From Gemmatimonadota bacterium (lineage in GTDB: Bacteria > Gemmatimonadota > Gemmatimonadetes > Gemmatimonadales > GWC2-71-9): a stretch of 64,000 bases of DNA. Below are positions 1 through 64,000 of this stretch, one piece after another. Under the pieces are notes generated by a model. That model made no database searches, was not told the DNA's origin, and saw only the letters and a program-made list of their open reading frames with translations. Each line of letters starts with the position of its first letter. Position 1 is the first letter of the stretch. The translations under genes and the position numbers were made by a program. The stretch covers positions 8,312 to 72,311 of the forward strand of contig JBDHAB010000014.1 of NCBI GenBank assembly GCA_039588295.1, given 5' to 3'.

Positions 1-3000
1 GTGATTCCCGTCACCTCCGGACCCACCGAAAAAGATGATGTCGGTCCCGTTACCAGCGTTGTTGGGGGAAGCACCCTCATCAGCGGCGCCGCCGTTGCCT
101 CCAAGGAAGTTGAAGGTTCCTGCAGCACCGCCATCGCCCGTCAGGTTGAGGCCGCCGCTACCGGAGAACAGAAGAAGATCAGCGCCATCGCCACCGTCAA
201 TGACACCGGCTCCAGCGCTTCCGTCAATACCTGAGCCCACAGACACGCTTGCGCCGACGTAAGTGGTACCCGCTCGTCCGCCCACCCCTGCCGTGACGGA
301 TCCAGGCGCGATGCCCACGTCGCCACCAGCCGTTCCAACACCGCCAACGGTCTCGTCACCCGCAACGACGTCTACGGAACCACCAGTTCCGGTACCGAGA
401 TCCTCACCGCGGATCTTGTCGCCATCGGTGAACTCGATATCGTTGCCGTTGGTGATGTCCCCCGCACCGAGAACATCCTCCAAAGGCGAAATGCCACCGC
501 CTCCACCACCAAGCCCGACCACGGAATCGACCACGTCGGCACGCGTGATGATGCTGGAGAAGTAGAAATCCAGCGTTCGAGGCGTCGTAGAAACGGCACT
601 CGCCAACCCGACGAACGGCCGCGTGGCAAGCGATAGATCAGGAAGTACGAACCCTACATCCGGCTCTGTGTGCGTTGCCAGACCGCCATTGGAGATTGTA
701 ACGCCATCGGAGTCGAACACCGTGAAGGTGACATCTCCGCTGGAAGCACTCGCATCGATCTGGAGATAATGAACGAGCCCATCATTGGGGAGGGCAAACA
801 CGTTCACCATCGCCCCACCGGAACCCTGAGCGATAAACTCAAAGGTGACTCCGCCGAGGGACTGGTACAGGCCCATGTATTGCAGTCCGCCCACGGGGGC
901 AGGTGATGCAAGCATCGTGGCGGGGGTCGTCAGAGAGGCATCATCGGTGAACCCGATGAAAATACGTTCATCTGTGTGGGCCGGGGAGGAGCTCTGGAAC
1001 TTGAAAAGAGCCTTGAACTGTTGGTCCCGACTGATCGTCAGATCCGCAGTGGACTCGTATGCCTGCGCTCCAGCGACTGCGCCCAACGACAGAACCAAAA
1101 GAGGACCGTCAGGATCAGTTCCGAACGTGATCGCGCCCGGAGGATCAACGTCGAAGTTGACGGAGCCGCCGTAGACGCCGTAGCTCTCGGGGCCACCAAT
1201 CGGGTTGCCCGGACCCATGAACCCGTAACCGGAAATCAGCAGCGCATCGAGGAACCCGAGACCACCACCGATGGCCGTGGAGAGGTTCAGATCACCACCG
1301 GTGTTCGTGAAGATCAGTTCGCCGGAGTTGTTGACCCAGATGCCGCCTTCGCTGCCCGCTGGCGTGAAAGGCACCACCCCCGAGCTCGACATCAAGAGCC
1401 CAGGCGGATCAATCATGCCGCCGACAGTCAGCTTGCCGCTGATGTCCACATCACCGACGACGAGGAGCTTACCGTCCACCCCGCCGCCGTTACCGATCCC
1501 GAGCGACACGATGAAGCTGCCACCGTCCCCACCACCAGCTCCACCGGCTCCGGTCGTGTACAGAACGCCGCCACCGTTGCCCGTGCCGTCACCAGCACCC
1601 GTGATGACGTTGAAACGACCACCGGCAGCGCCGCTACCGACGCCTCCCGATCCGGTCGTGAAATTAACGGCTCCCGCGAAACTGCCGATGCCGGGGCCGC
1701 TGTCGCCCGCCGTCAAACTCCAGATACCGCCGGAGCCGGTGCCAGCGCCGTCACCCAAGGCGGTGAGGATGCTGCCCCCCGAACCTCCGCCAGGACCGCC
1801 GGGCCCCAGAGTGATGCTCAGGTCCCCACCGTCGCCGGTGCCGGCACCCCCTCCCGTCGCCATGACGAGATTGCCGGCTCCTCCGATGCCCGCTGGATCA
1901 GGCGCGCCACCCGTGAAAAGGATGTCGCCTCCAGCCCCGCCTCCGCCCGTTGAAGTACCGCCCGCGAGGGACAGGTCAACACCCGAGCCTGCACCGCTGT
2001 CGTCACCTTGAATGGTGAGGCCACCCGTTTCGCGGCCAAATCCAAGAACGGATGCGAGGTCTTGGTTTCCTCCACCGCCCCCGATAGCTCCCAGGAGATC
2101 AGCACGCGTGATGCATGTGACCGACCAGATCGACATGAATCGGGCGACCGCATCGCGGGACCTGACGGCAGCCATGTGGCTGAGGAGTGTCGCGGGGGAC
2201 GGCAACTGCGCGTTGAACGTCGTCGCCGCCAGCAAATTCCGATCCACGTCGTACAGACTCAGGGTGATGGCACCAACCACCGTCGAATCGATGTCGATCC
2301 AAAACGCGGTTGATCCCGAGGGAAGGATCCCCGTGTCCACCGTGAGCGGTGCCCCGGACGCGTTGTCCGTGACGAAGTGAAGGTTGATCTGGCCCTGATC
2401 GTCGACGAGCTGGACGCCCACGTAGTCTTCATTCGGCGTCCCAGGGAAAGCGAGCTGATCCGCGAAAGGTGTGCCGCCGCTGGCCGTGGTGAGGCCAGCG
2501 AACATGTTGTAAGCGCCTCCAACCCCCGTCACGAATTTGATGGACGTGAAGTACTTCGAATCGTCGGCTACGGTCGAACCGGTAATCTGCAGCCCCGCAT
2601 CGCTGTCAGCGACTCCTAGCGTGACATAGCTGGCCTGGACACCGTTGAGAGTTGAGACGGTGGTGCCCGGTCCTGGGGAAGGCTCCAGTGGCGGGACAGT
2701 CCCGAAAAAACCTGTGATGTTAGGAAGACCGCCCCCGATGGGAACGGCACCGGTGTCGATGGCCACCCACTGACCGAACTGCATCTGTGCAAAGGCTTCG
2801 GCGAAAGTGCCACCGCCTCCACCACCCCCGGGCTGGAAACTGAGCTGCCCAGCGCCGTTCGTCGTAAGTACCTGGCCGGCGACCCCATCAGCTTCAGGCC
2901 AAAGAAGACCGTCGATGATGACGGCGTTGCCCCCGGCCACGGCGGGGTCGAGAGTCAGATTGCCGTCCGACGTGATCCGGGACCCGAGACTGTCCTCGAC

Positions 3001-6000
3001 GACGATCGGCAGATTACCCGTGGTGTTACCCGCCACCAGGATCGTATCGAGCGGAGCTCCACCGAAGCCAACCGCGTTCACCCACTGAAGGGCTCCGTTG
3101 AGCATCAGGACTTCGCCGGGCGCAGGCGCAGCGATGGTCACATCCGTCAGGTCATTGAGCGCCGTGGCCCCACCACCGGTGGTGATGTTGTTGTCCCCGT
3201 CGGAGTTCGTGTAGATCAGTTGGCCGCTTGGGCCCGTGTTATCGACCCACAGGGTCCCCTGGCTGGCATTGGGAATGACCTCCGGAGGAATGATGGCCTG
3301 TCCCTCCAAAAGGAGGGCGGTCGGATCGATCGCACCCGTGACCGTCAACTTGCCGTTGACGATGACCGCACCGTTGCCGAGACCGCCGGTGCCCGGCGTG
3401 AGGCTGATGTCGCCTCCCAACGCAGCAGCGTCAGAGGTGTCGCCCGCCGCCACCGTGATGTTCGAGCCAGCGCCGCTTGTCGAGTCCCCAACGGAAACGA
3501 TGATTGTGCCGCCCGTACCGTTACCCGCCGTACCGGTCGCGATCCCGAGGAACCCCGTGTTACCGGCAATGGCATCTCCGGTTCGGATGTTGAGGAACCC
3601 CGAATCACCGGCATTTATCCCGCCGTCTCCGGTCGAGAGTTCTACCCTCCCAGAGTTTCCGTCGAGATTCACGTCGAATGTCTCGACGATGATGTCGCCC
3701 GTATCTCCCGTAGCCCCAGAGGCTTCACCAGAGAAGATCAGGACATCACCACCGGTCACGCCAGCAAGCGACGTACTGCCGCCCTTCATGACGATCGTGC
3801 CCGTGGTCGTAGCCGGGTTCGGAACAGTGGTGCCCGGAGCGATCAGGACGCTGCCTTGGGTGCCGCTGACCGCAAGAACACCAGTGGTGATGAGAACGTC
3901 ACCGGTGGTTCCGGTTTCGGCGTTTCCGCTGAGCAAACTGAGGTCACCGGTGTCGCCACTACCCGCTGTGAAGCCGGTGCCGACGATGGTTGTCCCGGTA
4001 TCGCCAGTAGAGGGGCCATCAAACTGCCCACCGCTCAACATCTGGAGGGTGTTCGTGTTGCCGGAACCCCCGACGAAGATACGGCCAGCACTCCCGATCG
4101 CCATGAAGCCGGTGTCGTTGCCGGCGAGGCTCGTGAACCCACTGAATACGTTGACGTTGGCGCCGTCACCACCGTTGCCGTCAAGTTCTCCAGCGATGCC
4201 GAAACTGTTACGGAAAACGATGTTGTTGAGGCCCGACTCGTTGCCGTTGATCAGGACTTCGGCGAGAGTCAGCCCACCGGTAGCCACTCCAGCGCCGTCC
4301 GCAACGGTGCCTTTTTGGTTGACGACCGTGGAGTGCCCGACAAATACATTTCCGCCACCGGGGTTGATGCGCCGGCTCCCGATGATCATGCCCATATTGA
4401 CGAGGGCGCCAGGAACGGAGGTGCTGAGGGTGTTCGACGAAAGGAGATTGAGGCTTTCGTCGAAAATGAAAAACTGGATGGTCGGGTACTGCGACGTGTC
4501 GATGATGAAGTGCCAAACATCGACCGACGAAGTGGACGCAATCGTCACCCCTGTCGAAGAGGGGCCGTCCGTTGGGCCACCAGGGCCACGCGCAATAACA
4601 CGCCAGTTCGGATTCGTTCCGGGATCGGCCACGAACCCGATGTATTCCTCCGCACCCGCCGGGTCCGCGTTGTTAACCGCGAGTTGGGAGAACCCCGTTG
4701 CGGTCGAGAATCCCATGAAGATTCGCGTGTCCGAAGTGTCCGTGGTGAACAGGGAAAAATGAGCCGCGAACTTGTACGACGCGCGATGCGGGAACAGTCC
4801 AGCACCGGCATCCATGTCGAACGCCGCAAAATCGTTGGGCGCGGGGAGCGAGAACGAGTTGACGCTTCCGGACTGAAACGTATGCGCGCGACTGATCGTG
4901 CCGGCGGTACCGCCGTCATCGAACTGGATCTGATTGAGGATGCCCGAGGAATCAAACTCGAACTGAGCGCCGCCACCGACGTTCTTGGCAGCCGGGGACA
5001 AGTAGCCCCACTGCATCTGATTGAAGCTCTCGATGAAGTCTCCGGCGAACGCGAGTTGGAGCCACCCCGTCGCGGACCCGTTCTTGTTCACCCAGAGCTC
5101 ACCAATCCCCGTGTCGAGACGTTGGTAAACATCTCCTTCGTCGCCGGGAGTACCTCCCCCGGCGTTGGGGTCTCCGGTGCCGCGCTTGATGTTGTCGGAT
5201 TGGAAAATCCCGTCAGCTTGAACGATCCCATCGTCCGCGCCTCCCCCTCCGCTTCCTGGACGCAAACGAATGACTCCGCCCTCACCACCACCCGGCCCTC
5301 CCGAGCCAGCTTGTAATACGATCCATCCTCCGTCTACAGCATCAGCCGAGTTACCTCCCCACAGGTTGACGTTGCCGCCTTGTCCGGCGTTGAAGACGTT
5401 CGAGATCGCAGGAGGAGTGGTCGCGCTACCACCGACGATGTTGATGCTGGCGCCGTCCCCTGTGCTGAGGCTATCGCCTCCCCACAGACCAATACGTCCG
5501 CCACGATCGGTGCCCGTAGGTCCGGCACCACCGTAGAGGTTGACCTCTCCACCTTGAGCACCACCACCGCTTCGAAGGGTGATCTCTCCGCCGTTCCCAC
5601 CAACGAGACTGGTGCCCGTTTGAACGAGAACCCCTCCGCTGCTTCCACTGCCTCCTGGAGTCGGAGTCGTGAACTGGAGATTCCCGGTATCGCCCCCGAC
5701 AGTCGTACCGCTCGTGAGCGTGATGCGACCGCCGTCACCGGTCACGCCGGTAGCCGGACCACCAACGATGTTGACCGTGGCACCGGCCCCACCAACCGAG
5801 TTCTCCGCACCAATGATGGAGTCACCGCTGGTGATGACGATGTTCTGGCCGCCGGTGAAATCACCGATCGCCAAGGTCTCGGAGAGGTTCTCGCCCCCGA
5901 GGTCGTCGGAGATCTGCACCCAGGTCGTGTCGTCAGCCTGGATCTGCCACAGGCTCGGGGTGCCCGTGCTGGCGTAAAACGAACCGGGACCCACACCGGA

Positions 6001-6303
6001 GATCAGGCCATTCGGATCAGCCTCGACCCCGACGTGAAACCCCGCGACCGTCACCGGATTGGTGGGATCCACGCCCAGCGCCATCACGAAAATGGGCTGT
6101 CCGATGTCGTCGATCCGGTTGGCGAAGATCAGATTCGAGACGGTCTGATCGATCTCACTTTTGCCGTTCGTAACGAGTAGGTCGCACGGCAACGGAGGCG
6201 GCAGTGTTTGGTCCCCCGCGGGTACGTCATACCCACGGACCCAGGTTCCCTGGAAAATGTCGGCGTCTACGCCTGGGCGTCTATTGACGGGAGGATTGGC
6301 CAT
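1..6303 (-). CDS. Giant Gly-rich tail fibre/adhesin-like virion protein, partial (>2100 aa, runs off the left edge)
   Basis: ATG at 6303 (MANPPVNRRPGVDADIFQG). The same frame reads as protein at both ends and the track lists no stop-terminated ORF in it. Fibre-type motifs LNDLTDVTIAAPAPGEVLMLNGALQWVN and WPEADGVAGQVLTTNGAGQLSF. Confidence 0.8.
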   Translation of the reverse strand, partial: MANPPVNRRPGVDADIFQGTWVRGYDVPAGDQTLPPPLPCDLLVTNGKSEIDQTVSNLIFANRIDDIGQPIFVMALGVDPTNPVTVAGFHVGVEADPNGLISGVGPGSFYASTGTPSLWQIQADDTTWVQISDDLGGENLSETLAIGDFTGGQNIVITSGDSIIGAENSVGGAGATVNIVGGPATGVTGDGGRITLTSGTTVGGDTGNLQFTTPTPGGSGSSGGVLVQTGTSLVGGNGGEITLRSGGGAQGGEVNLYGGAGPTGTDRGGRIGLWGGDSLSTGDGASINIVGGSATTPPAISNVFNAGQGGNVNLWGGNSADAVDGGWIVLQAGSGGPGGGEGGVIRLRPGSGGGGADDGIVQADGIFQSDNIKRGTGDPNAGGGTPGDEGDVYQRLDTGIGELWVNKNGSATGWLQLAFAGDFIESFNQMQWGYLSPAAKNVGGGAQFEFDSSGILNQIQFDDGGTAGTISRAHTFQSGSVNSFSLPAPNDFAAFDMDAGAGLFPHRASYKFAAHFSLFTTDTSDTRIFMGFSTATGFSQLAVNNADPAGAEEYIGFVADPGTNPNWRVIARGPGGPTDGPSSTGVTIASTSSVDVWHFIIDTSQYPTIQFFIFDESLNLLSSNTLSTSVPGALVNMGMIIGSRRINPGGGNVFVGHSTVVNQKGTVADGAGVATGGLTLAEVLINGNESGLNNIVFRNSFGIAGELDGNGGDGANVNVFSGFTSLAGNDTGFMAIGSAGRIFVGGSGNTNTLQMLSGGQFDGPSTGDTGTTIVGTGFTAGSGDTGDLSLLSGNAETGTTGDVLITTGVLAVSGTQGSVLIAPGTTVPNPATTTGTIVMKGGSTSLAGVTGGDVLIFSGEASGATGDTGDIIVETFDVNLDGNSGRVELSTGDGGINAGDSGFLNIRTGDAIAGNTGFLGIATGTAGNGTGGTIIVSVGDSTSGAGSNITVAAGDTSDAAALGGDISLTPGTGGLGNGAVIVNGKLTVTGAIDPTALLLEGQAIIPPEVIPNASQGTLWVDNTGPSGQLIYTNSDGDNNITTGGGATALNDLTDVTIAAPAPGEVLMLNGALQWVNAVGFGGAPLDTILVAGNTTGNLPIVVEDSLGSRITSDGNLTLDPAVAGGNAVIIDGLLWPEADGVAGQVLTTNGAGQLSFQPGGGGGGGTFAEAFAQMQFGQWVAIDTGAVPIGGGLPNITGFFGTVPPLEPSPGPGTTVSTLNGVQASYVTLGVADSDAGLQITGSTVADDSKYFTSIKFVTGVGGAYNMFAGLTTASGGTPFADQLAFPGTPNEDYVGVQLVDDQGQINLHFVTDNASGAPLTVDTGILPSGSTAFWIDIDSTVVGAITLSLYDVDRNLLAATTFNAQLPSPATLLSHMAAVRSRDAVARFMSIWSVTCITRADLLGAIGGGGGNQDLASVLGFGRETGGLTIQGDDSGAGSGVDLSLAGGTSTGGGGAGGDILFTGGAPDPAGIGGAGNLVMATGGGAGTGDGGDLSITLGPGGPGGGSGGSILTALGDGAGTGSGGIWSLTAGDSGPGIGSFAGAVNFTTGSGGVGSGAAGGRFNVITGAGDGTGNGGGVLYTTGAGGAGGGDGGSFIVSLGIGNGGGVDGKLLVVGDVDISGKLTVGGMIDPPGLLMSSSGVVPFTPAGSEGGIWVNNSGELIFTNTGGDLNLSTAIGGGLGFLDALLISGYGFMGPGNPIGGPESYGVYGGSVNFDVDPPGAITFGTDPDGPLLVLSLGAVAGAQAYESTADLTISRDQQFKALFKFQSSSPAHTDERIFIGFTDDASLTTPATMLASPAPVGGLQYMGLYQSLGGVTFEFIAQGSGGAMVNVFALPNDGLVHYLQIDASASSGDVTFTVFDSDGVTISNGGLATHTEPDVGFVLPDLSLATRPFVGLASAVSTTPRTLDFYFSSIITRADVVDSVVGLGGGGGGISPLEDVLGAGDITNGNDIEFTDGDKIRGEDLGTGTGGSVDVVAGDETVGGVGTAGGDVGIAPGSVTAGVGGRAGTTYVGASVSVGSGIDGSAGAGVIDGGDGADLLLFSGSGGLNLTGDGGAAGTFNFLGGNGGAADEGASPNNAGNGTDIIFFGGSGGDGNH

Positions 6304-6308
6304 GGTCG

Positions 6309-6884
6309 CTAGGGCTCCGTCTTGGGCGGAGGCGACCCGTTGGGGGCCGTCTCCTGCCTAGGGGTGCCCATAGGCTCTTTCGCGGAACCCTCCGACTGAT
6401 CGAGAAAACCCGCCGAGCTCGCCAAAACTTGACCCTGGGGGATGCCCGTCCGGGACTCGGCCACGGCCACGGCCTTCTCGCCGCTCACAGCGAGCCCACG
6501 AGCCCGGGACGTTGCCATGATGGCTTCCTGCTTGAGCGTCTCCTCCAGGGCTGAGATGGCCGACAGGGACCCCTCCTGCCTGAGAATCCCCTCCTTGGCC
6601 TGCTCTTGGAGGCTCACCATGTTTTTCACGGCCTCCTCCAGCCCTTCTTGGACCATTTTCGAAGGAGGCTCCTCAGCCGTCTCGAAGGACTGCTTGCGTT
6701 GGGCCAGAACTTGCTGCCCCAACGTGAAAATCTCCATCATCAAACGAAACTTCGCGAGGTCCCGTTCGGCAAACTCTTTTCGTTCGGTCGCGATTTTGCG
6801 GTGACTTTCCGCAACGCCCGCTTGGGTCTCCGCGCGCAGCTTGTGCTCGTCCACTTGCTCTCGAAGTCGAGTTCCGTCTTGCAT
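6309..6884 (-). CDS. Coiled-coil hypothetical protein (possible fibre chaperone)
   Basis: Start MQDGTRLREQ with GGAG upstream; E/K/A-rich helical sequence between two fibre genes. Confidence 0.7.
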   Translation of the reverse strand: MQDGTRLREQVDEHKLRAETQAGVAESHRKIATERKEFAERDLAKFRLMMEIFTLGQQVLAQRKQSFETAEEPPSKMVQEGLEEAVKNMVSLQEQAKEGILRQEGSLSAISALEETLKQEAIMATSRARGLAVSGEKAVAVAESRTGIPQGQVLASSAGFLDQSEGSAKEPMGTPRQETAPNGSPPPKTEP

Positions 6885-6924
6885 CTGTTTTTCTCCATCC
6901 GTCTGTGTGTGTGTTTGACAGCCC

Positions 6925-6957
6925 AAAGAGGTCCTCCACATCAATGTGGAGGACCTT
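6925..6957 (-). terminator. Strong hairpin, possible terminator or processing site
   Basis: Perfect inverted repeat AGGTCCTCCACAT/ATGTGGAGGACCT followed by CTTT on the minus strand. Confidence 0.5.
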
Positions 6958-6969
6958 CGTTCGCTATGA

Positions 6970-9900
6970 CTACGCCGTGGTGTTCGTCGCGTTCTGGGTG
7001 TAAGAGATGGTGACGACATCACCGGCCGAGAACGTGGGGCCAGCAGCCGATACATCGATCGTATTGCCAACGCCACTCGACACATCGCCGCCCGCGTTCA
7101 TCAACAGCAGCCCATTCAGGTAAATCTGGGCATCGAAGTTGAAGTCGAAATCGGTTGTCGGCTTCACCGCGATCACACCTCCGGTGAAATCCGACGCAGA
7201 AAGGTTGCCGCTCGGCCCCACCCCAGCACCCGTGATGGTGTCCTGGAAGAAGTTTTTCGTAACCGCGGTCCCAGAGGTAGTGATCGGTTCCCAAGTTGAG
7301 CCATCGTCGCCACCACCGGAAGCATCGATCTGCACGTACAGAGTGTTTCCGGTCGCACCGGCCCCTGTGTTGAGGCAGAAAAGCGATCCACCCGGAGCGG
7401 TGTGGGTCGGAATCGTATCGCCCGCGTAAACCTTGGAGTTACCGCTGCCACCGCCCGTAGCGGCCAGAGCGATGAAGGCTTCGTCGTTGTCCTGGACACC
7501 CAGGATCTGAAACTCACCATGAGCTCCCGTCGTGAAGCCATCACCCGGAGTCATCCGGATATCAGGGCCATCGGCAGTGCCCGCCGTCGAATCTCCTGTC
7601 GTGACCGCATAGATATTGCCCGAAGCGTCGGCCGCATTGGCCGTGGTGAAAGCCATCGTGGTGCCGGCGTCCACGGACATCGCCGTCGTCGCTTCGATGG
7701 AGATGGTCGTCACCGCGAGCATGTCGATGGCGGCCCCCGCGTCGATGTCCATGCTGTCCACCGAGTTGAGGATCACGTTGCCGGTCGTGAGAGTGGCGAA
7801 CGTATTGTTGCCGCTCGTGGCCGTGAAGTTACAGGCGCCGACACCGTCGGCAGTCAAGGACCCTGTGGAGTTCAGGTCCAACCCAAGAGTGCCTCCGTCC
7901 ACGGTGGTGAGGGACGTCGTGTTGGTCGATCCGATGGTGGTGGTCTTGATGCCCGCACCGGTATTGAAGTTGGCGGCCTGGGTGAACGCACCGGTACCGA
8001 GATTGAGAGTGGCGCTATTCTCTTCACCGATGTTGATCGTGGCACTCCCACCACCGACCCCGGACCTCAAAGCCTGGACCGAGACGATCGAGCTGCCCGC
8101 CGTCCCGTTAGAGTTAATAGCCTCCAACCGGGTGGTGGCGAGATCCCCGTTGGTCGTTACGTCCGTTTTGAGGGTGAGGGTGGACGAAGCCGCCCCGGTG
8201 ATCGTGAAGTTCGATGCCGTGGCCGTCGAATCGAGAGACACAGGCCCCGTGGCGTCGGCCAAGATGCCGGCCGTACCACCCGCGATAGTCACCCCATTGG
8301 CGAGATTGGCCTCACCGATGTTGACAATGTCTGCACCAACGGCCGGCGCGAAACGAAGGAGCCGGTGGCCGCCCGTCGCACTGCTCCATTCCAGGAACTC
8401 GGCATCGTTGATGAACCATTCGAAGCTGTCACCCGACACCGAACCCTGTGTGGCCGAGGAACCACCCGTCGTGGCGACCACCGAAACGAGATCACCACCC
8501 GCGGTGACGATGTTCACGTAAGTGGCCAGACCAATGTCGTTGAACGCCCGTGCGACCAAAACCTCGCCAGTCGTGTCCACGCGCTCGGCCGTGATGGTCG
8601 CGCGACGCACGGTAGCCGTGAGCCCCGTTTGTGACGTGACCTGATTGTTGAAAAACTCGAAACCGGCCCCGGGGGCCGCGTCCAAAGTCAGGGCCGTGCC
8701 TGCGATGCCAGCGACAACAAACAACCCACGGTTCTCCTCAAAGGTCGATCCGCCAGGATCAGTCACGAGGAGGACCTCACCGACCGAGTACAGGCCGCCC
8801 GTCGTCAGGACAGCGGTGGGATTGGTGGCTGCTCCGTTATTCGTGAACGAAGTGATCTCGTCCACCGTGTCTGACGACACGACACTGATCGTGTAGTTGT
8901 TCGTCGCGACTCCCGCGTCGTTGCCGGTTCCCGAGAAGAGGGCAACGTTTCCCTCGTTCTGGTTCTCCAGGTAGAAGGAAGAAACCTCGTGGCGGGCCAC
9001 GCCAGGTGCAACAGTGTCATTACGGTCGAGTTGCGTTGCCTGTGCGAGGAACTTGTTCGGGAAATTGTAAGTCCAACCTTTCTCTGCGGCGGCGGCAGTA
9101 GAGGATCCTGCCGTCCAGTTCAAGGTCGTGTCAGCGTCCGCGTTACCGACGTTGAGCGTGTTGTCCACGCCAACACCCGTGAGGATGTTGGCCGTGTTGG
9201 CACCGACGGTGCCCGTAGCGACGTTGACGGTACCGAGTTCCTGCGTCTGAATGTTGACGACACCAGGGTCCCCGATGAGCGCGGAGGTAGCGTCGATGTT
9301 TACCGCCGGGGTGCCCCCCGCGGCATTACTAGCCGTCGCGACGAGATCGAGATTGGCGACACCAGCAGCCCCGGTGTTGTCGACGGTGAAGGTCAGTACC
9401 GCAGTACCACCAGCGGTGGTTTGCGTGATGCTCGAATCCGTGATCGAATCGATCGTGAAGTTACCACCCGAATTGAGGTCGAGATCCCCCGACCCCGCGT
9501 TGATCGTGGTGTCCGAGCTCGTGTTTTCCGATCCGAGAGTGGTGCTCTTGACCCCCGCACCCGTGTTGAACATGGCCGTCTGGGTGAAGGGACCCGTTCC
9601 GACATTGACTGCGGCACCCTGAGTGGTCGCCATGTTGATGGTGATGGCACCGCCACCAGCACCCGCACGCTCGGCCTCTAGGTTGAGCGTCGCGGTGCCG
9701 GCCGTGACGTTGGTGGACTCAGCCAGGACAGTCACCGTTCCGGTGTTCCCGTTGCCATCGGCCGAACCGGTAACCGTCACCGTCGCGTCACCCGTAGAGG
9801 TGTTCTCGGCCTCCACGAGCATCGTAGAGGTGGTCGCGGTGCCGCTAGTGGCTTTGACGGTCCCGGTTTCGAAACCATCGGTCTCGAAAGCACTAGCCGC

Positions 9901-12900
9901 CCCGCTACCCGTGAAGGTCACGTCAGCGCCAGAATCCGGGATGACGGTGAAACCACCGTCCGCGCCGACCGTGAGGTGATTGAGGATGCCGTCCGTGCAG
10001 CGGAAAGCGTGCGAGCTCGACGTATTCAAGATGGCGACCCCTGGGCCGTCCCCGAGAAGATTGTTCACCTGGAAGGCGGTGCCCGACTCGGTCGAGTTGC
10101 CGTTGACCTCGACCAGAGAACCACTGCCGTTCGGCGTGCCCGTGATCGAGAGGGCCGTGGTCGGTGTCGGCGTCGTGTGGGTCGGCACCGTGATGGTAGC
10201 CATGTCGGCGAGGACAGAGTCGATGGTGCCCGCGATGGCGAAGGGACCATCCGCAGCCGTCGTGGTAAACGACGGAGTGTTGGGCGAACTCGTGTTGTAG
10301 ACCTCTTGGAAGGTCGAGTTTCCACTCGCCACGGTGGTGTAGGTCACAACACCGCCCGTAACACCCTCAGCAAATTCGAAGACTCCCGCGTTCTGACGCC
10401 AGATCGAGAGCTCGACCTCCCGGACAGCCGCGCTGGCGTCCGCGCCACCCACGACGTTCGAGGCCAGCCACGCCTCGGTGACGGGGGTGCCACCCACCCC
10501 GTAGAGGGTGAGCACGTCCGCGGCGATTCCGGCGATGCGGAAGATCTTGCTGTTGTTCAGGTTGGCAGACGAGAAAACGGCGATGAAGTTACCGACGGTG
10601 AAGGTGGCGCCTTCGCCCACCCCGACCGTGATGGAAGGCGCGTTCGTGGCCGGCCCGATGCCAGCAGTGAACGAGACCGAGGTGCCGGTCCCGGCCCCGG
10701 TGATGCTGACGATGTGGACGTCGCCGCTCGTGGTGTCAACGGCGGAGTCGTAGCCGTCCGAACCCGCGCCCCAACTGACGTAGGCGTCACCGAACGTGCT
10801 GTTGTTGTAGGCCATGAAGCCAGCGGTGGCCTCGTAGGTGCCGACGGCGGTGTCCGACGTCGGGTCGTTGTTGGACATCTGGATGATCCAACCGTGTTGG
10901 CCATTCACCGCAACAGCGCCCGGGGAGGTGTCCGTGATCTCAGTCCCGGTCGTGGCATTGCCGCGGGCGATCGTGTTGGCGAAACCTCCGGTCCCGGTAT
11001 TGATATCGGTCGCGGTGGTGGTACCGACGTTCACGCTGCCCGAGGGGCCTCCGGCGATATTGGTAGCCGACGTGGTCGTAACCGAACCGAGGTTCGCTGT
11101 GGTAACCGGAGCTCCGTTACCGAGGTTGAGCTCCATAGAAACAGCCAACGCCGCCGTCCCGACGTTGACCACTCCAATCCCCGACATGCTCCCACTCGTG
11201 TGGAGGTTGGCCGTAGCGGTGCCCGTGGCGTTGACGACGACAGGGTCGAAGACCAGATTGGCCTCAGTAGCCGCAGAACCCCCCGACCCGGTGACCGTGA
11301 TCTCTCCCAGGGCCACGGCCGTCGCCGAATCCGACGTATTGGTGATGAGGATCCTTGTGTTGACCTCCCCCGAGCTCTCCGCTCCCGAGGTGGTGAGCGT
11401 CATGTTTCCAGTACCGGCGTTGAGGGCCGTGGACGACGGGCCGGTAATGGAGCCCATCGTGACGATGTTGGTGTTCACTCCCGTGCTGAAGTTACTCGTG
11501 TTGGTCGTGCTGCCGGTGTTGGTGTTAACGTTGACGACGCTGGCACCCGCGATACCGTTGTCGGCCTGGATGTTGACGTTCCCGGTGCCGGAGGTCGACG
11601 TCACGTTGGAGTAGACATCGAGGTTCGACGTCGTCACGGCGGTGGCGCCAGTGGCCTCCGCCGTGAACATCGCGCTGGCGACGGCCGCCGCCGTGTTGTC
11701 CGCATTGACGACCGCGATGTCGTTGGCGATGGTGCCCCCCGTGCTGCCCGAAGAGGTGACGGTGAAACCGCCGGTGACCGTCGTGAAATCGATGGCTCCC
11801 GCGCCGAGGGCGTCGACCGTGAAAGAGGACCCTGACGTCATGTCGAAGTCGATGCCACCGGCCGCCGTCCAGACGGCGATGTTCGTGCTCCCGTCCCGGA
11901 ACTCGGCGATGTTGCCGGTGCCTGTCGAATCAACGATCAGACCGATCCCATCGCCCGAGGTACCGATAACCGCGGACGCGGCACCCTCATCGGACGGGTT
12001 CGTGATCGTGAAAAGGTCCCCGCTGTTCAGGTCGTCGCCGGCCAGGTTCAACAACGGCTGGGCGGTGGCGGCCGTCATCACACCGTTTTCGAGCCCCATG
12101 ACCGTAACGGTCCCGTCGATCTCGCCTGCGATGTTGAAAGAGGAATCCGCCGCCGTCACGACGAACATCGGGTCATCGCCGGTGCTGGCCGAATAGGTTG
12201 CCGCGAAGTCCGATCCTGCGGCGGTCGCAAGAGGAACGAACGAGGTTGCGGAATCGCTGTCGCCGTCCGCTACCTCCCAAGTACCGGAACCGGTGCATCG
12301 CATGACGCAAAGGTCGGCCTTGAGAAGGGTTCCGGACGCGGTCGCCTCTGCCTGGATAGCCGTCTTGAACCATGGGTACGTCGGGGTCGTGTCGATGGTG
12401 ATGAGGCTATCGGCAATTGCCCCGACCACATACAGGCCGTTGATGCACTCGAAGTTGCTGCCGACGGCAATGATGTAGTCGCCAACCGACAGAACCGGAG
12501 CACCCGCATCCACCGTGAAAGTCGTGGCCGTAGTTGCCGAGTAAGTGTCACCAGGCGTGTACGTGGTGGCCGCAGAAACAATCACCGTACCACCTGAGAG
12601 ACCCGTGGTGTTGGCCTGAGCGTTCAGCGTGATGAAGTTCTGACCGTTACCACCCGCACCGAAGTAGTGGTGCAGGTTGGAGTCCCGGATGTGATCCGAA
12701 GTGTCCGACCCGACGGAGGACAGGATACAAGCCCCCGAGTCGAAAAAGATCTCTTCCCCGGACGTCAGAATAACGTCGCGGGTCGCCGTCGCCGTAACGT
12801 CCTGGCTGGCCGTAAGGGCCACGTCAGCACCGGTCGTGGCCGTGTCCCCGGTGGAGAGGATGATGCCGCCATCCACCGTCGAACCATCACCGCCAGAGAC

Positions 12901-14850
12901 GGCGAAGGTGCCTCCGAGGCCACCCGTCGATGTTCCCATCGAGACACCGATTCCGCCGCCCGTACCCGTACCAACGACATCACCAAGGTTGATGTTGAAA
13001 TCACCAGCGTTGAAGTTGCCCGTGACATCACCCGTCGCCACCGTCACATCGGCGGTTGCGGCAGACAGAGCCGCCGTCGCCAACGAGATGGTGCCACTAC
13101 CAGAGGAGATGCCGACCGAGGTCGTACCGAGAAGGTTGCCGATGGCGACGGTGCGGCCCGTGGTCGTCCCCGCGCCAAGGGACACGTTCCCATCGTCCGC
13201 ATCCGAGCCGATCAGGATGTTGCCTCCACTGGAGTCGACGGTCAGGGCATCCGTGGCCTGGAAATCCGCCGTTCCGGCCGAGATGAGATTCAGAGCTCCA
13301 CTCGTCACCGTCTGGAAGGTGGCGGCTGCACCGGTAGCCTGAACCGTCAACGCAGCGGCACGGTTGATGATGCCCGCGGTCTCCATGACCTCCAGGCCCG
13401 TGGCCGCAGAACCGACCGTGATGCCATTCAGGAAATCAGTGTCGACCTGATCGAAATCAGCGACATCGACATCCACCGAGTAATGGATTGTCGTCGTACC
13501 ACCACCGGAACCTTCGGTGACGGTGAAAAGATCCGCACTCAGCACATCCCCGAGAATCCACTCAAAGCCAGTACCCAGATCGATTGTGTTGCTGCTCAAC
13601 GTGGTGAACGCAACGCCAGCCTGGTTCGCGTAAACCGATTCGAGGGTGTCCACCACGGCGGCGCCGTCGGTGAAGCCATCCGACAGGAACCCTTCCTCGG
13701 GGCAGTCCTCGAACGCATCACGACGCACGTATGCGAAGTCGGCCGTCACCGTGGCAGCGAGATCGCCATCAGTGAGTTCCACGAGATCATCGTTGGTGCC
13801 ATTGCGAACCACCAAACTCATCTGGAGTTGGTCAGGGTCGATACCCGTGATCGTCGATCCATCGACGGCGCTCTGACACTGCATCAGACCAAAGACCTGG
13901 TCACCGTTGATATCCGTCAACAGTTCGCCATCGGCCGAATTGACCAGGACCGCCAGGCTCTTGGGCTGGAGAGGATTGGGGCCCGCAACCTCTTCAAGAC
14001 CGCTGGATCCGAAAGTTCCCGCCGTGGCGCACACGAGACCGAGAGTGGTCACGGCACCGATAGCAGCGGTTGTGGCGGTGGGAAGCTGGTCCGGAGACAG
14101 CACCAATGCGCCAACCCCTCCTCCGAGAGTGCTGCCGCCGCCTGCCAACGTACCGGCACCCCACGAGAGAGTGACGGCTATCTCGGTACTGGCGATCGAG
14201 TTACCGCCAGCTCCTTGAGTTTTTGCCGTACCGACGAGCGTCGTCGCGGTGATGGCCGACGAATAGACGGTCGGGTGAATGGTCGTCGCGAGCGCGTAGT
14301 CGGTGCCCGGAGTACCCGTAAGGTTGATCGCTCCGGCAAGGTTGGAAAGACTGAGCGCAGCGGATCCACCGATCTGCACGTTGCCGTCCACGTTTGTCAG
14401 CGTGGTCTGGAACGTGTAAGTCTTGACGTCGATCGTGACCGTATCGCCGTTGGAAACGTTGACTCCGGTCGAAGTCAGCGTGCCTGTCGCGGCACTCGCG
14501 GTCGGGATGTCGACCCCGACCCGACTGACGCGCTTGAGGATGCGCTTGCGCTCCAGGTCATGGAGATCGTCGTTGAGAGACTGGGAACCACGGATCGCTC
14601 CTCCCTCGAAAGTGACGGGAGCCGACAACGCTTGGTACCAATCGTTGCCCGCCTTCGTACCGTTGATGAGCATGTTGAGCTGACTGATCACCGCCTGGAA
14701 GTTGGCGGCGAGCGAATCGCCCGTCGTCTGCATCGCCCCAATAGAGCTGACAACCTGATCGTCGTAGTTGGTTGCGCCGCCGTCACCGAGAGCACCGCCG
14801 AGGTCAACGATTTGAATGAATGGATCGAGATGGGTCTTGCCGATAGCCAT
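6970..14850 (-). CDS. Giant 2626-aa Gly/Thr/Ala-rich tail fibre/adhesin-like protein
   Basis: Long open frame with beta-rich repeats; recurring TLESVY/DFAATY/TFQEVY blocks; C-terminal IYLNGLLL...DVVTISY module. Confidence 0.8.
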   Translation of the reverse strand: MAIGKTHLDPFIQIVDLGGALGDGGATNYDDQVVSSIGAMQTTGDSLAANFQAVISQLNMLINGTKAGNDWYQALSAPVTFEGGAIRGSQSLNDDLHDLERKRILKRVSRVGVDIPTASAATGTLTSTGVNVSNGDTVTIDVKTYTFQTTLTNVDGNVQIGGSAALSLSNLAGAINLTGTPGTDYALATTIHPTVYSSAITATTLVGTAKTQGAGGNSIASTEIAVTLSWGAGTLAGGGSTLGGGVGALVLSPDQLPTATTAAIGAVTTLGLVCATAGTFGSSGLEEVAGPNPLQPKSLAVLVNSADGELLTDINGDQVFGLMQCQSAVDGSTITGIDPDQLQMSLVVRNGTNDDLVELTDGDLAATVTADFAYVRRDAFEDCPEEGFLSDGFTDGAAVVDTLESVYANQAGVAFTTLSSNTIDLGTGFEWILGDVLSADLFTVTEGSGGGTTTIHYSVDVDVADFDQVDTDFLNGITVGSAATGLEVMETAGIINRAAALTVQATGAAATFQTVTSGALNLISAGTADFQATDALTVDSSGGNILIGSDADDGNVSLGAGTTTGRTVAIGNLLGTTSVGISSGSGTISLATAALSAATADVTVATGDVTGNFNAGDFNINLGDVVGTGTGGGIGVSMGTSTGGLGGTFAVSGGDGSTVDGGIILSTGDTATTGADVALTASQDVTATATRDVILTSGEEIFFDSGACILSSVGSDTSDHIRDSNLHHYFGAGGNGQNFITLNAQANTTGLSGGTVIVSAATTYTPGDTYSATTATTFTVDAGAPVLSVGDYIIAVGSNFECINGLYVVGAIADSLITIDTTPTYPWFKTAIQAEATASGTLLKADLCVMRCTGSGTWEVADGDSDSATSFVPLATAAGSDFAATYSASTGDDPMFVVTAADSSFNIAGEIDGTVTVMGLENGVMTAATAQPLLNLAGDDLNSGDLFTITNPSDEGAASAVIGTSGDGIGLIVDSTGTGNIAEFRDGSTNIAVWTAAGGIDFDMTSGSSFTVDALGAGAIDFTTVTGGFTVTSSGSTGGTIANDIAVVNADNTAAAVASAMFTAEATGATAVTTSNLDVYSNVTSTSGTGNVNIQADNGIAGASVVNVNTNTGSTTNTSNFSTGVNTNIVTMGSITGPSSTALNAGTGNMTLTTSGAESSGEVNTRILITNTSDSATAVALGEITVTGSGGSAATEANLVFDPVVVNATGTATANLHTSGSMSGIGVVNVGTAALAVSMELNLGNGAPVTTANLGSVTTTSATNIAGGPSGSVNVGTTTATDINTGTGGFANTIARGNATTGTEITDTSPGAVAVNGQHGWIIQMSNNDPTSDTAVGTYEATAGFMAYNNSTFGDAYVSWGAGSDGYDSAVDTTSGDVHIVSITGAGTGTSVSFTAGIGPATNAPSITVGVGEGATFTVGNFIAVFSSANLNNSKIFRIAGIAADVLTLYGVGGTPVTEAWLASNVVGGADASAAVREVELSIWRQNAGVFEFAEGVTGGVVTYTTVASGNSTFQEVYNTSSPNTPSFTTTAADGPFAIAGTIDSVLADMATITVPTHTTPTPTTALSITGTPNGSGSLVEVNGNSTESGTAFQVNNLLGDGPGVAILNTSSSHAFRCTDGILNHLTVGADGGFTVIPDSGADVTFTGSGAASAFETDGFETGTVKATSGTATTSTMLVEAENTSTGDATVTVTGSADGNGNTGTVTVLAESTNVTAGTATLNLEAERAGAGGGAITINMATTQGAAVNVGTGPFTQTAMFNTGAGVKSTTLGSENTSSDTTINAGSGDLDLNSGGNFTIDSITDSSITQTTAGGTAVLTFTVDNTGAAGVANLDLVATASNAAGGTPAVNIDATSALIGDPGVVNIQTQELGTVNVATGTVGANTANILTGVGVDNTLNVGNADADTTLNWTAGSSTAAAAEKGWTYNFPNKFLAQATQLDRNDTVAPGVARHEVSSFYLENQNEGNVALFSGTGNDAGVATNNYTISVVSSDTVDEITSFTNNGAATNPTAVLTTGGLYSVGEVLLVTDPGGSTFEENRGLFVVAGIAGTALTLDAAPGAGFEFFNNQVTSQTGLTATVRRATITAERVDTTGEVLVARAFNDIGLATYVNIVTAGGDLVSVVATTGGSSATQGSVSGDSFEWFINDAEFLEWSSATGGHRLLRFAPAVGADIVNIGEANLANGVTIAGGTAGILADATGPVSLDSTATASNFTITGAASSTLTLKTDVTTNGDLATTRLEAINSNGTAGSSIVSVQALRSGVGGGSATINIGEENSATLNLGTGAFTQAANFNTGAGIKTTTIGSTNTTSLTTVDGGTLGLDLNSTGSLTADGVGACNFTATSGNNTFATLTTGNVILNSVDSMDIDAGAAIDMLAVTTISIEATTAMSVDAGTTMAFTTANAADASGNIYAVTTGDSTAGTADGPDIRMTPGDGFTTGAHGEFQILGVQDNDEAFIALAATGGGSGNSKVYAGDTIPTHTAPGGSLFCLNTGAGATGNTLYVQIDASGGGDDGSTWEPITTSGTAVTKNFFQDTITGAGVGPSGNLSASDFTGGVIAVKPTTDFDFNFDAQIYLNGLLLMNAGGDVSSGVGNTIDVSAAGPTFSAGDVVTISYTQNATNTTA

Positions 14851-14882
14851 GGTGTGCTCTCCGGTACGCGCCTAAGCGCTTC

Positions 14883-15599
14883 CTACTCAGGCAGATACCT
14901 GATCGTGATGAGGTCACTCGTGGGAGGGGTGACGGTGAAAGTAATTGTCGCGCTAGCTCCGCCAAAAACGACCGTGTAATCGTCGCCGCCGCCTTCCCTC
15001 TGCAGCACGCCGTTCCAAAAAACAGCGAGGTTCTCGACCCCGAGCGCAACGGGATCGTCGAACACTGCGCGACTGGTAATGAACGACGCCGCCCCAACCG
15101 ATACAAAGTTTTCGAATACCGAGGGTCCCATCGGGCACCAACCCGTGTTGCCCGCTCCGGCCTGCTTGCTGTACAGCGCGTTCCCTGCTCCGCCATCCGT
15201 GCGGCAGTAGATCGTGCTGATGGGCGCGACCTCGGAACCTTCGGGAGAACCAGATCCTTCACGAAGATGGCTCAGTGTCAGGCTTCCAGTAATTTCCAGA
15301 TCGCCGTTGATCTTGACGATGCCCGGAACCCCTCCGCCGAACCCCATTCCTGGCGTGAGCTCGATGTTGCCGCCATTAAAAAGGCCGCCACCAGCGTCAC
15401 TGCCGAAAAGGTTGAGAACACCCCCCGCACCAGCCGGGTTGTCCTCCGCGACAATCCCGTCCGAGGACGTGACAACGTCGAACTGGATGTCGTTGCCGCC
15501 GGTGAAATTACCGACCCCCAACACAGTATCCAGATCTCCAACACCACCTCCGCCGGTGCTAACCAGGCGGACTGCCTCGTAGTTGGTTGCTTGGACCAT
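14883..15599 (-). CDS. Small fibre-related structural protein
   Basis: Shares LDTVLGVGNFTGG, GSGSPEG...YCRTDGG...W and VFWNGVLQ motifs with the giant neighbours. Confidence 0.7.
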   Translation of the reverse strand: MVQATNYEAVRLVSTGGGGVGDLDTVLGVGNFTGGNDIQFDVVTSSDGIVAEDNPAGAGGVLNLFGSDAGGGLFNGGNIELTPGMGFGGGVPGIVKINGDLEITGSLTLSHLREGSGSPEGSEVAPISTIYCRTDGGAGNALYSKQAGAGNTGWCPMGPSVFENFVSVGAASFITSRAVFDDPVALGVENLAVFWNGVLQREGGGDDYTVVFGGASATITFTVTPPTSDLITIRYLPE

Positions 15600-15689
15600 C
15601 AGTCGCCTCTGGTAGAGGACCCCCTATCAACCGAAAACCGAGGGTCCTTCTATTGGGGCGCCCGATAGGCAAATCAGCGACACAACACG

Positions 15690-15724
15690 AAAAAAGCGCA
15701 CCCCGCGGTCATGCGGAGTGCGCT
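15690..15724 (-). terminator. Rho-independent terminator
   Basis: Minus strand AGCGCACTCCGC-ATGACC-GCGGGGTGCGCT followed by a T-run, just after the 15750 stop. Confidence 0.7.
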
Positions 15725-15749
15725 CGATGCGTCGAACCGGGGCTGATTT

Positions 15750-16562
15750 TTACGCGGCGATCACTTGCGGAACGTGAATCTTGTACTTGCGCAACTTTTC
15801 GCGAAGTATCTCGGTCTGCCGAGTGGTCGGAGATTTTCCATTGCGGACTCGACTACGCACGTTGCCGCTCGCGAACTTGACGGTCCACTCATCCTTGGCC
15901 CCTTCCGCCCTCGCTTCCAACCGATCCAGTGCGTGGGACAACGCCAACTGCTCACGGCCCGTCAACCCTTTGGTCGATGCGCGGGGAGTTCCCGTTTTCT
16001 TGCTCGGCTTCTTGCTGGATTTGCGTCGAGGGTTGACGAACTTCCAAACGGCCGTCTCCTGGTTCGGCGTCAGCCACTTTCCATCGAGCACCGCGTTGCG
16101 GCAGTCCACCAGGATGTTGAAGTTGAAGTAGTCACGAACGCCTTCGATGCGAGCTACCCACTCCTGCGCGTACTCAGCCTGAGTCTGTTGCGCGAGCAGG
16201 TTGTAGTGATCGCGGTTTCGTTTGAAGGACGCGAACATCTCCTTGAGAGCGGTGCGCCAGTTGAGGAGCCACCCCTTCGTTCGGTTGCACTTTCGGAAGT
16301 TCGCGTCGTCGGGAGCACCAGGAGCCTTGCGAAGGCTACGTCCAGTGTGCCGACTGACCAACGTCATCTTGCAGGAGGCATCTCCCGCGGCCATGACCTT
16401 GCTCGTGCGACCAATCGACGAGCTCACCTTCACGGAAACGTGACGGGATAGAGGACACAGGTAGATGCCCTGCGTCTTCTCGTCGCGCTCGAACACGGGG
16501 CAGATATCGAACAGCCAGTCCTCGAACTGGAGGCGAGTGATCTTCACGTAGGTCGCAGCCAT
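15750..16562 (-). CDS. Hypothetical basic protein
   Basis: Start MAATYVKITR with GAGGAG upstream; followed by a terminator. Confidence 0.7.
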   Translation of the reverse strand: MAATYVKITRLQFEDWLFDICPVFERDEKTQGIYLCPLSRHVSVKVSSSIGRTSKVMAAGDASCKMTLVSRHTGRSLRKAPGAPDDANFRKCNRTKGWLLNWRTALKEMFASFKRNRDHYNLLAQQTQAEYAQEWVARIEGVRDYFNFNILVDCRNAVLDGKWLTPNQETAVWKFVNPRRKSSKKPSKKTGTPRASTKGLTGREQLALSHALDRLEARAEGAKDEWTVKFASGNVRSRVRNGKSPTTRQTEILREKLRKYKIHVPQVIAA

Positions 16563-16620
16563 GCCTTCTCCTCGGGAGATACACGGAGAGACCGCAGATT
16601 TTACATGGCCTTCGTGAAAT

Positions 16621-17448
16621 TCAACGACGGCGCTGGAACGGCCCGTTTTCGGCGAATTCCTGGGCCATAGACCACCCCTGACGGGGGTTTCGCAAGCGCG
16701 GAGCACGCAACGGGAAATCAGCAAGCTCACGCGCAAGGCCCATGGGCACATCGCGCAGTATCCACAGGTCGAACGGAGGGTCGGTCTGGTACGTCCACCA
16801 GCGCGGCGTCCGGACGCCCACCTTCCGAGCGTCGCGTGCCCCCAGGAGCTCCCTGTTGGCTCTCACGGCAGCTACCATGTCCACGGTCGGAGCAGCCGTG
16901 TGGATGCAGCTCGCGTGCTTGCAACCGCACCCTCCGCCCGGTGACGAGCTTTGTTGCTGCGGGTCTTCGACCTGCGCGGATACGAACGAACCATCGTCAA
17001 AATAGATGTCCGCCGTGCCGACCTGGCGAACGATCCGCTCTACGCGACGACCGATCTGCGGAAGACTGGTAGCGTCGTTCATGAGACACGCGATGGCCTT
17101 GCGCACCGCGGCCTTCTTGGTGTCCATCCAGTCGGCAGCGGGCTCAGCCCAATTGGTGTCCTCACTGTCACCGCCGTCCTCAACGTCGTCTTCTTGAGGC
17201 TGGTCCTCTTCGTCGTAGGCCAACCACTCCGCTGCGACACGGCGCGCTAGTAGCTTCGGATGGTCAGACGCAGGTGACCCACTCCGCCCGGAACTCCCAC
17301 CGTCGTCCGTAGCTTGTACGGATTGTTGGGGTTCATCGGAGGCACGACGATCCGCGACGGTTTCCGACGCCCTCCCACGATCTTCTTGGGCTTTTTGGAT
17401 TTGGCTTCGGGCATAGCGCTCGGCCACTCGCTGAACCACGGAGGGCAT
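16621..17448 (-). CDS. Hypothetical protein with SWIM-like CxC...CxH motif
   Basis: CGCKHASCIH; acidic linker; CCCCTATAG motif upstream. Confidence 0.6.
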   Translation of the reverse strand: MPSVVQRVAERYARSQIQKAQEDRGRASETVADRRASDEPQQSVQATDDGGSSGRSGSPASDHPKLLARRVAAEWLAYDEEDQPQEDDVEDGGDSEDTNWAEPAADWMDTKKAAVRKAIACLMNDATSLPQIGRRVERIVRQVGTADIYFDDGSFVSAQVEDPQQQSSSPGGGCGCKHASCIHTAAPTVDMVAAVRANRELLGARDARKVGVRTPRWWTYQTDPPFDLWILRDVPMGLARELADFPLRAPRLRNPRQGWSMAQEFAENGPFQRRR

Positions 17449-17478
17449 CCTTCTAAGAGAAGCCCAGCTATAGGGGCT

Positions 17479-18087
17479 TCACCGCCCAGTGGCTTTCTTC
17501 TTCTTCTCAGTGGCTTTGCGGGCTTCTGCGGCCGTTATTTCACGAACCGCCTTCTCACCAGCCCTCGTCTGGGCAAGTAGCCGTTGGCCTTGGAGATCGA
17601 GGTGCATGTTGCCTTGGCGCGTGGTCAGACCGACCTGTTTCGCCTTCACCTCTTTGACGATGGCCGGATCGATGTGGTCAATGCCGATGTCGAGCGCGAA
17701 GTCGTTGAAAGCTCCCGCCACAATCTGGATCGGTTTGCCGTAGGACTCGGTCGGCATCCGGTGTTGGTACAAGAGATGGCCCAGTGCCCAGAGCTCCATG
17801 TCGAAGTACCAGTTCGGCGTCGGCACGGCGGGAGCGTTGTAGTCCAACCGGAACGTGAACGAGATCCGTTTATCACCGATGGTGACGATGGACTCTCCTT
17901 GGTAGAGACCGGGCCCTGGATACTTGCCGACCTTGAACCCGGTGAGGGTGAGCCCAAGATCCTTGACGACGAGTTTGTACTCACCGGCGTCTGCGAGACG
18001 GAACAGGACTTCCATCTCGTCGTCGGTCAAAGGCACGTACATACCGTGCGGGTTCTTCCCTCCGAAGGGATTTCGTTTCTCGTCCAT
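17479..18087 (-). CDS. Hypothetical protein
   Basis: 202-aa ORF overlapping the upstream stop. Confidence 0.7.
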   Translation of the reverse strand: MDEKRNPFGGKNPHGMYVPLTDDEMEVLFRLADAGEYKLVVKDLGLTLTGFKVGKYPGPGLYQGESIVTIGDKRISFTFRLDYNAPAVPTPNWYFDMELWALGHLLYQHRMPTESYGKPIQIVAGAFNDFALDIGIDHIDPAIVKEVKAKQVGLTTRQGNMHLDLQGQRLLAQTRAGEKAVREITAAEARKATEKKKKATGR

Positions 18088-18536
18088 CAGTTATCTCCGG
18101 TCAATGACACGTAGCAGGCTCGTGTACGGCCCTGGCGAAATCCCTCGAAGAACGTGACCTCCATCCCCGGCATGGGGAGGCGTCCGTCGGTCATCTCCGA
18201 CCTGTGCAAATAGTGAGAGCGGCCATCCTCGGTCTTGATGAAACCGTACCCACGAGACTCGTTGAAGTCCTCGACGACCCCGAAAGATGCCCTCGGCTCG
18301 CTGAGTCGGTAAATGTGTCGAGCCTTGGGAGCTTTCCCGTTGCTCGGGCCTCCGGGGTCGTACTCGACATCGACCTCCTCTCCGATGATGGGAGGAGGGT
18401 GAGTTCGGTAGTCGCCCCACACGAAGGCGCGAATGTGAAAAAAGACCTGCTGTCCCGACTCGTCAACGGCGAATCCGAATAGTTGCTTCGGCAGGTACTT
18501 CAGCACCCGCATCCGTTGGCGGACGAGGTTTCCCAC
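18087..18536 (-). CDS. Tandem cold-shock-domain protein
   Basis: Two CSD signatures: LFGFA...VFFHIRAF and FNESRGYGFIKTEDGRSHYLHRSEM. Confidence 0.85.
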   Translation of the reverse strand: MGNLVRQRMRVLKYLPKQLFGFAVDESGQQVFFHIRAFVWGDYRTHPPPIIGEEVDVEYDPGGPSNGKAPKARHIYRLSEPRASFGVVEDFNESRGYGFIKTEDGRSHYLHRSEMTDGRLPMPGMEVTFFEGFRQGRTRACYVSLTGDN

Positions 18537-18566
18537 AGCGCAAAAAATCCGGGAGCTCCCGGCGGT

Positions 18567-18947
18567 TTAGAGCACTGCTCCGACTACCGCCTTCAAGATC
18601 GTACCGAGAGTTTGGCCAATCGCGCGGAGCCACTTACGGGCCCGCTCTTTGCGCTCCATCTCAGCTCGTTGAAGTTGAGCCACCAGGTTGCTGGCGATCA
18701 GGATGTTCTTGGTGACCTTCCGAATATCGGTGTCGTCACCATCCAACATCCTCTCCACCGCATTTTGGGCCATTTGGAAGCCCTCGGGCCCGTGGCGCCG
18801 AGCACCGTCAGCCATGAGATCGAGGATGGTTCGCTTCCAGGGTTCATCGGCCTCGGCGGCCTCTTTGTCGAGGACTCCTGCGAGCTCCTCGACTCCCTTT
18901 TCACCAATCTTCGAGGTCAGGTTCGACAATTTCCGCTTGTACGACAT
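18567..18947 (-). CDS. Hypothetical helical protein
   Basis: Start MSYKRKLS; amphipathic C-terminus. Confidence 0.6.
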   Translation of the reverse strand: MSYKRKLSNLTSKIGEKGVEELAGVLDKEAAEADEPWKRTILDLMADGARRHGPEGFQMAQNAVERMLDGDDTDIRKVTKNILIASNLVAQLQRAEMERKERARKWLRAIGQTLGTILKAVVGAVL

Positions 18948-18954
18948 TGTTTGA

Positions 18955-19335
18955 TCAGCCCTCCGGGCAGAGTGAAGCCATGTCGTCCTCGGAGACGGGC
19001 GGCTCCTCGCCAGGGTTCTCTTCGGTGAGGCCACCGAGGTACATCATCGCGTCGACGTGCCACTTGAGACGCGCACGCATCGTCACGACATTGAGCGCAG
19101 ATGTCTCACATACCTCGTTGTTCCAGTTGCCGTCCTCGTCACAGGAACAGGACCCATCCGCGATGTGCTCCGCGAGCAGTTCCGTGTCCTGCTCGATGAC
19201 CATCTCGAACAGGTAAATCTCGTTCTTGTAGGTATCCGGGTCACGCAGGATGACCTTCGGCTTCTTGCAGCCGGTGGTCATCCCAAGCGACGCCGTAACA
19301 ACAGCTCCGAGCACGATGTACTTTACCCATCTCAT
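18955..19335 (-). CDS. Putative lipoprotein
   Basis: Signal peptide ending GMTTG-C; GGAGG upstream. Confidence 0.65.
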   Translation of the reverse strand: MRWVKYIVLGAVVTASLGMTTGCKKPKVILRDPDTYKNEIYLFEMVIEQDTELLAEHIADGSCSCDEDGNWNNEVCETSALNVVTMRARLKWHVDAMMYLGGLTEENPGEEPPVSEDDMASLCPEG

Positions 19336-19349
19336 GACGGCGCACCCTC

Positions 19350-19844
19350 CTACTTGGAAGCCTTTTTCTCGGCCTTCTTGATCTGTTTGATGATCCAGTC
19401 CTTGGTGTCACGCGAGTTGACGGACAGATCGAGCTTCTTCGCGATCTTGTAGAGCTTGTCCCGCTTGTCGTCGGGCGACCACTTCGGGAATTTCGGCTTC
19501 GCGGCTTTCTTCGCGGCCTTCTTGGCAGGCTTCTTGACGGCCTTGGCGGCTTTCTTCGCGGCCTTCTTGGCAGTCTTCTTGGCTGCTTTCTTCGTGGTCT
19601 TCTTTGCCGTCTTGGCAACCGTCTTGGCCGCCTTGTCGGTTTCCTTCTTCTTGGCCGCCTCTTCCTTCTTCTTGGCAGCGGCCCGCATCTTGTCGTCCTT
19701 GGCGCGCACTTCCGCAGCCGCCTTTTCAGCCTTTGCGGATTCCTTCTGGCGGTCCTCTTCCGACTTGGGACGAACCGTGACAGCTCGCTGTTGCGTCACA
19801 CGCTTGCGAACGTTGCCGTACATGGGAGGTACAAATCGTGGCAT
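19350..19844 (-). CDS. Histone H1-like Lys/Ala-rich protein with C-terminal helix-extension-helix domain
   Basis: KKAAKKTAKKAAKK repeats; DKLYKIAKKLDLSVNSRDTKDWII. Confidence 0.75.
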   Translation of the reverse strand: MPRFVPPMYGNVRKRVTQQRAVTVRPKSEEDRQKESAKAEKAAAEVRAKDDKMRAAAKKKEEAAKKKETDKAAKTVAKTAKKTTKKAAKKTAKKAAKKAAKAVKKPAKKAAKKAAKPKFPKWSPDDKRDKLYKIAKKLDLSVNSRDTKDWIIKQIKKAEKKASK

Positions 19845-19845
19845 C

Positions 19846-20193
19846 TTACTTGTCTCCTTCTCCGTTGCTCATGTCGCCGTTGTTCGTGTCACCTTTGCCC
19901 ATGGTGATCTTCGCGACGCGAATGTACTTGTCGAGGGCAGCTTGTCCGAGGATGTATCCTGTTGCTAGAAAACCAGAAGTGACGGCGAGGACCATGAACG
20001 CCACGTTCTCACCAATCTTGGCCATCTCCTGCTCGTAGATCATCGCCCCCATCAGGACAAAGAACCCCAGCTCGGTCGCCATGAAGGCAATGAACTTCTT
20101 CGACTGCCACCACGCTTTCTCGTGCGCGTGGTCAGCAGGCTCGATCATCTTCTCGATGACCGTGTTGCCCGGGGAGGAGTCTTCGTCAGCCAT
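19846..20193 (-). CDS. Holin-like two-TM membrane protein
   Basis: WWQSKKF followed by two hydrophobic helices and YILGQAALD. Confidence 0.55.
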   Translation of the reverse strand: MADEDSSPGNTVIEKMIEPADHAHEKAWWQSKKFIAFMATELGFFVLMGAMIYEQEMAKIGENVAFMVLAVTSGFLATGYILGQAALDKYIRVAKITMGKGDTNNGDMSNGEGDK

Positions 20194-20648
20194 CACTTGC
20201 ATCCTTGCGGTTGCCGTTTGGGGGCCAGATGCGGTGGCATGTTCACGACTTGCGAGACGTGTCCCACAGGAAGCCTGAGCCCACCGCCGCGCCCGGCCGT
20301 ATGGACCGGGATGTTGTTCATCCGCCGCTGGAACGTGTCTTCGTAGTCCGTCTCACAGACCACGAGCCCCGTCAGGAACGGATTGTCCTCGAACAGGATA
20401 TCGAAACGTTCCTTCTCACACGGAAATAGCGACGGATACAGCAGACAGAAGTCGTCGCGAGCTTTTTGCGAATGCTGAATCGCGTGGAGAATGAAGCAGT
20501 CTTGGAGCCGGATGGGGTTATCCGGGTCGCACTCGCAGCCTTTGAGCTCGTTACGCCCCGACTCCGGCAAAATCCAGAAGTTCGATATGCAAGTGCATGG
20601 ATGCTGCGTGCACTGGGCGCAGACCCGGCAGTTGTTTATCAACGCCAT
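20193..20648 (-). CDS. Cys-rich hypothetical protein
   Basis: 151-aa ORF; TGATG coupling to the next gene. Confidence 0.55.
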   Translation of the reverse strand: MALINNCRVCAQCTQHPCTCISNFWILPESGRNELKGCECDPDNPIRLQDCFILHAIQHSQKARDDFCLLYPSLFPCEKERFDILFEDNPFLTGLVVCETDYEDTFQRRMNNIPVHTAGRGGGLRLPVGHVSQVVNMPPHLAPKRQPQGCK

Positions 20649-20677
20649 CTACCAAATAGGGGCCCATAGGACGATTC

Positions 20678-21523
20678 TCACTGCTTGGGCGGATCAGAGT
20701 TCAGGAGCTCCCCGATGTCCACGCCTTTGCTCTCCTTGTGGAGCTGACGCAGATTCGGCTTCGTCCCCTCTTCGGCCTGTAATTTCGCAGGTTTGGCCGC
20801 TTTTGCCGGGGCCGGCTCGACCTCCTCTGCGGGCTCGGCACTGACCACGACCGGCTTCGAAACCGCTTCCGACGTTTTCACGAATCCACGCTTTTTGGGC
20901 GCCGGCTTCGGAGATTCAGGAACGGGAGACACCCGGGTCTCATCGGGCCCGGCAGACATCGGTCCTGGATCATCGTCCGGAGGGTCGTTGGCCGTCTGGA
21001 TCGCAACGTCCTTCTTCTTGGTCTTTCGCTTGGAGCCCTTCTTGGCTGCTTTCGCCTTGATCTCCCCGCTTTCGACCTTCTCCAGATACTCCGCGATGCT
21101 CTTGCGCTTGATCCCGAGTTCCTCGGGAATCTCGACCCCGAGCTTTGCCGCTTTGGCCCGCAGCTCGGGCATCAACGGCACCTTGCGACTAGGCTCCTGG
21201 GGGGCCCGGATGTGCCGCGCAGGGTGCTCCTCGTAGCTGATGTAGAGCTCGACCTGGCCGTTCTCGGTGACCGCGATCTCGGCGTTCCCACGCCGGTTCA
21301 GCTTGGTAGCGAGGTGCTCGGCGATGATGGCCGCAAACTCGTTCCCTTCGAGCAAAAGATTGGCCCGTTGGACTACAGCCTCAAGTTGAGCGGCAGCGCG
21401 GAACAGAGCATCTCCGAGGAGAAGTTCTTCGTCACCGATGGTTTGATGTTCGCCGGTGCTGTTGAGCACCTGACGAGCAAGAGCTTCATCGACCGGACCA
21501 GAGTATGGTTTTGCCTTCGGCAT
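20678..21523 (-). CDS. Hypothetical protein
   Basis: 281-aa ORF; GAGG upstream; low-complexity C-terminus. Confidence 0.7.
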   Translation of the reverse strand: MPKAKPYSGPVDEALARQVLNSTGEHQTIGDEELLLGDALFRAAAQLEAVVQRANLLLEGNEFAAIIAEHLATKLNRRGNAEIAVTENGQVELYISYEEHPARHIRAPQEPSRKVPLMPELRAKAAKLGVEIPEELGIKRKSIAEYLEKVESGEIKAKAAKKGSKRKTKKKDVAIQTANDPPDDDPGPMSAGPDETRVSPVPESPKPAPKKRGFVKTSEAVSKPVVVSAEPAEEVEPAPAKAAKPAKLQAEEGTKPNLRQLHKESKGVDIGELLNSDPPKQ

Positions 21524-21529
21524 TTTTCC

Positions 21530-22018
21530 TCACACGATTCTGACGCGGGCATCAAGCTCGACGAGGAACTCGTACAGGCGTCTGGTCACTTCGCCGACCA
21601 CGGTAATAGGAGTTGCTCGGGTCCGAATTTTTGAGATCCTCTCCACGACATCCGGATTGGTCGTATCGAAAAACCCCGACCATCCCTGCGTGGTACGGAA
21701 ATCCACGCGAAAACACAGCCGGTTGTCTTTCTTCATCCGGGTCATCCTCGTAACGGTGATGGGGAACGATCGACGCTCCCCGTCGCCAGGGGGCGGAGTC
21801 ACCGTACCGGCCCGCGTCGCCCTGTGATGACCTTCCAACGCTTCGGCAAAGCGATGGAGATCGTCGATAGCCGGGTCCTCGGGCCGGTTGCCCAAAACGG
21901 CTGCCAGGACGCGCACATGCAGGTCGTCCGATTCTTCCAGTTCTTGTAAAGCCCACCACTGTTGCGGATTTTCTTTCCTCCACGTTTCTACCCGGTCATC
22001 CTGGAGGAGAGTTTTCAC
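21530..22018 (-). CDS. Hypothetical protein (possible OB-like C-terminus)
   Basis: GTG start overlapping the upstream stop (GTGA). Confidence 0.6.
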   Translation of the reverse strand: MKTLLQDDRVETWRKENPQQWWALQELEESDDLHVRVLAAVLGNRPEDPAIDDLHRFAEALEGHHRATRAGTVTPPPGDGERRSFPITVTRMTRMKKDNRLCFRVDFRTTQGWSGFFDTTNPDVVERISKIRTRATPITVVGEVTRRLYEFLVELDARVRIV

Positions 22019-22653
22019 GATGGTGCCCTCCAGCAAGTTCGGTGAATCCACATCAAGTTCGCGCCGGCCCAAATTGGAGGGTCCTCGAAGCGGTGAGCCT
22101 TCCGACAGAAGGCACAGTGAGGAGTTTCGGCCAGTGGGATGGCCTCCTCCATCGGTAGGACGGACGGCACCGGGAGCCCCGTCCGAGAAAACCGCTCCGG
22201 CGGATCGAACAACTTGGAAACGGGGAGCTTGTCGCGGCGAGGATCACCCCAACGCCAACCGATCCTCGGGTCGGCTTCGTAGAACTTGTGCGCGCTCCCC
22301 AGTAACCCTTCCCTCAACCACGTCGCAAACATCTCGGGGACACGTTTCCGGAACTCCACGACCACCGAATCTGGTACCGAGAAATCCAGCACGAATTTCC
22401 GGCCGTGCTTGAGCCCCACCATCCGAACGTGACGGTCGTGCTCGACACGTCGCTGGTGGACCTCTAGCTTCACCGTCATCGTGAAAAGAAAACGGGCTTC
22501 GACCATATCCCGCGCAGCCGTGGCCGTGAACTTCATCCACGGCTGACGTTTCACGCTCCCAAGCAGGTCGTCTATGACCGCTTGCGCCAGTGTGGAGAAG
22601 TGAAACTCCCTCAAAAACCCGTTTGGGCTCTTAAACGTCTCGACTACGGACAC
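22015..22653 (-). CDS. Hypothetical protein with C-terminal CxxC...HxxC
   Basis: 212-aa ORF. Confidence 0.6.
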   Translation of the reverse strand: MSVVETFKSPNGFLREFHFSTLAQAVIDDLLGSVKRQPWMKFTATAARDMVEARFLFTMTVKLEVHQRRVEHDRHVRMVGLKHGRKFVLDFSVPDSVVVEFRKRVPEMFATWLREGLLGSAHKFYEADPRIGWRWGDPRRDKLPVSKLFDPPERFSRTGLPVPSVLPMEEAIPLAETPHCAFCRKAHRFEDPPIWAGANLMWIHRTCWRAPS

Positions 22654-22721
22654 AAAAAGGCCCCTTCAAGCACTATACGCACGAAGGGGTCTCCTCGAAC
22701 GGGAGGTTTTTCCTCCCTAGA

Positions 22722-22928
22722 CTAGCCGTTCAAACGCGGAACGTAGAAAAACTGCGTGTTGCTGTTGTTGGGGACCGGGGCCGTGCACATGTTCGGGCCG
22801 ACCGGCCTCTGCGTCGCTGGATCGCTGTTGATGGCCTTGTAGCGGCCGATGTTGTGATACGCGCCGGCCTGCGTCGTGTAGTTCGGCGGGATGGGCTGAA
22901 ACTGGGAAGTGGTGGATCGTACGGCCAT
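22722..22928 (-). CDS. Small hypothetical protein
   Basis: GAGGAG SD and CCCCTATAG motif upstream. Confidence 0.6.
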   Translation of the reverse strand: MAVRSTTSQFQPIPPNYTTQAGAYHNIGRYKAINSDPATQRPVGPNMCTAPVPNNSNTQFFYVPRLNG

Positions 22929-22990
22929 GTGAGCTCCTCTTGCTGATCAGGGTCAGCTATAGGGGCGCTACCGCTGCGATCCCCGAGGCT

Positions 22991-23374
22991 TCACGAATCC
23001 CGGAACTGAGCCTCTCGCCATTCCCAGAGTTTCACAAAGAGCTGTCCGCAAACTTGGAACTCAACTGCGTCCCGGAGACGAGGCACCGGTGGCACCGGCA
23101 ACTGCTGCGTCAACTCGTCGCGTAACCACGCAACACGACGATGTGGAGCTCCCTCCCTGAGCTTGTTGAGTTCCGCCGTGAACCCCTTCTTCCACTCTTC
23201 GGTCGCAGCCACATACTTCAGGTAAGGCTTGCGTTCCCGAGCAGCAGCGTACTCGACCTCAAGATCCGCGCGAGCCACCGCAACTGACCGTTCGGCAATC
23301 CGTTTCTCGCGTCCACGAGCTCGGTCCCAGAAATCCAGGACCACGTAGTTCCAGAAATTGCGTGCGAAGCTCAC
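22991..23374 (-). CDS. Hypothetical protein
   Basis: GTGA overlap with the upstream gene. Confidence 0.55.
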   Translation of the reverse strand: MSFARNFWNYVVLDFWDRARGREKRIAERSVAVARADLEVEYAAARERKPYLKYVAATEEWKKGFTAELNKLREGAPHRRVAWLRDELTQQLPVPPVPRLRDAVEFQVCGQLFVKLWEWREAQFRDS

Positions 23375-24108
23375 GACTCTTGCTGACGCTTGTGGTGCTT
23401 GGCCCAGTCGTCCATGTAGTCGAAGGGGTCTCGACGATTCCGGATTCGTTCTTCGACTCGGAGCGCCCTGACACAGTCATGCAGGTAGGGCAGCATCAGA
23501 AGTGCCGACAGTCGTTTGTTCTTGAACCAGAAAATCCCGGCCATGGCAGCCCCCACCCCGAGACCTACGTTCCGGGTCAGCATGCTCCCCCGGTCCCATC
23601 CGTACTTCTTGATAGCCCACGCACGGAAAACGCGACCACCGTCCAGAGGGTAGATCGGCAGCATGTTGAACAGAAACAGGAGCAGGTTGATGGCGCACGC
23701 TCCCACGATAGGGAGGAACGCAGAGGACCCGTCGAAACCGCTGTAGTACAGGATCACGGCAACGGGGAGCAGAACGATCCCAACCACCAAATTCACGACG
23801 GGCCCCGCGAGCGAGATCCACATATCGTCCGAAGCAGTCTGTGGACGCGGCTCCATCACGGCGCGTGCCCCCATCGGTTCGAACAAGACGAAGTGCGCGG
23901 TGTACTTGAGCCTCTGCCCCATGATGACGTGGCCGTACTCGTGCACGCCCATGGAAACCATCAGCACCACGGGGAGCCACCAGGGTGCGAGCCATCCCAA
24001 CATCAGAAACCACCCGATCGCCAACGGCGTGATGGCGAGTTGGATGCCACGGACCTTCCCCATCGGGAGTGGGTCGCTCACTTTCTGGATGATGTCTATC
24101 AGGAGCAC
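23371..24108 (-). CDS. Site-2 protease (peptidase M50)
   Basis: HEYGH, ISLAGP, FNMLPIYPLDGGR; multiple TM segments. Confidence 0.92.
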   Translation of the reverse strand: MLLIDIIQKVSDPLPMGKVRGIQLAITPLAIGWFLMLGWLAPWWLPVVLMVSMGVHEYGHVIMGQRLKYTAHFVLFEPMGARAVMEPRPQTASDDMWISLAGPVVNLVVGIVLLPVAVILYYSGFDGSSAFLPIVGACAINLLLFLFNMLPIYPLDGGRVFRAWAIKKYGWDRGSMLTRNVGLGVGAAMAGIFWFKNKRLSALLMLPYLHDCVRALRVEERIRNRRDPFDYMDDWAKHHKRQQES

Positions 24109-24428
24109 TTTGCCCCCTCTGGCTTCGGCACCGTCACGTCATGCACCCAAAAGGCGGCATCGTAGAGTTTGAACATGGCAAGGACCTGCATCAACGGGTG
24201 ACCGACCATGTTGTGGACGAACCATTTGTGCTTGGCCCATCGAAGTCGCTTGCTTTCCAGGGCCGAAGGTCGCAGAGCCATCGCGGACTCCAACGCGTCG
24301 ATGCCGGTGATGCGAATCTTCTGGCCTTGAAACCCAACGACAAGAACGAGCTCCTCGATGCTTGAATAGTCCGCCCAGTCGATGCGGTCTACTGCGATCA
24401 GGTGCGTACCGTTCTTGACGAATCTCAA
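24099..24428 (-). CDS. Hypothetical protein
   Basis: 109-aa ORF with HN..GHP...HD motif. Confidence 0.55.
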   Translation of the reverse strand: MRFVKNGTHLIAVDRIDWADYSSIEELVLVVGFQGQKIRITGIDALESAMALRPSALESKRLRWAKHKWFVHNMVGHPLMQVLAMFKLYDAAFWVHDVTVPKPEGAKCS

Positions 24429-24469
24429 TATCTATCCCTCCAAGAGACGGAACAGCGGACCCCGAAGGG

Positions 24470-24916
24470 TTATTCCACGAAGGTAATCTCTTTCCCCGTC
24501 AGAGCCATAGCGATGTCCCTGGCGACGTTTTCACACACGAGGTCGGCCTCGCGTGTGAGCTCTTCCTCGCGGTCGAGCATTTCCTGCGACGGCTGGCGAT
24601 CCCAGTGCGGTCCTTGCTGCCGGCCCCCCAGGTACGGCATCGCAGTGTCGATGCGCGTGATGAGATGCTCGATTTTGGCTCGGGTCACGTCGCCCGCGCC
24701 GCAGAACAGCATCTCGGTGAAGTGCCGGTCGGTGTCCTTGAGCCCCATCCAGGTAGCCTGCGTTTTAAGAAGTTCGAGACGCCTCCGATACGCGTGCCGT
24801 TGCTCGGCAGTTGCAGGAGGGGGAGGCTGACACCCCTTGTGACACGGCATCTCTTGAGAGGTACGCCAATCGATGAATCCCGTGTTGTAGCAGTCCTTGC
24901 AAATCTGGTCGCTCAT
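24470..24916 (-). CDS. Hypothetical protein with N-terminal CxxC
   Basis: ATGA overlap; GGAGG SD. Confidence 0.6.
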   Translation of the reverse strand: MSDQICKDCYNTGFIDWRTSQEMPCHKGCQPPPPATAEQRHAYRRRLELLKTQATWMGLKDTDRHFTEMLFCGAGDVTRAKIEHLITRIDTAMPYLGGRQQGPHWDRQPSQEMLDREEELTREADLVCENVARDIAMALTGKEITFVE

Positions 24917-25374
24917 ACATCCTCCGTCTGCACTCGTATTCGTTCGTCCGCCATGACCTTCTTGGCCATCTGGTCAACGCGCCTGTTGAGCCACACATCA
25001 ACCCCGGCGCCTTCACGGTGACCCTTCACCCACCGCGAAATGAGCCTCACGTCGTGCCCGTCTTGGATCTTCTGGATACGCTCCACAAGCCGACGACCAG
25101 CGTCGCTCCGAGGTCGGTAACGACCCTCCATCCAATGAAGGGCAGTCGTGCAGTCCGACCGCACGAGAACTGCCTCCGTTTCGGGCCACTTGGTGGCAGC
25201 CCGATAGATACCTGCGTAAATGGCCGCAAGCTCGGCGTGATTGGAGAAACGGCAATAATCGGGCGTCGGGCCGCTCTCGACGTGTCGACCGAGCTCACTA
25301 CGAAGCCACACGGCCCACCCACCAACGCGGGTGTGAGGACAGAACGAAGCGTCGCAGTAGAGCGTGGTCAGCAT
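24913..25374 (-). CDS. rnhA: Ribonuclease H (type 1)
   Basis: LYCDAS, NHAELAA, VRSDC, WVKGH, NRRVDQMAK catalytic pattern. Confidence 0.88.
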   Translation of the reverse strand: MLTTLYCDASFCPHTRVGGWAVWLRSELGRHVESGPTPDYCRFSNHAELAAIYAGIYRAATKWPETEAVLVRSDCTTALHWMEGRYRPRSDAGRRLVERIQKIQDGHDVRLISRWVKGHREGAGVDVWLNRRVDQMAKKVMADERIRVQTEDV

Positions 25375-25871
25375 GAGGCGCCCTTGAACGCAGCCAGAGC
25401 CTTCTCCAACCGTGCCGTGGGGTCGAGTAGATTCTCGGGCTTGGGCTCTCCCAAACGCCACCAGACGCTCTCTCGCGTCCCGTGTGTGTAGAGCTCGAAA
25501 TGCAGCATGGTCCGGGGACGCCCTTTGTCCTGGCGCAGTACTGCTTTTACCCCTCCCAGGTACTGTTCGAACTCGATGGGGCTCCCGATTTTGAGCCCTT
25601 TCTCCACTGTGAGCTCGCCATAGCAGACTACGCCCGATTCTCCCTCGACCAGGATTGCCTGGGTGTCGTTCCACCACGGTGATCCCGCTTTGGGGCCAGT
25701 GAACTTCTCGATGCCGACCACGACGCCGGGCTCGACAGCGAGCACGGACATCCCAGGGTACGTGTAGAGATCGACGCCCGTGTGAACGTCGTGTTTGCGA
25801 ATGGCACCGAACCGGCCGGGCTCGTCAGGAAGCTCGGCCGGTCCAGCCCACAAGGGCCAGCGCCACGACAT
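25368..25871 (-). CDS. M23 family peptidase
   Basis: HTGVDLY and LHFELY motifs, ending LLDP. Confidence 0.85.
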   Translation of the reverse strand: MSWRWPLWAGPAELPDEPGRFGAIRKHDVHTGVDLYTYPGMSVLAVEPGVVVGIEKFTGPKAGSPWWNDTQAILVEGESGVVCYGELTVEKGLKIGSPIEFEQYLGGVKAVLRQDKGRPRTMLHFELYTHGTRESVWWRLGEPKPENLLDPTARLEKALAAFKGASC

Positions 25872-26323
25872 CAGCAAATCTCACGCACGCTGTTGGACAG
25901 TTTGACCAGCAGCTTCTCTTGTTCACGCCACGAGGGCATCGCCGAGATACGGCGGAATGCCGTGTCCCGTTGTTCCCCGAGCATGTAGCTCCCCAGCGTC
26001 ATCCTCTGCCGCGGGTTAAGAAACAGGACGTTGATGGGCTTTTGCGTCCCCGGCTCCTTGTAGATGAAGGCCCCGGCGACTTCGACGAGCTGGCAATCCA
26101 GCAGATCGAGAAGACCACGGTGCGGACAACCGGGCTCCGTTTCGAGAAAGTCCACGAGCATCCGGATCTGGGGTGGGGTTGGCAGAAGATCATCTGCCAA
26201 CCACTCCGCAGTCTCGGTCCACGTCACGGCGAGAATGTCGATCAACTGCTCGCCCCACGTCATGAGGTCACCGGGACTCGGCGTTTGGAACAGGGGACTC
26301 AGGGCTTCGGAGAGAGGACTCAT
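25871..26323 (-). CDS. Hypothetical protein
   Basis: Translationally coupled on both sides. Confidence 0.6.
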   Translation of the reverse strand: MSPLSEALSPLFQTPSPGDLMTWGEQLIDILAVTWTETAEWLADDLLPTPPQIRMLVDFLETEPGCPHRGLLDLLDCQLVEVAGAFIYKEPGTQKPINVLFLNPRQRMTLGSYMLGEQRDTAFRRISAMPSWREQEKLLVKLSNSVREIC

Positions 26324-27759
26324 ACGGGCGCCTCCAGACTGACGGGACCACCCGTCTTGGCTTCAAGGTCCCAGTGCCTCTCGATGAGCTCGATCACGAG
26401 ATCGGGATTCGTCGTCCGCGAGAAGCAGATATTGGGGCCGTGTTCGTCGAGCATCACCACTTTGATGTGGTCTTCATCGGACATGTGGAGAGGATGTCCG
26501 CCAGGCCGTACCAGGACTCCGGGCACCCACTGGAATTCTCGTAACCCTTCCGACGTGTTCCGACCACACTCGTGGCTCCCGCACTCGTAAGGACGCTGCT
26601 CACGAACAGGCACCACGCCAACGCCATTATCCTCACGCTCATCGATAGGACGTAACGGAACGTGGGCGTGAACGATGCAGTCCACGTCGGGGTGCTGGTC
26701 GAAAATGATGCGCTGGCTCTGCCCACCCACACTCGGTTTGGCACCGTGCGCGATCACCTGGTCCGCACCCACCGTGTCGATACGGAGCAACCCATCCTTG
26801 GCGAGCTTGTTGAAATCCGATTTGCGGCGGCTCGTGTAGATGATGCCGTCCTTCGGACCCCGGGTAGCAAAGTGCCCGACCGTCTTCCCTTGGAACGGTT
26901 TGTAGGCCCCGCGCTTGATGCAGTGGTCCACGACGGCCCGGAGATTCTCCGGAATCTCGTCGCCATCCCACGGGATGGGATCCCCTTCGACCACGGTAGA
27001 TCGGGTAAAGTGCAGCTCAGATCGCATCACGATCATCTGGCACAGCCCCTCGATGGCCTCGGCCCTGTCCTTGGTGACGTGATACTTGGCCTCTTCCGGC
27101 GTGATCACCATGTTCCGGTGCTCCTGCACGTCGTTGGCAAGCACGAGATTGCACGAGGCGTTTTTAAGCAGGTGGAGCCCGGTGATGTACTGCTCCTGTT
27201 CGGACTGGCCTGTGGTGGCTTTGAAGCCCACGAGGAAGATGTCCTTGCGTGCCTGCCGGACCTTGCCGATCAACTTGTCGGTCGGGTCCATCCACATGAA
27301 GCGCTGTCCCCCCAGGGTACGAAGCCGCTGCGTTTTCTTGCCAAACTCCGTGACCCTATCGATCTCCTGCGGGAGGTGGACCGAATCGATCTGCGCAGGC
27401 TGCCAATCGCAGACGGCCACAGCCAGGACGATGCCCTTCGTCTCCGGTTGCCGAACCAGGTAGTCGATGACCTTCAGCAGGTCCTCGTTGGTTTCCAGGT
27501 ACGGGATCCCTGCGCCTTTGAACACAGCAGCTTCGCCGGGCAGTTTCTCCTCCCGGCCGAATGCCATCTTCGTTCGGATCAGATGGACCTCGTGGTCTGC
27601 CTCAACTCCGTTGGCTTCGGCCTCCAACATGAACGCCTTTTCCAGGCCATGTTCGAGGTCGTAACCTACCTTGCCGTATGCAGGTGCGCAGAGTGAGAAG
27701 TGCGGGGCGACGTGGACCATGGTCCCGCCGCTGATGACGTAGAAGCGTCTTGCTCCCAT
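26320..27759 (-). CDS. CoaB/DFP-like domain fused to class II aldolase-like domain
   Basis: VISGGT, IVLAVAVCDW, FLVGFKA, NLVLANDV (CoaB-like); KPS, HPDVDCIVHAH, CGS, LDEHG (aldolase II-like). Confidence 0.7.
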   Translation of the reverse strand: MGARRFYVISGGTMVHVAPHFSLCAPAYGKVGYDLEHGLEKAFMLEAEANGVEADHEVHLIRTKMAFGREEKLPGEAAVFKGAGIPYLETNEDLLKVIDYLVRQPETKGIVLAVAVCDWQPAQIDSVHLPQEIDRVTEFGKKTQRLRTLGGQRFMWMDPTDKLIGKVRQARKDIFLVGFKATTGQSEQEQYITGLHLLKNASCNLVLANDVQEHRNMVITPEEAKYHVTKDRAEAIEGLCQMIVMRSELHFTRSTVVEGDPIPWDGDEIPENLRAVVDHCIKRGAYKPFQGKTVGHFATRGPKDGIIYTSRRKSDFNKLAKDGLLRIDTVGADQVIAHGAKPSVGGQSQRIIFDQHPDVDCIVHAHVPLRPIDEREDNGVGVVPVREQRPYECGSHECGRNTSEGLREFQWVPGVLVRPGGHPLHMSDEDHIKVVMLDEHGPNICFSRTTNPDLVIELIERHWDLEAKTGGPVSLEAPV

Positions 27760-27818
27760 TTTGCTTTCCTCCGTGGCCGTCTTGGCCGGTGAGTAGTCGT
27801 CTGACTATTTGGTTGTTG

Positions 27819-28046
27819 TTACTGAGACAGTAGCATCTCGATCAGGCTGTAGCCCGCGCCGACCGTGAGGCCGGCACATACGAACGCGAGGATGGCCCCG
27901 AAAGGCTGCATCACGCGATGGTGGAACTTCTGCATACGGGTGTCCGGAAGCTGCACACGACGCCCTCCGAGCACTGACTGCGCGACCGAGTAGGTCAGCC
28001 ATCCGAACACGATCGTCCAACCGAACTGCCACAACACCGGAGTCAT
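27819..28046 (-). CDS. Small membrane protein
   Basis: Two hydrophobic segments; ATGA overlap. Confidence 0.55.
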   Translation of the reverse strand: MTPVLWQFGWTIVFGWLTYSVAQSVLGGRRVQLPDTRMQKFHHRVMQPFGAILAFVCAGLTVGAGYSLIEMLLSQ

Positions 28047-28393
28047 GCTTTCCCTCCGAAGATGCGGAACACGGCCCCGGCACACAGAGAGCTCAAGGCC
28101 ACGAGCGCGAAGTAACTGACGATCAGGTCGGGCCACTCACGCCCGGTCGAGATCAGCAGCGGCTTGTAGACAAACATGGCCGCGAGGGCGATCCAGTGCG
28201 CCATGCAGTACGGGCAGTCGAACAGCTCGTTCAGCCAGCCGAACGGCCGCCGCAGGAACCCACGCGGTTTCCGGGCCCGACGGTCGATCCACGCTCGGAG
28301 CCATTCGAAGACATTGGCCTTCGTGATGGTGAGAGACACAGCCCCGATGGCGAGCGCCAGGACTCCGAGCTCTCTGTAGGCCAGGATCTCCAT
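28043..28393 (-). CDS. DUF1360-like membrane protein
   Basis: FEWLRAW...ELFDCPYCMAHW plus TM segments. Confidence 0.7.
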   Translation of the reverse strand: MEILAYRELGVLALAIGAVSLTITKANVFEWLRAWIDRRARKPRGFLRRPFGWLNELFDCPYCMAHWIALAAMFVYKPLLISTGREWPDLIVSYFALVALSSLCAGAVFRIFGGKA

Positions 28394-28654
28394 CTACGCA
28401 GCCATGCCGTTCTCGGCGAAGAACTCCCGGAGGGTCTTGTCGCCGTCACACTCGATCGCGAATCCGTACTTGGGGGGCTTGCCCTCCCGAGGACACACCT
28501 TCGCCTTGTCCAAAAGTTCATCGACGGTGCTCGTCGGTTGCCATTCGGGATCTGCGAAAGCTGCCTTCACCTTCTCCCAATCCTCGGGGCTGTTCACGTA
28601 GTTGAAGAAGCGGTTGCTCTCAAACCAGAAACGGGTCCATGTTGGTGTGGTCAT
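28394..28654 (-). CDS. Hypothetical protein
   Basis: GGAGG SD. Confidence 0.6.
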   Translation of the reverse strand: MTTPTWTRFWFESNRFFNYVNSPEDWEKVKAAFADPEWQPTSTVDELLDKAKVCPREGKPPKYGFAIECDGDKTLREFFAENGMAA

Positions 28655-28687
28655 CGTAGTCAGTACCTCCGGAAACCGAGCTCTATT

Positions 28688-28960
28688 TCAGCCGCACGTC
28701 TTCACTTCGCGCTGGTAGATCTCGTCGCACGTCTTGATGCGCTTGGAGGTTGTGAACACCGCTCCGACCCCACCGTTGAGGCATCGTTCCTTCTCGGCGT
28801 GCGCCCGTTCGATGCACTCGGCTCGAATCTGAGCGGGGTCGGGGCCCCAGATGTGGTCAGCCATGCTGGAGCCGAACCCGTACAGGAGAGCCCCGATGCC
28901 CAGGAGGATGAGGATGACCCACGTAGCGGGGTGAAAGAGTGCTTCAATCTCAGCGACCAT
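28688..28960 (-). CDS. Small membrane-anchored protein
   Basis: N-terminal TM; AGGAG SD. Confidence 0.55.
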   Translation of the reverse strand: MVAEIEALFHPATWVILILLGIGALLYGFGSSMADHIWGPDPAQIRAECIERAHAEKERCLNGGVGAVFTTSKRIKTCDEIYQREVKTCG

Positions 28961-28969
28961 GACTGACTC

Positions 28970-29716
28970 CTAATCGTTGCTGACGGACGACCCGCCGGGC
29001 ATGAAGCGCAGCAGGTAAAGAAAGAGGTTCACGAAATCGAGGTACAGCGACAGCGCACCCCAAATGGCGAGGCCGTGATGGGCCCCGTTCTTGTAGTAGT
29101 AGCCCTTGATCTTCTGCGTGTCGTAGGCGGTGAGACCCGCGAAGATCACGACCCCGATCAGGTGGTAGGCGAAACTCACCGACGCACTCTGGAACACGAA
29201 AGCGTTGAGGATGCTCACCGCGATCAGCCCCCACAGGGCGGCGATGAAGAAGTTCCCCATCGCGCTCAGATCTTTCTTGGTGATCCATCCGGTGAAGGAC
29301 ATCCCCACGAACATGACGACCGTCACCGCCAGGGTTTCGAACACAGCGGTGGCGAACGCGGGATCTTCACTGGCCTGGACGGCGATGCCGGTCAACCAGG
29401 TCCCCATGATGCCGGTCATCAGCAGATACCAGAACGTGATCTCAGCCGGTGCGCCCTTCTCCATGCGAGCAGCGAGCACGAAGATCAACACGAACGGCGT
29501 GAACAGAAGAACCCATCCCAGGGCGCCCCCGAACAGGGCGGTGATCAACTCAGGCTGTGTGCTGAGCCAGTACGCCACGATAGTCGAGAGACCGAGGCCC
29601 GTAGCCATCCAAGCGTAGACGGTCCCCATGAAGGCACCGACACCCGCCCGGACCTCCGGGGAAGCGTTGCGTGCTTGTTTGACGTAGTCGCGTCGTGCGT
29701 CTGCTCCGAGTTGCAT
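28970..29716 (-). CDS. Bax inhibitor-1/YccA family membrane protein
   Basis: VYAWM..GL, LTAYDTQKIK, GALSLYLDFVNLFLYLLR; about 7 TMs. Confidence 0.92.
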   Translation of the reverse strand: MQLGADARRDYVKQARNASPEVRAGVGAFMGTVYAWMATGLGLSTIVAYWLSTQPELITALFGGALGWVLLFTPFVLIFVLAARMEKGAPAEITFWYLLMTGIMGTWLTGIAVQASEDPAFATAVFETLAVTVVMFVGMSFTGWITKKDLSAMGNFFIAALWGLIAVSILNAFVFQSASVSFAYHLIGVVIFAGLTAYDTQKIKGYYYKNGAHHGLAIWGALSLYLDFVNLFLYLLRFMPGGSSVSND

Positions 29717-29756
29717 TTGAAAATCCTCGTGTTACCGAACAGTGGCGATCGTGAAC

Positions 29757-29972
29757 TTATTCCGAGTCATCGTGACCGAGTTCTTTGGCGCGCTCTTGCA
29801 GAGCGGCCCCGATGGCAACCATCAGGATGCCAAAGGCCGCCACCATGGCGCACATGAAAATCAGGACGTTGATCGGAAGCATCAGTAGACTCTTGGTTCT
29901 CTCGGGTTTTACGGGGAGAACCGGCCGACCGTCCTGGTCGAGCACTTCGACCTGCACGGGTTCCTCGGCCAT
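29757..29972 (-). CDS. Small membrane protein
   Basis: Single TM; TAGAAT 6 nt before ATG. Confidence 0.55.
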   Translation of the reverse strand: MAEEPVQVEVLDQDGRPVLPVKPERTKSLLMLPINVLIFMCAMVAAFGILMVAIGAALQERAKELGHDDSE

Positions 29973-29994
29973 GCCCCCATTCTACCCCCATTCG

Positions 29995-30366
29995 TCAGTC
30001 TCTCTTGGTCGGGTCCTTCGGCGTCACCACCGTGGTGCCCGTGGTTTCGGCCGTGGGCTTCTGGATCTCATCCACGAGAATCCCCATCAGACGGTTCAGG
30101 AGGACCTCCTCGTTGGGAGGCTCAGGCCCCAACCCTTTCTGTGAAAAGCGTGTGAGAGCTCCGTGATGGGCTCTGACAACGTGCCGAACAGCGTCGGCGA
30201 GGATGATCCCCCACACGCCGGGGTCGCCGTTCGTTGCACCGTCCGGGTACATGGCTGTGAACATCTCCTGGACATTGACGATCACGGTGGAGTTTTGCCC
30301 CTCCATGAAAATCTCGATGATCCGGGGCTTTGAAGTGAGATCTTGGATCTCGGGCTTGTCGTTCAT
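29995..30366 (-). CDS. Hypothetical protein (DUF5076-like)
   Basis: DPGVWGIILADAVRHVVRA motif. Confidence 0.55.
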   Translation of the reverse strand: MNDKPEIQDLTSKPRIIEIFMEGQNSTVIVNVQEMFTAMYPDGATNGDPGVWGIILADAVRHVVRAHHGALTRFSQKGLGPEPPNEEVLLNRLMGILVDEIQKPTAETTGTTVVTPKDPTKRD

Positions 30367-31145
30367 GCTGCTTCCTCTGCCTTCTTGCGCTGGACGATAT
30401 ACCGGTCCTGGGTGCGGATAGGCCAGCCATGCGTGTCGCTTTCCCTGGTCTTGACGTGCGCACCCCAGTAGGGCTCCGTGCGGCCCCGCTCCTTGTCGTC
30501 CTTGGTGAGGCGATCCGGGACGGGCTTGTCGGAGGGTTTGCCCTTCTTCGTGAAGAAGCCGAGCACTTCAATCCATCGACCGTGGTTCGCGATACGGTCG
30601 CCGATGCGAATGTCTTTCGGGTGCAGTTGGAGATACTCGACACCGTCACGGAACTCGCGGGCCCCCACGATCTCGCGCATCAAACTGAGAGCCCGCATGA
30701 AGGGCAGGATCTTCTTCCCGGGCTCACTGCCCAGAAGGAAGATGGCCTCGTCACGGAGGATGCACTCCAGGCCGTCGATGTCGTCTTGGTCTGGAAGATC
30801 CTTGGCGGCGCGCTTGGGCTTCTTGAACTCCCTGTCCTGCTCGACGCGCGAGAACCCGAGGGATTCTCCGAGCTGGTGCAGGAGTGCCAACACGGTGCGC
30901 GCGTTGTCCTTTCCTAGCAGTGAGTACAGAGCCATCTCGCTAAAAAACGGAAGGTCGTCCTGCTTGCCGCCGCGCTCCTTCCACTCCTTTGCGAGCTCCT
31001 CGTTCTCGATCCACTCCAGTTGCATGGTGGCGAGCTTCTTGAACTTCTCGCGTGCGGCTCCCATACCGCCGTCGAGCAGGTCGCTCATTTCACGGGAGTG
31101 TCGAAGTGCCAGGGCGGCGATTGCTGCTTCTCGTCGTTGATCCAT
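30363..31145 (-). CDS. Hypothetical protein
   Basis: Long ORF in a coupled run. Confidence 0.65.
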   Translation of the reverse strand: MDQRREAAIAALALRHSREMSDLLDGGMGAAREKFKKLATMQLEWIENEELAKEWKERGGKQDDLPFFSEMALYSLLGKDNARTVLALLHQLGESLGFSRVEQDREFKKPKRAAKDLPDQDDIDGLECILRDEAIFLLGSEPGKKILPFMRALSLMREIVGAREFRDGVEYLQLHPKDIRIGDRIANHGRWIEVLGFFTKKGKPSDKPVPDRLTKDDKERGRTEPYWGAHVKTRESDTHGWPIRTQDRYIVQRKKAEEAA

Positions 31146-31146
31146 T

Positions 31147-31836
31147 TTAGGCGCTTTCCAGGTCCGCAAAGACCTCCTTCATCTTCTTGCGCAACTTGAC
31201 GGTGTCCGAGAAAGGATGCTTCTCGTTCCACGTCGCGTAGGACACGTCCGGCAAATCCGCTTTGCCAAACCGCTTGTCCAGGTCTTTCAGGATTCGTTTG
31301 GCGAGTCGCTGGTTGCGAGCGAGATCTTTGCCTTCCGTTTCCTCGAAAGGACACGCCAGGATCAGAGCGCACATCTCCCGAGCGCCCATGACCCAATCGG
31401 CGGGGCAGTCTTTCGGGACATGTTGGATCGGTGCCGTCCCCTTGTTCAGGAGGCCATAGAAATGGTGCTCGACCAGACAGGGTTCCCCGCTGGCGCGCTC
31501 TTCCAGGTTGTCGAGCACGTCCTTGATGGTGGCGACCTTCTCCTCGTAGAATTCGTCACACCACGCCAGATCCCTCTTGAGGGACTCCGGGTCTACATTT
31601 TCCAGCCTCTCGGCCCTTGATCTCTCGTACTGCTCCTTGGCCCGAACCAGAGGATGCTTGGCCGCATAGGCGGCCTCACTCTCCACGTTTTCGTAGGCGT
31701 TGCCGATGTCACCATCGTCGGTCCAGTAGGTACCGCTGCCGAAGTGCATGAACAGGCCATCGAGCGCGCGGGCTCGCGTCCAGTACAGGCTCGGATGGGT
31801 GCGCATCAAATGGCGCACGGATTCTTCGAACGTCAT
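31147..31836 (-). CDS. Hypothetical protein
   Basis: 229-aa ORF; ATGA overlap. Confidence 0.65.
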   Translation of the reverse strand: MTFEESVRHLMRTHPSLYWTRARALDGLFMHFGSGTYWTDDGDIGNAYENVESEAAYAAKHPLVRAKEQYERSRAERLENVDPESLKRDLAWCDEFYEEKVATIKDVLDNLEERASGEPCLVEHHFYGLLNKGTAPIQHVPKDCPADWVMGAREMCALILACPFEETEGKDLARNQRLAKRILKDLDKRFGKADLPDVSYATWNEKHPFSDTVKLRKKMKEVFADLESA

Positions 31837-32237
31837 GGAGCCCTCCGACTACCCACCGCCAGGTCGGCCAGGTCTTTGTGCGGGTCGAGCAGTCGCACGC
31901 GCTCGCCATCGACCTCGACGGTGAACGCTTCGTGAAGCTCGTGAATGATGATCTGCTGGATGGCGAGCCACGCCGTGAACACCACTCCGGTGTCCGGAGT
32001 GCCCGATGCGATGAACCACTCGCGCCCGTACCCGACGCCCTGCTCGGAGAATTCTCCGTTCACATCGGGGCGTTCGAACGAGCAGCGAACGAGCCATCCC
32101 CGCTCGCCATCTTCGTAGTTCATCTCGGTCACCGTCTCCATCGCCCACCCGAAGCGCCAGTCCTCCAGCCGAGTACCGACCATCTGGATGCTCTCCAGGA
32201 GATCCATCAGTTGCGTGCCGTCGGTGATTGCCTTCAT
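31833..32237 (-). CDS. Hypothetical phage protein
   Basis: GYGREW...HELHEAF...DPH motif. Confidence 0.65.
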   Translation of the reverse strand: MKAITDGTQLMDLLESIQMVGTRLEDWRFGWAMETVTEMNYEDGERGWLVRCSFERPDVNGEFSEQGVGYGREWFIASGTPDTGVVFTAWLAIQQIIIHELHEAFTVEVDGERVRLLDPHKDLADLAVGSRRAP

Positions 32238-32911
32238 ACCGGCAACACCCCCGTTACGGGCAACTTCCCCGGCTGCCACAACGGGTCACTGGCACTCAGC
32301 TTCTCGCCGGCTTTGAACTCGGCGTTCACATGTTTGCCTACGAGCGTCGCGAAGAACTCGTTGTCGAACGCCTGCAACGGACGCACGACGACACCTTCGA
32401 CTCGCGGGCCCCAATGGGAGCGCGTCGAAGCGTAGTAGATAACGCGATCTCGTAGCTCGTCCCCGGTGTCGAAAACGCCGACCTGCATCAACGGTGCGAC
32501 GGCACAGTTGAGACGGCCCGCCCACTGATATAGGTACTGCCAGTCGGTCCAGGTTCCGCGCTCGTCGTGACGTGCTCCGATGATGAACAACCGCGGAAAT
32601 TCGTCGCCGACGTACTCGATCGAGTGGACGGCGTAGCACCACTCCGCGAAAATCGAATAACCCTCGGGGATCAAATGCCGAACGTTCGCGTGGTACGCCT
32701 TGAGCTCATTGAACTGGCGTCCCGTCGCGGGTCCCGAATGGGAACGAGCGAACACCTGCTCGTTGGTGAGACAGACGTTGGCGCCGTCCATCTTCTCCAT
32801 GAGGACCACTGGGTAGCCCAGGAACTTGCCCCACCTCTCCATCCGCACGTCGTCGGGCGTCGCGCCCGGCGAGGACGGCAAATGCGCGATTCGCGGAAAC
32901 TTGTCACTCAT
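32234..32911 (-). CDS. RNA ligase family nucleotidyltransferase
   Basis: KFPRIAHLP.SPG..DD, EKMDGAN (motif I), FARSH, EW.YAVHSIEY, EGVVVR, terminal K.V. Confidence 0.85.
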   Translation of the reverse strand: MSDKFPRIAHLPSSPGATPDDVRMERWGKFLGYPVVLMEKMDGANVCLTNEQVFARSHSGPATGRQFNELKAYHANVRHLIPEGYSIFAEWCYAVHSIEYVGDEFPRLFIIGARHDERGTWTDWQYLYQWAGRLNCAVAPLMQVGVFDTGDELRDRVIYYASTRSHWGPRVEGVVVRPLQAFDNEFFATLVGKHVNAEFKAGEKLSASDPLWQPGKLPVTGVLPV

Positions 32912-32986
32912 GGCATAGGAGGCACGGAGCCTCTGCACTTTTTACACAAACCGGGCCCCCAAACTTCACGAAAGAGTAGAAACCCT

Positions 32987-33781
32987 GTGAGCACCAAGGT
33001 CTATACGGCATATCGGGTCCAGAAGGGCGTTGATCCCTTTACGCTGCTTTGGGACCTCAAACAGCGCGGTCAGCTTGAGGCCAAAAAACGCCTCAAGTTG
33101 ATCTTCGACGACATCCTCAACGGCAAAGCGGAGGAAGCTGCCCGCCGAATCCACCAGCAGAATGTGGAGTTCCGCGAGTGGGCCGAAGCCAACGACCATG
33201 AGATCACCAAGGCAAATCTGTTCCCGCTGTTCAATACCTGGGTGGAGGAACACTGCGCGCCCGAGCTCAAGAAAAAGAACGGGGCCGTGATGGCAGTGAC
33301 GCACCAGAAAATCCTGACGGACATCGGACGTGAAGAGGATGCCAAAGGAAACGGTGTGAAAGCGGGTGCCTTCGACATCGACCGATGGATCCACCTGAAC
33401 TACGGCCAGCAGCTCACCAATCTCCAACGGAACCCGTGGGCGCTCGACGTGACGATCACACTGCGTCGGTACCGGACGCGCTACTACATCATCCCGTACT
33501 GCGACACCGCCTGCGCCGTAACGGGTAGCCTCGACTTCCTCGCCACTGACGAACGGCTGGAGGAGTTCGGGTACTGGGACAACTCCGACAAGCCCGACGA
33601 AGTGACCGATCATGAATGGGCTTGGCGAAGTACCGTTTGGAACGATCTCACCAAACCCGAGCTATGGGGTCAGTTCGTCGCGGTCGACGTGGTGAGCTGG
33701 ACCGGCTACGACGCCGTGAGCCCAGCTCTGGAGATCGCACAAGAGCTGGCACGACCGGAGACGCAGGACGTCCCCGAGTGA
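32987..33781 (+). CDS. Hypothetical protein
   Basis: GTG start (MSTKVYTAYR) after a TAGAAA box. Confidence 0.65.
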   Translation: MSTKVYTAYRVQKGVDPFTLLWDLKQRGQLEAKKRLKLIFDDILNGKAEEAARRIHQQNVEFREWAEANDHEITKANLFPLFNTWVEEHCAPELKKKNGAVMAVTHQKILTDIGREEDAKGNGVKAGAFDIDRWIHLNYGQQLTNLQRNPWALDVTITLRRYRTRYYIIPYCDTACAVTGSLDFLATDERLEEFGYWDNSDKPDEVTDHEWAWRSTVWNDLTKPELWGQFVAVDVVSWTGYDAVSPALEIAQELARPETQDVPE

Positions 33782-33838
33782 GATGCGTTTCGTGAAAAGC
33801 GCCCGACGGTAGCTGGCCTATCTGCTCCCCCTCAGTAG

Positions 33839-34009
33839 ATGACGGACAAAGGCAAAGAGACGGACGCGGCGACCAAGGCGAAGTTCGCTCAGAAGTTCCC
33901 GGCCCTCGTACGCAACATCGCAAAAACCGCTGGCGGGGCCCAGGAACAGGCGGACCAATTCGGGGCCAAAGCCGACGCCATCTTCGCGGGCTACGCGCCC
34001 CAAGAGTAG
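33839..34009 (+). CDS. Small hypothetical protein (56 aa, not in track)
   Basis: MTDKGKETDAATKAKFAQKFPALVRNI...; CCTATC motif upstream. Confidence 0.5.
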   Translation: MTDKGKETDAATKAKFAQKFPALVRNIAKTAGGAQEQADQFGAKADAIFAGYAPQE

Positions 34010-34117
34010 AGATCTCCCCTGGGGGTCATGTGACAAATTTCCGAAGGGGCGTTCTTCGGGGGTTCATGGTCTTTCTGCGGACGTCGCGCTCAGTCTCCCG
34101 GCGGTACAAGTGAAGGT

Positions 34118-34306
34118 ATGGGGATGCCCGCACCTTCCCACGGTCGAGCTCGAAATCGGGCGAAAGAGATCGTGGAATTCTGGCGCAACCGAGCATGGCT
34201 CTCAGGTAGCTCGGCACCTCTGCATGTTCATCCGCTCGATCTCGACAAGCTCGAAGAGCTGATCGCGACGGCGCTGATTCCCGAGTTCGACCCCGACGGG
34301 AAGTGA
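34118..34306 (+). CDS. Small hypothetical protein
   Basis: 62-aa ORF with GAAGG upstream. Confidence 0.4.
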   Translation: MGMPAPSHGRARNRAKEIVEFWRNRAWLSGSSAPLHVHPLDLDKLEELIATALIPEFDPDGK

Positions 34307-34307
34307 C

Positions 34308-35045
34308 CTACTCGGTGTCGGTGCCCTTCGTGAGTTCCTCACGCTTGAGCATCGAACGAACCTGTTTGCGCGTGAGAGGGTTCCGACCATCCCACGGAAA
34401 CTCCTTGCTCCACAACAAACCCCATTCGAGGTCCAGTCCTTTGCCGCGCGAGTAGGGCGTCATATCCGACACGGAACGGAAGGTCGTGTCCCCCTTGGGG
34501 TCCACGATGATCCGTGCTCGGGGTTCACCCTTCGTGTAGTAGAAGCCCATGATGCCCGCCGCAGCCTGGTAGATCACGAATTCCTGATTGTACTTGTGAC
34601 CGAGTTGGAACAGGTCCTCGGGACGAACATTGTTTACGAGCAAGGAATCATCAGGAACCAGATTCCACTCACCCCGAAGAGGCGACACCTTGCGGTATCC
34701 AAGCCGGCTCAGATCAGCGATGAGCTGTGCACGCAGGATTTTGTTTTTGTCGCCGGACCCACCTTGATTCGCGGAGATAACCCCGAAGCGTGGACCGTAC
34801 TCCATCAGCTTCGTGAACTCCTTCTGGTCCATCTGTTTCGTGTCTTGCTTCTTGGCCGCGATGACGTAGAGCAGCGGCTGCAGCGAGTCACGAAACTCAG
34901 GACGCTCGTTGGCAAGACGGATGATCCGAGAGGACAGCGCAGTGTCGATCGTCCCGACCACGACTGGGCTATTTTCACGCTTCGTGAAACTCGTCGCGCC
35001 TGGCTCGCGGCCTCCAGGTGAAGTCGGCGTCTTCATCTGCATCAT
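34308..35045 (-). CDS. Protein with DUF3293-like domain
   Basis: FGVISAN...L..LG...GEW...SLLV...LGHKYNQEFVIY pattern. Confidence 0.55.
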   Translation of the reverse strand: MMQMKTPTSPGGREPGATSFTKRENSPVVVGTIDTALSSRIIRLANERPEFRDSLQPLLYVIAAKKQDTKQMDQKEFTKLMEYGPRFGVISANQGGSGDKNKILRAQLIADLSRLGYRKVSPLRGEWNLVPDDSLLVNNVRPEDLFQLGHKYNQEFVIYQAAAGIMGFYYTKGEPRARIIVDPKGDTTFRSVSDMTPYSRGKGLDLEWGLLWSKEFPWDGRNPLTRKQVRSMLKREELTKGTDTE

Positions 35046-35067
35046 GAAAGGCCCTGGGATAGGACGA

Positions 35068-35415
35068 CTACCGCTCCGAGCGACGCACGAGGACCGATCC
35101 TGCGCTGGAAGTGATCCCACTCCTGGGACGCAAGATCGTGACCTCGGGCATCGTAGGGTTCACCTGAACGACCTCCGGGGCGTCTTTCTCGGGCTCTTGG
35201 AGGTGGCCCAGGACTCCCTTGAGGTGTCGAAGGCGCTCGGTCTCCCCGCGAACGTACTGATCTAGCAGACGAATCCCAAGCTCGCGAGCTTGGAGCTCCT
35301 CCTCCAGCTTGGTCCCAGTTCGGTTCAAAGCACCGGTCAAAGCCCGAATTACGGTCTTGAACTCGTGGCCGGCCAAATCGAGCTGAACATGTGGTTTTGG
35401 TATGGCGTGACTCAT
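35068..35415 (-). CDS. Hypothetical protein
   Basis: AAGGAG SD. Confidence 0.6.
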   Translation of the reverse strand: MSHAIPKPHVQLDLAGHEFKTVIRALTGALNRTGTKLEEELQARELGIRLLDQYVRGETERLRHLKGVLGHLQEPEKDAPEVVQVNPTMPEVTILRPRSGITSSAGSVLVRRSER

Positions 35416-35526
35416 CGTGAAACTCCTTTCTTGGTAGATGTGCGGGTCGACCCCGAAGTGTAAAAACGGAGTCCAAAAAACATGGGACAGCTCGACCCCC
35501 AACGAGCCGATCTCCCACTTACATAC

Positions 35527-35598
35527 ACACCGGCACGGCCGGTTCTGTTAACCCCTCCCTCAGATAAACACCGGCACGGCCGGTTTTGATAACCCCTC
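35527..35598. repeat. Two 31-bp direct repeats, each with the palindrome ACCGGC-acg-GCCGGT
   Basis: 35527-35557 and 35568-35598, two mismatches, in a divergent intergenic gap. Confidence 0.85.
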
Positions 35599-35806
35599 AC
35601 TACTAAGGGGGGTGTCACGGGGCCGAAGCGGACATCGACCCTCACCTTTTCAAGGGGGTCAAGAGACCGGTTTCGTTACCGAGGGCTGCTCCCTTTCTCC
35701 TATGTACGCGACAACGCTGAGAATTGCAGACGTGAGGAAAAAACCGTGCCTGGTGGGTAATGTGACTCCAGGCCCGAGGGGGCCGATCCAACAGGAGACA
35801 CACCAC

Positions 35807-36226
35807 ATGCCACAGATCACCATCAAAGAGGCCATCCAGGAAATCGGGAGTCTGACGGACGACAAGCCCATCATCGACATCCTCCGACCATGGATGGCGA
35901 TCACGGGGCTCACGTTCAAAGACGCCCTACACCTGTCACACGGCGAAGCCATCGAGGGGCTGAAAGCCGTCCACAACAAACTCGGTGAAGTACTCGACGT
36001 GCTCGACGAGGACCAGCTTCAAGAAGCTGCGTGTCGGTGCCTCAAGGACATCACCGTGTACGGCGAGATGATGAGTCACGGGGACGTGACCGTGCGCCAC
36101 GGGCAGAATCTCAACTGGGACGGGACGGCGTGGATCTACATCTCCGACCCGAAACTGCGCCAACGCGACTCATCGAAGTCGTACGCCGAAGCTCTGAAGA
36201 TCGTTCGCGAGATCGTCGACAGCTAG
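35807..36226 (+). CDS. Hypothetical protein
   Basis: AGGAG SD; start MPQITIKE. Confidence 0.65.
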   Translation: MPQITIKEAIQEIGSLTDDKPIIDILRPWMAITGLTFKDALHLSHGEAIEGLKAVHNKLGEVLDVLDEDQLQEAACRCLKDITVYGEMMSHGDVTVRHGQNLNWDGTAWIYISDPKLRQRDSSKSYAEALKIVREIVDS

Positions 36227-37260
36227 GTTCGAAGCAGGTCGTAGGTCAGGGCCCACCAAGTGTCCCAGTCCATCACGGTGTCAGCCGGGAGCGCATGCTT
36301 CGTCTTGAAATCCAAAAGGTAGCTCTCGGTCTTGTCACCCATCAGGCCATCGGGCAAACCGTTCGAGCCGGTGAGCCCCTTGGGCCCGTACTTGTGGGAC
36401 AGCAGGAGCCCCTGCACGCGTGCCACGTAGTCCGAGTAGGATCCCCGTAGGGTGTTCAGGTCGATCTGCTCCGGCGGTCTCGGCCACGACACCGGCTCCA
36501 CGGGCGGTGGCTCGACGCCTTCAGCGTTGGCGAGTTCACGGAGACGTTCGTTGTCTCCGTTGAGACGGTTCACGTCCGCGATGCCACTGGGGATGCCAGC
36601 GATGGGCCCAAACTGCCGGTAGTAGTACGCGTAGTCGCCCCCGCCGCTCCACTGCCACAGAGTCCAATTCCAGTAGGGCTCATCAGGCTCGTTCTTCGGC
36701 ATCCGAATCGGGTTCGAATCGGGGTTCGTTCCCTGCGAACTGTACGTGACCTCCCACAACGGCCATGCGTTGAACTGGGTGGTGTTGCTGACCTCGTACA
36801 TCCACACGTTCGGGCCCGTGTAGATCATCCCTTCGCGGCCGGTCTCGTTCTGGAGGACATCGAGGAAGCCCTCGATCCACGGGATGTTGGTGGTGCCGTT
36901 CTCGTCGGTGTACTTTTCGAAATCCAGCGCGGGCTCCAAAAAGTCCTCTTGGATCGAGAAGCCAAACTGCTCGGCAGTCTCGTTCAGAACCTTGGAGAAC
37001 CAACGTCCCTCAGTCTCGCCACCGGAACGCCCGGTGCGATTGTCGGGTCGGGCGAAGTGATAGGCCCCTGCGTAGAAGGAGGGATCAGTCGCCCGGAGCT
37101 CGGCGATCTTTTCCATGTTTTCACGAAATCGAGGATCCTCGTAGTCGGCGCCTTCCGTAGCTTTGCAGATACAGAAGCGAAAGCCGTCTCCTGCGACCTC
37201 CGAGAAGTTGATGTTCCCCTGGTGGTGCGCAACGTCCAAACCCTGAATCAATTCGGCCAT
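36223..37260 (-). CDS. Endolysin: GH25 muramidase plus C-terminal peptidoglycan-binding domain
   Basis: GLDVAHHQG, KATEG, GAYHFARP, LDFE, LWQW; VARVQGLL...DGLMGDKT...DTVMDWDTW. Confidence 0.92.
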   Translation of the reverse strand: MAELIQGLDVAHHQGNINFSEVAGDGFRFCICKATEGADYEDPRFRENMEKIAELRATDPSFYAGAYHFARPDNRTGRSGGETEGRWFSKVLNETAEQFGFSIQEDFLEPALDFEKYTDENGTTNIPWIEGFLDVLQNETGREGMIYTGPNVWMYEVSNTTQFNAWPLWEVTYSSQGTNPDSNPIRMPKNEPDEPYWNWTLWQWSGGGDYAYYYRQFGPIAGIPSGIADVNRLNGDNERLRELANAEGVEPPPVEPVSWPRPPEQIDLNTLRGSYSDYVARVQGLLLSHKYGPKGLTGSNGLPDGLMGDKTESYLLDFKTKHALPADTVMDWDTWWALTYDLLRT

Positions 37261-37294
37261 CAGTCACCGAGGACCGATAGGCGTATAATCAGGG

Positions 37295-37828
37295 ATGGCC
37301 GAACCCGCCGAAAATCTGGAACCCTCCGAAGTCACCTACACCACAGGCGACGCGACGAAGCCCGAGGGGGAAGGACTCAAGATCATCGCCCACTGCTGCA
37401 ACAACATAGGCGGCTGGGGGAAAGGATTCGTCCTGGCTTTGAGCAAAAAGTGGCCGCGCCCCGAGCAGGAATATCGGGAGTGGTACGAGCGCCACGGAAC
37501 TGTGAAATTCCGCAAGATGCTCGGTGCCATGCAGCTCGTCCCCGTCGAGAACGACATCTACGTCGCCAACATCATCGGGCAGCACGGCACCGGGGGCGGC
37601 GAAAAGCCTCCCATCCGCTACGAAGCAATCGGCAAAGGCTTCAAGTTCATCGCGCAGCACGCCATGGCGCACCCCGAGAAGAAGGTCAGCGTGCACATGC
37701 CACGCATCGGGTGCGCGCTCGCAGGGGGCTCCTGGTCAGAAATCGAAATCCTGATCGACCAGTACTTCGTGACGAACGGAATCCCCGTGACCGTCTACGA
37801 CTGGCCCGGCGGGACGTTCAACCCCTAG
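37295..37828 (+). CDS. Macrodomain (ADP-ribose processing) protein
   Basis: GDAT, IIAHCCNNIGGWGKGF, MPRIGCALAGG.W. Confidence 0.9.
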   Translation: MAEPAENLEPSEVTYTTGDATKPEGEGLKIIAHCCNNIGGWGKGFVLALSKKWPRPEQEYREWYERHGTVKFRKMLGAMQLVPVENDIYVANIIGQHGTGGGEKPPIRYEAIGKGFKFIAQHAMAHPEKKVSVHMPRIGCALAGGSWSEIEILIDQYFVTNGIPVTVYDWPGGTFNP

Positions 37829-38133
37829 TCCTTCCAACCGGTCTCGGGGTCCCAACGCTCGTCGGGCTTGTAGGGACCCCACCCCATGATCTCGTTTCGC
37901 TTGTTGCACGCCTCGATGTACGAGGATGCCATGAAGCGATGCAGGACGACGTGCCGCTCCTCGAAACTCAACAGCTTGTGGCCACCAGGCTTCGTCGAAC
38001 ACAGGGAGAGGTTGTTCGGTTCGTCGTCGGGGTCCCCTTTGAGGTATCCCTCGCAGACGAGCCATTCGACCGGTGATCCGTCGTGTTCCTCGGCAAACCA
38101 CCGGTCGAATTCAGAGTAGTAGCGGTCGCTCAT
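37825..38133 (-). CDS. Hypothetical protein
   Basis: ATGA overlap with the RNase Z gene. Confidence 0.55.
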   Translation of the reverse strand: MSDRYYSEFDRWFAEEHDGSPVEWLVCEGYLKGDPDDEPNNLSLCSTKPGGHKLLSFEERHVVLHRFMASSYIEACNKRNEIMGWGPYKPDERWDPETGWKD

Positions 38134-38978
38134 ACTCGATCCCCTCCATCGAAGAAATGGATTCGATCAAGCATCGCCGCAGGAAACCGCTTCTTGGCGA
38201 TCTCCTCGATCTCGGCCCGCTTGTACCGCATGGAGCGGTGACACAACACGAGAGCTTCGCCTTCGAACTTCTCGCAGTGCTCCACCATCTCAGCGATGTG
38301 GGTGTGGCCGAAGTTCCGACACCCTTCGACGTTGTTGAAACCCTCGTCCCAGACGGTGACCTCGTGAACGAGGATCTTGGCCTTGCGGGCGAGCTCCTGA
38401 TTGAGCAGGAACTCGATCTGCGTGTCACCGGGAACAGCGAGGATCGGAGCCGTCTTGGCGTCCGTGATCTCGACTCCATTCTTGCGGAGACGGCCGAGCT
38501 CTTGGCCTTCGACCCCGACGAACTCCGGCTTGATCTTGCGAGTGGTGCGCTCGATGACGTACCCGACCGAGGGTGCACGGTGGATGGTTTCGAGAACCTG
38601 GGCCGTGTACTCCTTGTCGATCTTGATGGAGTCCCCAGGCTTGACGCCCACGACCTCCAATGTGGAGTCAGGATTTCGGTCACCGAACAAGGTGCCCAAC
38701 GTGTTGAGCACAGTCTGGACCATCTCCAGGATCTGCTCTGGCACGTAAACGGTCAGAGGAGTCTTTGCACTCCTGGTGCTTCTCTTCCCCACGATGTGGG
38801 GAAGCGCCATGAAGTGGTCGGGGTGACTGTGCGTGATGAAGAAACGATCAGCAGTCACGCCCGGAAGGACGCAGCCGGCATCGAACACCGAACGCACTTC
38901 GGGGCAGTAGACCGAAGTCTGCACGCCTCCTTGCGCAAACCCCTGTAGGGTCACGCCTGCTACGGTGAATTTCTCCAT
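38130..38978 (-). CDS. rnz: RNase Z-type metallo-beta-lactamase (tRNA 3' processing)
   Basis: FDAG, THSHPDH, H...SVGY, exosite-like arm, GDT, HEVT, GHTH, HRSMRY; directly after a tRNA cluster. Confidence 0.8.
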   Translation of the reverse strand: MEKFTVAGVTLQGFAQGGVQTSVYCPEVRSVFDAGCVLPGVTADRFFITHSHPDHFMALPHIVGKRSTRSAKTPLTVYVPEQILEMVQTVLNTLGTLFGDRNPDSTLEVVGVKPGDSIKIDKEYTAQVLETIHRAPSVGYVIERTTRKIKPEFVGVEGQELGRLRKNGVEITDAKTAPILAVPGDTQIEFLLNQELARKAKILVHEVTVWDEGFNNVEGCRNFGHTHIAEMVEHCEKFEGEALVLCHRSMRYKRAEIEEIAKKRFPAAMLDRIHFFDGGDRV

Positions 38979-39017
38979 GACGGTACTGCACGATGCTCAT
39001 GTAAATTTTACAGGGAT

Positions 39018-39114
39018 TGGTGCCCAGGGACTGGATTCGAACCAACGACGCACGGTGGTTTAGGACCGCCGCTCTACCACGAAGACCCGAAAGTCCTCTC
39101 TGAGCTACCTGGGC
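39018..39114 (-). tRNA. Atypical tRNA with a hairpin inserted in the D-loop; anticodon ambiguous
   Basis: GCCCAGG/CCTGGGC-A-CCA, GCTC/GAGC D-stem around GAGGACT-TTCG-GGTCTTC, TTCGAAT T-loop; anticodon arm GGCGGTCCTAAACCACCGT. Confidence 0.6.
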
Positions 39115-39335
39115 AGGTGAGTCGCTCTTTATACGCCAACCGGTTCACCGGTTCGAGGATCGACCCAATACCACCCGATGAACTCCTCCGGATACATGTA
39201 GCCGCGGGCTCGCTGTTCTGGCGTGGGCCGACGTTTCACGTAACCAACCTCGATCAGATGCTCACGGCACCAGATCGATCTGGGCATCGTTGGGTGGCTA
39301 CATGCTCTGCAAATCCCGGCATTGTGGTGATCCTT

Positions 39336-39411
39336 TGGTGGTCAGACCTGGAATTGAACCAGGGACACGCGGATTTTCAGTCCACTGCTCTACCAACTGA
39401 GCTACCTGACC
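39336..39411 (-). tRNA. tRNA-Phe(GAA)
   Basis: Canonical 76-nt cloverleaf, loop CTGAAAA, CCA. Confidence 0.92.
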
Positions 39412-39611
39412 ATACGGGTGGGACGCCGACCAGCCATTTGGCTGACCGGCTCCGTAAAGGTCTCGGTGTTGCGGACAGGCTTGCTATCGGGTTGCACGGT
39501 TCGGCCGCAGCGTACGCATGTACGACTCCCGTCCTCGGCAGTTTTACTGCCGAGCATCCCGTCGTGGTTGCACGCGTGCGTGCGATCGTAGTGAGTGAAA
39601 ATTAGTGACAT
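39402..39611 (-). CDS. Small Zn-finger-like ORF between the Phe tRNAs
   Basis: CNH...CVRCG; the stop lies inside the tRNA 5' end. Confidence 0.35.
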   Translation of the reverse strand: MSLIFTHYDRTHACNHDGMLGSKTAEDGSRTCVRCGRTVQPDSKPVRNTETFTEPVSQMAGRRPTRMVR

Positions 39612-39629
39612 CGTTCTGTTCTTTCGACT

Positions 39630-39707
39630 TGGTGCCTCGGGACGGAATCGAACCGCCACCTTCCCGGCTTCAACGGGACGCTTGCGTACCAAGTCAGCTT
39701 CCGAGGC
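39630..39707 (-). tRNA. tRNA-Phe(GAA), variant
   Basis: TCCCG-TTGAAGC-CGGGA, atypical D-arm, CCA. Confidence 0.8.
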
Positions 39708-39763
39708 GTGCAGATATGGCTTAGGCCGGGACGGCTCGCTCCAACAGGAACAAGCAGCCTCGG

Positions 39764-39928
39764 CTAGCTAAACTGCACGCCAACGGCGTTTTTGGGGTGC
39801 GTGACGGGATTTGAACCCGCGACCTCTGCATTCACAGTGCAGCGCTCTACCTGCCGAGCTCCACGCACCATAGGATGGTGATGGTCTTCGCCCTCAGAGA
39901 GGGGCTCGGTATGGAGTTGCGTCAACAT
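39764..39928 (-). CDS. Putative His/Phe-sensing leader ORF reading through tRNA-His
   Basis: MLTQLHTEPLSEGEDHHHP...QFS*; HHH ends 5 nt before the tRNA-His 5' end. Confidence 0.55.
   Translation of the reverse strand: MLTQLHTEPLSEGEDHHHPMVRGARQVERCTVNAEVAGSNPVTHPKNAVGVQFS
39793..39869 (-). tRNA. tRNA-His(GTG)
   Basis: Cloverleaf with G-1:C73, loop CTGTGAA, CCA. Confidence 0.92.
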
Positions 39929-39947
39929 GGTGAACCTTGAGATGGGC

Positions 39948-39975
39948 AGAATACTCGTGTGAGACGCCCTGTCAA
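39948..39975 (-). promoter_or_regulatory. Sigma70-like promoter of the His/Phe tRNA unit
   Basis: TTGACA-16 nt-TATTCT. Confidence 0.6.
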
Positions 39976-40024
39976 GAGGAGATGTTCAAAAACAGGCCCC
40001 GACCGGTACGATTACACAGAGGTC

Positions 40025-40399
40025 ATGCGGAACTTCGTCTACTGGAACATCTACGACAAGGTGTTCACCGTCCAGAACCGAGAGACCGGTCGAGTACGTC
40101 GGCACACCCCGAACATCACCCTCCGAGATGTCGATTTTGAGATCGACCAAAAGGAGCGGGAGCGGATGCTCAGAGAAAATCGGAAGACCCTCCACGCCGG
40201 GGTCCGGGGGGAGATCATCCCAACCGACCCGGAAAACCTAGAAGGCTGGACACAGGTGATCTACGACCCCGGCAGACACACCACCTTCGTCACCATCGAG
40301 GACGAGAAGCCGGTGTTCAGAGCCGAGCTCGTGCACATGTTCGTGAAGAACCAGCGAGCCCAGGTCTACGCGAAGGGCCTCACCTACGAGTTCGTGTAG
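40025..40399 (+). CDS. Hypothetical phage protein
   Basis: GAGG SD; start MRNFVYWNIY. Confidence 0.65.
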   Translation: MRNFVYWNIYDKVFTVQNRETGRVRRHTPNITLRDVDFEIDQKERERMLRENRKTLHAGVRGEIIPTDPENLEGWTQVIYDPGRHTTFVTIEDEKPVFRAELVHMFVKNQRAQVYAKGLTYEFV

Positions 40400-40717
40400 C
40401 TCGCCTTCGGGCGACACTTCCACATCACGTCACGCAGGAGGTGGCGTCGAGTGGGCCTCGTGGTGCATGCCGGGCACGGAGAGGAACGTCCGGCGCTATG
40501 GTGTATGACGAGCTCGTCATCGCAGCGCCAACAGACGACACCCGGAGGGGATGCCATCTCCTCCGGGTGTTCGTAGTCATCCATGAAATTGGCGGCCCGG
40601 GATCCCGTACAAGGTTGGGCGTCCCCTAGCCCCGAGCGGCCCTCGACATTCCCCGCAAGCCGTCGCCTGCGGGTTCCGTCGGGAGCATCGTGGGCCTCCC
40701 TGGCCATATTGTGTAGG

Positions 40718-40794
40718 TGGTAGCGGGAACGAGATTTGAACTCGTGACCTCCGGGTTATGAGCCCGGCGAGCTACCTGACTGCTCCATCCCGCA
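40718..40794 (-). tRNA. tRNA-fMet(CAT)
   Basis: Unpaired 1:72, GGG/CCC anticodon stem, CTCATAA, CCA. Confidence 0.9.
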
Positions 40795-40920
40795 TCAGGT
40801 TGAGAAAATACGAGACCAGCCTGTCACGTCGCCCATCGGCGGCTGTTCTCGGGATTGTGATTTGCTACGAAAGGGGTTCCCCGGGCGCTCCTGTGAGCGC
40901 CGCGCGGGGAGGGAAAAGTT

Positions 40921-41071
40921 GATCAACGCCGAGTGAATAACCTTGAGTTGCGTTTTCACGCCAGATTTACATGTCTGGTGGCTTTACCAATTTGCCTATC
41001 TGCCCTTAGTGGTGGGCAGAGTTGGACTCGAACCAACAATTGCTTGTGAGATTGTTCTGTTGGCGTTGATC
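40921..41071 (-). ncRNA. Circularly permuted tRNA-mimic RNA A (Y-RNA-like)
   Basis: Terminal stem GATCAACGCC/GGCGTTGATC; then CACAAGCA, T-arm, loop-closed acceptor TCTGCCC-ACCACTAA-GGGCAGA, D-arm, anticodon arm. Confidence 0.8.
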
Positions 41072-41079
41072 GAAAAGTT

Positions 41080-41211
41080 ACGAAGCGACCGAGTTGAAGA
41101 GCTTGTTTGGTTGCAAAGCTGGAATCGAACCAGCGACCTACTGTGTCATTGACAGTTGCTCTAACCGAATGAGCTACTTGCTTGTGAGCCCTGCTGTGGT
41201 GGTTGCTTCGT
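41080..41211 (-). ncRNA. tRNA-mimic RNA B (long stem continues from the acceptor stem)
   Basis: ACGAAGCAACC/GGTCGCTTCGT enclosing CACAA-GCAAG, D-arm, ACTGT-CAATGAC-ACAGT and T-arm. Confidence 0.8.
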
Positions 41212-41342
41212 GGCGCCGGATCCAGGAGTCGAACCTGGCAGTTGCTTGTAGACATTCACCCGTGAGCTCCCCGGAGGGAGCGAGTGGCGGTGTCGGATCT
41301 AGCCGATCTGAAAAATCGGTGACCCCCACGGGTCAATCCGGC
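41211..41342 (-). ncRNA. tRNA-mimic RNA C (giant variable arm, CCA end)
   Basis: GCCGGAT/ATCCGGC-G-CCA, 6-bp D-stem, loop TTTTCAG, about 60-nt variable arm ending TACAAGCA. Confidence 0.8.
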
Positions 41343-41420
41343 AAGTGGGGTGTTCGCTTGAGGGAGTTCCCTCTTCTCCCCCGAAGGGAAAGGGCAGCGA
41401 AACGGTGCCCTGAAAAAGTT

Positions 41421-41554
41421 GCGAAGTGACCGAGGGGAGAGGCTGTTTTGGTGCAAGGAGCAGGATTTGAACCCGCGACCTTCTGGTTATCGACCAGACG
41501 CTCAACCGACTGAGCTATCTTTGCTTGTGAGCCTAACTGGAGTGGTCACTTCGT
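41421..41554 (-). ncRNA. tRNA-mimic RNA D (paralog of B; encloses an Ile(GAT)-like tRNA at 41449-41524)
   Basis: ACGAAGTGACC/GGTCACTTCGC, CACAA-GCAAAGA, loop TCGATAA, internal ACCA. Confidence 0.8.
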
Positions 41555-41556
41555 AG

Positions 41557-41692
41557 TGGAGGACCCTGGATTCGAACCAAGAGTTGTTTAGCTTGTGGAC
41601 ATTCGCCGAGAGCTCCCGTGAAGGAGCGAGTGGTGGTGTCGGTTTCTACCGATTTACCGTCGGGTTGACCCTCCATTAGGGCCGTGTCCTCC
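41557..41692 (-). ncRNA. tRNA-mimic RNA E (paralog of C)
   Basis: GGAGGAC/GTCCTCC-A, GGCCCT/AGGGTC D-stem, loop CGGTAAA, giant variable arm ending CACAAGCT. Confidence 0.8.
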
Positions 41693-41845
41693 ATGTTGTT
41701 CAGGGTAGTTCCGAGTACGTGGTCTGGGGGGCTTCAAGGTCCCGACCGCTACTGGGTCGGGGTTGTGCTTGTTAGACCTGCGTGTATGGAACAGCCGTGA
41801 GTTCGGGATACTGCGCGCAGTCATACACGCTGTCAAGACCCTTTC

Positions 41846-42418
41846 TCAGATTTTCTCAACTCCGGCCGGCGAAATCGAGTAGCCGGTCTTGCGGCCGGCC
41901 TTGATGAACCGCTGCGCCGCGTAGGCGATGTAGGTCGCGGTGAGCTGGATGAACGGCAGGAACTCCCCGTCCTCGCAGGTCGGAGCTCCAGCGTCGCCCA
42001 CGTCGTCGATGACGAAGTCCTCGTCCCAAATGGCCCGCCCAAAGCCCCCATCGGCCGCAAGAGCCCCGTGGAGGCACGGGACCCCGTGCTCCCGAGCGAA
42101 CTTCTGAACGATCCTACGGGCCTCTCCGTTGTCCAGGCAGTCGATGAGTAGATCCGCCCCGCCGAGAAGCTGATTCTCGTTGTCGGCCGTCAGCTTGTTG
42201 CTCACGACCTCGATCTTACGGCCATAGCAGAACTGCATGGCCGCCTTGAGAGCCTCAGTCTTCTTCTTGCCCACCCCATTCTTGAAATGGAACTGAGAAG
42301 CGACGTTCTTCATCTCCACCCGGTCGAAGTCGATGACCTTGATGGTCACCTCCTCGTTCCGGAGGGTCTGCACCAGATGGGAACCCAGTGCGCCGACGCC
42401 GATGATCGTGATTTTCAT
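41846..42418 (-). CDS. ThiF/E1-like adenylyltransferase
   Basis: IIGVGALGS, IDFDRVEMKN..SQ, GKKK, DCLDN, candidate catalytic Cys in PTC. Confidence 0.92.
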   Translation of the reverse strand: MKITIIGVGALGSHLVQTLRNEEVTIKVIDFDRVEMKNVASQFHFKNGVGKKKTEALKAAMQFCYGRKIEVVSNKLTADNENQLLGGADLLIDCLDNGEARRIVQKFAREHGVPCLHGALAADGGFGRAIWDEDFVIDDVGDAGAPTCEDGEFLPFIQLTATYIAYAAQRFIKAGRKTGYSISPAGVEKI

Positions 42419-42432
42419 GATGAGGTCTCCTT

Positions 42433-42792
42433 TTACTTGTCGCCCTTTTTCTGCTTCAGGATCTCGTCGGCCACCATCCCCAGGAATTCGTCCTTGCGTT
42501 GCTCTCGACGAACCTCACCCCTCCGAAGGGTCTCTCGCAAGAAATCCACGGTGGACTCGCGAGCCTGACTGACCGCCTGTTGGAGACGATCCGTATTCTT
42601 GATGGCATCCAGGACCGAAGTGGACGGCCCCTTGGCAGTGAACGTGAACTTGTCCCCGTCCTTCACCAAACGGGAACTCCCTCCCGCGGATTGGTGGAGC
42701 TTCCGCAGAGCTCGGAACCCCTCCATCGTTTTCGACCACATCGACTCCGGAATTTGGAGGGTGACGGTGTGTTCGATTATGTCGTTGCTCAT
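42433..42792 (-). CDS. Hypothetical protein within the Ubl operon
   Basis: 119-aa ORF between Ubl and E1. Confidence 0.65.
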   Translation of the reverse strand: MSNDIIEHTVTLQIPESMWSKTMEGFRALRKLHQSAGGSSRLVKDGDKFTFTAKGPSTSVLDAIKNTDRLQQAVSQARESTVDFLRETLRRGEVRREQRKDEFLGMVADEILKQKKGDK

Positions 42793-42828
42793 CGGGATCT
42801 TGAACCGGGTTTGTTACCTCTATTCCCG

Positions 42829-43092
42829 TTAGCCCCCGAACGGAGTCTTCGGACGAACCTGAATCAGGTTGTAGTCCCGATCGGCGTTCGCCGAAAAACG
42901 GTCCACCACGAAATCGGCGAAATCCGGATCCGCGTCGGCCGGAATGCCCGGGATCGACCCATTGGAAACGGCCTCCGAAACCCAGGTCTTGATGTCGCCA
43001 TCGACGGCATCGAAGAACACAGGATCCGGGAGATCCCCGTTCTCTCCCTTGTAGGTGATGTTGAGACGTGCTTGCGTGTTATCCATGTCCAT
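42829..43092 (-). CDS. Ubiquitin-like protein with C-terminal GG
   Basis: 87 aa ending LIQVRPKTPFGG; AAGGAG SD; lies between JAB and E1. Confidence 0.8.
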   Translation of the reverse strand: MDMDNTQARLNITYKGENGDLPDPVFFDAVDGDIKTWVSEAVSNGSIPGIPADADPDFADFVVDRFSANADRDYNLIQVRPKTPFGG

Positions 43093-43465
43093 GACGATTC
43101 TCCTTTGAGTAGTCGCGGAGCTGTGCAGCCCAGTCGGGCTCGTCCGCGAGAAAATGGTTGTAGTCGTGCTTCTTGGGTCCTTCGTAGTTCAAGCCGATCA
43201 CACGATCGGAACTCGTGATCCACCAGGTCAGGCGTCGCCCGAGCCCGAGCTCTACGGCGGCGAAGGTGGTGATGTCGGTCCAGGAAGGGCCGGGCAGACC
43301 CGACCCCGGGTGACTGTGTGCGAACCCCAGGAATGCTTCCCTTCGGTGCTCCCACAGAACGTCCCACAGATCCCGACTGTCGGGGAGACTGCCTCCCGTT
43401 CGGCCGTTTGGCAAATGCCAATGGACGACTCCTGCACCCGTAATGACTGCGCCTGCTTCGATCAT
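43079..43465 (-). CDS. JAB/MPN metallopeptidase
   Basis: N-terminal E and GFAHSHP.....GPSWTD JAMM motif. Confidence 0.88.
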   Translation of the reverse strand: MIEAGAVITGAGVVHWHLPNGRTGGSLPDSRDLWDVLWEHRREAFLGFAHSHPGSGLPGPSWTDITTFAAVELGLGRRLTWWITSSDRVIGLNYEGPKKHDYNHFLADEPDWAAQLRDYSKENRHGHG

Positions 43466-43548
43466 CGCTTCCTCCAAGGAACATGCGTGAACGCCAAAAT
43501 GAGCACGCAGATCAGCATGAACACGAGCACTACGGGTGAAAAATTCAT
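43462..43548 (-). CDS. 28-aa membrane peptide
   Basis: MNFSPVVLVFMLICVLILAFTHVPWRKR; ATGA overlaps at both ends. Confidence 0.55.
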   Translation of the reverse strand: MNFSPVVLVFMLICVLILAFTHVPWRKR

Positions 43549-44123
43549 CGTTTCCTCTTCTTGATAACTCGTGGAATCTCGTCGAGAGTCGCCAGAACTT
43601 CCTCGTTCTGACGTTTCTGCCATCCCTGGAGCCTTACCGAGGTCTTCAGGTAGTAGGGATGCTTGAGCCAGTCAGCGTACTGAATGTTGCCTCGCACCTT
43701 GTTGCACTTGCGGCAAGCCGACACGAGGTTGGCTTCGGTGGACGGCCCTCCGTCCTCCCAGAGCACGAGGTGGTCCACGGTGAGCGGGACCTCCTTGTTG
43801 TTGCAGTAACGGCAGGCGTACCCATCACGCCGATAGACGTTCCAGGAGACACCCTGCTCGATGTTGCGTTGGCACTTGCGGGCGACGGACTTGTACAGCT
43901 TCCCGTCCTCGGCCTTCTCCAGCACTTCGGTCTCGACGAGGTCGGACTGACGGATGAGTTTTTGCCATTCCTCGGTCGTCGGGGTGAGGACACGGATGTC
44001 CCCTTCATGCTCTCCGAATTCGGGGAACACGACGACGAGGGTCTGATCGTTGCCAGCCCACACCCCACCCACCAGGAGAATCTCCTGGCCAACGGTCTTG
44101 ATATCGAGGTCTTTGAATTCCAT
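43545..44123 (-). CDS. HNH endonuclease
   Basis: RDGYACRYC...LTVDHL...GG....NLVSACRKCN. Confidence 0.9.
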   Translation of the reverse strand: MEFKDLDIKTVGQEILLVGGVWAGNDQTLVVVFPEFGEHEGDIRVLTPTTEEWQKLIRQSDLVETEVLEKAEDGKLYKSVARKCQRNIEQGVSWNVYRRDGYACRYCNNKEVPLTVDHLVLWEDGGPSTEANLVSACRKCNKVRGNIQYADWLKHPYYLKTSVRLQGWQKRQNEEVLATLDEIPRVIKKRKR

Positions 44124-45055
44124 CAGACATGCCTCCATACGACGAGCTTGTGCTCGCGGATCGCTTGGCGAATAACTGCGGGCAGAGATTCCAGAGTGAA
44201 GTAGGTGTCGCCCTTCTCATCGGTGCCGTGATCTGTAAGACAAACACCGGCATCGATGATTTGGAGGTTCGTGTCGCACACGCACTCCAGGCGCTGCCCA
44301 TCGACGCGGTACTTCACGGTCCACTCATTCTTGCGACCACTCTTACGGTGGTCCAGATACTGCGCACCGCCGACCGTGAGAGCCGCCTTGGCAGCCTCCT
44401 GGAAATCCTCCTTGGCCAGTTCACGCCGACCAGCACCATCCCCGAGCTTCTCCAGGAGCTCCGCACGACGAGCCACCTTGGCGAGACGGGCCTCCTCCTC
44501 GGCACGACGACGGATGAGCTCCTGACGACGAAGCTCTGCCTGCTGACGCTGGTAGACCTCCATGCGGAAGGCTGCATCGAGCGCGGGCACCACACTGCGG
44601 ATACCGAACGTGCTGATCTGGTTGTCGAGAAAAGCGTTCATGACTTCCTCTTCGGGACCGAGGGGAAAATCCTGCTCACAGAAAATGAGAGGCCCCTCGG
44701 GGTAAATGCGGCCAGCTCGCACACGCGAGAACCGGTCGAGGTCTTCGGGAAGGAGATAGACCTTCTCCGAGTAGTTGATGATCTTGCCCGGGTCGGGGTC
44801 GATCCGGGTGTCGTCGGGGACCAGACGGTCCCCGACCAGGTAGCCCTTGACCGAGCTCTTGAGAAGTTCAGGAGCCGGGTCAGCGGGCTTCGGGTCCTCG
44901 GCCTTGTTGCCTTCGATCTGGAAGGCGTACCAACCAAAATCCCGAGGCCGAGTCCCGAGCTTGAAAGTTCGGGACTCGGAGTGGAGAGACCCACCACCCG
45001 TCCAAGGAAGAGTAGTGGTCTCCCCCTCGGCCGTGAGTAGATCTCTCCAACCCAT
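44123..45055 (-). CDS. Candidate divergent E2-like protein
   Basis: C-terminal DAGVCL followed by FTLESLPAVIRQAI resembles the E2 G.[IV]CL active site and following helix; operon context. Confidence 0.5.
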   Translation of the reverse strand: MGWRDLLTAEGETTTLPWTGGGSLHSESRTFKLGTRPRDFGWYAFQIEGNKAEDPKPADPAPELLKSSVKGYLVGDRLVPDDTRIDPDPGKIINYSEKVYLLPEDLDRFSRVRAGRIYPEGPLIFCEQDFPLGPEEEVMNAFLDNQISTFGIRSVVPALDAAFRMEVYQRQQAELRRQELIRRRAEEEARLAKVARRAELLEKLGDGAGRRELAKEDFQEAAKAALTVGGAQYLDHRKSGRKNEWTVKYRVDGQRLECVCDTNLQIIDAGVCLTDHGTDEKGDTYFTLESLPAVIRQAIREHKLVVWRHV

Positions 45056-45064
45056 GGGGTCACC

Positions 45065-46957
45065 TCATGCCCATGCGGGCTTCTGGAGAAGCTCCGTTTG
45101 AAGGATTTGGTCCACGAGCGTCACACGAGGGCGCGCGCGACCAGCCACCGCTTCCCCAACCGGGGTTGCAGCGATCAGAGCCCGAATCGTCCGAGTGATC
45201 GCGTAGGGATCCTCGAAGGTACGGTCATCGAGCATGAGGCACGGGATACCGAGCCGGTTGGCCGTCTCTCGCACCGCGGTGCTGTTGTCCGCGCCATAGT
45301 GACGCGCACGCCAACCCGCGGCTCCCCCGAACGCAACCGTCTTGAGGAACCCGAAAGCGACCGGGCGCAGGCCCGAAGCCTCGACGGCCGTGTGGAAGGG
45401 ACGTGCCTCCTCATCACCAATGAAGATGATCAGAGAGTCCTCGTCATCCGCGGGCTTGTACTTCTGGAGCACACGGATCCCGGCACCGTAGTCAGTACCA
45501 CCGCCAGCGCCGATGCCACGGAAAGCCGCCTCCACACCCTTCGTCGAAGCGTGCTTGATGGTGACCTCCCGACCGTTCGTGTTGAACACGGCGACCTTCA
45601 CCTGGTCGAGCGGGAACGACTGGAGGAACTTGGCGATCAGAGGCTTTGCAGCATCCAGAGCACCCTGCATCGACCCCGAGATATCCACGAGGAACTTGAT
45701 CGACAAGCCACGGATGGTCTCCTCGACCACCTTCTGAGCCACCTTGTCGGCACCCTCCTCCATCGTCTCCTGGAGCTCCTTGGACCGAACGTTGCGGGCG
45801 ATGTTAGCCGCACGCATGTCGTCCGCCTTGGCGAGAGCCGCAGCGTGGCGCTCCTTGATTTCCTGGATCTTGAACAGGCCCAGGTCCTCCAGGGTCGGAG
45901 TCATGATGATGATGTCCTTGTCCGAAAGGGACCCGGCCTCGATGGCCGCAACCATCACTGCACGAGTGACTCCCACCTTCGGAGGAAGGAGACCCACGAT
46001 CCGCTTCCAGTTCGGCTTGGTCTTCTCGATGAGCTGGCAGATAGCCGCCTCGTTGAGATCGTCCCACGACTCGGCAGCCTTGACCGCCTTACCGATCGCC
46101 ATGCCACGCCGGCCGTCGTCGGCCTGCTTCTGCTTCCAGCGCAGAGCCTCGAAGAACTTGTCCGAGGTCGGCTTGTAGCCGATACGCCGAGCCATGGTCA
46201 TGACCGTGGTACGGAACCCGGCCTTGACGAGACCCTCCAGCATCTTGGGGTTCTCCTCACGGAACCGAAGCCACTTCTCGATGGCCTTGGGCCATCGACC
46301 GAGGAACGGACGCTTGGCCGACTTGCCGAAGCCGAGCTCGCGGTTGATCTCCGCGATCTCGGGCAGCATGAGCACGTCGTAGATCCGAAGCAGGAGCTTC
46401 GGGTTCAGATCCTTGCCCTTCTCCTGGAGAAGAAGCATGGCCTCACCGACGTTCCGGTAGTCGTCATCGTCGAACAGGTGCTCACCGCCGTCCATGACGG
46501 GGTCCCCCTTCCGAGACTGAACCAGAAGGAACGCAGCGAGCACGACCTTGAGGTCACGGTGCTCCTGACGGAAGGCGAACGAAGCCCACTTCGCAGCGAA
46601 CTCGTTGTCCATCTTCCAGACCTCAGCGACCTGCTTGTAGAACCACACCGCGACCTCGGGGAACAGACCGCTCTTGCGGTACAGCCCCACCTCGTTACGG
46701 CCGTTCCGAACGGTGTTGTCGCCGTTCATCGTGCCGATCTCGGTACGAACGTTCTTCTTCCCCGCCTTGCTGAGACGGAACACCTTCTTGACGCCGTCCG
46801 CCTCCTTGTGCGTGACGGGATCCCACCGCACGCCAATAGTGGCACGCGCGTCGGGAACCACAACGCCAGGGCGGTTGTGAACCATGTGATCTGAGTACGC
46901 CAGGAGAGACTGGATGATGGTCTCAGCGGGCCCGAGGTTTTCCTTGTTGTTCTCCAT
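45065..46957 (-). CDS. Ro60/TROVE-like helical protein with C-terminal vWA domain
   Basis: MIDAS DISGSM, GGGTDY, IFIGDEE after a long basic helical region; flanked by tRNA-mimic RNAs. The vWA call is solid, the TROVE call is inferred. Confidence 0.7.
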   Translation of the reverse strand: MENNKENLGPAETIIQSLLAYSDHMVHNRPGVVVPDARATIGVRWDPVTHKEADGVKKVFRLSKAGKKNVRTEIGTMNGDNTVRNGRNEVGLYRKSGLFPEVAVWFYKQVAEVWKMDNEFAAKWASFAFRQEHRDLKVVLAAFLLVQSRKGDPVMDGGEHLFDDDDYRNVGEAMLLLQEKGKDLNPKLLLRIYDVLMLPEIAEINRELGFGKSAKRPFLGRWPKAIEKWLRFREENPKMLEGLVKAGFRTTVMTMARRIGYKPTSDKFFEALRWKQKQADDGRRGMAIGKAVKAAESWDDLNEAAICQLIEKTKPNWKRIVGLLPPKVGVTRAVMVAAIEAGSLSDKDIIIMTPTLEDLGLFKIQEIKERHAAALAKADDMRAANIARNVRSKELQETMEEGADKVAQKVVEETIRGLSIKFLVDISGSMQGALDAAKPLIAKFLQSFPLDQVKVAVFNTNGREVTIKHASTKGVEAAFRGIGAGGGTDYGAGIRVLQKYKPADDEDSLIIFIGDEEARPFHTAVEASGLRPVAFGFLKTVAFGGAAGWRARHYGADNSTAVRETANRLGIPCLMLDDRTFEDPYAITRTIRALIAATPVGEAVAGRARPRVTLVDQILQTELLQKPAWA

Positions 46958-47100
46958 GGTGTCTCTTCCTCTCTAGTTTCGTGAAAAGTCGGGGCTGGCC
47001 CTTGTACCCCTGAGTTACGTGAAAATATGGGCCTTGCACGAAAGAGCCAAGGAACCTCAACTTTCCGGCCTTTTTGACCGGGCGCCGTTGATCCTTAGCT

Positions 47101-47177
47101 TGGTTGCGACGGTGGGAATCGAACCCACGACCTCTCCCTTATGAGGGGAATGCTCTGCCGGACTGAGCTACGTCGCA
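47101..47177 (-). tRNA. tRNA-CAT (Met or Ile2)
   Basis: Cloverleaf, CTCATAA, CCA. Confidence 0.88.
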
Positions 47178-47234
47178 AAAATGCCCGTTGCTGCACTGCG
47201 CTCGACTGGTACGGGCGGCCCGTCGAACTGAAAA

Positions 47235-47312
47235 TGGTAGCGGGTCTCGGATTTGAACCGAGGTCTCGGGATTATGAGCCCCGCGGGGACAACCGGACTC
47301 CCCCAACCCGCA
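47235..47312 (-). tRNA. tRNA-fMet-like (CAT)
   Basis: Unpaired 1:72, G-rich anticodon stem, CCA. Confidence 0.85.
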
Positions 47313-47465
47313 AAATTTAGTGAACCTGTGACAGCGTGAGGTTCTTGCGCCCACGGATGCGGCGAAGTGCTCGACTAGGGCTCTGCTTTTTCCCGAGTCC
47401 TAGTTGAGCTCGGACGAGCTGTTCGAGACGGAGGAACTCGTCCTCCGTCAGCTCGTCCTCCGTCG

Positions 47466-47501
47466 TTAGTAGATCTTGAAAACTTCGTTCGTCATCCCCA
47501 T
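47466..47501 (-). CDS. Putative leader peptide MGMTNEVFKIY upstream of the Met tRNAs
   Basis: GAGG SD; followed by alternative hairpins. Confidence 0.4.
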   Translation of the reverse strand: MGMTNEVFKIY

Positions 47502-47521
47502 CGTGTCGTCCTCGACTTTCT

Positions 47522-47599
47522 TGGTGGACGTAGGTGGATTTGAACCACCGACCTTCCGCTTATCAGGCGGCTGCACCGACCAGGCTGTGCTACACGTCC
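47522..47599 (-). tRNA. tRNA-Ile(GAT)
   Basis: Cloverleaf, CTGATAA, CCA. Confidence 0.9.
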
Positions 47600-47603
47600 T
47601 CGG

Positions 47604-47677
47604 TCGGCCTGGAAGGAGTTGAACCTTCGACCTCGCACTTATCAGGCGCGCGCTCTAACCAACTGAGCTACAGACCG
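47604..47677 (-). tRNA. tRNA-Ile(GAT)
   Basis: Cloverleaf, CTGATAA, followed by CCG rather than CCA. Confidence 0.9.
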
Positions 47678-47720
47678 AGTAGATAATCGGTCCAATGTCA
47701 CTCTCGTCTTCGTTTTCCAT
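47655..47720 (-). CDS. Ile-containing leader ORF reading into tRNA-Ile
   Basis: AAGAAAGGAGCAG SD; MENEDESDIGPIIYSVCSSVG*. Confidence 0.6.
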   Translation of the reverse strand: MENEDESDIGPIIYSVCSSVG

Positions 47721-47751
47721 CTCGGTCTGCTCCTTTCTTGGTTGATGTTCT

Positions 47752-47826
47752 TGGTAGCCTCGGACGGGATTGAACCGACGACCTTCACCGTGTCGAGGTG
47801 CTGCTCTGCCACTGAGCTACGAGGCT
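47752..47826 (-). tRNA. tRNA-Val(GAC)
   Basis: Cloverleaf, loop TCGACAC, CCA. Confidence 0.85.
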
Positions 47827-47831
47827 GTGTT

Positions 47832-47905
47832 TGGTACCGAGTGAAGGACTCGAACCTTCGCTTCCATCGTGTGAAAATGGCACTCTACCTCTGAGTTAAC
47901 CCGGC
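47832..47905 (-). tRNA. tRNA-Val(CAC)
   Basis: Cloverleaf, loop TTCACAC, CCA. Confidence 0.88.
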
Positions 47906-48571
47906 ATAGTTTTTGAGTTGGTCCATCCATCCTTCGATGCGAGCTCGGAAAAGTGTGTCGTGAACCGCGACCTCCAAACACCCGTAGGGATGCCCTTTCC
48001 GTTTTCCTTTGTTGGTTTTGTTCAAATTCTTCGTGGCCTTGATCTTGGAAGACGCCACTCCAGACACCCGGCTCCAGTACCGTTTAGCTTTGCTACCGTC
48101 CAGCGACGGGTGCAGACGAACCCGCAGTCTAATTTTGTCTTCGGGGACCTCACACTCCTCCCGTAGAAACTGGAGCACGAATCGAATCATGTCCGGGTCC
48201 GTGTTGCTGATTGAAAACGAGTTCCTTTCCTTTTTACCTTCACCCCAGTAGAGCGCAGCCATCACTCCCCGGAGGGTGCGACTGGAAAGGTCAACGGGAA
48301 TTTCCCTTCGACCTCGTACCCGAGCCTCTTCTCGTTTCTTGGCCCAGATTTGCTTAGGGGAGTTGGGGTGGGATGCTGCGGCGATGCGTCCTTTCAGACG
48401 CCCTTGTTCCTCCTTGTCTCGTAGTTGTTCGACCTGTTGCTTGGTAAGGGGGATGTCTCGGGTCCAACGACTGATTGAACTTTTGGCGCATCCCGTGTGA
48501 TTGGCGATCTCGGTGAGGGACTGTCCCTGACGACGCAGGTCTCTTGCTTCTTCTCGTTGATCAGGCTTCAC
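47885..48571 (-). CDS. HTH plus LAGLIDADG-like endonuclease
   Basis: SLTEIANHTGCAKSSISRW (HTH); ALYWGEG, FSISNTDPDMI..V..FL, YWS. Confidence 0.7.
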   Translation of the reverse strand: MKPDQREEARDLRRQGQSLTEIANHTGCAKSSISRWTRDIPLTKQQVEQLRDKEEQGRLKGRIAAASHPNSPKQIWAKKREEARVRGRREIPVDLSSRTLRGVMAALYWGEGKKERNSFSISNTDPDMIRFVLQFLREECEVPEDKIRLRVRLHPSLDGSKAKRYWSRVSGVASSKIKATKNLNKTNKGKRKGHPYGCLEVAVHDTLFRARIEGWMDQLKNYAGLTQR

Positions 48572-48634
48572 CGTTTCAGTATGGCAGAAATGGAACCGAC
48601 GGCCAAGGTGTCCTGTGCGGACCAGTGTAAAAAG

Positions 48635-48710
48635 CGGGGCGTACGGGATTTGAACCCGTGACCTCCTACGTGACAGGCAGGCGTCCTAAGCCAGACTAGA
48701 CCAACACCCC
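48635..48710 (-). tRNA. tRNA-Asp(GTC)
   Basis: Cloverleaf, CTGTCAC, G73, no encoded CCA. Confidence 0.9.
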
Positions 48711-48841
48711 ATGTTGGCGGAGCAGACGAGAATCGAACTCGCAACCTTCGGACAGACAATCCGTTGCGCTACCAATTGCGCCACTGCTCCGTACATATCG
48801 TCGGTATCGTCCGCATCATCGCTTTCGCTGTTGGTGTTCAT
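48686..48841 (-). CDS. Asp-rich leader ORF reading through tRNA-Asp
   Basis: AAGAAAGGAGCAG SD; MNTNSESDDADDTDDMY then enters the tRNA. Confidence 0.65.
   Translation of the reverse strand: MNTNSESDDADDTDDMYGAVAQLVAQRIVCPKVASSILVCSANMGCWSSLA
48715..48790 (-). tRNA. tRNA-Asp(GTC), variant loop
   Basis: Loop TTGTCTG, G73, CCA. Confidence 0.85.
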
Positions 48842-49083
48842 CGTGCTGCTCCTTTCTTGGGGTGAGTGGGTGTCTGGAAAGTTCGGCTGTTTGATCCCAC
48901 AGGCCGTCCGGTCGCCTGCTGTATCGCCCCTCGGTGCGGTGCGCTGTCGTGCACCTCGCTTCATCGAGGCGCGTTAGGATGGGATGGAAAAGTTGAGGCT
49001 TTTGTGTCTACCGGTCAGCCTCGGTGGCCGGCCATCACGGATCCTTGATCAGGGGACAACCTGGGACAGGATTGGAAAAGTTA

Positions 49084-49235
49084 GGGATGCAGGTGAGTGT
49101 GCAAGGTGGGTGTGCAGTCATTTGACCACTCCGGCATAAATGGAGCCGGAGCCTGGATTCGAACCAGGAGTCTTCTGTGAATGAAACAGATGTCTTTACC
49201 TTTTGCTTGTGACCTTAAACGGGGACCTGCGTCCC
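49084..49235 (-). ncRNA. Circularly permuted tRNA-mimic RNA F (opened in the D-loop)
   Basis: GGGACGCAGGT/ACCTGCATCCC; CACAAGCA, 3' half of D-arm, TCTGT-TTCATTC-ACAGA, T-arm, CTCCGGC-TCCATTTAT-GCCGGAG, 5' half of D-arm. Confidence 0.8.
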
Positions 49236-49275
49236 GGAGCCCACGGAGGGATTCGAACCCTCGACCTCAGACGTA
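49236..49275 (-). pseudogene. Isolated tRNA 3'-half fragment
   Basis: GAGGTC-GAGGG-TTCGAAT-CCCTC-CGTGGGCTCC with no 5' half. Confidence 0.6.
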
Positions 49276-49278
49276 CGG

Positions 49279-49353
49279 AGCCCGCGAGAGGATTCGAACC
49301 TCCGACTCCCTCATTACGAATGAGGTGCTCTAGCCGGACTGAGCTACACGGGC
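49279..49353 (-). tRNA. tRNA-Thr(CGT)
   Basis: Cloverleaf, TTCGTAA. Confidence 0.9.
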
Positions 49354-49390
49354 GATTGATGTTGGTGTTCTCCTGTTGAAGTGAAGTGCT

Positions 49391-49464
49391 TGGAGCTGGC
49401 GGTGAGAATCGAACTCACGTCTTCGGGTTACAAATCCGGAGCTCTGCCATTGAGCTACGCCAGC
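49391..49464 (-). tRNA. tRNA-Thr(TGT)
   Basis: Cloverleaf, TTTGTAA, CCA. Confidence 0.9.
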
Positions 49465-49563
49465 GATAAGGCCGGCGTGGCCAGTCCGTGTCGAGCAACC
49501 CTTCCGGGCTCCCCGGCGGGTTTCTTCACTCAGTTGGAGTTCGGTAAATCCGCCGGGAAATGC

Positions 49564-49659
49564 TCAACACGGGGTCATATCGCCCATAATGGGCAATACG
49601 ACGGCCACGACGACCAGATTGGTCGTTGTCGTGGCTGTGTATGTCGTGGAGCGTTTCAT
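49564..49659 (-). CDS. thrL-like leader peptide heading the tRNA operon
   Basis: MKRSTTYTATTTTNLVVVAVVLPIMGDMTPC*; the stop lies in the 5' strand of a long hairpin. Confidence 0.7.
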   Translation of the reverse strand: MKRSTTYTATTTTNLVVVAVVLPIMGDMTPC

Positions 49660-49707
49660 GGCGAAAAATCCGAAGCCGCTTTCCTGCCAAGGGAGGCGAC
49701 CTGTCCA

Positions 49708-49736
49708 GGTGTACGCGCGCTTCGACGGGCTGTCAA
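49708..49736 (-). promoter_or_regulatory. Sigma70-like promoter of the Thr-Asp-Val-Ile-Met tRNA unit
   Basis: TTGACA-17 nt-TACACC. Confidence 0.55.
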
Positions 49737-49760
49737 GCACCCTTGTTCACTTTTTTTGAA

Positions 49761-50540
49761 TCACCATCGCCACACGAACTCGTCGAGCCACTGCTTGCGG
49801 CTCTCGTCGTCGAGCGCGAGGAAAGCCTGCTCCTCCGCCATCATCTCCACGTTGAAAGCGTCGGCAATCTTGCGGTGTGCGGTGCCGGGGTCGAACGCCC
49901 AAGGCTGCCAGGGGTAGTGGGCCCCCAGGCGATACTGGTTCTCCACCTCGATGATGCAGTCGATCCACGGCTTCATAGACGCCCACGTCATCGTCTCACG
50001 GTCCATCTCGCGCTTGGCGAACTCCTGCCGGTGCAGGAGCTTGAGCGGGAGCGGGCTGTGCCCGAGGTTGTCGTTGATGGAACGCCCCGCGATGACGATG
50101 TTCGACTGGCCGTTACCGAGGCCGTTGTTGCGCTCGCATACGAGATGCTCCCGAGAGCACTCCCACGGAACGTAGTAGTGAAGAGCAATCCGGAGGTCCG
50201 TAGGGACGAGGTACATCTGGACGCCCGTGTACCAACATCGCTGGGGGAGGCCCGCATCGAGGCCGAACCGCTTAGCCATCTTCACCGAGACCCAGTCCCG
50301 GTTTTTATTGCGCTTTGCGATCTCGTCGTAGTGCATCCACACGAGCTCGGGGTCGTGCTGATCGCCCCCGGTCATCACCAGGAGCTCCCGGTCAGCGTAC
50401 TTCTTGTAGCGAAGGAGGCGTCCGGTCTCGGGGTCAACACGGTTTAACGCGGCAACGCGCATCCGCTCTTGAAATTCGGGATCGTGTTTCCCTTTCCACT
50501 CGCGGAGCTTATCCCGGTTCTTTCGACCGTGACGGCCCAT
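49761..50540 (-). CDS. HNH-like protein
   Basis: CWYTG...SREHL...NIV....IN pattern. Confidence 0.55.
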   Translation of the reverse strand: MGRHGRKNRDKLREWKGKHDPEFQERMRVAALNRVDPETGRLLRYKKYADRELLVMTGGDQHDPELVWMHYDEIAKRNKNRDWVSVKMAKRFGLDAGLPQRCWYTGVQMYLVPTDLRIALHYYVPWECSREHLVCERNNGLGNGQSNIVIAGRSINDNLGHSPLPLKLLHRQEFAKREMDRETMTWASMKPWIDCIIEVENQYRLGAHYPWQPWAFDPGTAHRKIADAFNVEMMAEEQAFLALDDESRKQWLDEFVWRW

Positions 50541-51817
50541 CAGTGTCGGGGAACATTCCCGGGGTCGACAGCGATCTTCGCCACGATCCTCTTGCACTCG
50601 GAACACGAAACCGTGAGGGCTCCGTTCTCGTAGGAGCACCAGGTGGGGGCACCGATGTGGCACTGGGGATGCAGGAACATCTCGGTGCTGTGGCTCTTGT
50701 GGTCACACCCCTCCACGGCGCACGTCATACCGTCGAGCGTCACCTGGGTCAGCGGCGGGAGGTTTTTGCGGCGCCCATTCTCCGCCTCGACCACTTCCTC
50801 GTCGTCCCCCTCGTGGTCATGGCTCCCATGCTTGTGGGACAGTATCGGCCCCAACGCCGGATAGAATTTCATGGCGTCGTTGGGCATCTGCGGAAACCCA
50901 GAGACCTGACCGTCACCGATCTCCATGATGATCCACTCGCCGTCTGCCGTCTGTGCGAGGTCCATGGAGAAGAACTGGCTGTCCACCTTCGCCGCCAGCG
51001 CGCCGAGAGTTTCGAACGAAGGGAGATCCTCGATGGATTTCGGGGCCGAAAAACTGCGAGGCATACTCTCCTCCCAACCACCGTCGGGCTCCGGGACCTC
51101 GTGGGTGACACGCTCGTAGGCGTCCTCGTCCCAGTACTCGCTGATGTTGATGCTGTGTCCGTTGAGCCAGAAGATTCGGAACTCCTCCGACATCGGCATC
51201 CCCGACTGAGGATGCTTGCCGATGGATTTGAGCGGCACGAACTGACGCAGGATCACACCCCCCTGGAGATCGTCACCCTGGCGCTCCAGGAAATTCGAGA
51301 TCACGGTCTGGGCCTTCTCCATGTTGGGGATGAAGCACGCCTCCTCCCACTCGTGTTTCCTACTTTTCACGTAGTCCTTGATGAGGATGCCGTGCTCGTA
51401 ACGACCGAGCATCTCCTGGGCAGTACGGAGGATCCTCTCGACACTGATCTCATGCTTCTGGATGATTGCGGAGTCGGGCGTCGAATCGACGAGATCGAGG
51501 TACCAACCGGGGAACTCGTGAGCCTTCCGATACTGGTGGGGGGTGTTGATGAGGTCCACCAGGCAAACCTGGAGCTTCTCGTAGAGCTTCTCGTACTGAT
51601 CGGACGTGAGCATCCACCCCCGGTAGATAGCCGGTGTGGGCTCCTCGAAATCAGGGACGTACTTCACGGCCGCTGCCGCATCGTCGTCGTTGACCAGGGA
51701 CTCCCAGTGCACGAAAGCGACCTGATAGCCACACTGCTTGGCGATGTCGGCTTCGGTGGCCCAATCTGGGTCGGGTTTTTTGGGCTCGAAGGGATCGGAT
51801 GGGAACAGGACGAGCAT
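50540..51817 (-). CDS. ATP-grasp protein (R2K clade) with C-terminal Cys/His domain
   Basis: YRGWML, KDYVKSRKHEW, EFRIF, FFSMD...EIGDGQVSG. Confidence 0.8.
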   Translation of the reverse strand: MLVLFPSDPFEPKKPDPDWATEADIAKQCGYQVAFVHWESLVNDDDAAAAVKYVPDFEEPTPAIYRGWMLTSDQYEKLYEKLQVCLVDLINTPHQYRKAHEFPGWYLDLVDSTPDSAIIQKHEISVERILRTAQEMLGRYEHGILIKDYVKSRKHEWEEACFIPNMEKAQTVISNFLERQGDDLQGGVILRQFVPLKSIGKHPQSGMPMSEEFRIFWLNGHSINISEYWDEDAYERVTHEVPEPDGGWEESMPRSFSAPKSIEDLPSFETLGALAAKVDSQFFSMDLAQTADGEWIIMEIGDGQVSGFPQMPNDAMKFYPALGPILSHKHGSHDHEGDDEEVVEAENGRRKNLPPLTQVTLDGMTCAVEGCDHKSHSTEMFLHPQCHIGAPTWCSYENGALTVSCSECKRIVAKIAVDPGNVPRH

Positions 51818-51852
51818 TACCTCGATTTTACCCCTATCGGGCCCCGTATCTG

Positions 51853-52869
51853 ATGGCACACGTCCATAAAGCACTCATTGTCCTGCTGTTTGCGCCTGCG
51901 TGCGACAAACAGGCTGACGACTCCGCAGCCAAGACTGATCCCGCTGCGAAGCTGGATGTCGGCGCAAAGCTCGATGTCGGGACCCCTGGGACGCACACGG
52001 TCAACTTCGTCAACCAGTGCTCCAGTGACATCTGGGTTGGATCAGTCGGCAATACCGGGTTCAGCGGTCTCAACAACGGCGGTTGGCAGATGGGAGCCAA
52101 GGGCTCCGGCACCGACAAGACCACCCTCCAAGTTGAAGTGGGATGGAGCGGTCGTTTCTGGCCACGTACCGGGTGCACGTTCAACGATAAGGACCTCTGC
52201 GACGGGTTCACGCCCTGCTGCACGAGTGGCTCTTGTCTGACTGCGGACAACAAAACCTTCGGCCTGGAGTGCGCATATTCTGGGAAAGCCCCGGTGGGGA
52301 TCGGCGAGTTCACGTTCGACGCCGCTGGAGGTCTCGGCCCCTATGACACCTACGATGTGAGCTTCGTTGATGGATGGGGGGAGTCCCTCTCTGTCGTGGC
52401 TGTGGCCGGCACCTTCAACCCGAAACCAGACCCAGGGTTGAAAGCTCCTTGGTGCACGGTGTCAGGATGCACTTCGGCGCCGACGTGTCCGAAGGGGCTC
52501 AGTGCCGGTGGCGATAGCTGCTGGAGCCCCTGTCAGAACGCGGTCAACAGCGGGGACCCCGATAGCACGCAGGCGAAACTCTGCTGCTCGTGCTCAATGA
52601 CGAGTCCCATCACCTGCGGAGAGGCCACATGCGCTGGCGGCTACGGCTGCTCTCCCTACACGCAACCTCCGTGGCCGGCGGACCAGGTGTGCAATCCCTG
52701 GAACACGGACAAGAGCCGAGCGTGGGACACCACGAGCCAGGACTACATCGCCAACGTCCACAAAACGTGCCCCGGGGTCTACGCCTGGCAGTTCGATGAT
52801 GTCAACGGAACGTACAACTGCCGCAAGACCAACGGCCTCGTGGACTACACCGTCACCTTCTGCCCGTAG
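51853..52869 (+). CDS. Thaumatin-like (PR-5 family) lipoprotein
   Basis: Lipobox-like FAPAC; NQC...IW, WSGRFWPRTGC, EFT, YDVSFVDG, C.SPC, CPGVYAWQFDD, YTVTFCP. Confidence 0.92.
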   Translation: MAHVHKALIVLLFAPACDKQADDSAAKTDPAAKLDVGAKLDVGTPGTHTVNFVNQCSSDIWVGSVGNTGFSGLNNGGWQMGAKGSGTDKTTLQVEVGWSGRFWPRTGCTFNDKDLCDGFTPCCTSGSCLTADNKTFGLECAYSGKAPVGIGEFTFDAAGGLGPYDTYDVSFVDGWGESLSVVAVAGTFNPKPDPGLKAPWCTVSGCTSAPTCPKGLSAGGDSCWSPCQNAVNSGDPDSTQAKLCCSCSMTSPITCGEATCAGGYGCSPYTQPPWPADQVCNPWNTDKSRAWDTTSQDYIANVHKTCPGVYAWQFDDVNGTYNCRKTNGLVDYTVTFCP

Positions 52870-52885
52870 CGGGTAGAGTGACGGC

Positions 52886-53575
52886 ATGCACATCGTCGAA
52901 CCTGGCTGGACCGTCCGCGCGTTCAGGCTCGACGGTACCTCTGTAGTAGGCACCGTCGAGTCAGGCCCTTACCGGGCCCAAGACGGGAAGATCGTGGACA
53001 AGACTGTCCGTCTGCACGACGGCTCCGAGCACCGTTCACATCTGTGCGAGCCCGCAGGAGAGACCTTGCGGACGTGGCCCGACAGCCATCCAACGAAGGT
53101 GCACTTCGACCCCATCGCGTACGGGGCCATCGACAAAATACTCGGAGGACACTGGAGCAGCCACCTCACCGAGTACGTCGACATCGACTGGGAGCGGCGT
53201 ACGATGAAGACCAATCAGCTCTCCACGTTTGTCGGGTCCACCAGGGTCTACGACAAAGACGGCTGCCTGGTGAAGGACGATGGTGATGTTCGGATGCCTG
53301 CAGAGGAGGTACTGGAAAAGCTGGCTCCGATTGCGTGGGCTTTCCAGGACGACGAGGTGGAGCGTCTCAAAGGCCCCATCACGGATGCCTTCCAAAACCT
53401 GCAAGCGCAAGGGATTGCCGTAGCCCACATCCATCTACCCCGATGGGCCAAAGGGATCTGGCCCGGGGAACGGGTCTTCGGAGTGCCCTTCTGCAAAGCG
53501 CCGTTCCCCATGGTCCTGTCACAGAAACACTACGGCCGCTTCGCAGCGATCATCGGCATCTTCGGGGCGCCCTAG
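52886..53575 (+). CDS. Hypothetical protein
   Basis: 229-aa ORF; TAGAGT 6 nt before ATG. Confidence 0.6.
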   Translation: MHIVEPGWTVRAFRLDGTSVVGTVESGPYRAQDGKIVDKTVRLHDGSEHRSHLCEPAGETLRTWPDSHPTKVHFDPIAYGAIDKILGGHWSSHLTEYVDIDWERRTMKTNQLSTFVGSTRVYDKDGCLVKDDGDVRMPAEEVLEKLAPIAWAFQDDEVERLKGPITDAFQNLQAQGIAVAHIHLPRWAKGIWPGERVFGVPFCKAPFPMVLSQKHYGRFAAIIGIFGAP

Positions 53576-53958
53576 AACAGACGGAGCTGGGCTCCCTCTT
53601 TGGTGAGCTTGTGGCTCGGGTCGTGGGCCTGGAGGGCAACCTCGACATCGTCCACCTGGGGCCAGTCAGACATTCCCTGATGGTTCTTGATCGAGTGCGC
53701 GGCCATCCACTCGGCGGCGGTATCGAACACCTCCTCGGCCACGACCTCGTAGTAGCCCTCCTGACCGACGATCTCGCACATCAACTTGAGATCCTCTGCG
53801 AGATCTCCGTCCCGCATCCAGAGCTCGCCGTTGAGCTTCATGATGTCGTTCATCCACGCGGCAACGCGGTCAGCCTTGGCTTTATCGGTGAAGACCCCTG
53901 CGGTCCAATAGCCGTCTCCGGTCTGCTCTCCGTGGAAATTGATACTGTAGATCTCCAT
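53572..53958 (-). CDS. Hypothetical acidic protein
   Basis: 128-aa ORF. Confidence 0.6.
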   Translation of the reverse strand: MEIYSINFHGEQTGDGYWTAGVFTDKAKADRVAAWMNDIMKLNGELWMRDGDLAEDLKLMCEIVGQEGYYEVVAEEVFDTAAEWMAAHSIKNHQGMSDWPQVDDVEVALQAHDPSHKLTKEGAQLRLF

Positions 53959-54009
53959 ATCGCTTCTACCCCTTGACAGGGGTATGACAGAGGGGTCAGT
54001 ATTTTCACG

Positions 54010-54261
54010 ATGGCCGACGTGCTCAACACCGGGCTCCTAGAGCTCGACGAAATCCTCTCCGGGGAGGGGACCTTGCGCCGTGGTGAGCTGTCGGTCTTCG
54101 TGGCAATGCCACCGACCTCCAAGACGATCTTCTGGCGACAACAGCTCGAACGCGCGATGGAGGACGGCAAGACTGCCGTCTACATCGACTACGAGATGAA
54201 ACCGACGGACAGCCTTTCGGACCTGGGGGCCACACCCCCGGACAAGCCGATCAAGGTCTAG
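54010..54261 (+). CDS. Short RecA/DnaB/KaiC-fold N-terminal fragment
   Basis: TGLLELDEIL.G...RGEL, degenerate Walker A (PPTSKT), VYIDYEM; only 83 aa. Confidence 0.6.
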   Translation: MADVLNTGLLELDEILSGEGTLRRGELSVFVAMPPTSKTIFWRQQLERAMEDGKTAVYIDYEMKPTDSLSDLGATPPDKPIKV

Positions 54262-54312
54262 CCCAGTCCGGAGCATAGAGCTGACAGGACTGGGCGGGCC
54301 GGAAAGGCCGTC

Positions 54313-54576
54313 ATGTCCAAGAGAGCTCTACGTCGTCATCACCGTGAGCGCATGCTTCAGCACTGCGCTCGCATCCTCAAGATCCGTTGGGACGAGTCAC
54401 TCGCCACCGGGGACATCACCTTCGATGACATCGAGCGGTGGTCTCGGCTTCGTCGGGACAACTTCTCGTTCTGTTCCTGCTGGATGTGCTGCAACCCGCG
54501 GCGCCTTCGGAACTCGAACGGTCCTTCACGCACCGTGCAGGAACTCCGGGCGATGCAGGAGGTGGATGATGAGTAG
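54313..54576 (+). CDS. Small basic Zn-binding protein, paralog 1
   Basis: RALRRHH...CSCWMCCNPRR...RTVQE. Confidence 0.7.
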   Translation: MSKRALRRHHRERMLQHCARILKIRWDESLATGDITFDDIERWSRLRRDNFSFCSCWMCCNPRRLRNSNGPSRTVQELRAMQEVDDE

Positions 54577-54835
54577 GGCACTACGCCGACACCACCGGCA
54601 ACGGATGGTGAACAGGGCTCGTGCGCTCTTCCGACGGTGGGGGGACACCGAGGAGAGGATCCGACACACGGCGCCTCGACTCGCGGACAACCTCTGCTGG
54701 TGCTCGTGCTACTCGTGCGGCAACCCGCGACGCCACTTTGGGTTCTGCATCTACGGCAAGACCAACAGTGTCCGAACCCGACAAGAGGTTTTCGCTGACC
54801 TCCAACTCCAAGAACAACTCGAAGAAATTGAATGA
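54569..54835 (+). CDS. Small basic Zn-binding protein, paralog 2
   Basis: RALRRHH...CSCYSCGNPRR...RTRQE; GGAGG SD. Confidence 0.7.
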   Translation: MSRALRRHHRQRMVNRARALFRRWGDTEERIRHTAPRLADNLCWCSCYSCGNPRRHFGFCIYGKTNSVRTRQEVFADLQLQEQLEEIE

Positions 54836-54840
54836 CTCGC

Positions 54841-54869
54841 TTGACACGAACGTCGAGCACGACTACAAC
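54841..54869 (+). promoter_or_regulatory. Sigma70-like promoter of the Lys tRNA/release-factor unit
   Basis: TTGACA-17 nt-TACAAC. Confidence 0.6.
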
Positions 54870-54878
54870 GGCAAGACC

Positions 54879-54911
54879 ATGTTCTGCATGAAACGCAAGA
54901 CCAAGCTGTAG
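54879..54911 (+). CDS. Lys-rich leader peptide MFCMKRKTKL
   Basis: AAA/AAG/AAG codons; the stop overlaps the base of hairpin 54911-54944. Confidence 0.55.
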   Translation: MFCMKRKTKL

Positions 54912-54963
54912 CCCGAGGGGACGGACGCAATCCGCCTCTTGGGCGTCGATAGCGTTTATCCCC

Positions 54964-55041
54964 GGGCCGGTAGCTCAGTCTGCGCAGAGCGGTGGGTTCT
55001 TACCCCATAGGTCGAAGGTTCGATTCCTTCTCGGCTCACCA
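54964..55041 (+). tRNA. tRNA-Lys(CTT), variant loop
   Basis: Loop TTCTTAC, CCA. Confidence 0.85.
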
Positions 55042-55131
55042 ACGGGACCACGAACGGTACGAAAGACCGGCCGTGACCCGGGTGCCAGGACACGCCCACT
55101 GATCGTGGGACCGTCACCCTGACACCACCCT

Positions 55132-55208
55132 GGGCCCATAGCTCAACCCGGCAGAGCGGCTGACTCTTAATCAGTAGGTTGTAGGTTCGATTCCTACTGG
55201 GCTCACCA
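55132..55208 (+). tRNA. tRNA-Lys(CTT)
   Basis: Canonical, CTCTTAA, CCA. Confidence 0.92.
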
Positions 55209-55269
55209 AGAAAGATCATCATGTTTCCAGCACACGACACTCTCAAACGCACCCTCGCTCCATCCCTTT

Positions 55270-55362
55270 GGGCGAGTTAAGCGTAGCCTGGCCGAACGCA
55301 CCGGACTTTTAATCCGGAGGACGAAAGTCCCACCGGGGGTTCGAATCCCTCCTCGCTCTCCA
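55270..55362 (+). tRNA. tRNA with TTT anticodon and a long variable arm
   Basis: CCGGA-CTTTTAA-TCCGG, variable hairpin GGAC-GAAA-GTCC, CCA. Confidence 0.8.
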
Positions 55363-55363
55363 A

Positions 55364-55440
55364 GGGCCACTAGCTCAACCTGGTAGAGCAGCGGGCTTTT
55401 AATCCGCGGGTTCCGAGTTCGATTCTCGGGTGGCCCTCCA
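55364..55440 (+). tRNA. tRNA-Lys(TTT)
   Basis: Canonical, CTTTTAA, CCA. Confidence 0.92.
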
Positions 55441-55444
55441 ACAA

Positions 55445-55526
55445 GGAAATAGGATGCACAAAGGGGTATGCCCCTGGGCATTGGGTGGGCGGGACACCGT
55501 CTGGGGTTCGACTCCCCCTGTTTCCG
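55445..55526 (+). ncRNA. tRNA-like RNA with 8/4 acceptor/T-stem geometry
   Basis: GGAAATAG/CTGTTTCC-G, GGGG-TTCGACT-CCCC, variable arm GGCGG-GACA-CCGTC; degenerate D and anticodon arms. Confidence 0.55.
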
Positions 55527-55650
55527 CAAAACGTCATGTCACTCTCCAAACACATCTTCTTCGGTTAGCCAGGTTCCAGCTTCGTTCACAAGAGCAGGAA
55601 CCTGAAACAGCTACTTGCGTTCACGCGCAAGAGGAAGTAGACAAATCGAC

Positions 55651-56332
55651 ATGGAAACGATCCTAGTAGAGATTCGCGCTGCGGAAGGGGGCCAAGACGC
55701 CAAGTCTTTGGTCACCGAGCAGTATCGCATCTACCAGAAGTACATGACGTTGGAGCGGCTTTGACCACGAACTGGTCGAGGTGCGCCCCGGCTTTTTGCT
55801 GATGCGCGTCTCCGGCAAGAACGCCGCGATTGCGTTCTGCCACGAAGCCGGCGGCCACCGTTTCCAACGCGTACCGCCAAACGAAAAAAGAGGCCGCGTC
55901 CACACCAGCACGGTGACGGTCGCAGTACTGGATGAGCCTTCCGAGCACGAGGTCCACATCGACCCGCGTGACCTGGAGGAATCGTTCACCCGCGGGAGTG
56001 GAAAAGGGGGCCAGCATCGGAACAAGACCGATAGCTGCGTCATCCTGACCCACACGCCCTCGGGCATCATGGTTCGGGTCGACGGTGGCCGGAGCCAACA
56101 CTTCAACCGACAGACGGCGATGGGGGTTCTCCGGGCTCGTCTGAAAGCTGCCGGTACCGACCGTCGCACCAAGGACCGGAACAACAACCGGCGCCGTCAG
56201 ATTGGCGGAGGTGCTCGCGGTGACAAAGTACGGACGATCGCCATCCAGCGTGACACCGTGCACGACCACGGCACCGGCAAAACGATGAAAGCCAAGGCGT
56301 ATCTCAGGGGCAACCTGAGTCTGCTCTGGTAA
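55651..56332 (+). CDS. Short class-I peptide chain release factor with programmed +1 frameshift (about 226 aa)
   Basis: [17 protein letters not shown]...L, then CTT TGA C at 55759-55765; +1 frame has [39 protein letters not shown]. Confidence 0.88.
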
Positions 56333-56825
56333 CGGGGAGCGCACCCAGCTTCCGGAGAATGGCAGGCACGAACTCGTCGTCATCGAATTGCAAGCAGTGG
56401 TCGCCCGTCGTCAGTATGTGCGCGATCGTCTTCCGACCCTCCGGCGTTTTCATCAAACGCCGGAGGGGTCCCTCGACATGCCAGTCACGGCTGTAGTGTC
56501 CGGGTGAACACCTCCAACCTTCCTTCACATGAACGAGCAGAACACTCTGGCGCTCCGTACCATCAGGTCGTGACCACCCGAAGGTTTCTTTGACACGCAT
56601 GTCGAAGGAAACCCATTCGCCTCCAAGGATAGTCATGGCTTGGAACATGTCGTGAACGTTCCCCCATCGCACCCCCGTGTCGATGTAATCCCTGAGTTTG
56701 GCCCACAGGCCCCGACGATAGCCGCCCATGCGGTGCGGATAGTCCCACAGCAGTGCGTACTCTCGGTACGCGTCGAAGCGGTTGTTCACCGGAGCCGTCA
56801 AAAAGGACGCCTCACCCTCGGACAA
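56304..56825 (-). CDS. Hypothetical protein
   Basis: 173-aa ORF; start uncertain. Confidence 0.55.
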
Positions 56826-56849
56826 ATCTCGAGAACAGTATCGGGTGTT

Positions 56850-57500
56850 TCATTCAGATTCAGCATTGTCCTCGTCCTTTTCGATGAGCTCTGCCTCCAC
56901 CGGAATCCCAACCACATCAATGATCTCGACCAGCTCCTTCGGGATCTGGACCACGCGACCCTTGCTCTCCACGGACTCCAGGGCCTTGCGCTCCTTGGCC
57001 GCTTCCGCGAGTTCGAAGATCTTCTGGGCGAGCGTCCCCATATCGATCTGCGTGACCGTCCCGACCTGCTCCTTGAGCGCCTTGTTCTCCTGTTCGAGCT
57101 GAGTGATGCGAGCTTCCATCGCTGCAGCCAGCGCGTACTGCTGTTTCTCGACCCGGTGAACCTGCTCGTTCGTGTGTTCGAGTGCTTCTGCGGTCAAGGT
57201 CTTTCCGTCCCCTGGACAAGACAGCTCAATGTTGGAGTCGATCCGTATCCCCGCTGCGTCCTCGTAGCGATACAAGCTGTCGGGCGTCCCAACCGTTGCG
57301 TTTGGGTTACCACGACGGAGCTCGATTACGCCACAGTGGATGCACGCCGGCTTGGAACCCATGCCGTAGTGCGTCGAAGGCATGTTGAAATGGTCGACAG
57401 TCCCCCATTGGTGCTCGACGAACTCGATATGCTCTCCGTCCTCAAACAGGAGCCTGATCGGAGGCACCTCTCCGGGGAGAGCTTTGAGCTCATGGGCCAC
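56850..57500 (-). CDS. Hypothetical protein with coiled coil
   Basis: CxxC followed by a heptad-rich region. Confidence 0.65.
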   Translation of the reverse strand: MAHELKALPGEVPPIRLLFEDGEHIEFVEHQWGTVDHFNMPSTHYGMGSKPACIHCGVIELRRGNPNATVGTPDSLYRYEDAAGIRIDSNIELSCPGDGKTLTAEALEHTNEQVHRVEKQQYALAAAMEARITQLEQENKALKEQVGTVTQIDMGTLAQKIFELAEAAKERKALESVESKGRVVQIPKELVEIIDVVGIPVEAELIEKDEDNAESE

Positions 57501-57704
57501 TTTTCATGATACCGGCCCACCAGGCTTTCCACCTTCGAACCATCAGGTCCCACCAGGGCACCCGTTGAAGCAATAGTTCGTTGCGCCCACGAGAACGGAC
57601 CTCGTTCCATCCCTTGGACTCCCCGTGATCGACGTAGATCAGGTCCCCCGGGTCAAAAGCTTTCCCGTCCGAGACGGGGTACCAGAATCTCTTTTTGCGC
57701 GGTT

Positions 57705-58316
57705 TCACCCCAACGCTCTGCGTAGAACGGCCGATGCCTCTTTCCACGCATCGGGGTTGGTTCCATCCGTGCGGACCCCGAAAATGTCGGGTGCCGTCTG
57801 CTTGATCTCGAACCCGGTGCCATGGCCTACAGCGAGCTCGGCCCTGGGATCCGTGGTGTAGAAAGGGAGCCAGCCTACGGGTTGGTGGTGAGAAGCCACT
57901 TTGCGGAACGCATCGAGTGACCCCCACGGCAGCGTGTAGCTGTCGTCCTGCATCACGTAGTCCTTACCGTCCTCGGGGTCTCGTAGAAGGAGCCCGCTAC
58001 CGCGGATCTTCTTGCCGTCCTCACGAAGATTGCTGAAAATCTGACCGAAATCCCGTTTGTCGAGGTCATGACCCGAACAGCTCGGTCCCGTCGGGATGCC
58101 CTTCTGATGAAGCCACCCCACGAGCGGGCGAACGGCTGGGTCGAGCGTCTTCGTGAAATTAGGGTCGGTAGGGAGCTTCCGGAGATCCTCACCCTCGTCG
58201 GTGGGAACTCGGTAGTACCAGGGCTCGTCGCCGGTCTCGTGGGGCACGAGCCACGCGAACTTGTCCCACGCCTCGTGGTCGATGAACTCCGGGGTGGCGA
58301 TGACGCTACGCATCAC
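57705..58316 (-). CDS. Hypothetical protein
   Basis: LDPAVRPLV.WL...GIPT..SCSGH motif. Confidence 0.65.
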   Translation of the reverse strand: MMRSVIATPEFIDHEAWDKFAWLVPHETGDEPWYYRVPTDEGEDLRKLPTDPNFTKTLDPAVRPLVGWLHQKGIPTGPSCSGHDLDKRDFGQIFSNLREDGKKIRGSGLLLRDPEDGKDYVMQDDSYTLPWGSLDAFRKVASHHQPVGWLPFYTTDPRAELAVGHGTGFEIKQTAPDIFGVRTDGTNPDAWKEASAVLRRALG

Positions 58317-58343
58317 CAGGGGCCGGCGATAGACGAGCTACCG

Positions 58344-59153
58344 CTAGTCGCCCAGCAGATCGAGGATGCCGCCTGTGGGCTTCGGGGCCTCTTCGACCAA
58401 TTTGCCGTCCCGAACCCAGTGAGCTTTTCGTTCGTGAAAATAGTCGAGCGCGGTTTGCTGGACATCGAAACCCAGGAAGTTGCGGTCGAGGTTGAATGAG
58501 GCTTCGCCACAGGATCCGCTGCCAGCGAACGGATCGACCACGAGATCACCTTCGAAGCTCGACTGACGGACCAAGGTCTCGATAAGATCGACCGGCTTCT
58601 CGGTCGGGTACGCACCTTTGCGCTTGATCCACGGAACTTGGAGGACATTCCGGACGCTCTTGTCTTCAGGGGGCTTCCGCTTCCCCTTCTGCGCCAGCAG
58701 GATCATCTCCCACTGAGATCGGAACGGGTAACCCATCCCCGGGGTCCCGGGCGTGTGACGCTCGCAGATGAACGTGCCGCACTTGGGACACTCGACGCGT
58801 TCGAGCTTGCCGACCTTGTGCCAAATGAGGCTCTTGCGCATGTCGAACCCGATGTCGCGCAGCATTGGCTTGAGGTTGTCGCCCGTCTCCTCGTCGCACA
58901 TCACGTACAGATGCGTGTGGAATTTGAGGACCCGGTAGCACTCCGCGAAGATCACCTTGAGCTGGTCGAACGTGAGCGTCGGGAACCACTTGTTGCTCGA
59001 CTGCTTGGAGTCCTTGAGCCGCGTTGTCGTTCCCATCTCACGCCACTTCTCCAGCGTGTCGTAGGGAGGATCCGTCACCACGAGATCAACGGATTTGTCC
59101 GGGAGTTCCCGCAGCCCGTCGAGCGCGGGCATCAGCTTGATCTCGTGAGACAT
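58344..59153 (-). CDS. DNA amino-methyltransferase (N6A/N4C, beta order) with Zn-ribbon insert
   Basis: VDLVVTDPPY, YPTEKP, VVDPFAGSGS; CPKC insert. Confidence 0.92.
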   Translation of the reverse strand: MSHEIKLMPALDGLRELPDKSVDLVVTDPPYDTLEKWREMGTTTRLKDSKQSSNKWFPTLTFDQLKVIFAECYRVLKFHTHLYVMCDEETGDNLKPMLRDIGFDMRKSLIWHKVGKLERVECPKCGTFICERHTPGTPGMGYPFRSQWEMILLAQKGKRKPPEDKSVRNVLQVPWIKRKGAYPTEKPVDLIETLVRQSSFEGDLVVDPFAGSGSCGEASFNLDRNFLGFDVQQTALDYFHERKAHWVRDGKLVEEAPKPTGGILDLLGD

Positions 59154-59157
59154 CCAT

Positions 59158-59412
59158 TCACTCCGGCTCTAAGCGATAGGTCCGATTCCAGATCCCAAGC
59201 ATCCGTTCCTCATGTAGCAGAGCCGTCATCACTTCGTGGCCTGGTGGGACATCCACCTCGATCGTGCCTTCTTCAAAAACAACTTCGAGCAAATCGTCAT
59301 GGCGCCCGAGGGAAGCCCACGCATGGATACCATCTTCTCGCTCATAAACGGTCGCCCTATACGTGCGAATACGCCAAGGCCATCGCCAAGTTGTCTCAAG
59401 CAGGCTCGACAT
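59158..59412 (-). CDS. Hypothetical protein
   Basis: Part of a coupled run. Confidence 0.5.
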   Translation of the reverse strand: MSSLLETTWRWPWRIRTYRATVYEREDGIHAWASLGRHDDLLEVVFEEGTIEVDVPPGHEVMTALLHEERMLGIWNRTYRLEPE

Positions 59413-59812
59413 CGTTGAGGTCCTTCAAGGTCTGCTCAACGTCACCGAGGTTGTTCTTCACAAAATGCTCTCGAAGAGGTCGTTCAACGCCTTTGCCATC
59501 TCCGAAAGGGAACACGTAGAGGAACGTCTCCCACCAGGGGAGTTCTTGACGGTTGAACGTGTGGAGCTCCAAGCCCTTCTCTTTCGCTACCTCGTCTGCC
59601 GTCTGCACCCACGCTTTGGCCCACGCCCGCGTCATCATCTCCTGGGCTCCAGGGATACGGTCCCGGTGCCCGGCCATGTAGTCGAACCCCCGCAAAAGGT
59701 GGGCCCAAAACCCTTTTGGGATTTGGGGTTCCGGGTGGTCTTCCATCCAATGCATCGCCCGTGAACGGGCCACGGAGAGCATGATCTTCAACCGGTGCCG
59801 TTCCTCGTCCAC
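59396..59812 (-). CDS. Hypothetical protein
   Basis: Part of a coupled run. Confidence 0.6.
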   Translation of the reverse strand: MDEERHRLKIMLSVARSRAMHWMEDHPEPQIPKGFWAHLLRGFDYMAGHRDRIPGAQEMMTRAWAKAWVQTADEVAKEKGLELHTFNRQELPWWETFLYVFPFGDGKGVERPLREHFVKNNLGDVEQTLKDLNDVEPA

Positions 59813-60070
59813 CTACCGGATAGTCCCTTCCAGAGTCCCCGTCCGGAACTTCGCGCGCAGCTCTTTCTCGTCAACCTCGATGTCGATCTCGCGCCACTGA
59901 TGGAGGTCAGAACCCCAAGATTTCTTGGCTTTCTCGCACTCCTCCTCGAACCCTTCACGGTTCTCGTCCACACAGTACTCGTCCCAGGCGACCATCAGTT
60001 CGATGGAGAGCTGGTCCAAGGAATGGCTCGGTTGACGGCTTCCGAATAGACAGTGGATCTTCATGTTCAA
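59813..60070 (-). CDS. Hypothetical protein
   Basis: Part of a coupled run. Confidence 0.6.
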   Translation of the reverse strand: MNMKIHCLFGSRQPSHSLDQLSIELMVAWDEYCVDENREGFEEECEKAKKSWGSDLHQWREIDIEVDEKELRAKFRTGTLEGTIR

Positions 60071-60073
60071 ATC

Positions 60074-60307
60074 CTATTCCAACAGGGTCGCTGGCCTCAC
60101 CTTGAGCGCGTGCGCAACCCGGCTGAGAAAATCCGTGGAGGGACTCGAAGCCGTGTTGAACACATTGAACAGTTGGCTTCTGGATACGCGCGCCTGTTTG
60201 GCTAGCTCATCCACCGTGATACTGCGCTGGTAAAGCTCACGTTGGATGTTCTGCGACACTCGGGACCGGGTGCGCTTTTCGATACGGCTGAGTGACCGTT
60301 CTGTCAT
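60074..60307 (-). CDS. XRE-family HTH protein
   Basis: ITVDELAKQARVSRSQLFNV...SPS...LSRVAHALKV. Confidence 0.8.
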   Translation of the reverse strand: MTERSLSRIEKRTRSRVSQNIQRELYQRSITVDELAKQARVSRSQLFNVFNTASSPSTDFLSRVAHALKVRPATLLE

Positions 60308-60697
60308 CTATTTGTCGTCCTTTTCTTCGAGGTACTCGTCTACGAGAATCTCCAGTCTATCGCACTGGTCAATCGTGAACTTGCCGATGTGGGCGTCGTC
60401 CTCCGAGAGCTCCATGACCTCCTGCATCCACACGTAGGCGTCCCCGCGGTCCATGTGCTTGCCCTTCCAGAGCTGGTCGAACGAGTCATGGGCACGGATC
60501 CTGGCCTTCTTGGTGGGACCGTCAGCCGGCGTGCCCAACGGATTCCCATCCTTGTGGGCGCCATGGGTCGCCTTGCACTTCGGGAACTCGGAGCATCCGT
60601 AGAACAGACCGTACTTGCTGTTGCGCAGGACCATTGCGCTGCCGCACTCCGGGCACGGATGCTTGAGCACGGTCCCGATGGGCAACGGATCATTCAT
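60308..60697 (-). CDS. Zn-ribbon protein (topoisomerase C4-type finger plus DUF3268-like part)
   Basis: CPECGSAMVLRNSKYGLFYGCSEFPKC; GTPA...R..AH..FD.LW...AY.W...HIG.F. Confidence 0.75.
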   Translation of the reverse strand: MNDPLPIGTVLKHPCPECGSAMVLRNSKYGLFYGCSEFPKCKATHGAHKDGNPLGTPADGPTKKARIRAHDSFDQLWKGKHMDRGDAYVWMQEVMELSEDDAHIGKFTIDQCDRLEILVDEYLEEKDDK

Positions 60698-61322
60698 CCG
60701 ACTCGTCCTTGACGGCACTCAGGTTGGCTTTCTCTTTCCCGACCCAGTTGCCTTCGTTGTCGTGCACGATCTCGCACCACGGGCATTCGTGGCGCCCATC
60801 GTGCCAGGACCCGATGTTCTGTTTCGGCGTTGGTTTGCGGCAGCCAGGGCAGAACACCTTGGGCCGCGTGTCGTAGGCTTCCTGGGCGATGGCGACGAAC
60901 TTCTCGAACCGCTTCGCCATGAGGCTGCGGTACTCGTTACGTTCCTCGTTGAACGTGAGGCTGCTGATCCAACTCTTGACTCCGTTCCAATCCCCCTCGA
61001 TCAGATTCTCGATCAGCGCCTCCGACAACCCCGTAGCCGAAATGTCGGCACTCACCAAGCGCTCCTGCTCGGCGCACAGCTCGATGAGACACTTCATCCG
61101 GCGTTTTTTCTCCTCCCGAGTCTGGTTCCCATACCACCGCTCGTACCGAAGGATGTCCATGGTCTTGGCCCACTCGGTAAACCCGAGGCCGCTGCCCATG
61201 AAGTTGGCGCCGTAGACATCGAGGAAAGTGCCGTGCAGGAGATTCTTGAGCTCTTTGCGATCCGGCATGCCGCCGTCTTTGACCTCCAGCTCGGGGGTGC
61301 GTTTTTCGTCGTCGTCGCTCAT
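60690..61322 (-). CDS. Hypothetical protein with C-terminal Zn ribbon
   Basis: CPGC...CPWC; AAGGAG SD. Confidence 0.65.
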   Translation of the reverse strand: MSDDDEKRTPELEVKDGGMPDRKELKNLLHGTFLDVYGANFMGSGLGFTEWAKTMDILRYERWYGNQTREEKKRRMKCLIELCAEQERLVSADISATGLSEALIENLIEGDWNGVKSWISSLTFNEERNEYRSLMAKRFEKFVAIAQEAYDTRPKVFCPGCRKPTPKQNIGSWHDGRHECPWCEIVHDNEGNWVGKEKANLSAVKDESDE

Positions 61323-61570
61323 GTGGTCTCCTTCGGTTTGTGTCGCTTCACGACGAGGTAGTACATGCCTTTCCATCCTCCGACGAACAGGACCATGCAC
61401 GGGATCATCATCCACTTCGGAGCCGACTCCCAAGCCTCCGCATTGTATAGGTCTACTCCCAGGTACTTCGCGAGAAACGTCGAGGCGAGGTATGGCACCA
61501 AGAGTGCCCCCATACCCGCCACGAACGCGGTATCCCGCGCTTTGTAGAGCTGTTCTTCAACCGACTTCAC
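61319..61570 (-). CDS. Small membrane protein
   Basis: Two TM segments; GTGA overlap. Confidence 0.55.
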   Translation of the reverse strand: MKSVEEQLYKARDTAFVAGMGALLVPYLASTFLAKYLGVDLYNAEAWESAPKWMMIPCMVLFVGGWKGMYYLVVKRHKPKETT

Positions 61571-62001
61571 TGGGTGACCGCCTCTCGCAGAGGGCACTCC
61601 TGGAAGTCCTCCTTGAACTTCTCGCTGCTCATCGAACCGGTAACCGCGTCATCGTCCCATCCATTCCCTTTGGCCAATCCAGCTCCACAGAGGCTGTCCA
61701 GATGGGGATCAAACCATGCACACTCGGGACACCGGATACACGGGAACGGTCGCTCGCCACCGAGCACCTGCATGATGTTCTGGCGCTCGGCGCTCTGCTC
61801 GGGAGTCTCCTGCGTAGAGTGGGAGGTCACCCGGCACCCATGTGCTTCCATCTCGACCACGAGAGCAGCGGCTTCCTTCTTGGTGCAGATCGAGCGAAGC
61901 AAAACCTCGTTGCCTCCGTCGTGCACCATGGCCGGATTGCCCTTCACCTGGAGCTTGAAAGACTCGCCGCCGGACACACGGAAAACCCAGAGCTGCTTCA
62001 T
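61567..62001 (-). CDS. Hypothetical protein
   Basis: ATGA overlap; Cys cluster. Confidence 0.55.
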   Translation of the reverse strand: MKQLWVFRVSGGESFKLQVKGNPAMVHDGGNEVLLRSICTKKEAAALVVEMEAHGCRVTSHSTQETPEQSAERQNIMQVLGGERPFPCIRCPECAWFDPHLDSLCGAGLAKGNGWDDDAVTGSMSSEKFKEDFQECPLREAVTQ

Positions 62002-62372
62002 GAGTTGATCCTCAACTCCCCGGCCCGCTCGCCCAATGTGATCGTGGCATCGGCCTTTTGTCGCCAACTATGGAGGGCAATTTCGTCCCGTGGGGTCAAG
62101 TGCCCATCGTAACCGAGGAACATGACCTGGAAACCCTCCCCGGTGACGAGGTGAGAGCCGCTCGTGACGGTCAGGCGCCCTCCCTCGGGCAGCAGAAGGG
62201 TTCGGCCGCCCACCTCGGCATCAGGCGGCCTGATGGCTGTGAGGGCCTTCTGGAGCGCTACAGGGAGTCCTCCAACGTCCGCTACGGCCACAACAACCCA
62301 CTCACCCGTCTCACGGATGTGGTCCAAAAGCGCGGAGAGCGCGAACGTATAGCTGGACGGTGTTTGGCCCAT
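61998..62372 (-). CDS. Hypothetical protein
   Basis: 124-aa ORF. Confidence 0.55.
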   Translation of the reverse strand: MGQTPSSYTFALSALLDHIRETGEWVVVAVADVGGLPVALQKALTAIRPPDAEVGGRTLLLPEGGRLTVTSGSHLVTGEGFQVMFLGYDGHLTPRDEIALHSWRQKADATITLGERAGELRINS

Positions 62373-62411
62373 CTACTCTGTATACCCAGTCCGGACCTGG
62401 GGCCCGGAGTT

Positions 62412-63491
62412 TCACGAATACAGAGTCGCGCGCCAACCGACTCTGCGGTCAGCGACGGCATTGATGGGCGTCACTACGAGCTCGTATTTCGCATCGCGAA
62501 CATCTTGGACTCGGAGTTCCCGGAGCAGTTTGTGGGTGAGTGATCGCGCGGCGGTGTCGATGAAGTTGAAGTTGGGGTTGCGTTCGTTCTGGCCACCGTC
62601 GATCTGCATCCCCCACTCGACCTCGGCAACAGGGTCACCGGCGTTGCGCTCCACGACGGCCAGTCCCTTGACCGACGGCACCAAAGCCTCCCACACCAAG
62701 CGAGCAATCACGGGCACCGCGGAACGACGACCCTGTGTACTGGTGAGTGCTTGATGCGCGAGCTCCTGGCGTTCCTTGAATGGCATCAAAGCCAGGTCGG
62801 TCCCGGTGGGGGCCACGACCTCGCGGATCTGCGCTTTCTGTCCGGGCGCGTACCCAGGGACGGCGACAGCCTTCTCGGTTTCTGCACGCACGATGGCCGA
62901 GATGGCGCCCCCAGTTTCGCCCGCAGCATTGAGCATGTTGGCAACCTTCGCGTCTTGGAGTGCTTGGGCTTCCCGGATTTCCTTGGTGACCTCATCGCTG
63001 GCGGTACGCAGCATGGCGCCAAGTGCCACCGGATTTCGAGCCACGCTTTTGACGGGGACCGCTGCTTTACCGCCTTCGGGGAGTCGGCCGGTGCGGAGCT
63101 CCGGGATATCGCCGTCGAACTGGATCAGTTCCACGATCATCCCCATCAGGAGCGGGTGCAGCATCTTGTAGCCGGGACGCTCCTCGAAAGGCTGGAAAAC
63201 GAGGTCCTCCGCGTCGAACCCCCAACGATCGAGCATATTCTGACGCTCAGGAAAATGGGCCAGATCGGTGGACCCTGGATCGATCTTGAAGGCATCGAAC
63301 AAAGCCTTCTCCACGTCGTCCTGGAAATCTCGGTTCTCTGCTGCGGCTCTCCAGATCTCCTTGACCACTTCCTTCGGGTCCATCGCACCGGCCCGAGCGG
63401 TCTCGATCCAATCGACAAGCCCCGGATGCTTGCTCAGGAACTCCTGGCCAAACCGTAAAACCGCATCGAGGAAAGCCTTCTCGTCACTCAT
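62412..63491 (-). CDS. Hypothetical protein
   Basis: GGAGG SD; start MSDEKAF. Confidence 0.7.
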   Translation of the reverse strand: MSDEKAFLDAVLRFGQEFLSKHPGLVDWIETARAGAMDPKEVVKEIWRAAAENRDFQDDVEKALFDAFKIDPGSTDLAHFPERQNMLDRWGFDAEDLVFQPFEERPGYKMLHPLLMGMIVELIQFDGDIPELRTGRLPEGGKAAVPVKSVARNPVALGAMLRTASDEVTKEIREAQALQDAKVANMLNAAGETGGAISAIVRAETEKAVAVPGYAPGQKAQIREVVAPTGTDLALMPFKERQELAHQALTSTQGRRSAVPVIARLVWEALVPSVKGLAVVERNAGDPVAEVEWGMQIDGGQNERNPNFNFIDTAARSLTHKLLRELRVQDVRDAKYELVVTPINAVADRRVGWRATLYS

Positions 63492-63945
63492 GGTGGCCTC
63501 CGATCTGTTTGAAGTACCGGGCCACGCCGCCACTGTCGTTCGGGTATTCCCGACTTTGATGGTCGTCGGCCAACCACGTTGTGCCTTTCACTTTGGCCTC
63601 AGCGCTTCGATCAGAACGAACACCGGTAACACTGGACTCGATGCCATCGAGCTGGACAACGGGGCAATCTCCCATGCACGTCTCTCGGCAATCGGGGCTG
63701 TGTTGCAACATGATGTTCGCAGGCCAGCGGCCTTCGACCTTAAATTCCATCTCGCGGCCACGCCCGTCGGTGAGTCCCGCCCGCCCGTCGGTGTAGCGCA
63801 TCTGGCTTACACCGCTTCCCTTGTAAGTGCGAGACTCGGCACCCACGCGGCACGCGTCGATGTTGACCACCCCACACCCCCACTCGACGACATTCGCTGT
63901 GGTGCTCCCAGGAATCGGCTTGCGCGTCACGGTCACGACCCTCAT
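63484..63945 (-). CDS. Stand-alone segment resembling the variable region of phage DNA methyltransferases
   Basis: RKP...NV.EWG.G.VNIDACRV...GRWPAN...SGG.ARYF; no DPPY or FxG motif. Confidence 0.55.
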   Translation of the reverse strand: MRVVTVTRKPIPGSTTANVVEWGCGVVNIDACRVGAESRTYKGSGVSQMRYTDGRAGLTDGRGREMEFKVEGRWPANIMLQHSPDCRETCMGDCPVVQLDGIESSVTGVRSDRSAEAKVKGTTWLADDHQSREYPNDSGGVARYFKQIGGHHE

Positions 63946-64000
63946 GTCTTTTTCTTCCCGCTTTTGACCGTCACGGTCGCCCCGGGCTCGACGATCTTGT

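Follow-up and report, generated by a model that had tools for sequence, protein, structure and literature searches.

The two halves of a release factor derived from RF1 and devoid of domain 1 lie in different reading frames in the stretch of DNA analysed here (64 kb, referred to as the window). We read this gene as encoding an accessory terminator whose synthesis is held in check by termination capacity through negative feedback; the factor is predicted to act at UAA, UAG and UGA, and we put the probability of this reading at about 0.45. The full protein is likely made only when a ribosome pauses at the internal stop codon and slips there, so that its level would likely track termination shortage. 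The class-I release factor family to which the gene belongs is unannotated and is cut short by gene callers; the database record of the window gene consists of two pieces, of 176 and 183 aa. The locus comprises the following features:

54964..55440, + strand: four tRNA-Lys genes, a cluster immediately 5' of the release-factor gene
55558..55638, + strand: leader, predicted to fold so that the ribosome-binding site AGAGGAAG (55630-55637) is paired
55651..55764, + strand: zero-frame ORF (ATG at 55651, 37 codons plus TGA), which includes EIRAAEGG
55752..55755, + strand: internal SD-like element GGAG, 3 nt upstream of the shift codon
55759..55765, + strand: +1 shift site CTT TGA C (CTT 55759-55761, TGA 55762-55764)
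55763..56332, + strand: +1 frame, with the remainder of domains 2/4 plus domain 3, ending in TAA (56330-56332)
55874..55882, + strand: PPN recognition tripeptide at the position of PxT in RF1
56006..56014, + strand: GGQ catalytic motif

Within the decoding domain, the zero-frame ORF covers the first strand and the region of helix alpha5 (PCRF positions 101-131), and the product has 226 aa when the +1 step is taken at CTTT, with profile matches to positions 101-194 of the 194 in Pfam PCRF and to RF-1. A sequence-only reading of this DNA had placed the N-terminus in another frame, ending in GGAG-CGG-CTT-TGA-C; this arrangement was found at 55651-55765, with the +1 frame open as far as the TAA at 56332. 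In an alignment with L277, a relative that is naturally in frame (53% identity), the joined protein showed no gap at the junction. GGAG-N3-CTTTGAC occurs a single time within the window, and its SD-like element is one base shorter or closer than GGAGG-N3-CTT, the commonest form in the family (104 of the 195 members with a shift, GGAG-N3 being present in 39 of them). Folding of the leader was weak (z -1.72); its structure was alike in 4 close relatives (24 pairs, 5 with two-sided change, among 5 sequences only), and the leader is a possible second control layer on the release-factor gene.

Relatives numbered 416 in viral, at least 490 in metagenomic and 163 in genome-collection sequences, and the best 80 of each were kept; 27 further relatives and 6 GenBank huge phages were added, giving a total of 273 loci plus the window. 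Collapse at 90% identity resulted in 219 non-redundant members. As only the best 80 of each set were sampled, the shares given below are biased towards close relatives, and the conservation of the search patterns HRxQRxPP and GGQHRN is partly by construction. The script could not score 14 loci, 8 of which end at a contig edge; by eye, CTT-stop was present at the usual site in 5 of the unscored loci and upstream in 1. Excluded from every count were 53 short viral matches without a decoding domain (L028-L080), many of them GGQ proteins of 120-150 aa with a GGQHRNK signature, ArfB-like, and several located directly after tRNA genes.

The programmed +1 shift of prfB type proposed for the window gene was widely conserved. 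Among these best matches the shift was required in 195 of 219 members, with CTT before the gate stop in 194 of the 195, C after it in 161 and the gate at the same codon in 190. Leucine at the gate codon was encoded by CTT in 189 of 189 cases compared with 16 of 187 at a control leucine 17 codons upstream, and arginine inside the SD-like element by AGG in 112 of 116 compared with 9 of 91 at a control arginine. In 20 of the 219 members one or two in-frame stops replaced the shift (19 TGA and, in L123, 1 TAG), and 4 were scored open, including L164, in which a new CTT-TGA lies at codon 8. The gate was relocated in L020, L300 and L008, to 14, 34 and 42 codons after EGG, respectively. This rebuilding of the gate, at other sites and as in-frame stops, points to repeated selection for termination-sensitive synthesis. 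Ungated copies were L147, L197, L205 and L277, along with three more, in frame and all in one genome (L362, L365 and L366 in G152). In L313, from Nannocystis pusilla, the sequence before the site is one base shorter and the frame is broken, by sequencing error or decay. Genome-wide recoding of TGA was considered for the relatives with in-frame stops and was unsupported in a crude test, their loci having both TGA gene ends and TGG codons. Suppressor-like tRNAs were called within 5 kb of six relatives, with anticodon CTA at L139, L156, L160, L163 and L189 and TCA at L213.

The gate stop of the 195 shifted members was TGA in 137, TAG in 54 and TAA in 4. Of the CTT-TGA conservation that had been suggested as a check, the CTT was thus borne out (194/195) and the TGA was not; likewise, the claim that the protein is made only when UGA termination is weak is supported as regards weak termination but is not specific to UGA. 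Across 188 tips, TAG and TGA replaced one another at least 36 times (after shuffling, a mean of 46 and a minimum of 37), and the gate codon differed in 12 of 58 sister pairs. No decoding-loop residue appeared among the top columns covarying with the gate codon, and no association was found between PPN/PPT and the gate codon (Fisher p 0.28). The TAG share of local stops, based on crude gene calls, was just slightly raised in TAG-gated loci (0.29 vs. 0.22-0.23, and 0.37 vs. 0.33). The part of a 2025 survey cited here reports that TAG is absent from 8,164 prfB motifs, that no programmed shift was found in prfA, and that prfB uses the stop read by its own product (the direct option) in 98.6% of cases (PMC12421855); in the cited part of a 2016 review, both RF2 genes with an in-frame UGA and a UAG/RF1 counterpart are given as unknown (PMC5009743). 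The family breaks two published generalisations, namely that frameshift control belongs to RF2 only and not to RF1, and that the cassette never carries UAG.

At the protein level, domain 1 is absent, as had been noted from the sequence. The PCRF match begins at position 101, the alignment of the window protein with solved RF1 starts at residue 112 in E. coli RF1, and domain 1 gave no match at E<1e-3 on the contig (best E 0.024) or in the loci of the 218 relatives. The best family score of the window protein corresponded to prfA (TIGR00019; 199 bits for a cut-off of 423), yet it stayed under every cut-off (134/370 for prfB, 72/167 for prfH, TIGR03072, and 38/100 for ArfB). The RF1-like specificity loop was confirmed, Q185, R186, H197 and T198 of RF1 being kept as Q72, R73, H84 and T85, and so was the intact GGQ, at residues 119-121 of the window protein and in 219 of 219 members (partly search-selected). 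The PPN described in place of PxT is indeed present in the window; it is, however, a minority form of PPT (T in 144 and N in 63 of 216 members), and the two forms interchange at least 27 times in the family. Compared with RF1, the family displays T119E (219/219), E123D (217/219), proline in the middle of PxT (208/216) and T190 changed to N (63/216), whereas RF1 controls, drawn from only two bacterial groups, had T119 and E123 in 58 of 58, the middle proline in 0 of 59 and T190 in 59 of 59. Members retain G120, Q185 (216/216, partly pattern-forced), R186, P188 and mostly T198 (187/216); H197 is replaced by Q in 77 of 216, a position invariant in the RF1 controls. In RF1, the first U is contacted by G120, E123 and T190, the second base by T190 and H197, and the third by Q185 and T198, according to the cited portion of PMC3974865. 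The contact of E123 is made via the backbone (PMC3418547, in part), so that E123D may be neutral. A structure model of L277 built on a 46-row alignment (pLDDT 94) superposed on ribosome-bound RF1 with a TM score of 0.93 and an rmsd of 1.5 A, vs. 0.66 for PrfH, and a full RF1-like open fold is predicted for it. Domain 1 is described as dispensable for release and required for RF3 in the part of PMC1586002 cited here.

In an IQ-TREE phylogeny of 67 rows, the 41 family rows formed one clade (SH-aLRT 98) that grouped with RF1 (SH-aLRT 99), apart from RF2 and PrfH, and the phage group of the window joined two copies from Nannocystaceae (SH-aLRT 96). An earlier, larger FastTree phylogeny set RF1 inside the family; as both trees differ, the branching order around RF1 is not yet firm and we claim no direction of transfer. 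The gene had been taken for a phage gene, which agrees with the colinearity of the window with phage records, but the family also occurs in complete myxobacterial genomes, including those of Archangium gephyra, Minicystis rosea and Nannocystis punicea, and the genome-collection matches (best 80 of 163) are mostly myxobacterial by title. In each of five myxobacterial genomes the family gene occurs together with RF1, RF2 and an ArfB-like gene, and four of these genomes additionally have a PrfH-like gene. Distribution is sporadic: the gene was present in 6 of the 150 genomes sampled from the class that includes N. punicea and, for the phylum around A. gephyra, in 0 of 120 sampled, not all candidates being scored in either sample. 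Transfer RNA genes were found near 52 of 82 viral loci but only near 11 of 69 genome loci. No recurrent cluster of partner genes was present among 219 loci, the neighbours being unrelated ordinary genes, and no RtcB was found among 48 neighbours of the 15 genome loci scanned. Since cultured strains carry the gene (Archangium gephyra SDU49, Minicystis rosea DSM 24000 and Nannocystis exedens DSM 71), it can be tested without a phage. Myxobacterial copies often have a short ORF about 60-150 nt upstream that ends in a weak stop plus C, as seen at L247, L248, L250, L252, L262, L286 and L178, with endings such as LREH, LRER and ARG; TAGC was present in 19 of 68 upstream windows vs. a background of 0.097.

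The mechanism that we propose starts from what was observed, namely the split frames, the CTT-stop-C, the SD-like element, their conservation in the family, the loss of domain 1 and the RF1-like fold of the in-frame relative. As in prfB, SD:anti-SD pairing 3 nt upstream combined with a slow stop would very probably lead tRNA-Leu to re-pair from CUU to UUU, the alternative outcome being efficient termination and a 37-aa dead-end peptide. The full product would probably be an active, RF3-independent peptidyl-tRNA hydrolase boosting termination in infection, for phages, or in stress, for myxobacteria. In the last and weakest step, for which we see even odds, relaxed reading of the second base would turn UGA or UAG, each, into a direct feedback gate. 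We favour relaxed reading because both stops are used freely and direct feedback should use the stop that its product reads, and because the pocket for the first and second bases is where the fixed changes are concentrated. The product of prfB cannot read UAG, and TAG is absent there; the family uses TGA and TAG, so that by the same logic its product would read both. Counter to relaxed reading, the third-base contacts are of RF1 type (Q185 and T198). According to the cited part of PMC7530605, relaxed factors are toxic and misread sense codons, for example UGG, and in the model presented there a UGA gate may respond to total termination capacity without its product reading UGA; the ungated copies cut against a highly toxic product. 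A fuller version of the proposal, offered tentatively and at somewhat less than even chances, would be a natural, omnipotent and mobile RF1 derivative lacking domain 1 and RF3 dependence, borne both by huge phages and by the chromosomes of myxobacteria, with relaxed second-base reading and a self-limiting gate, safe for the carrier, that was reinvented in five or more forms (a shift at UGA, at UAG, at UAA or at several sites, and in-frame readthrough). If all three stops are read, this would answer whether factors of bacterial type occur naturally with omnipotent reading and by what means their collateral misreading is kept within bounds, which would bear on genetic-code engineering and on the takeover of host translation by large phages.

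A plain RF1 specificity, limited to UAA and UAG, is the main alternative, which we consider less likely than not; the gate would then sense total termination capacity, with a UAG gate giving direct feedback and a UGA gate acting indirectly, the factor taking UAA codons and freeing host RF2. The grouping with RF1, the best score being that for prfA, the conservation of Q185, R186, P188 and T198, the PPT of 144 out of 216 members, and a 'communicating vessels' model of indirect feedback via shared UAA (PMC7530605, in part) all agree with such a factor. Nevertheless, TAG, the direct option for such a factor, forms the gate in just 54 of the 195 shifts and in 1 of the 20 members with in-frame stops, vs. 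the 98.6% of prfB in the cited part of PMC12421855, and T190, invariant in 59 RF1 controls, underwent at least 27 T/N changes in the family. The back-up of host RF2 that had been suggested survives as one case and is too narrow in general, the gate being TAG in 54 of 195.

Rescue of stalled ribosomes had also been raised from the sequence alone. Codon-independent rescue of stalled or damaged ribosomes, as by PrfH or ArfB, with the gate keeping a hazardous hydrolase scarce as long as termination does not falter, appears improbable, having received no positive support from partner genes or from the reading head. The loss of domain 1 common to PrfH (PMC1586002, in part), the accessory, sporadic distribution (6/150 and 0/120 genomes), the frequent location beside phage tRNA arrays and an RNA ligase-like protein also encoded in the window would suit it; the codon-contact residues are, however, largely kept, neither RtcB nor another recurrent partner was found (219 loci; 48 neighbours of 15 genome loci), the prfH score was 72 bits for a cut-off of 167, and, of the five myxobacterial genomes, all have an ArfB-like gene and four a PrfH-like gene distinct from the family gene. 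It is very unlikely that the product is a competitor or decoy that binds the A site with poor release, or that function resides in the 37-aa peptide: the reading-head substitutions could weaken function, but GGQ is present in 219 of 219 members (partly search-selected), the full RF1-like open fold is predicted, in-frame members exist, and the length of the peptide is not conserved because the shift site moves. An assembly error or a decaying pseudogene can be rejected with near certainty, given the conservation of the gate and the codon-level controls: 190 independent sequences, from phages, metagenomes and complete genomes alike, share this break at one and the same codon, and synonymous sites at the gate are constrained. 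Where the sequence-only reading had allowed for in-frame homologs and a one-base error, 195 of 219 members keep the shift.

The accessory terminator that we favour was compared with known systems. Its cassette coincides with that of prfB in the SD-like element 3 nt upstream, CUU, weak stop, +4 C and +1 shift; in contrast, it is located in a gene of the RF1 clade, within the decoding domain, at codon 37 of a protein that lacks domain 1, the gate is TAG in 54 of 195, in-frame stops substitute for it in 20 members, and the window protein lacks the SPF tripeptide and falls outside the RF2 clade. RF1 (prfA) is its sister in the tree, with about 40% identity over domains 2-4 and Q185/R186/P188/T198, GGQ and fold in common, but the family has no domain 1 (226 aa in the window protein vs. 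about 355 aa in full-length RF1), carries T119E, E123D and PP[T/N], is expressed by recoding and is an extra gene beside a normal prfA. PrfH/RFH with RtcB2 is likewise a sporadic class-I factor without domain 1 that keeps GGQ (PMC1586002 and PMC9304027, in part), whereas the family lacks the SXY motif and an RtcB neighbour, forms a separate clade and coexists with PrfH-like genes; unlike ArfB (GGQ domain plus basic tail), it has a decoding domain. Judged by sequence, the family falls outside the defining features of RF1, RF2 and PrfH, and it probably resembles prfB in its control and RF1, or something broader, in its action. The closest viral parallel is the eRF1 of Mimivirus and Megavirus, a viral release factor gated by frameshift plus readthrough (PMC3521657, in part); that factor is of eukaryotic type, and the family is a bacterial RF1 derivative using either device in phages and bacteria. 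Release factors also occur in large phage genomes, and some huge-phage records known for RF1/RF2 also hold relatives of the window gene. The cited part of the huge-phage paper lists RF1 and RF2 with no mention of recoding (PMC7162821), and that of a preprint on recoded phages ties them to code change (10.1101/2021.08.26.457843); truncation and a frameshift or readthrough gate go unmentioned in those parts, and the relatives studied here look standard-code. The words 'phage', 'frameshift' and 'myxo' are absent from the main text of a release-factor survey (PMC6514570), and we found no description of this family in the openly accessible literature covered.

Regarding its origin, the window is most likely a fragment of a huge phage binned with a bacterium. 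Its contig (72 kb) has a GC content of 60.4% within a 4.5-Mb assembly, seven contigs of which, taken largest-numbered first, have 64-65%; RF1, RF2 bearing its usual frameshift, and an ArfB-like gene are all encoded by the assembly itself. The right 20 kb of the window are colinear (66-88% identity) with five records, one of them a 619-kb IMG/VR record, and the window contains 19 tRNA genes along with endolysin-, RNA-ligase-, HNH- and methylase-like genes. A scan of 30 window ORFs revealed no virion gene, and a terminase search in five related viral records gave no match. Two very long ORFs, 1-6303 (-) and 6970-14850 (-), of about 2,600 aa each, had no PHROG match. Genes near the tRNA arrays coded for a vWA-domain protein (45065-46957, -), common to the window and related phage records, an R2K ATP-grasp protein (50540-51874, -) and a thaumatin-family protein (51799-52869, +). 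A Lys-rich short ORF (54879-54911, +) precedes the four tRNA-Lys genes, a Thr-rich one (49564-49659, -) precedes tRNA-Thr, and an Asp-rich one (about 48790-48841, -) runs into tRNA-Asp; these ORFs rich in the cognate amino acid before phage tRNA clusters look like attenuation leaders.
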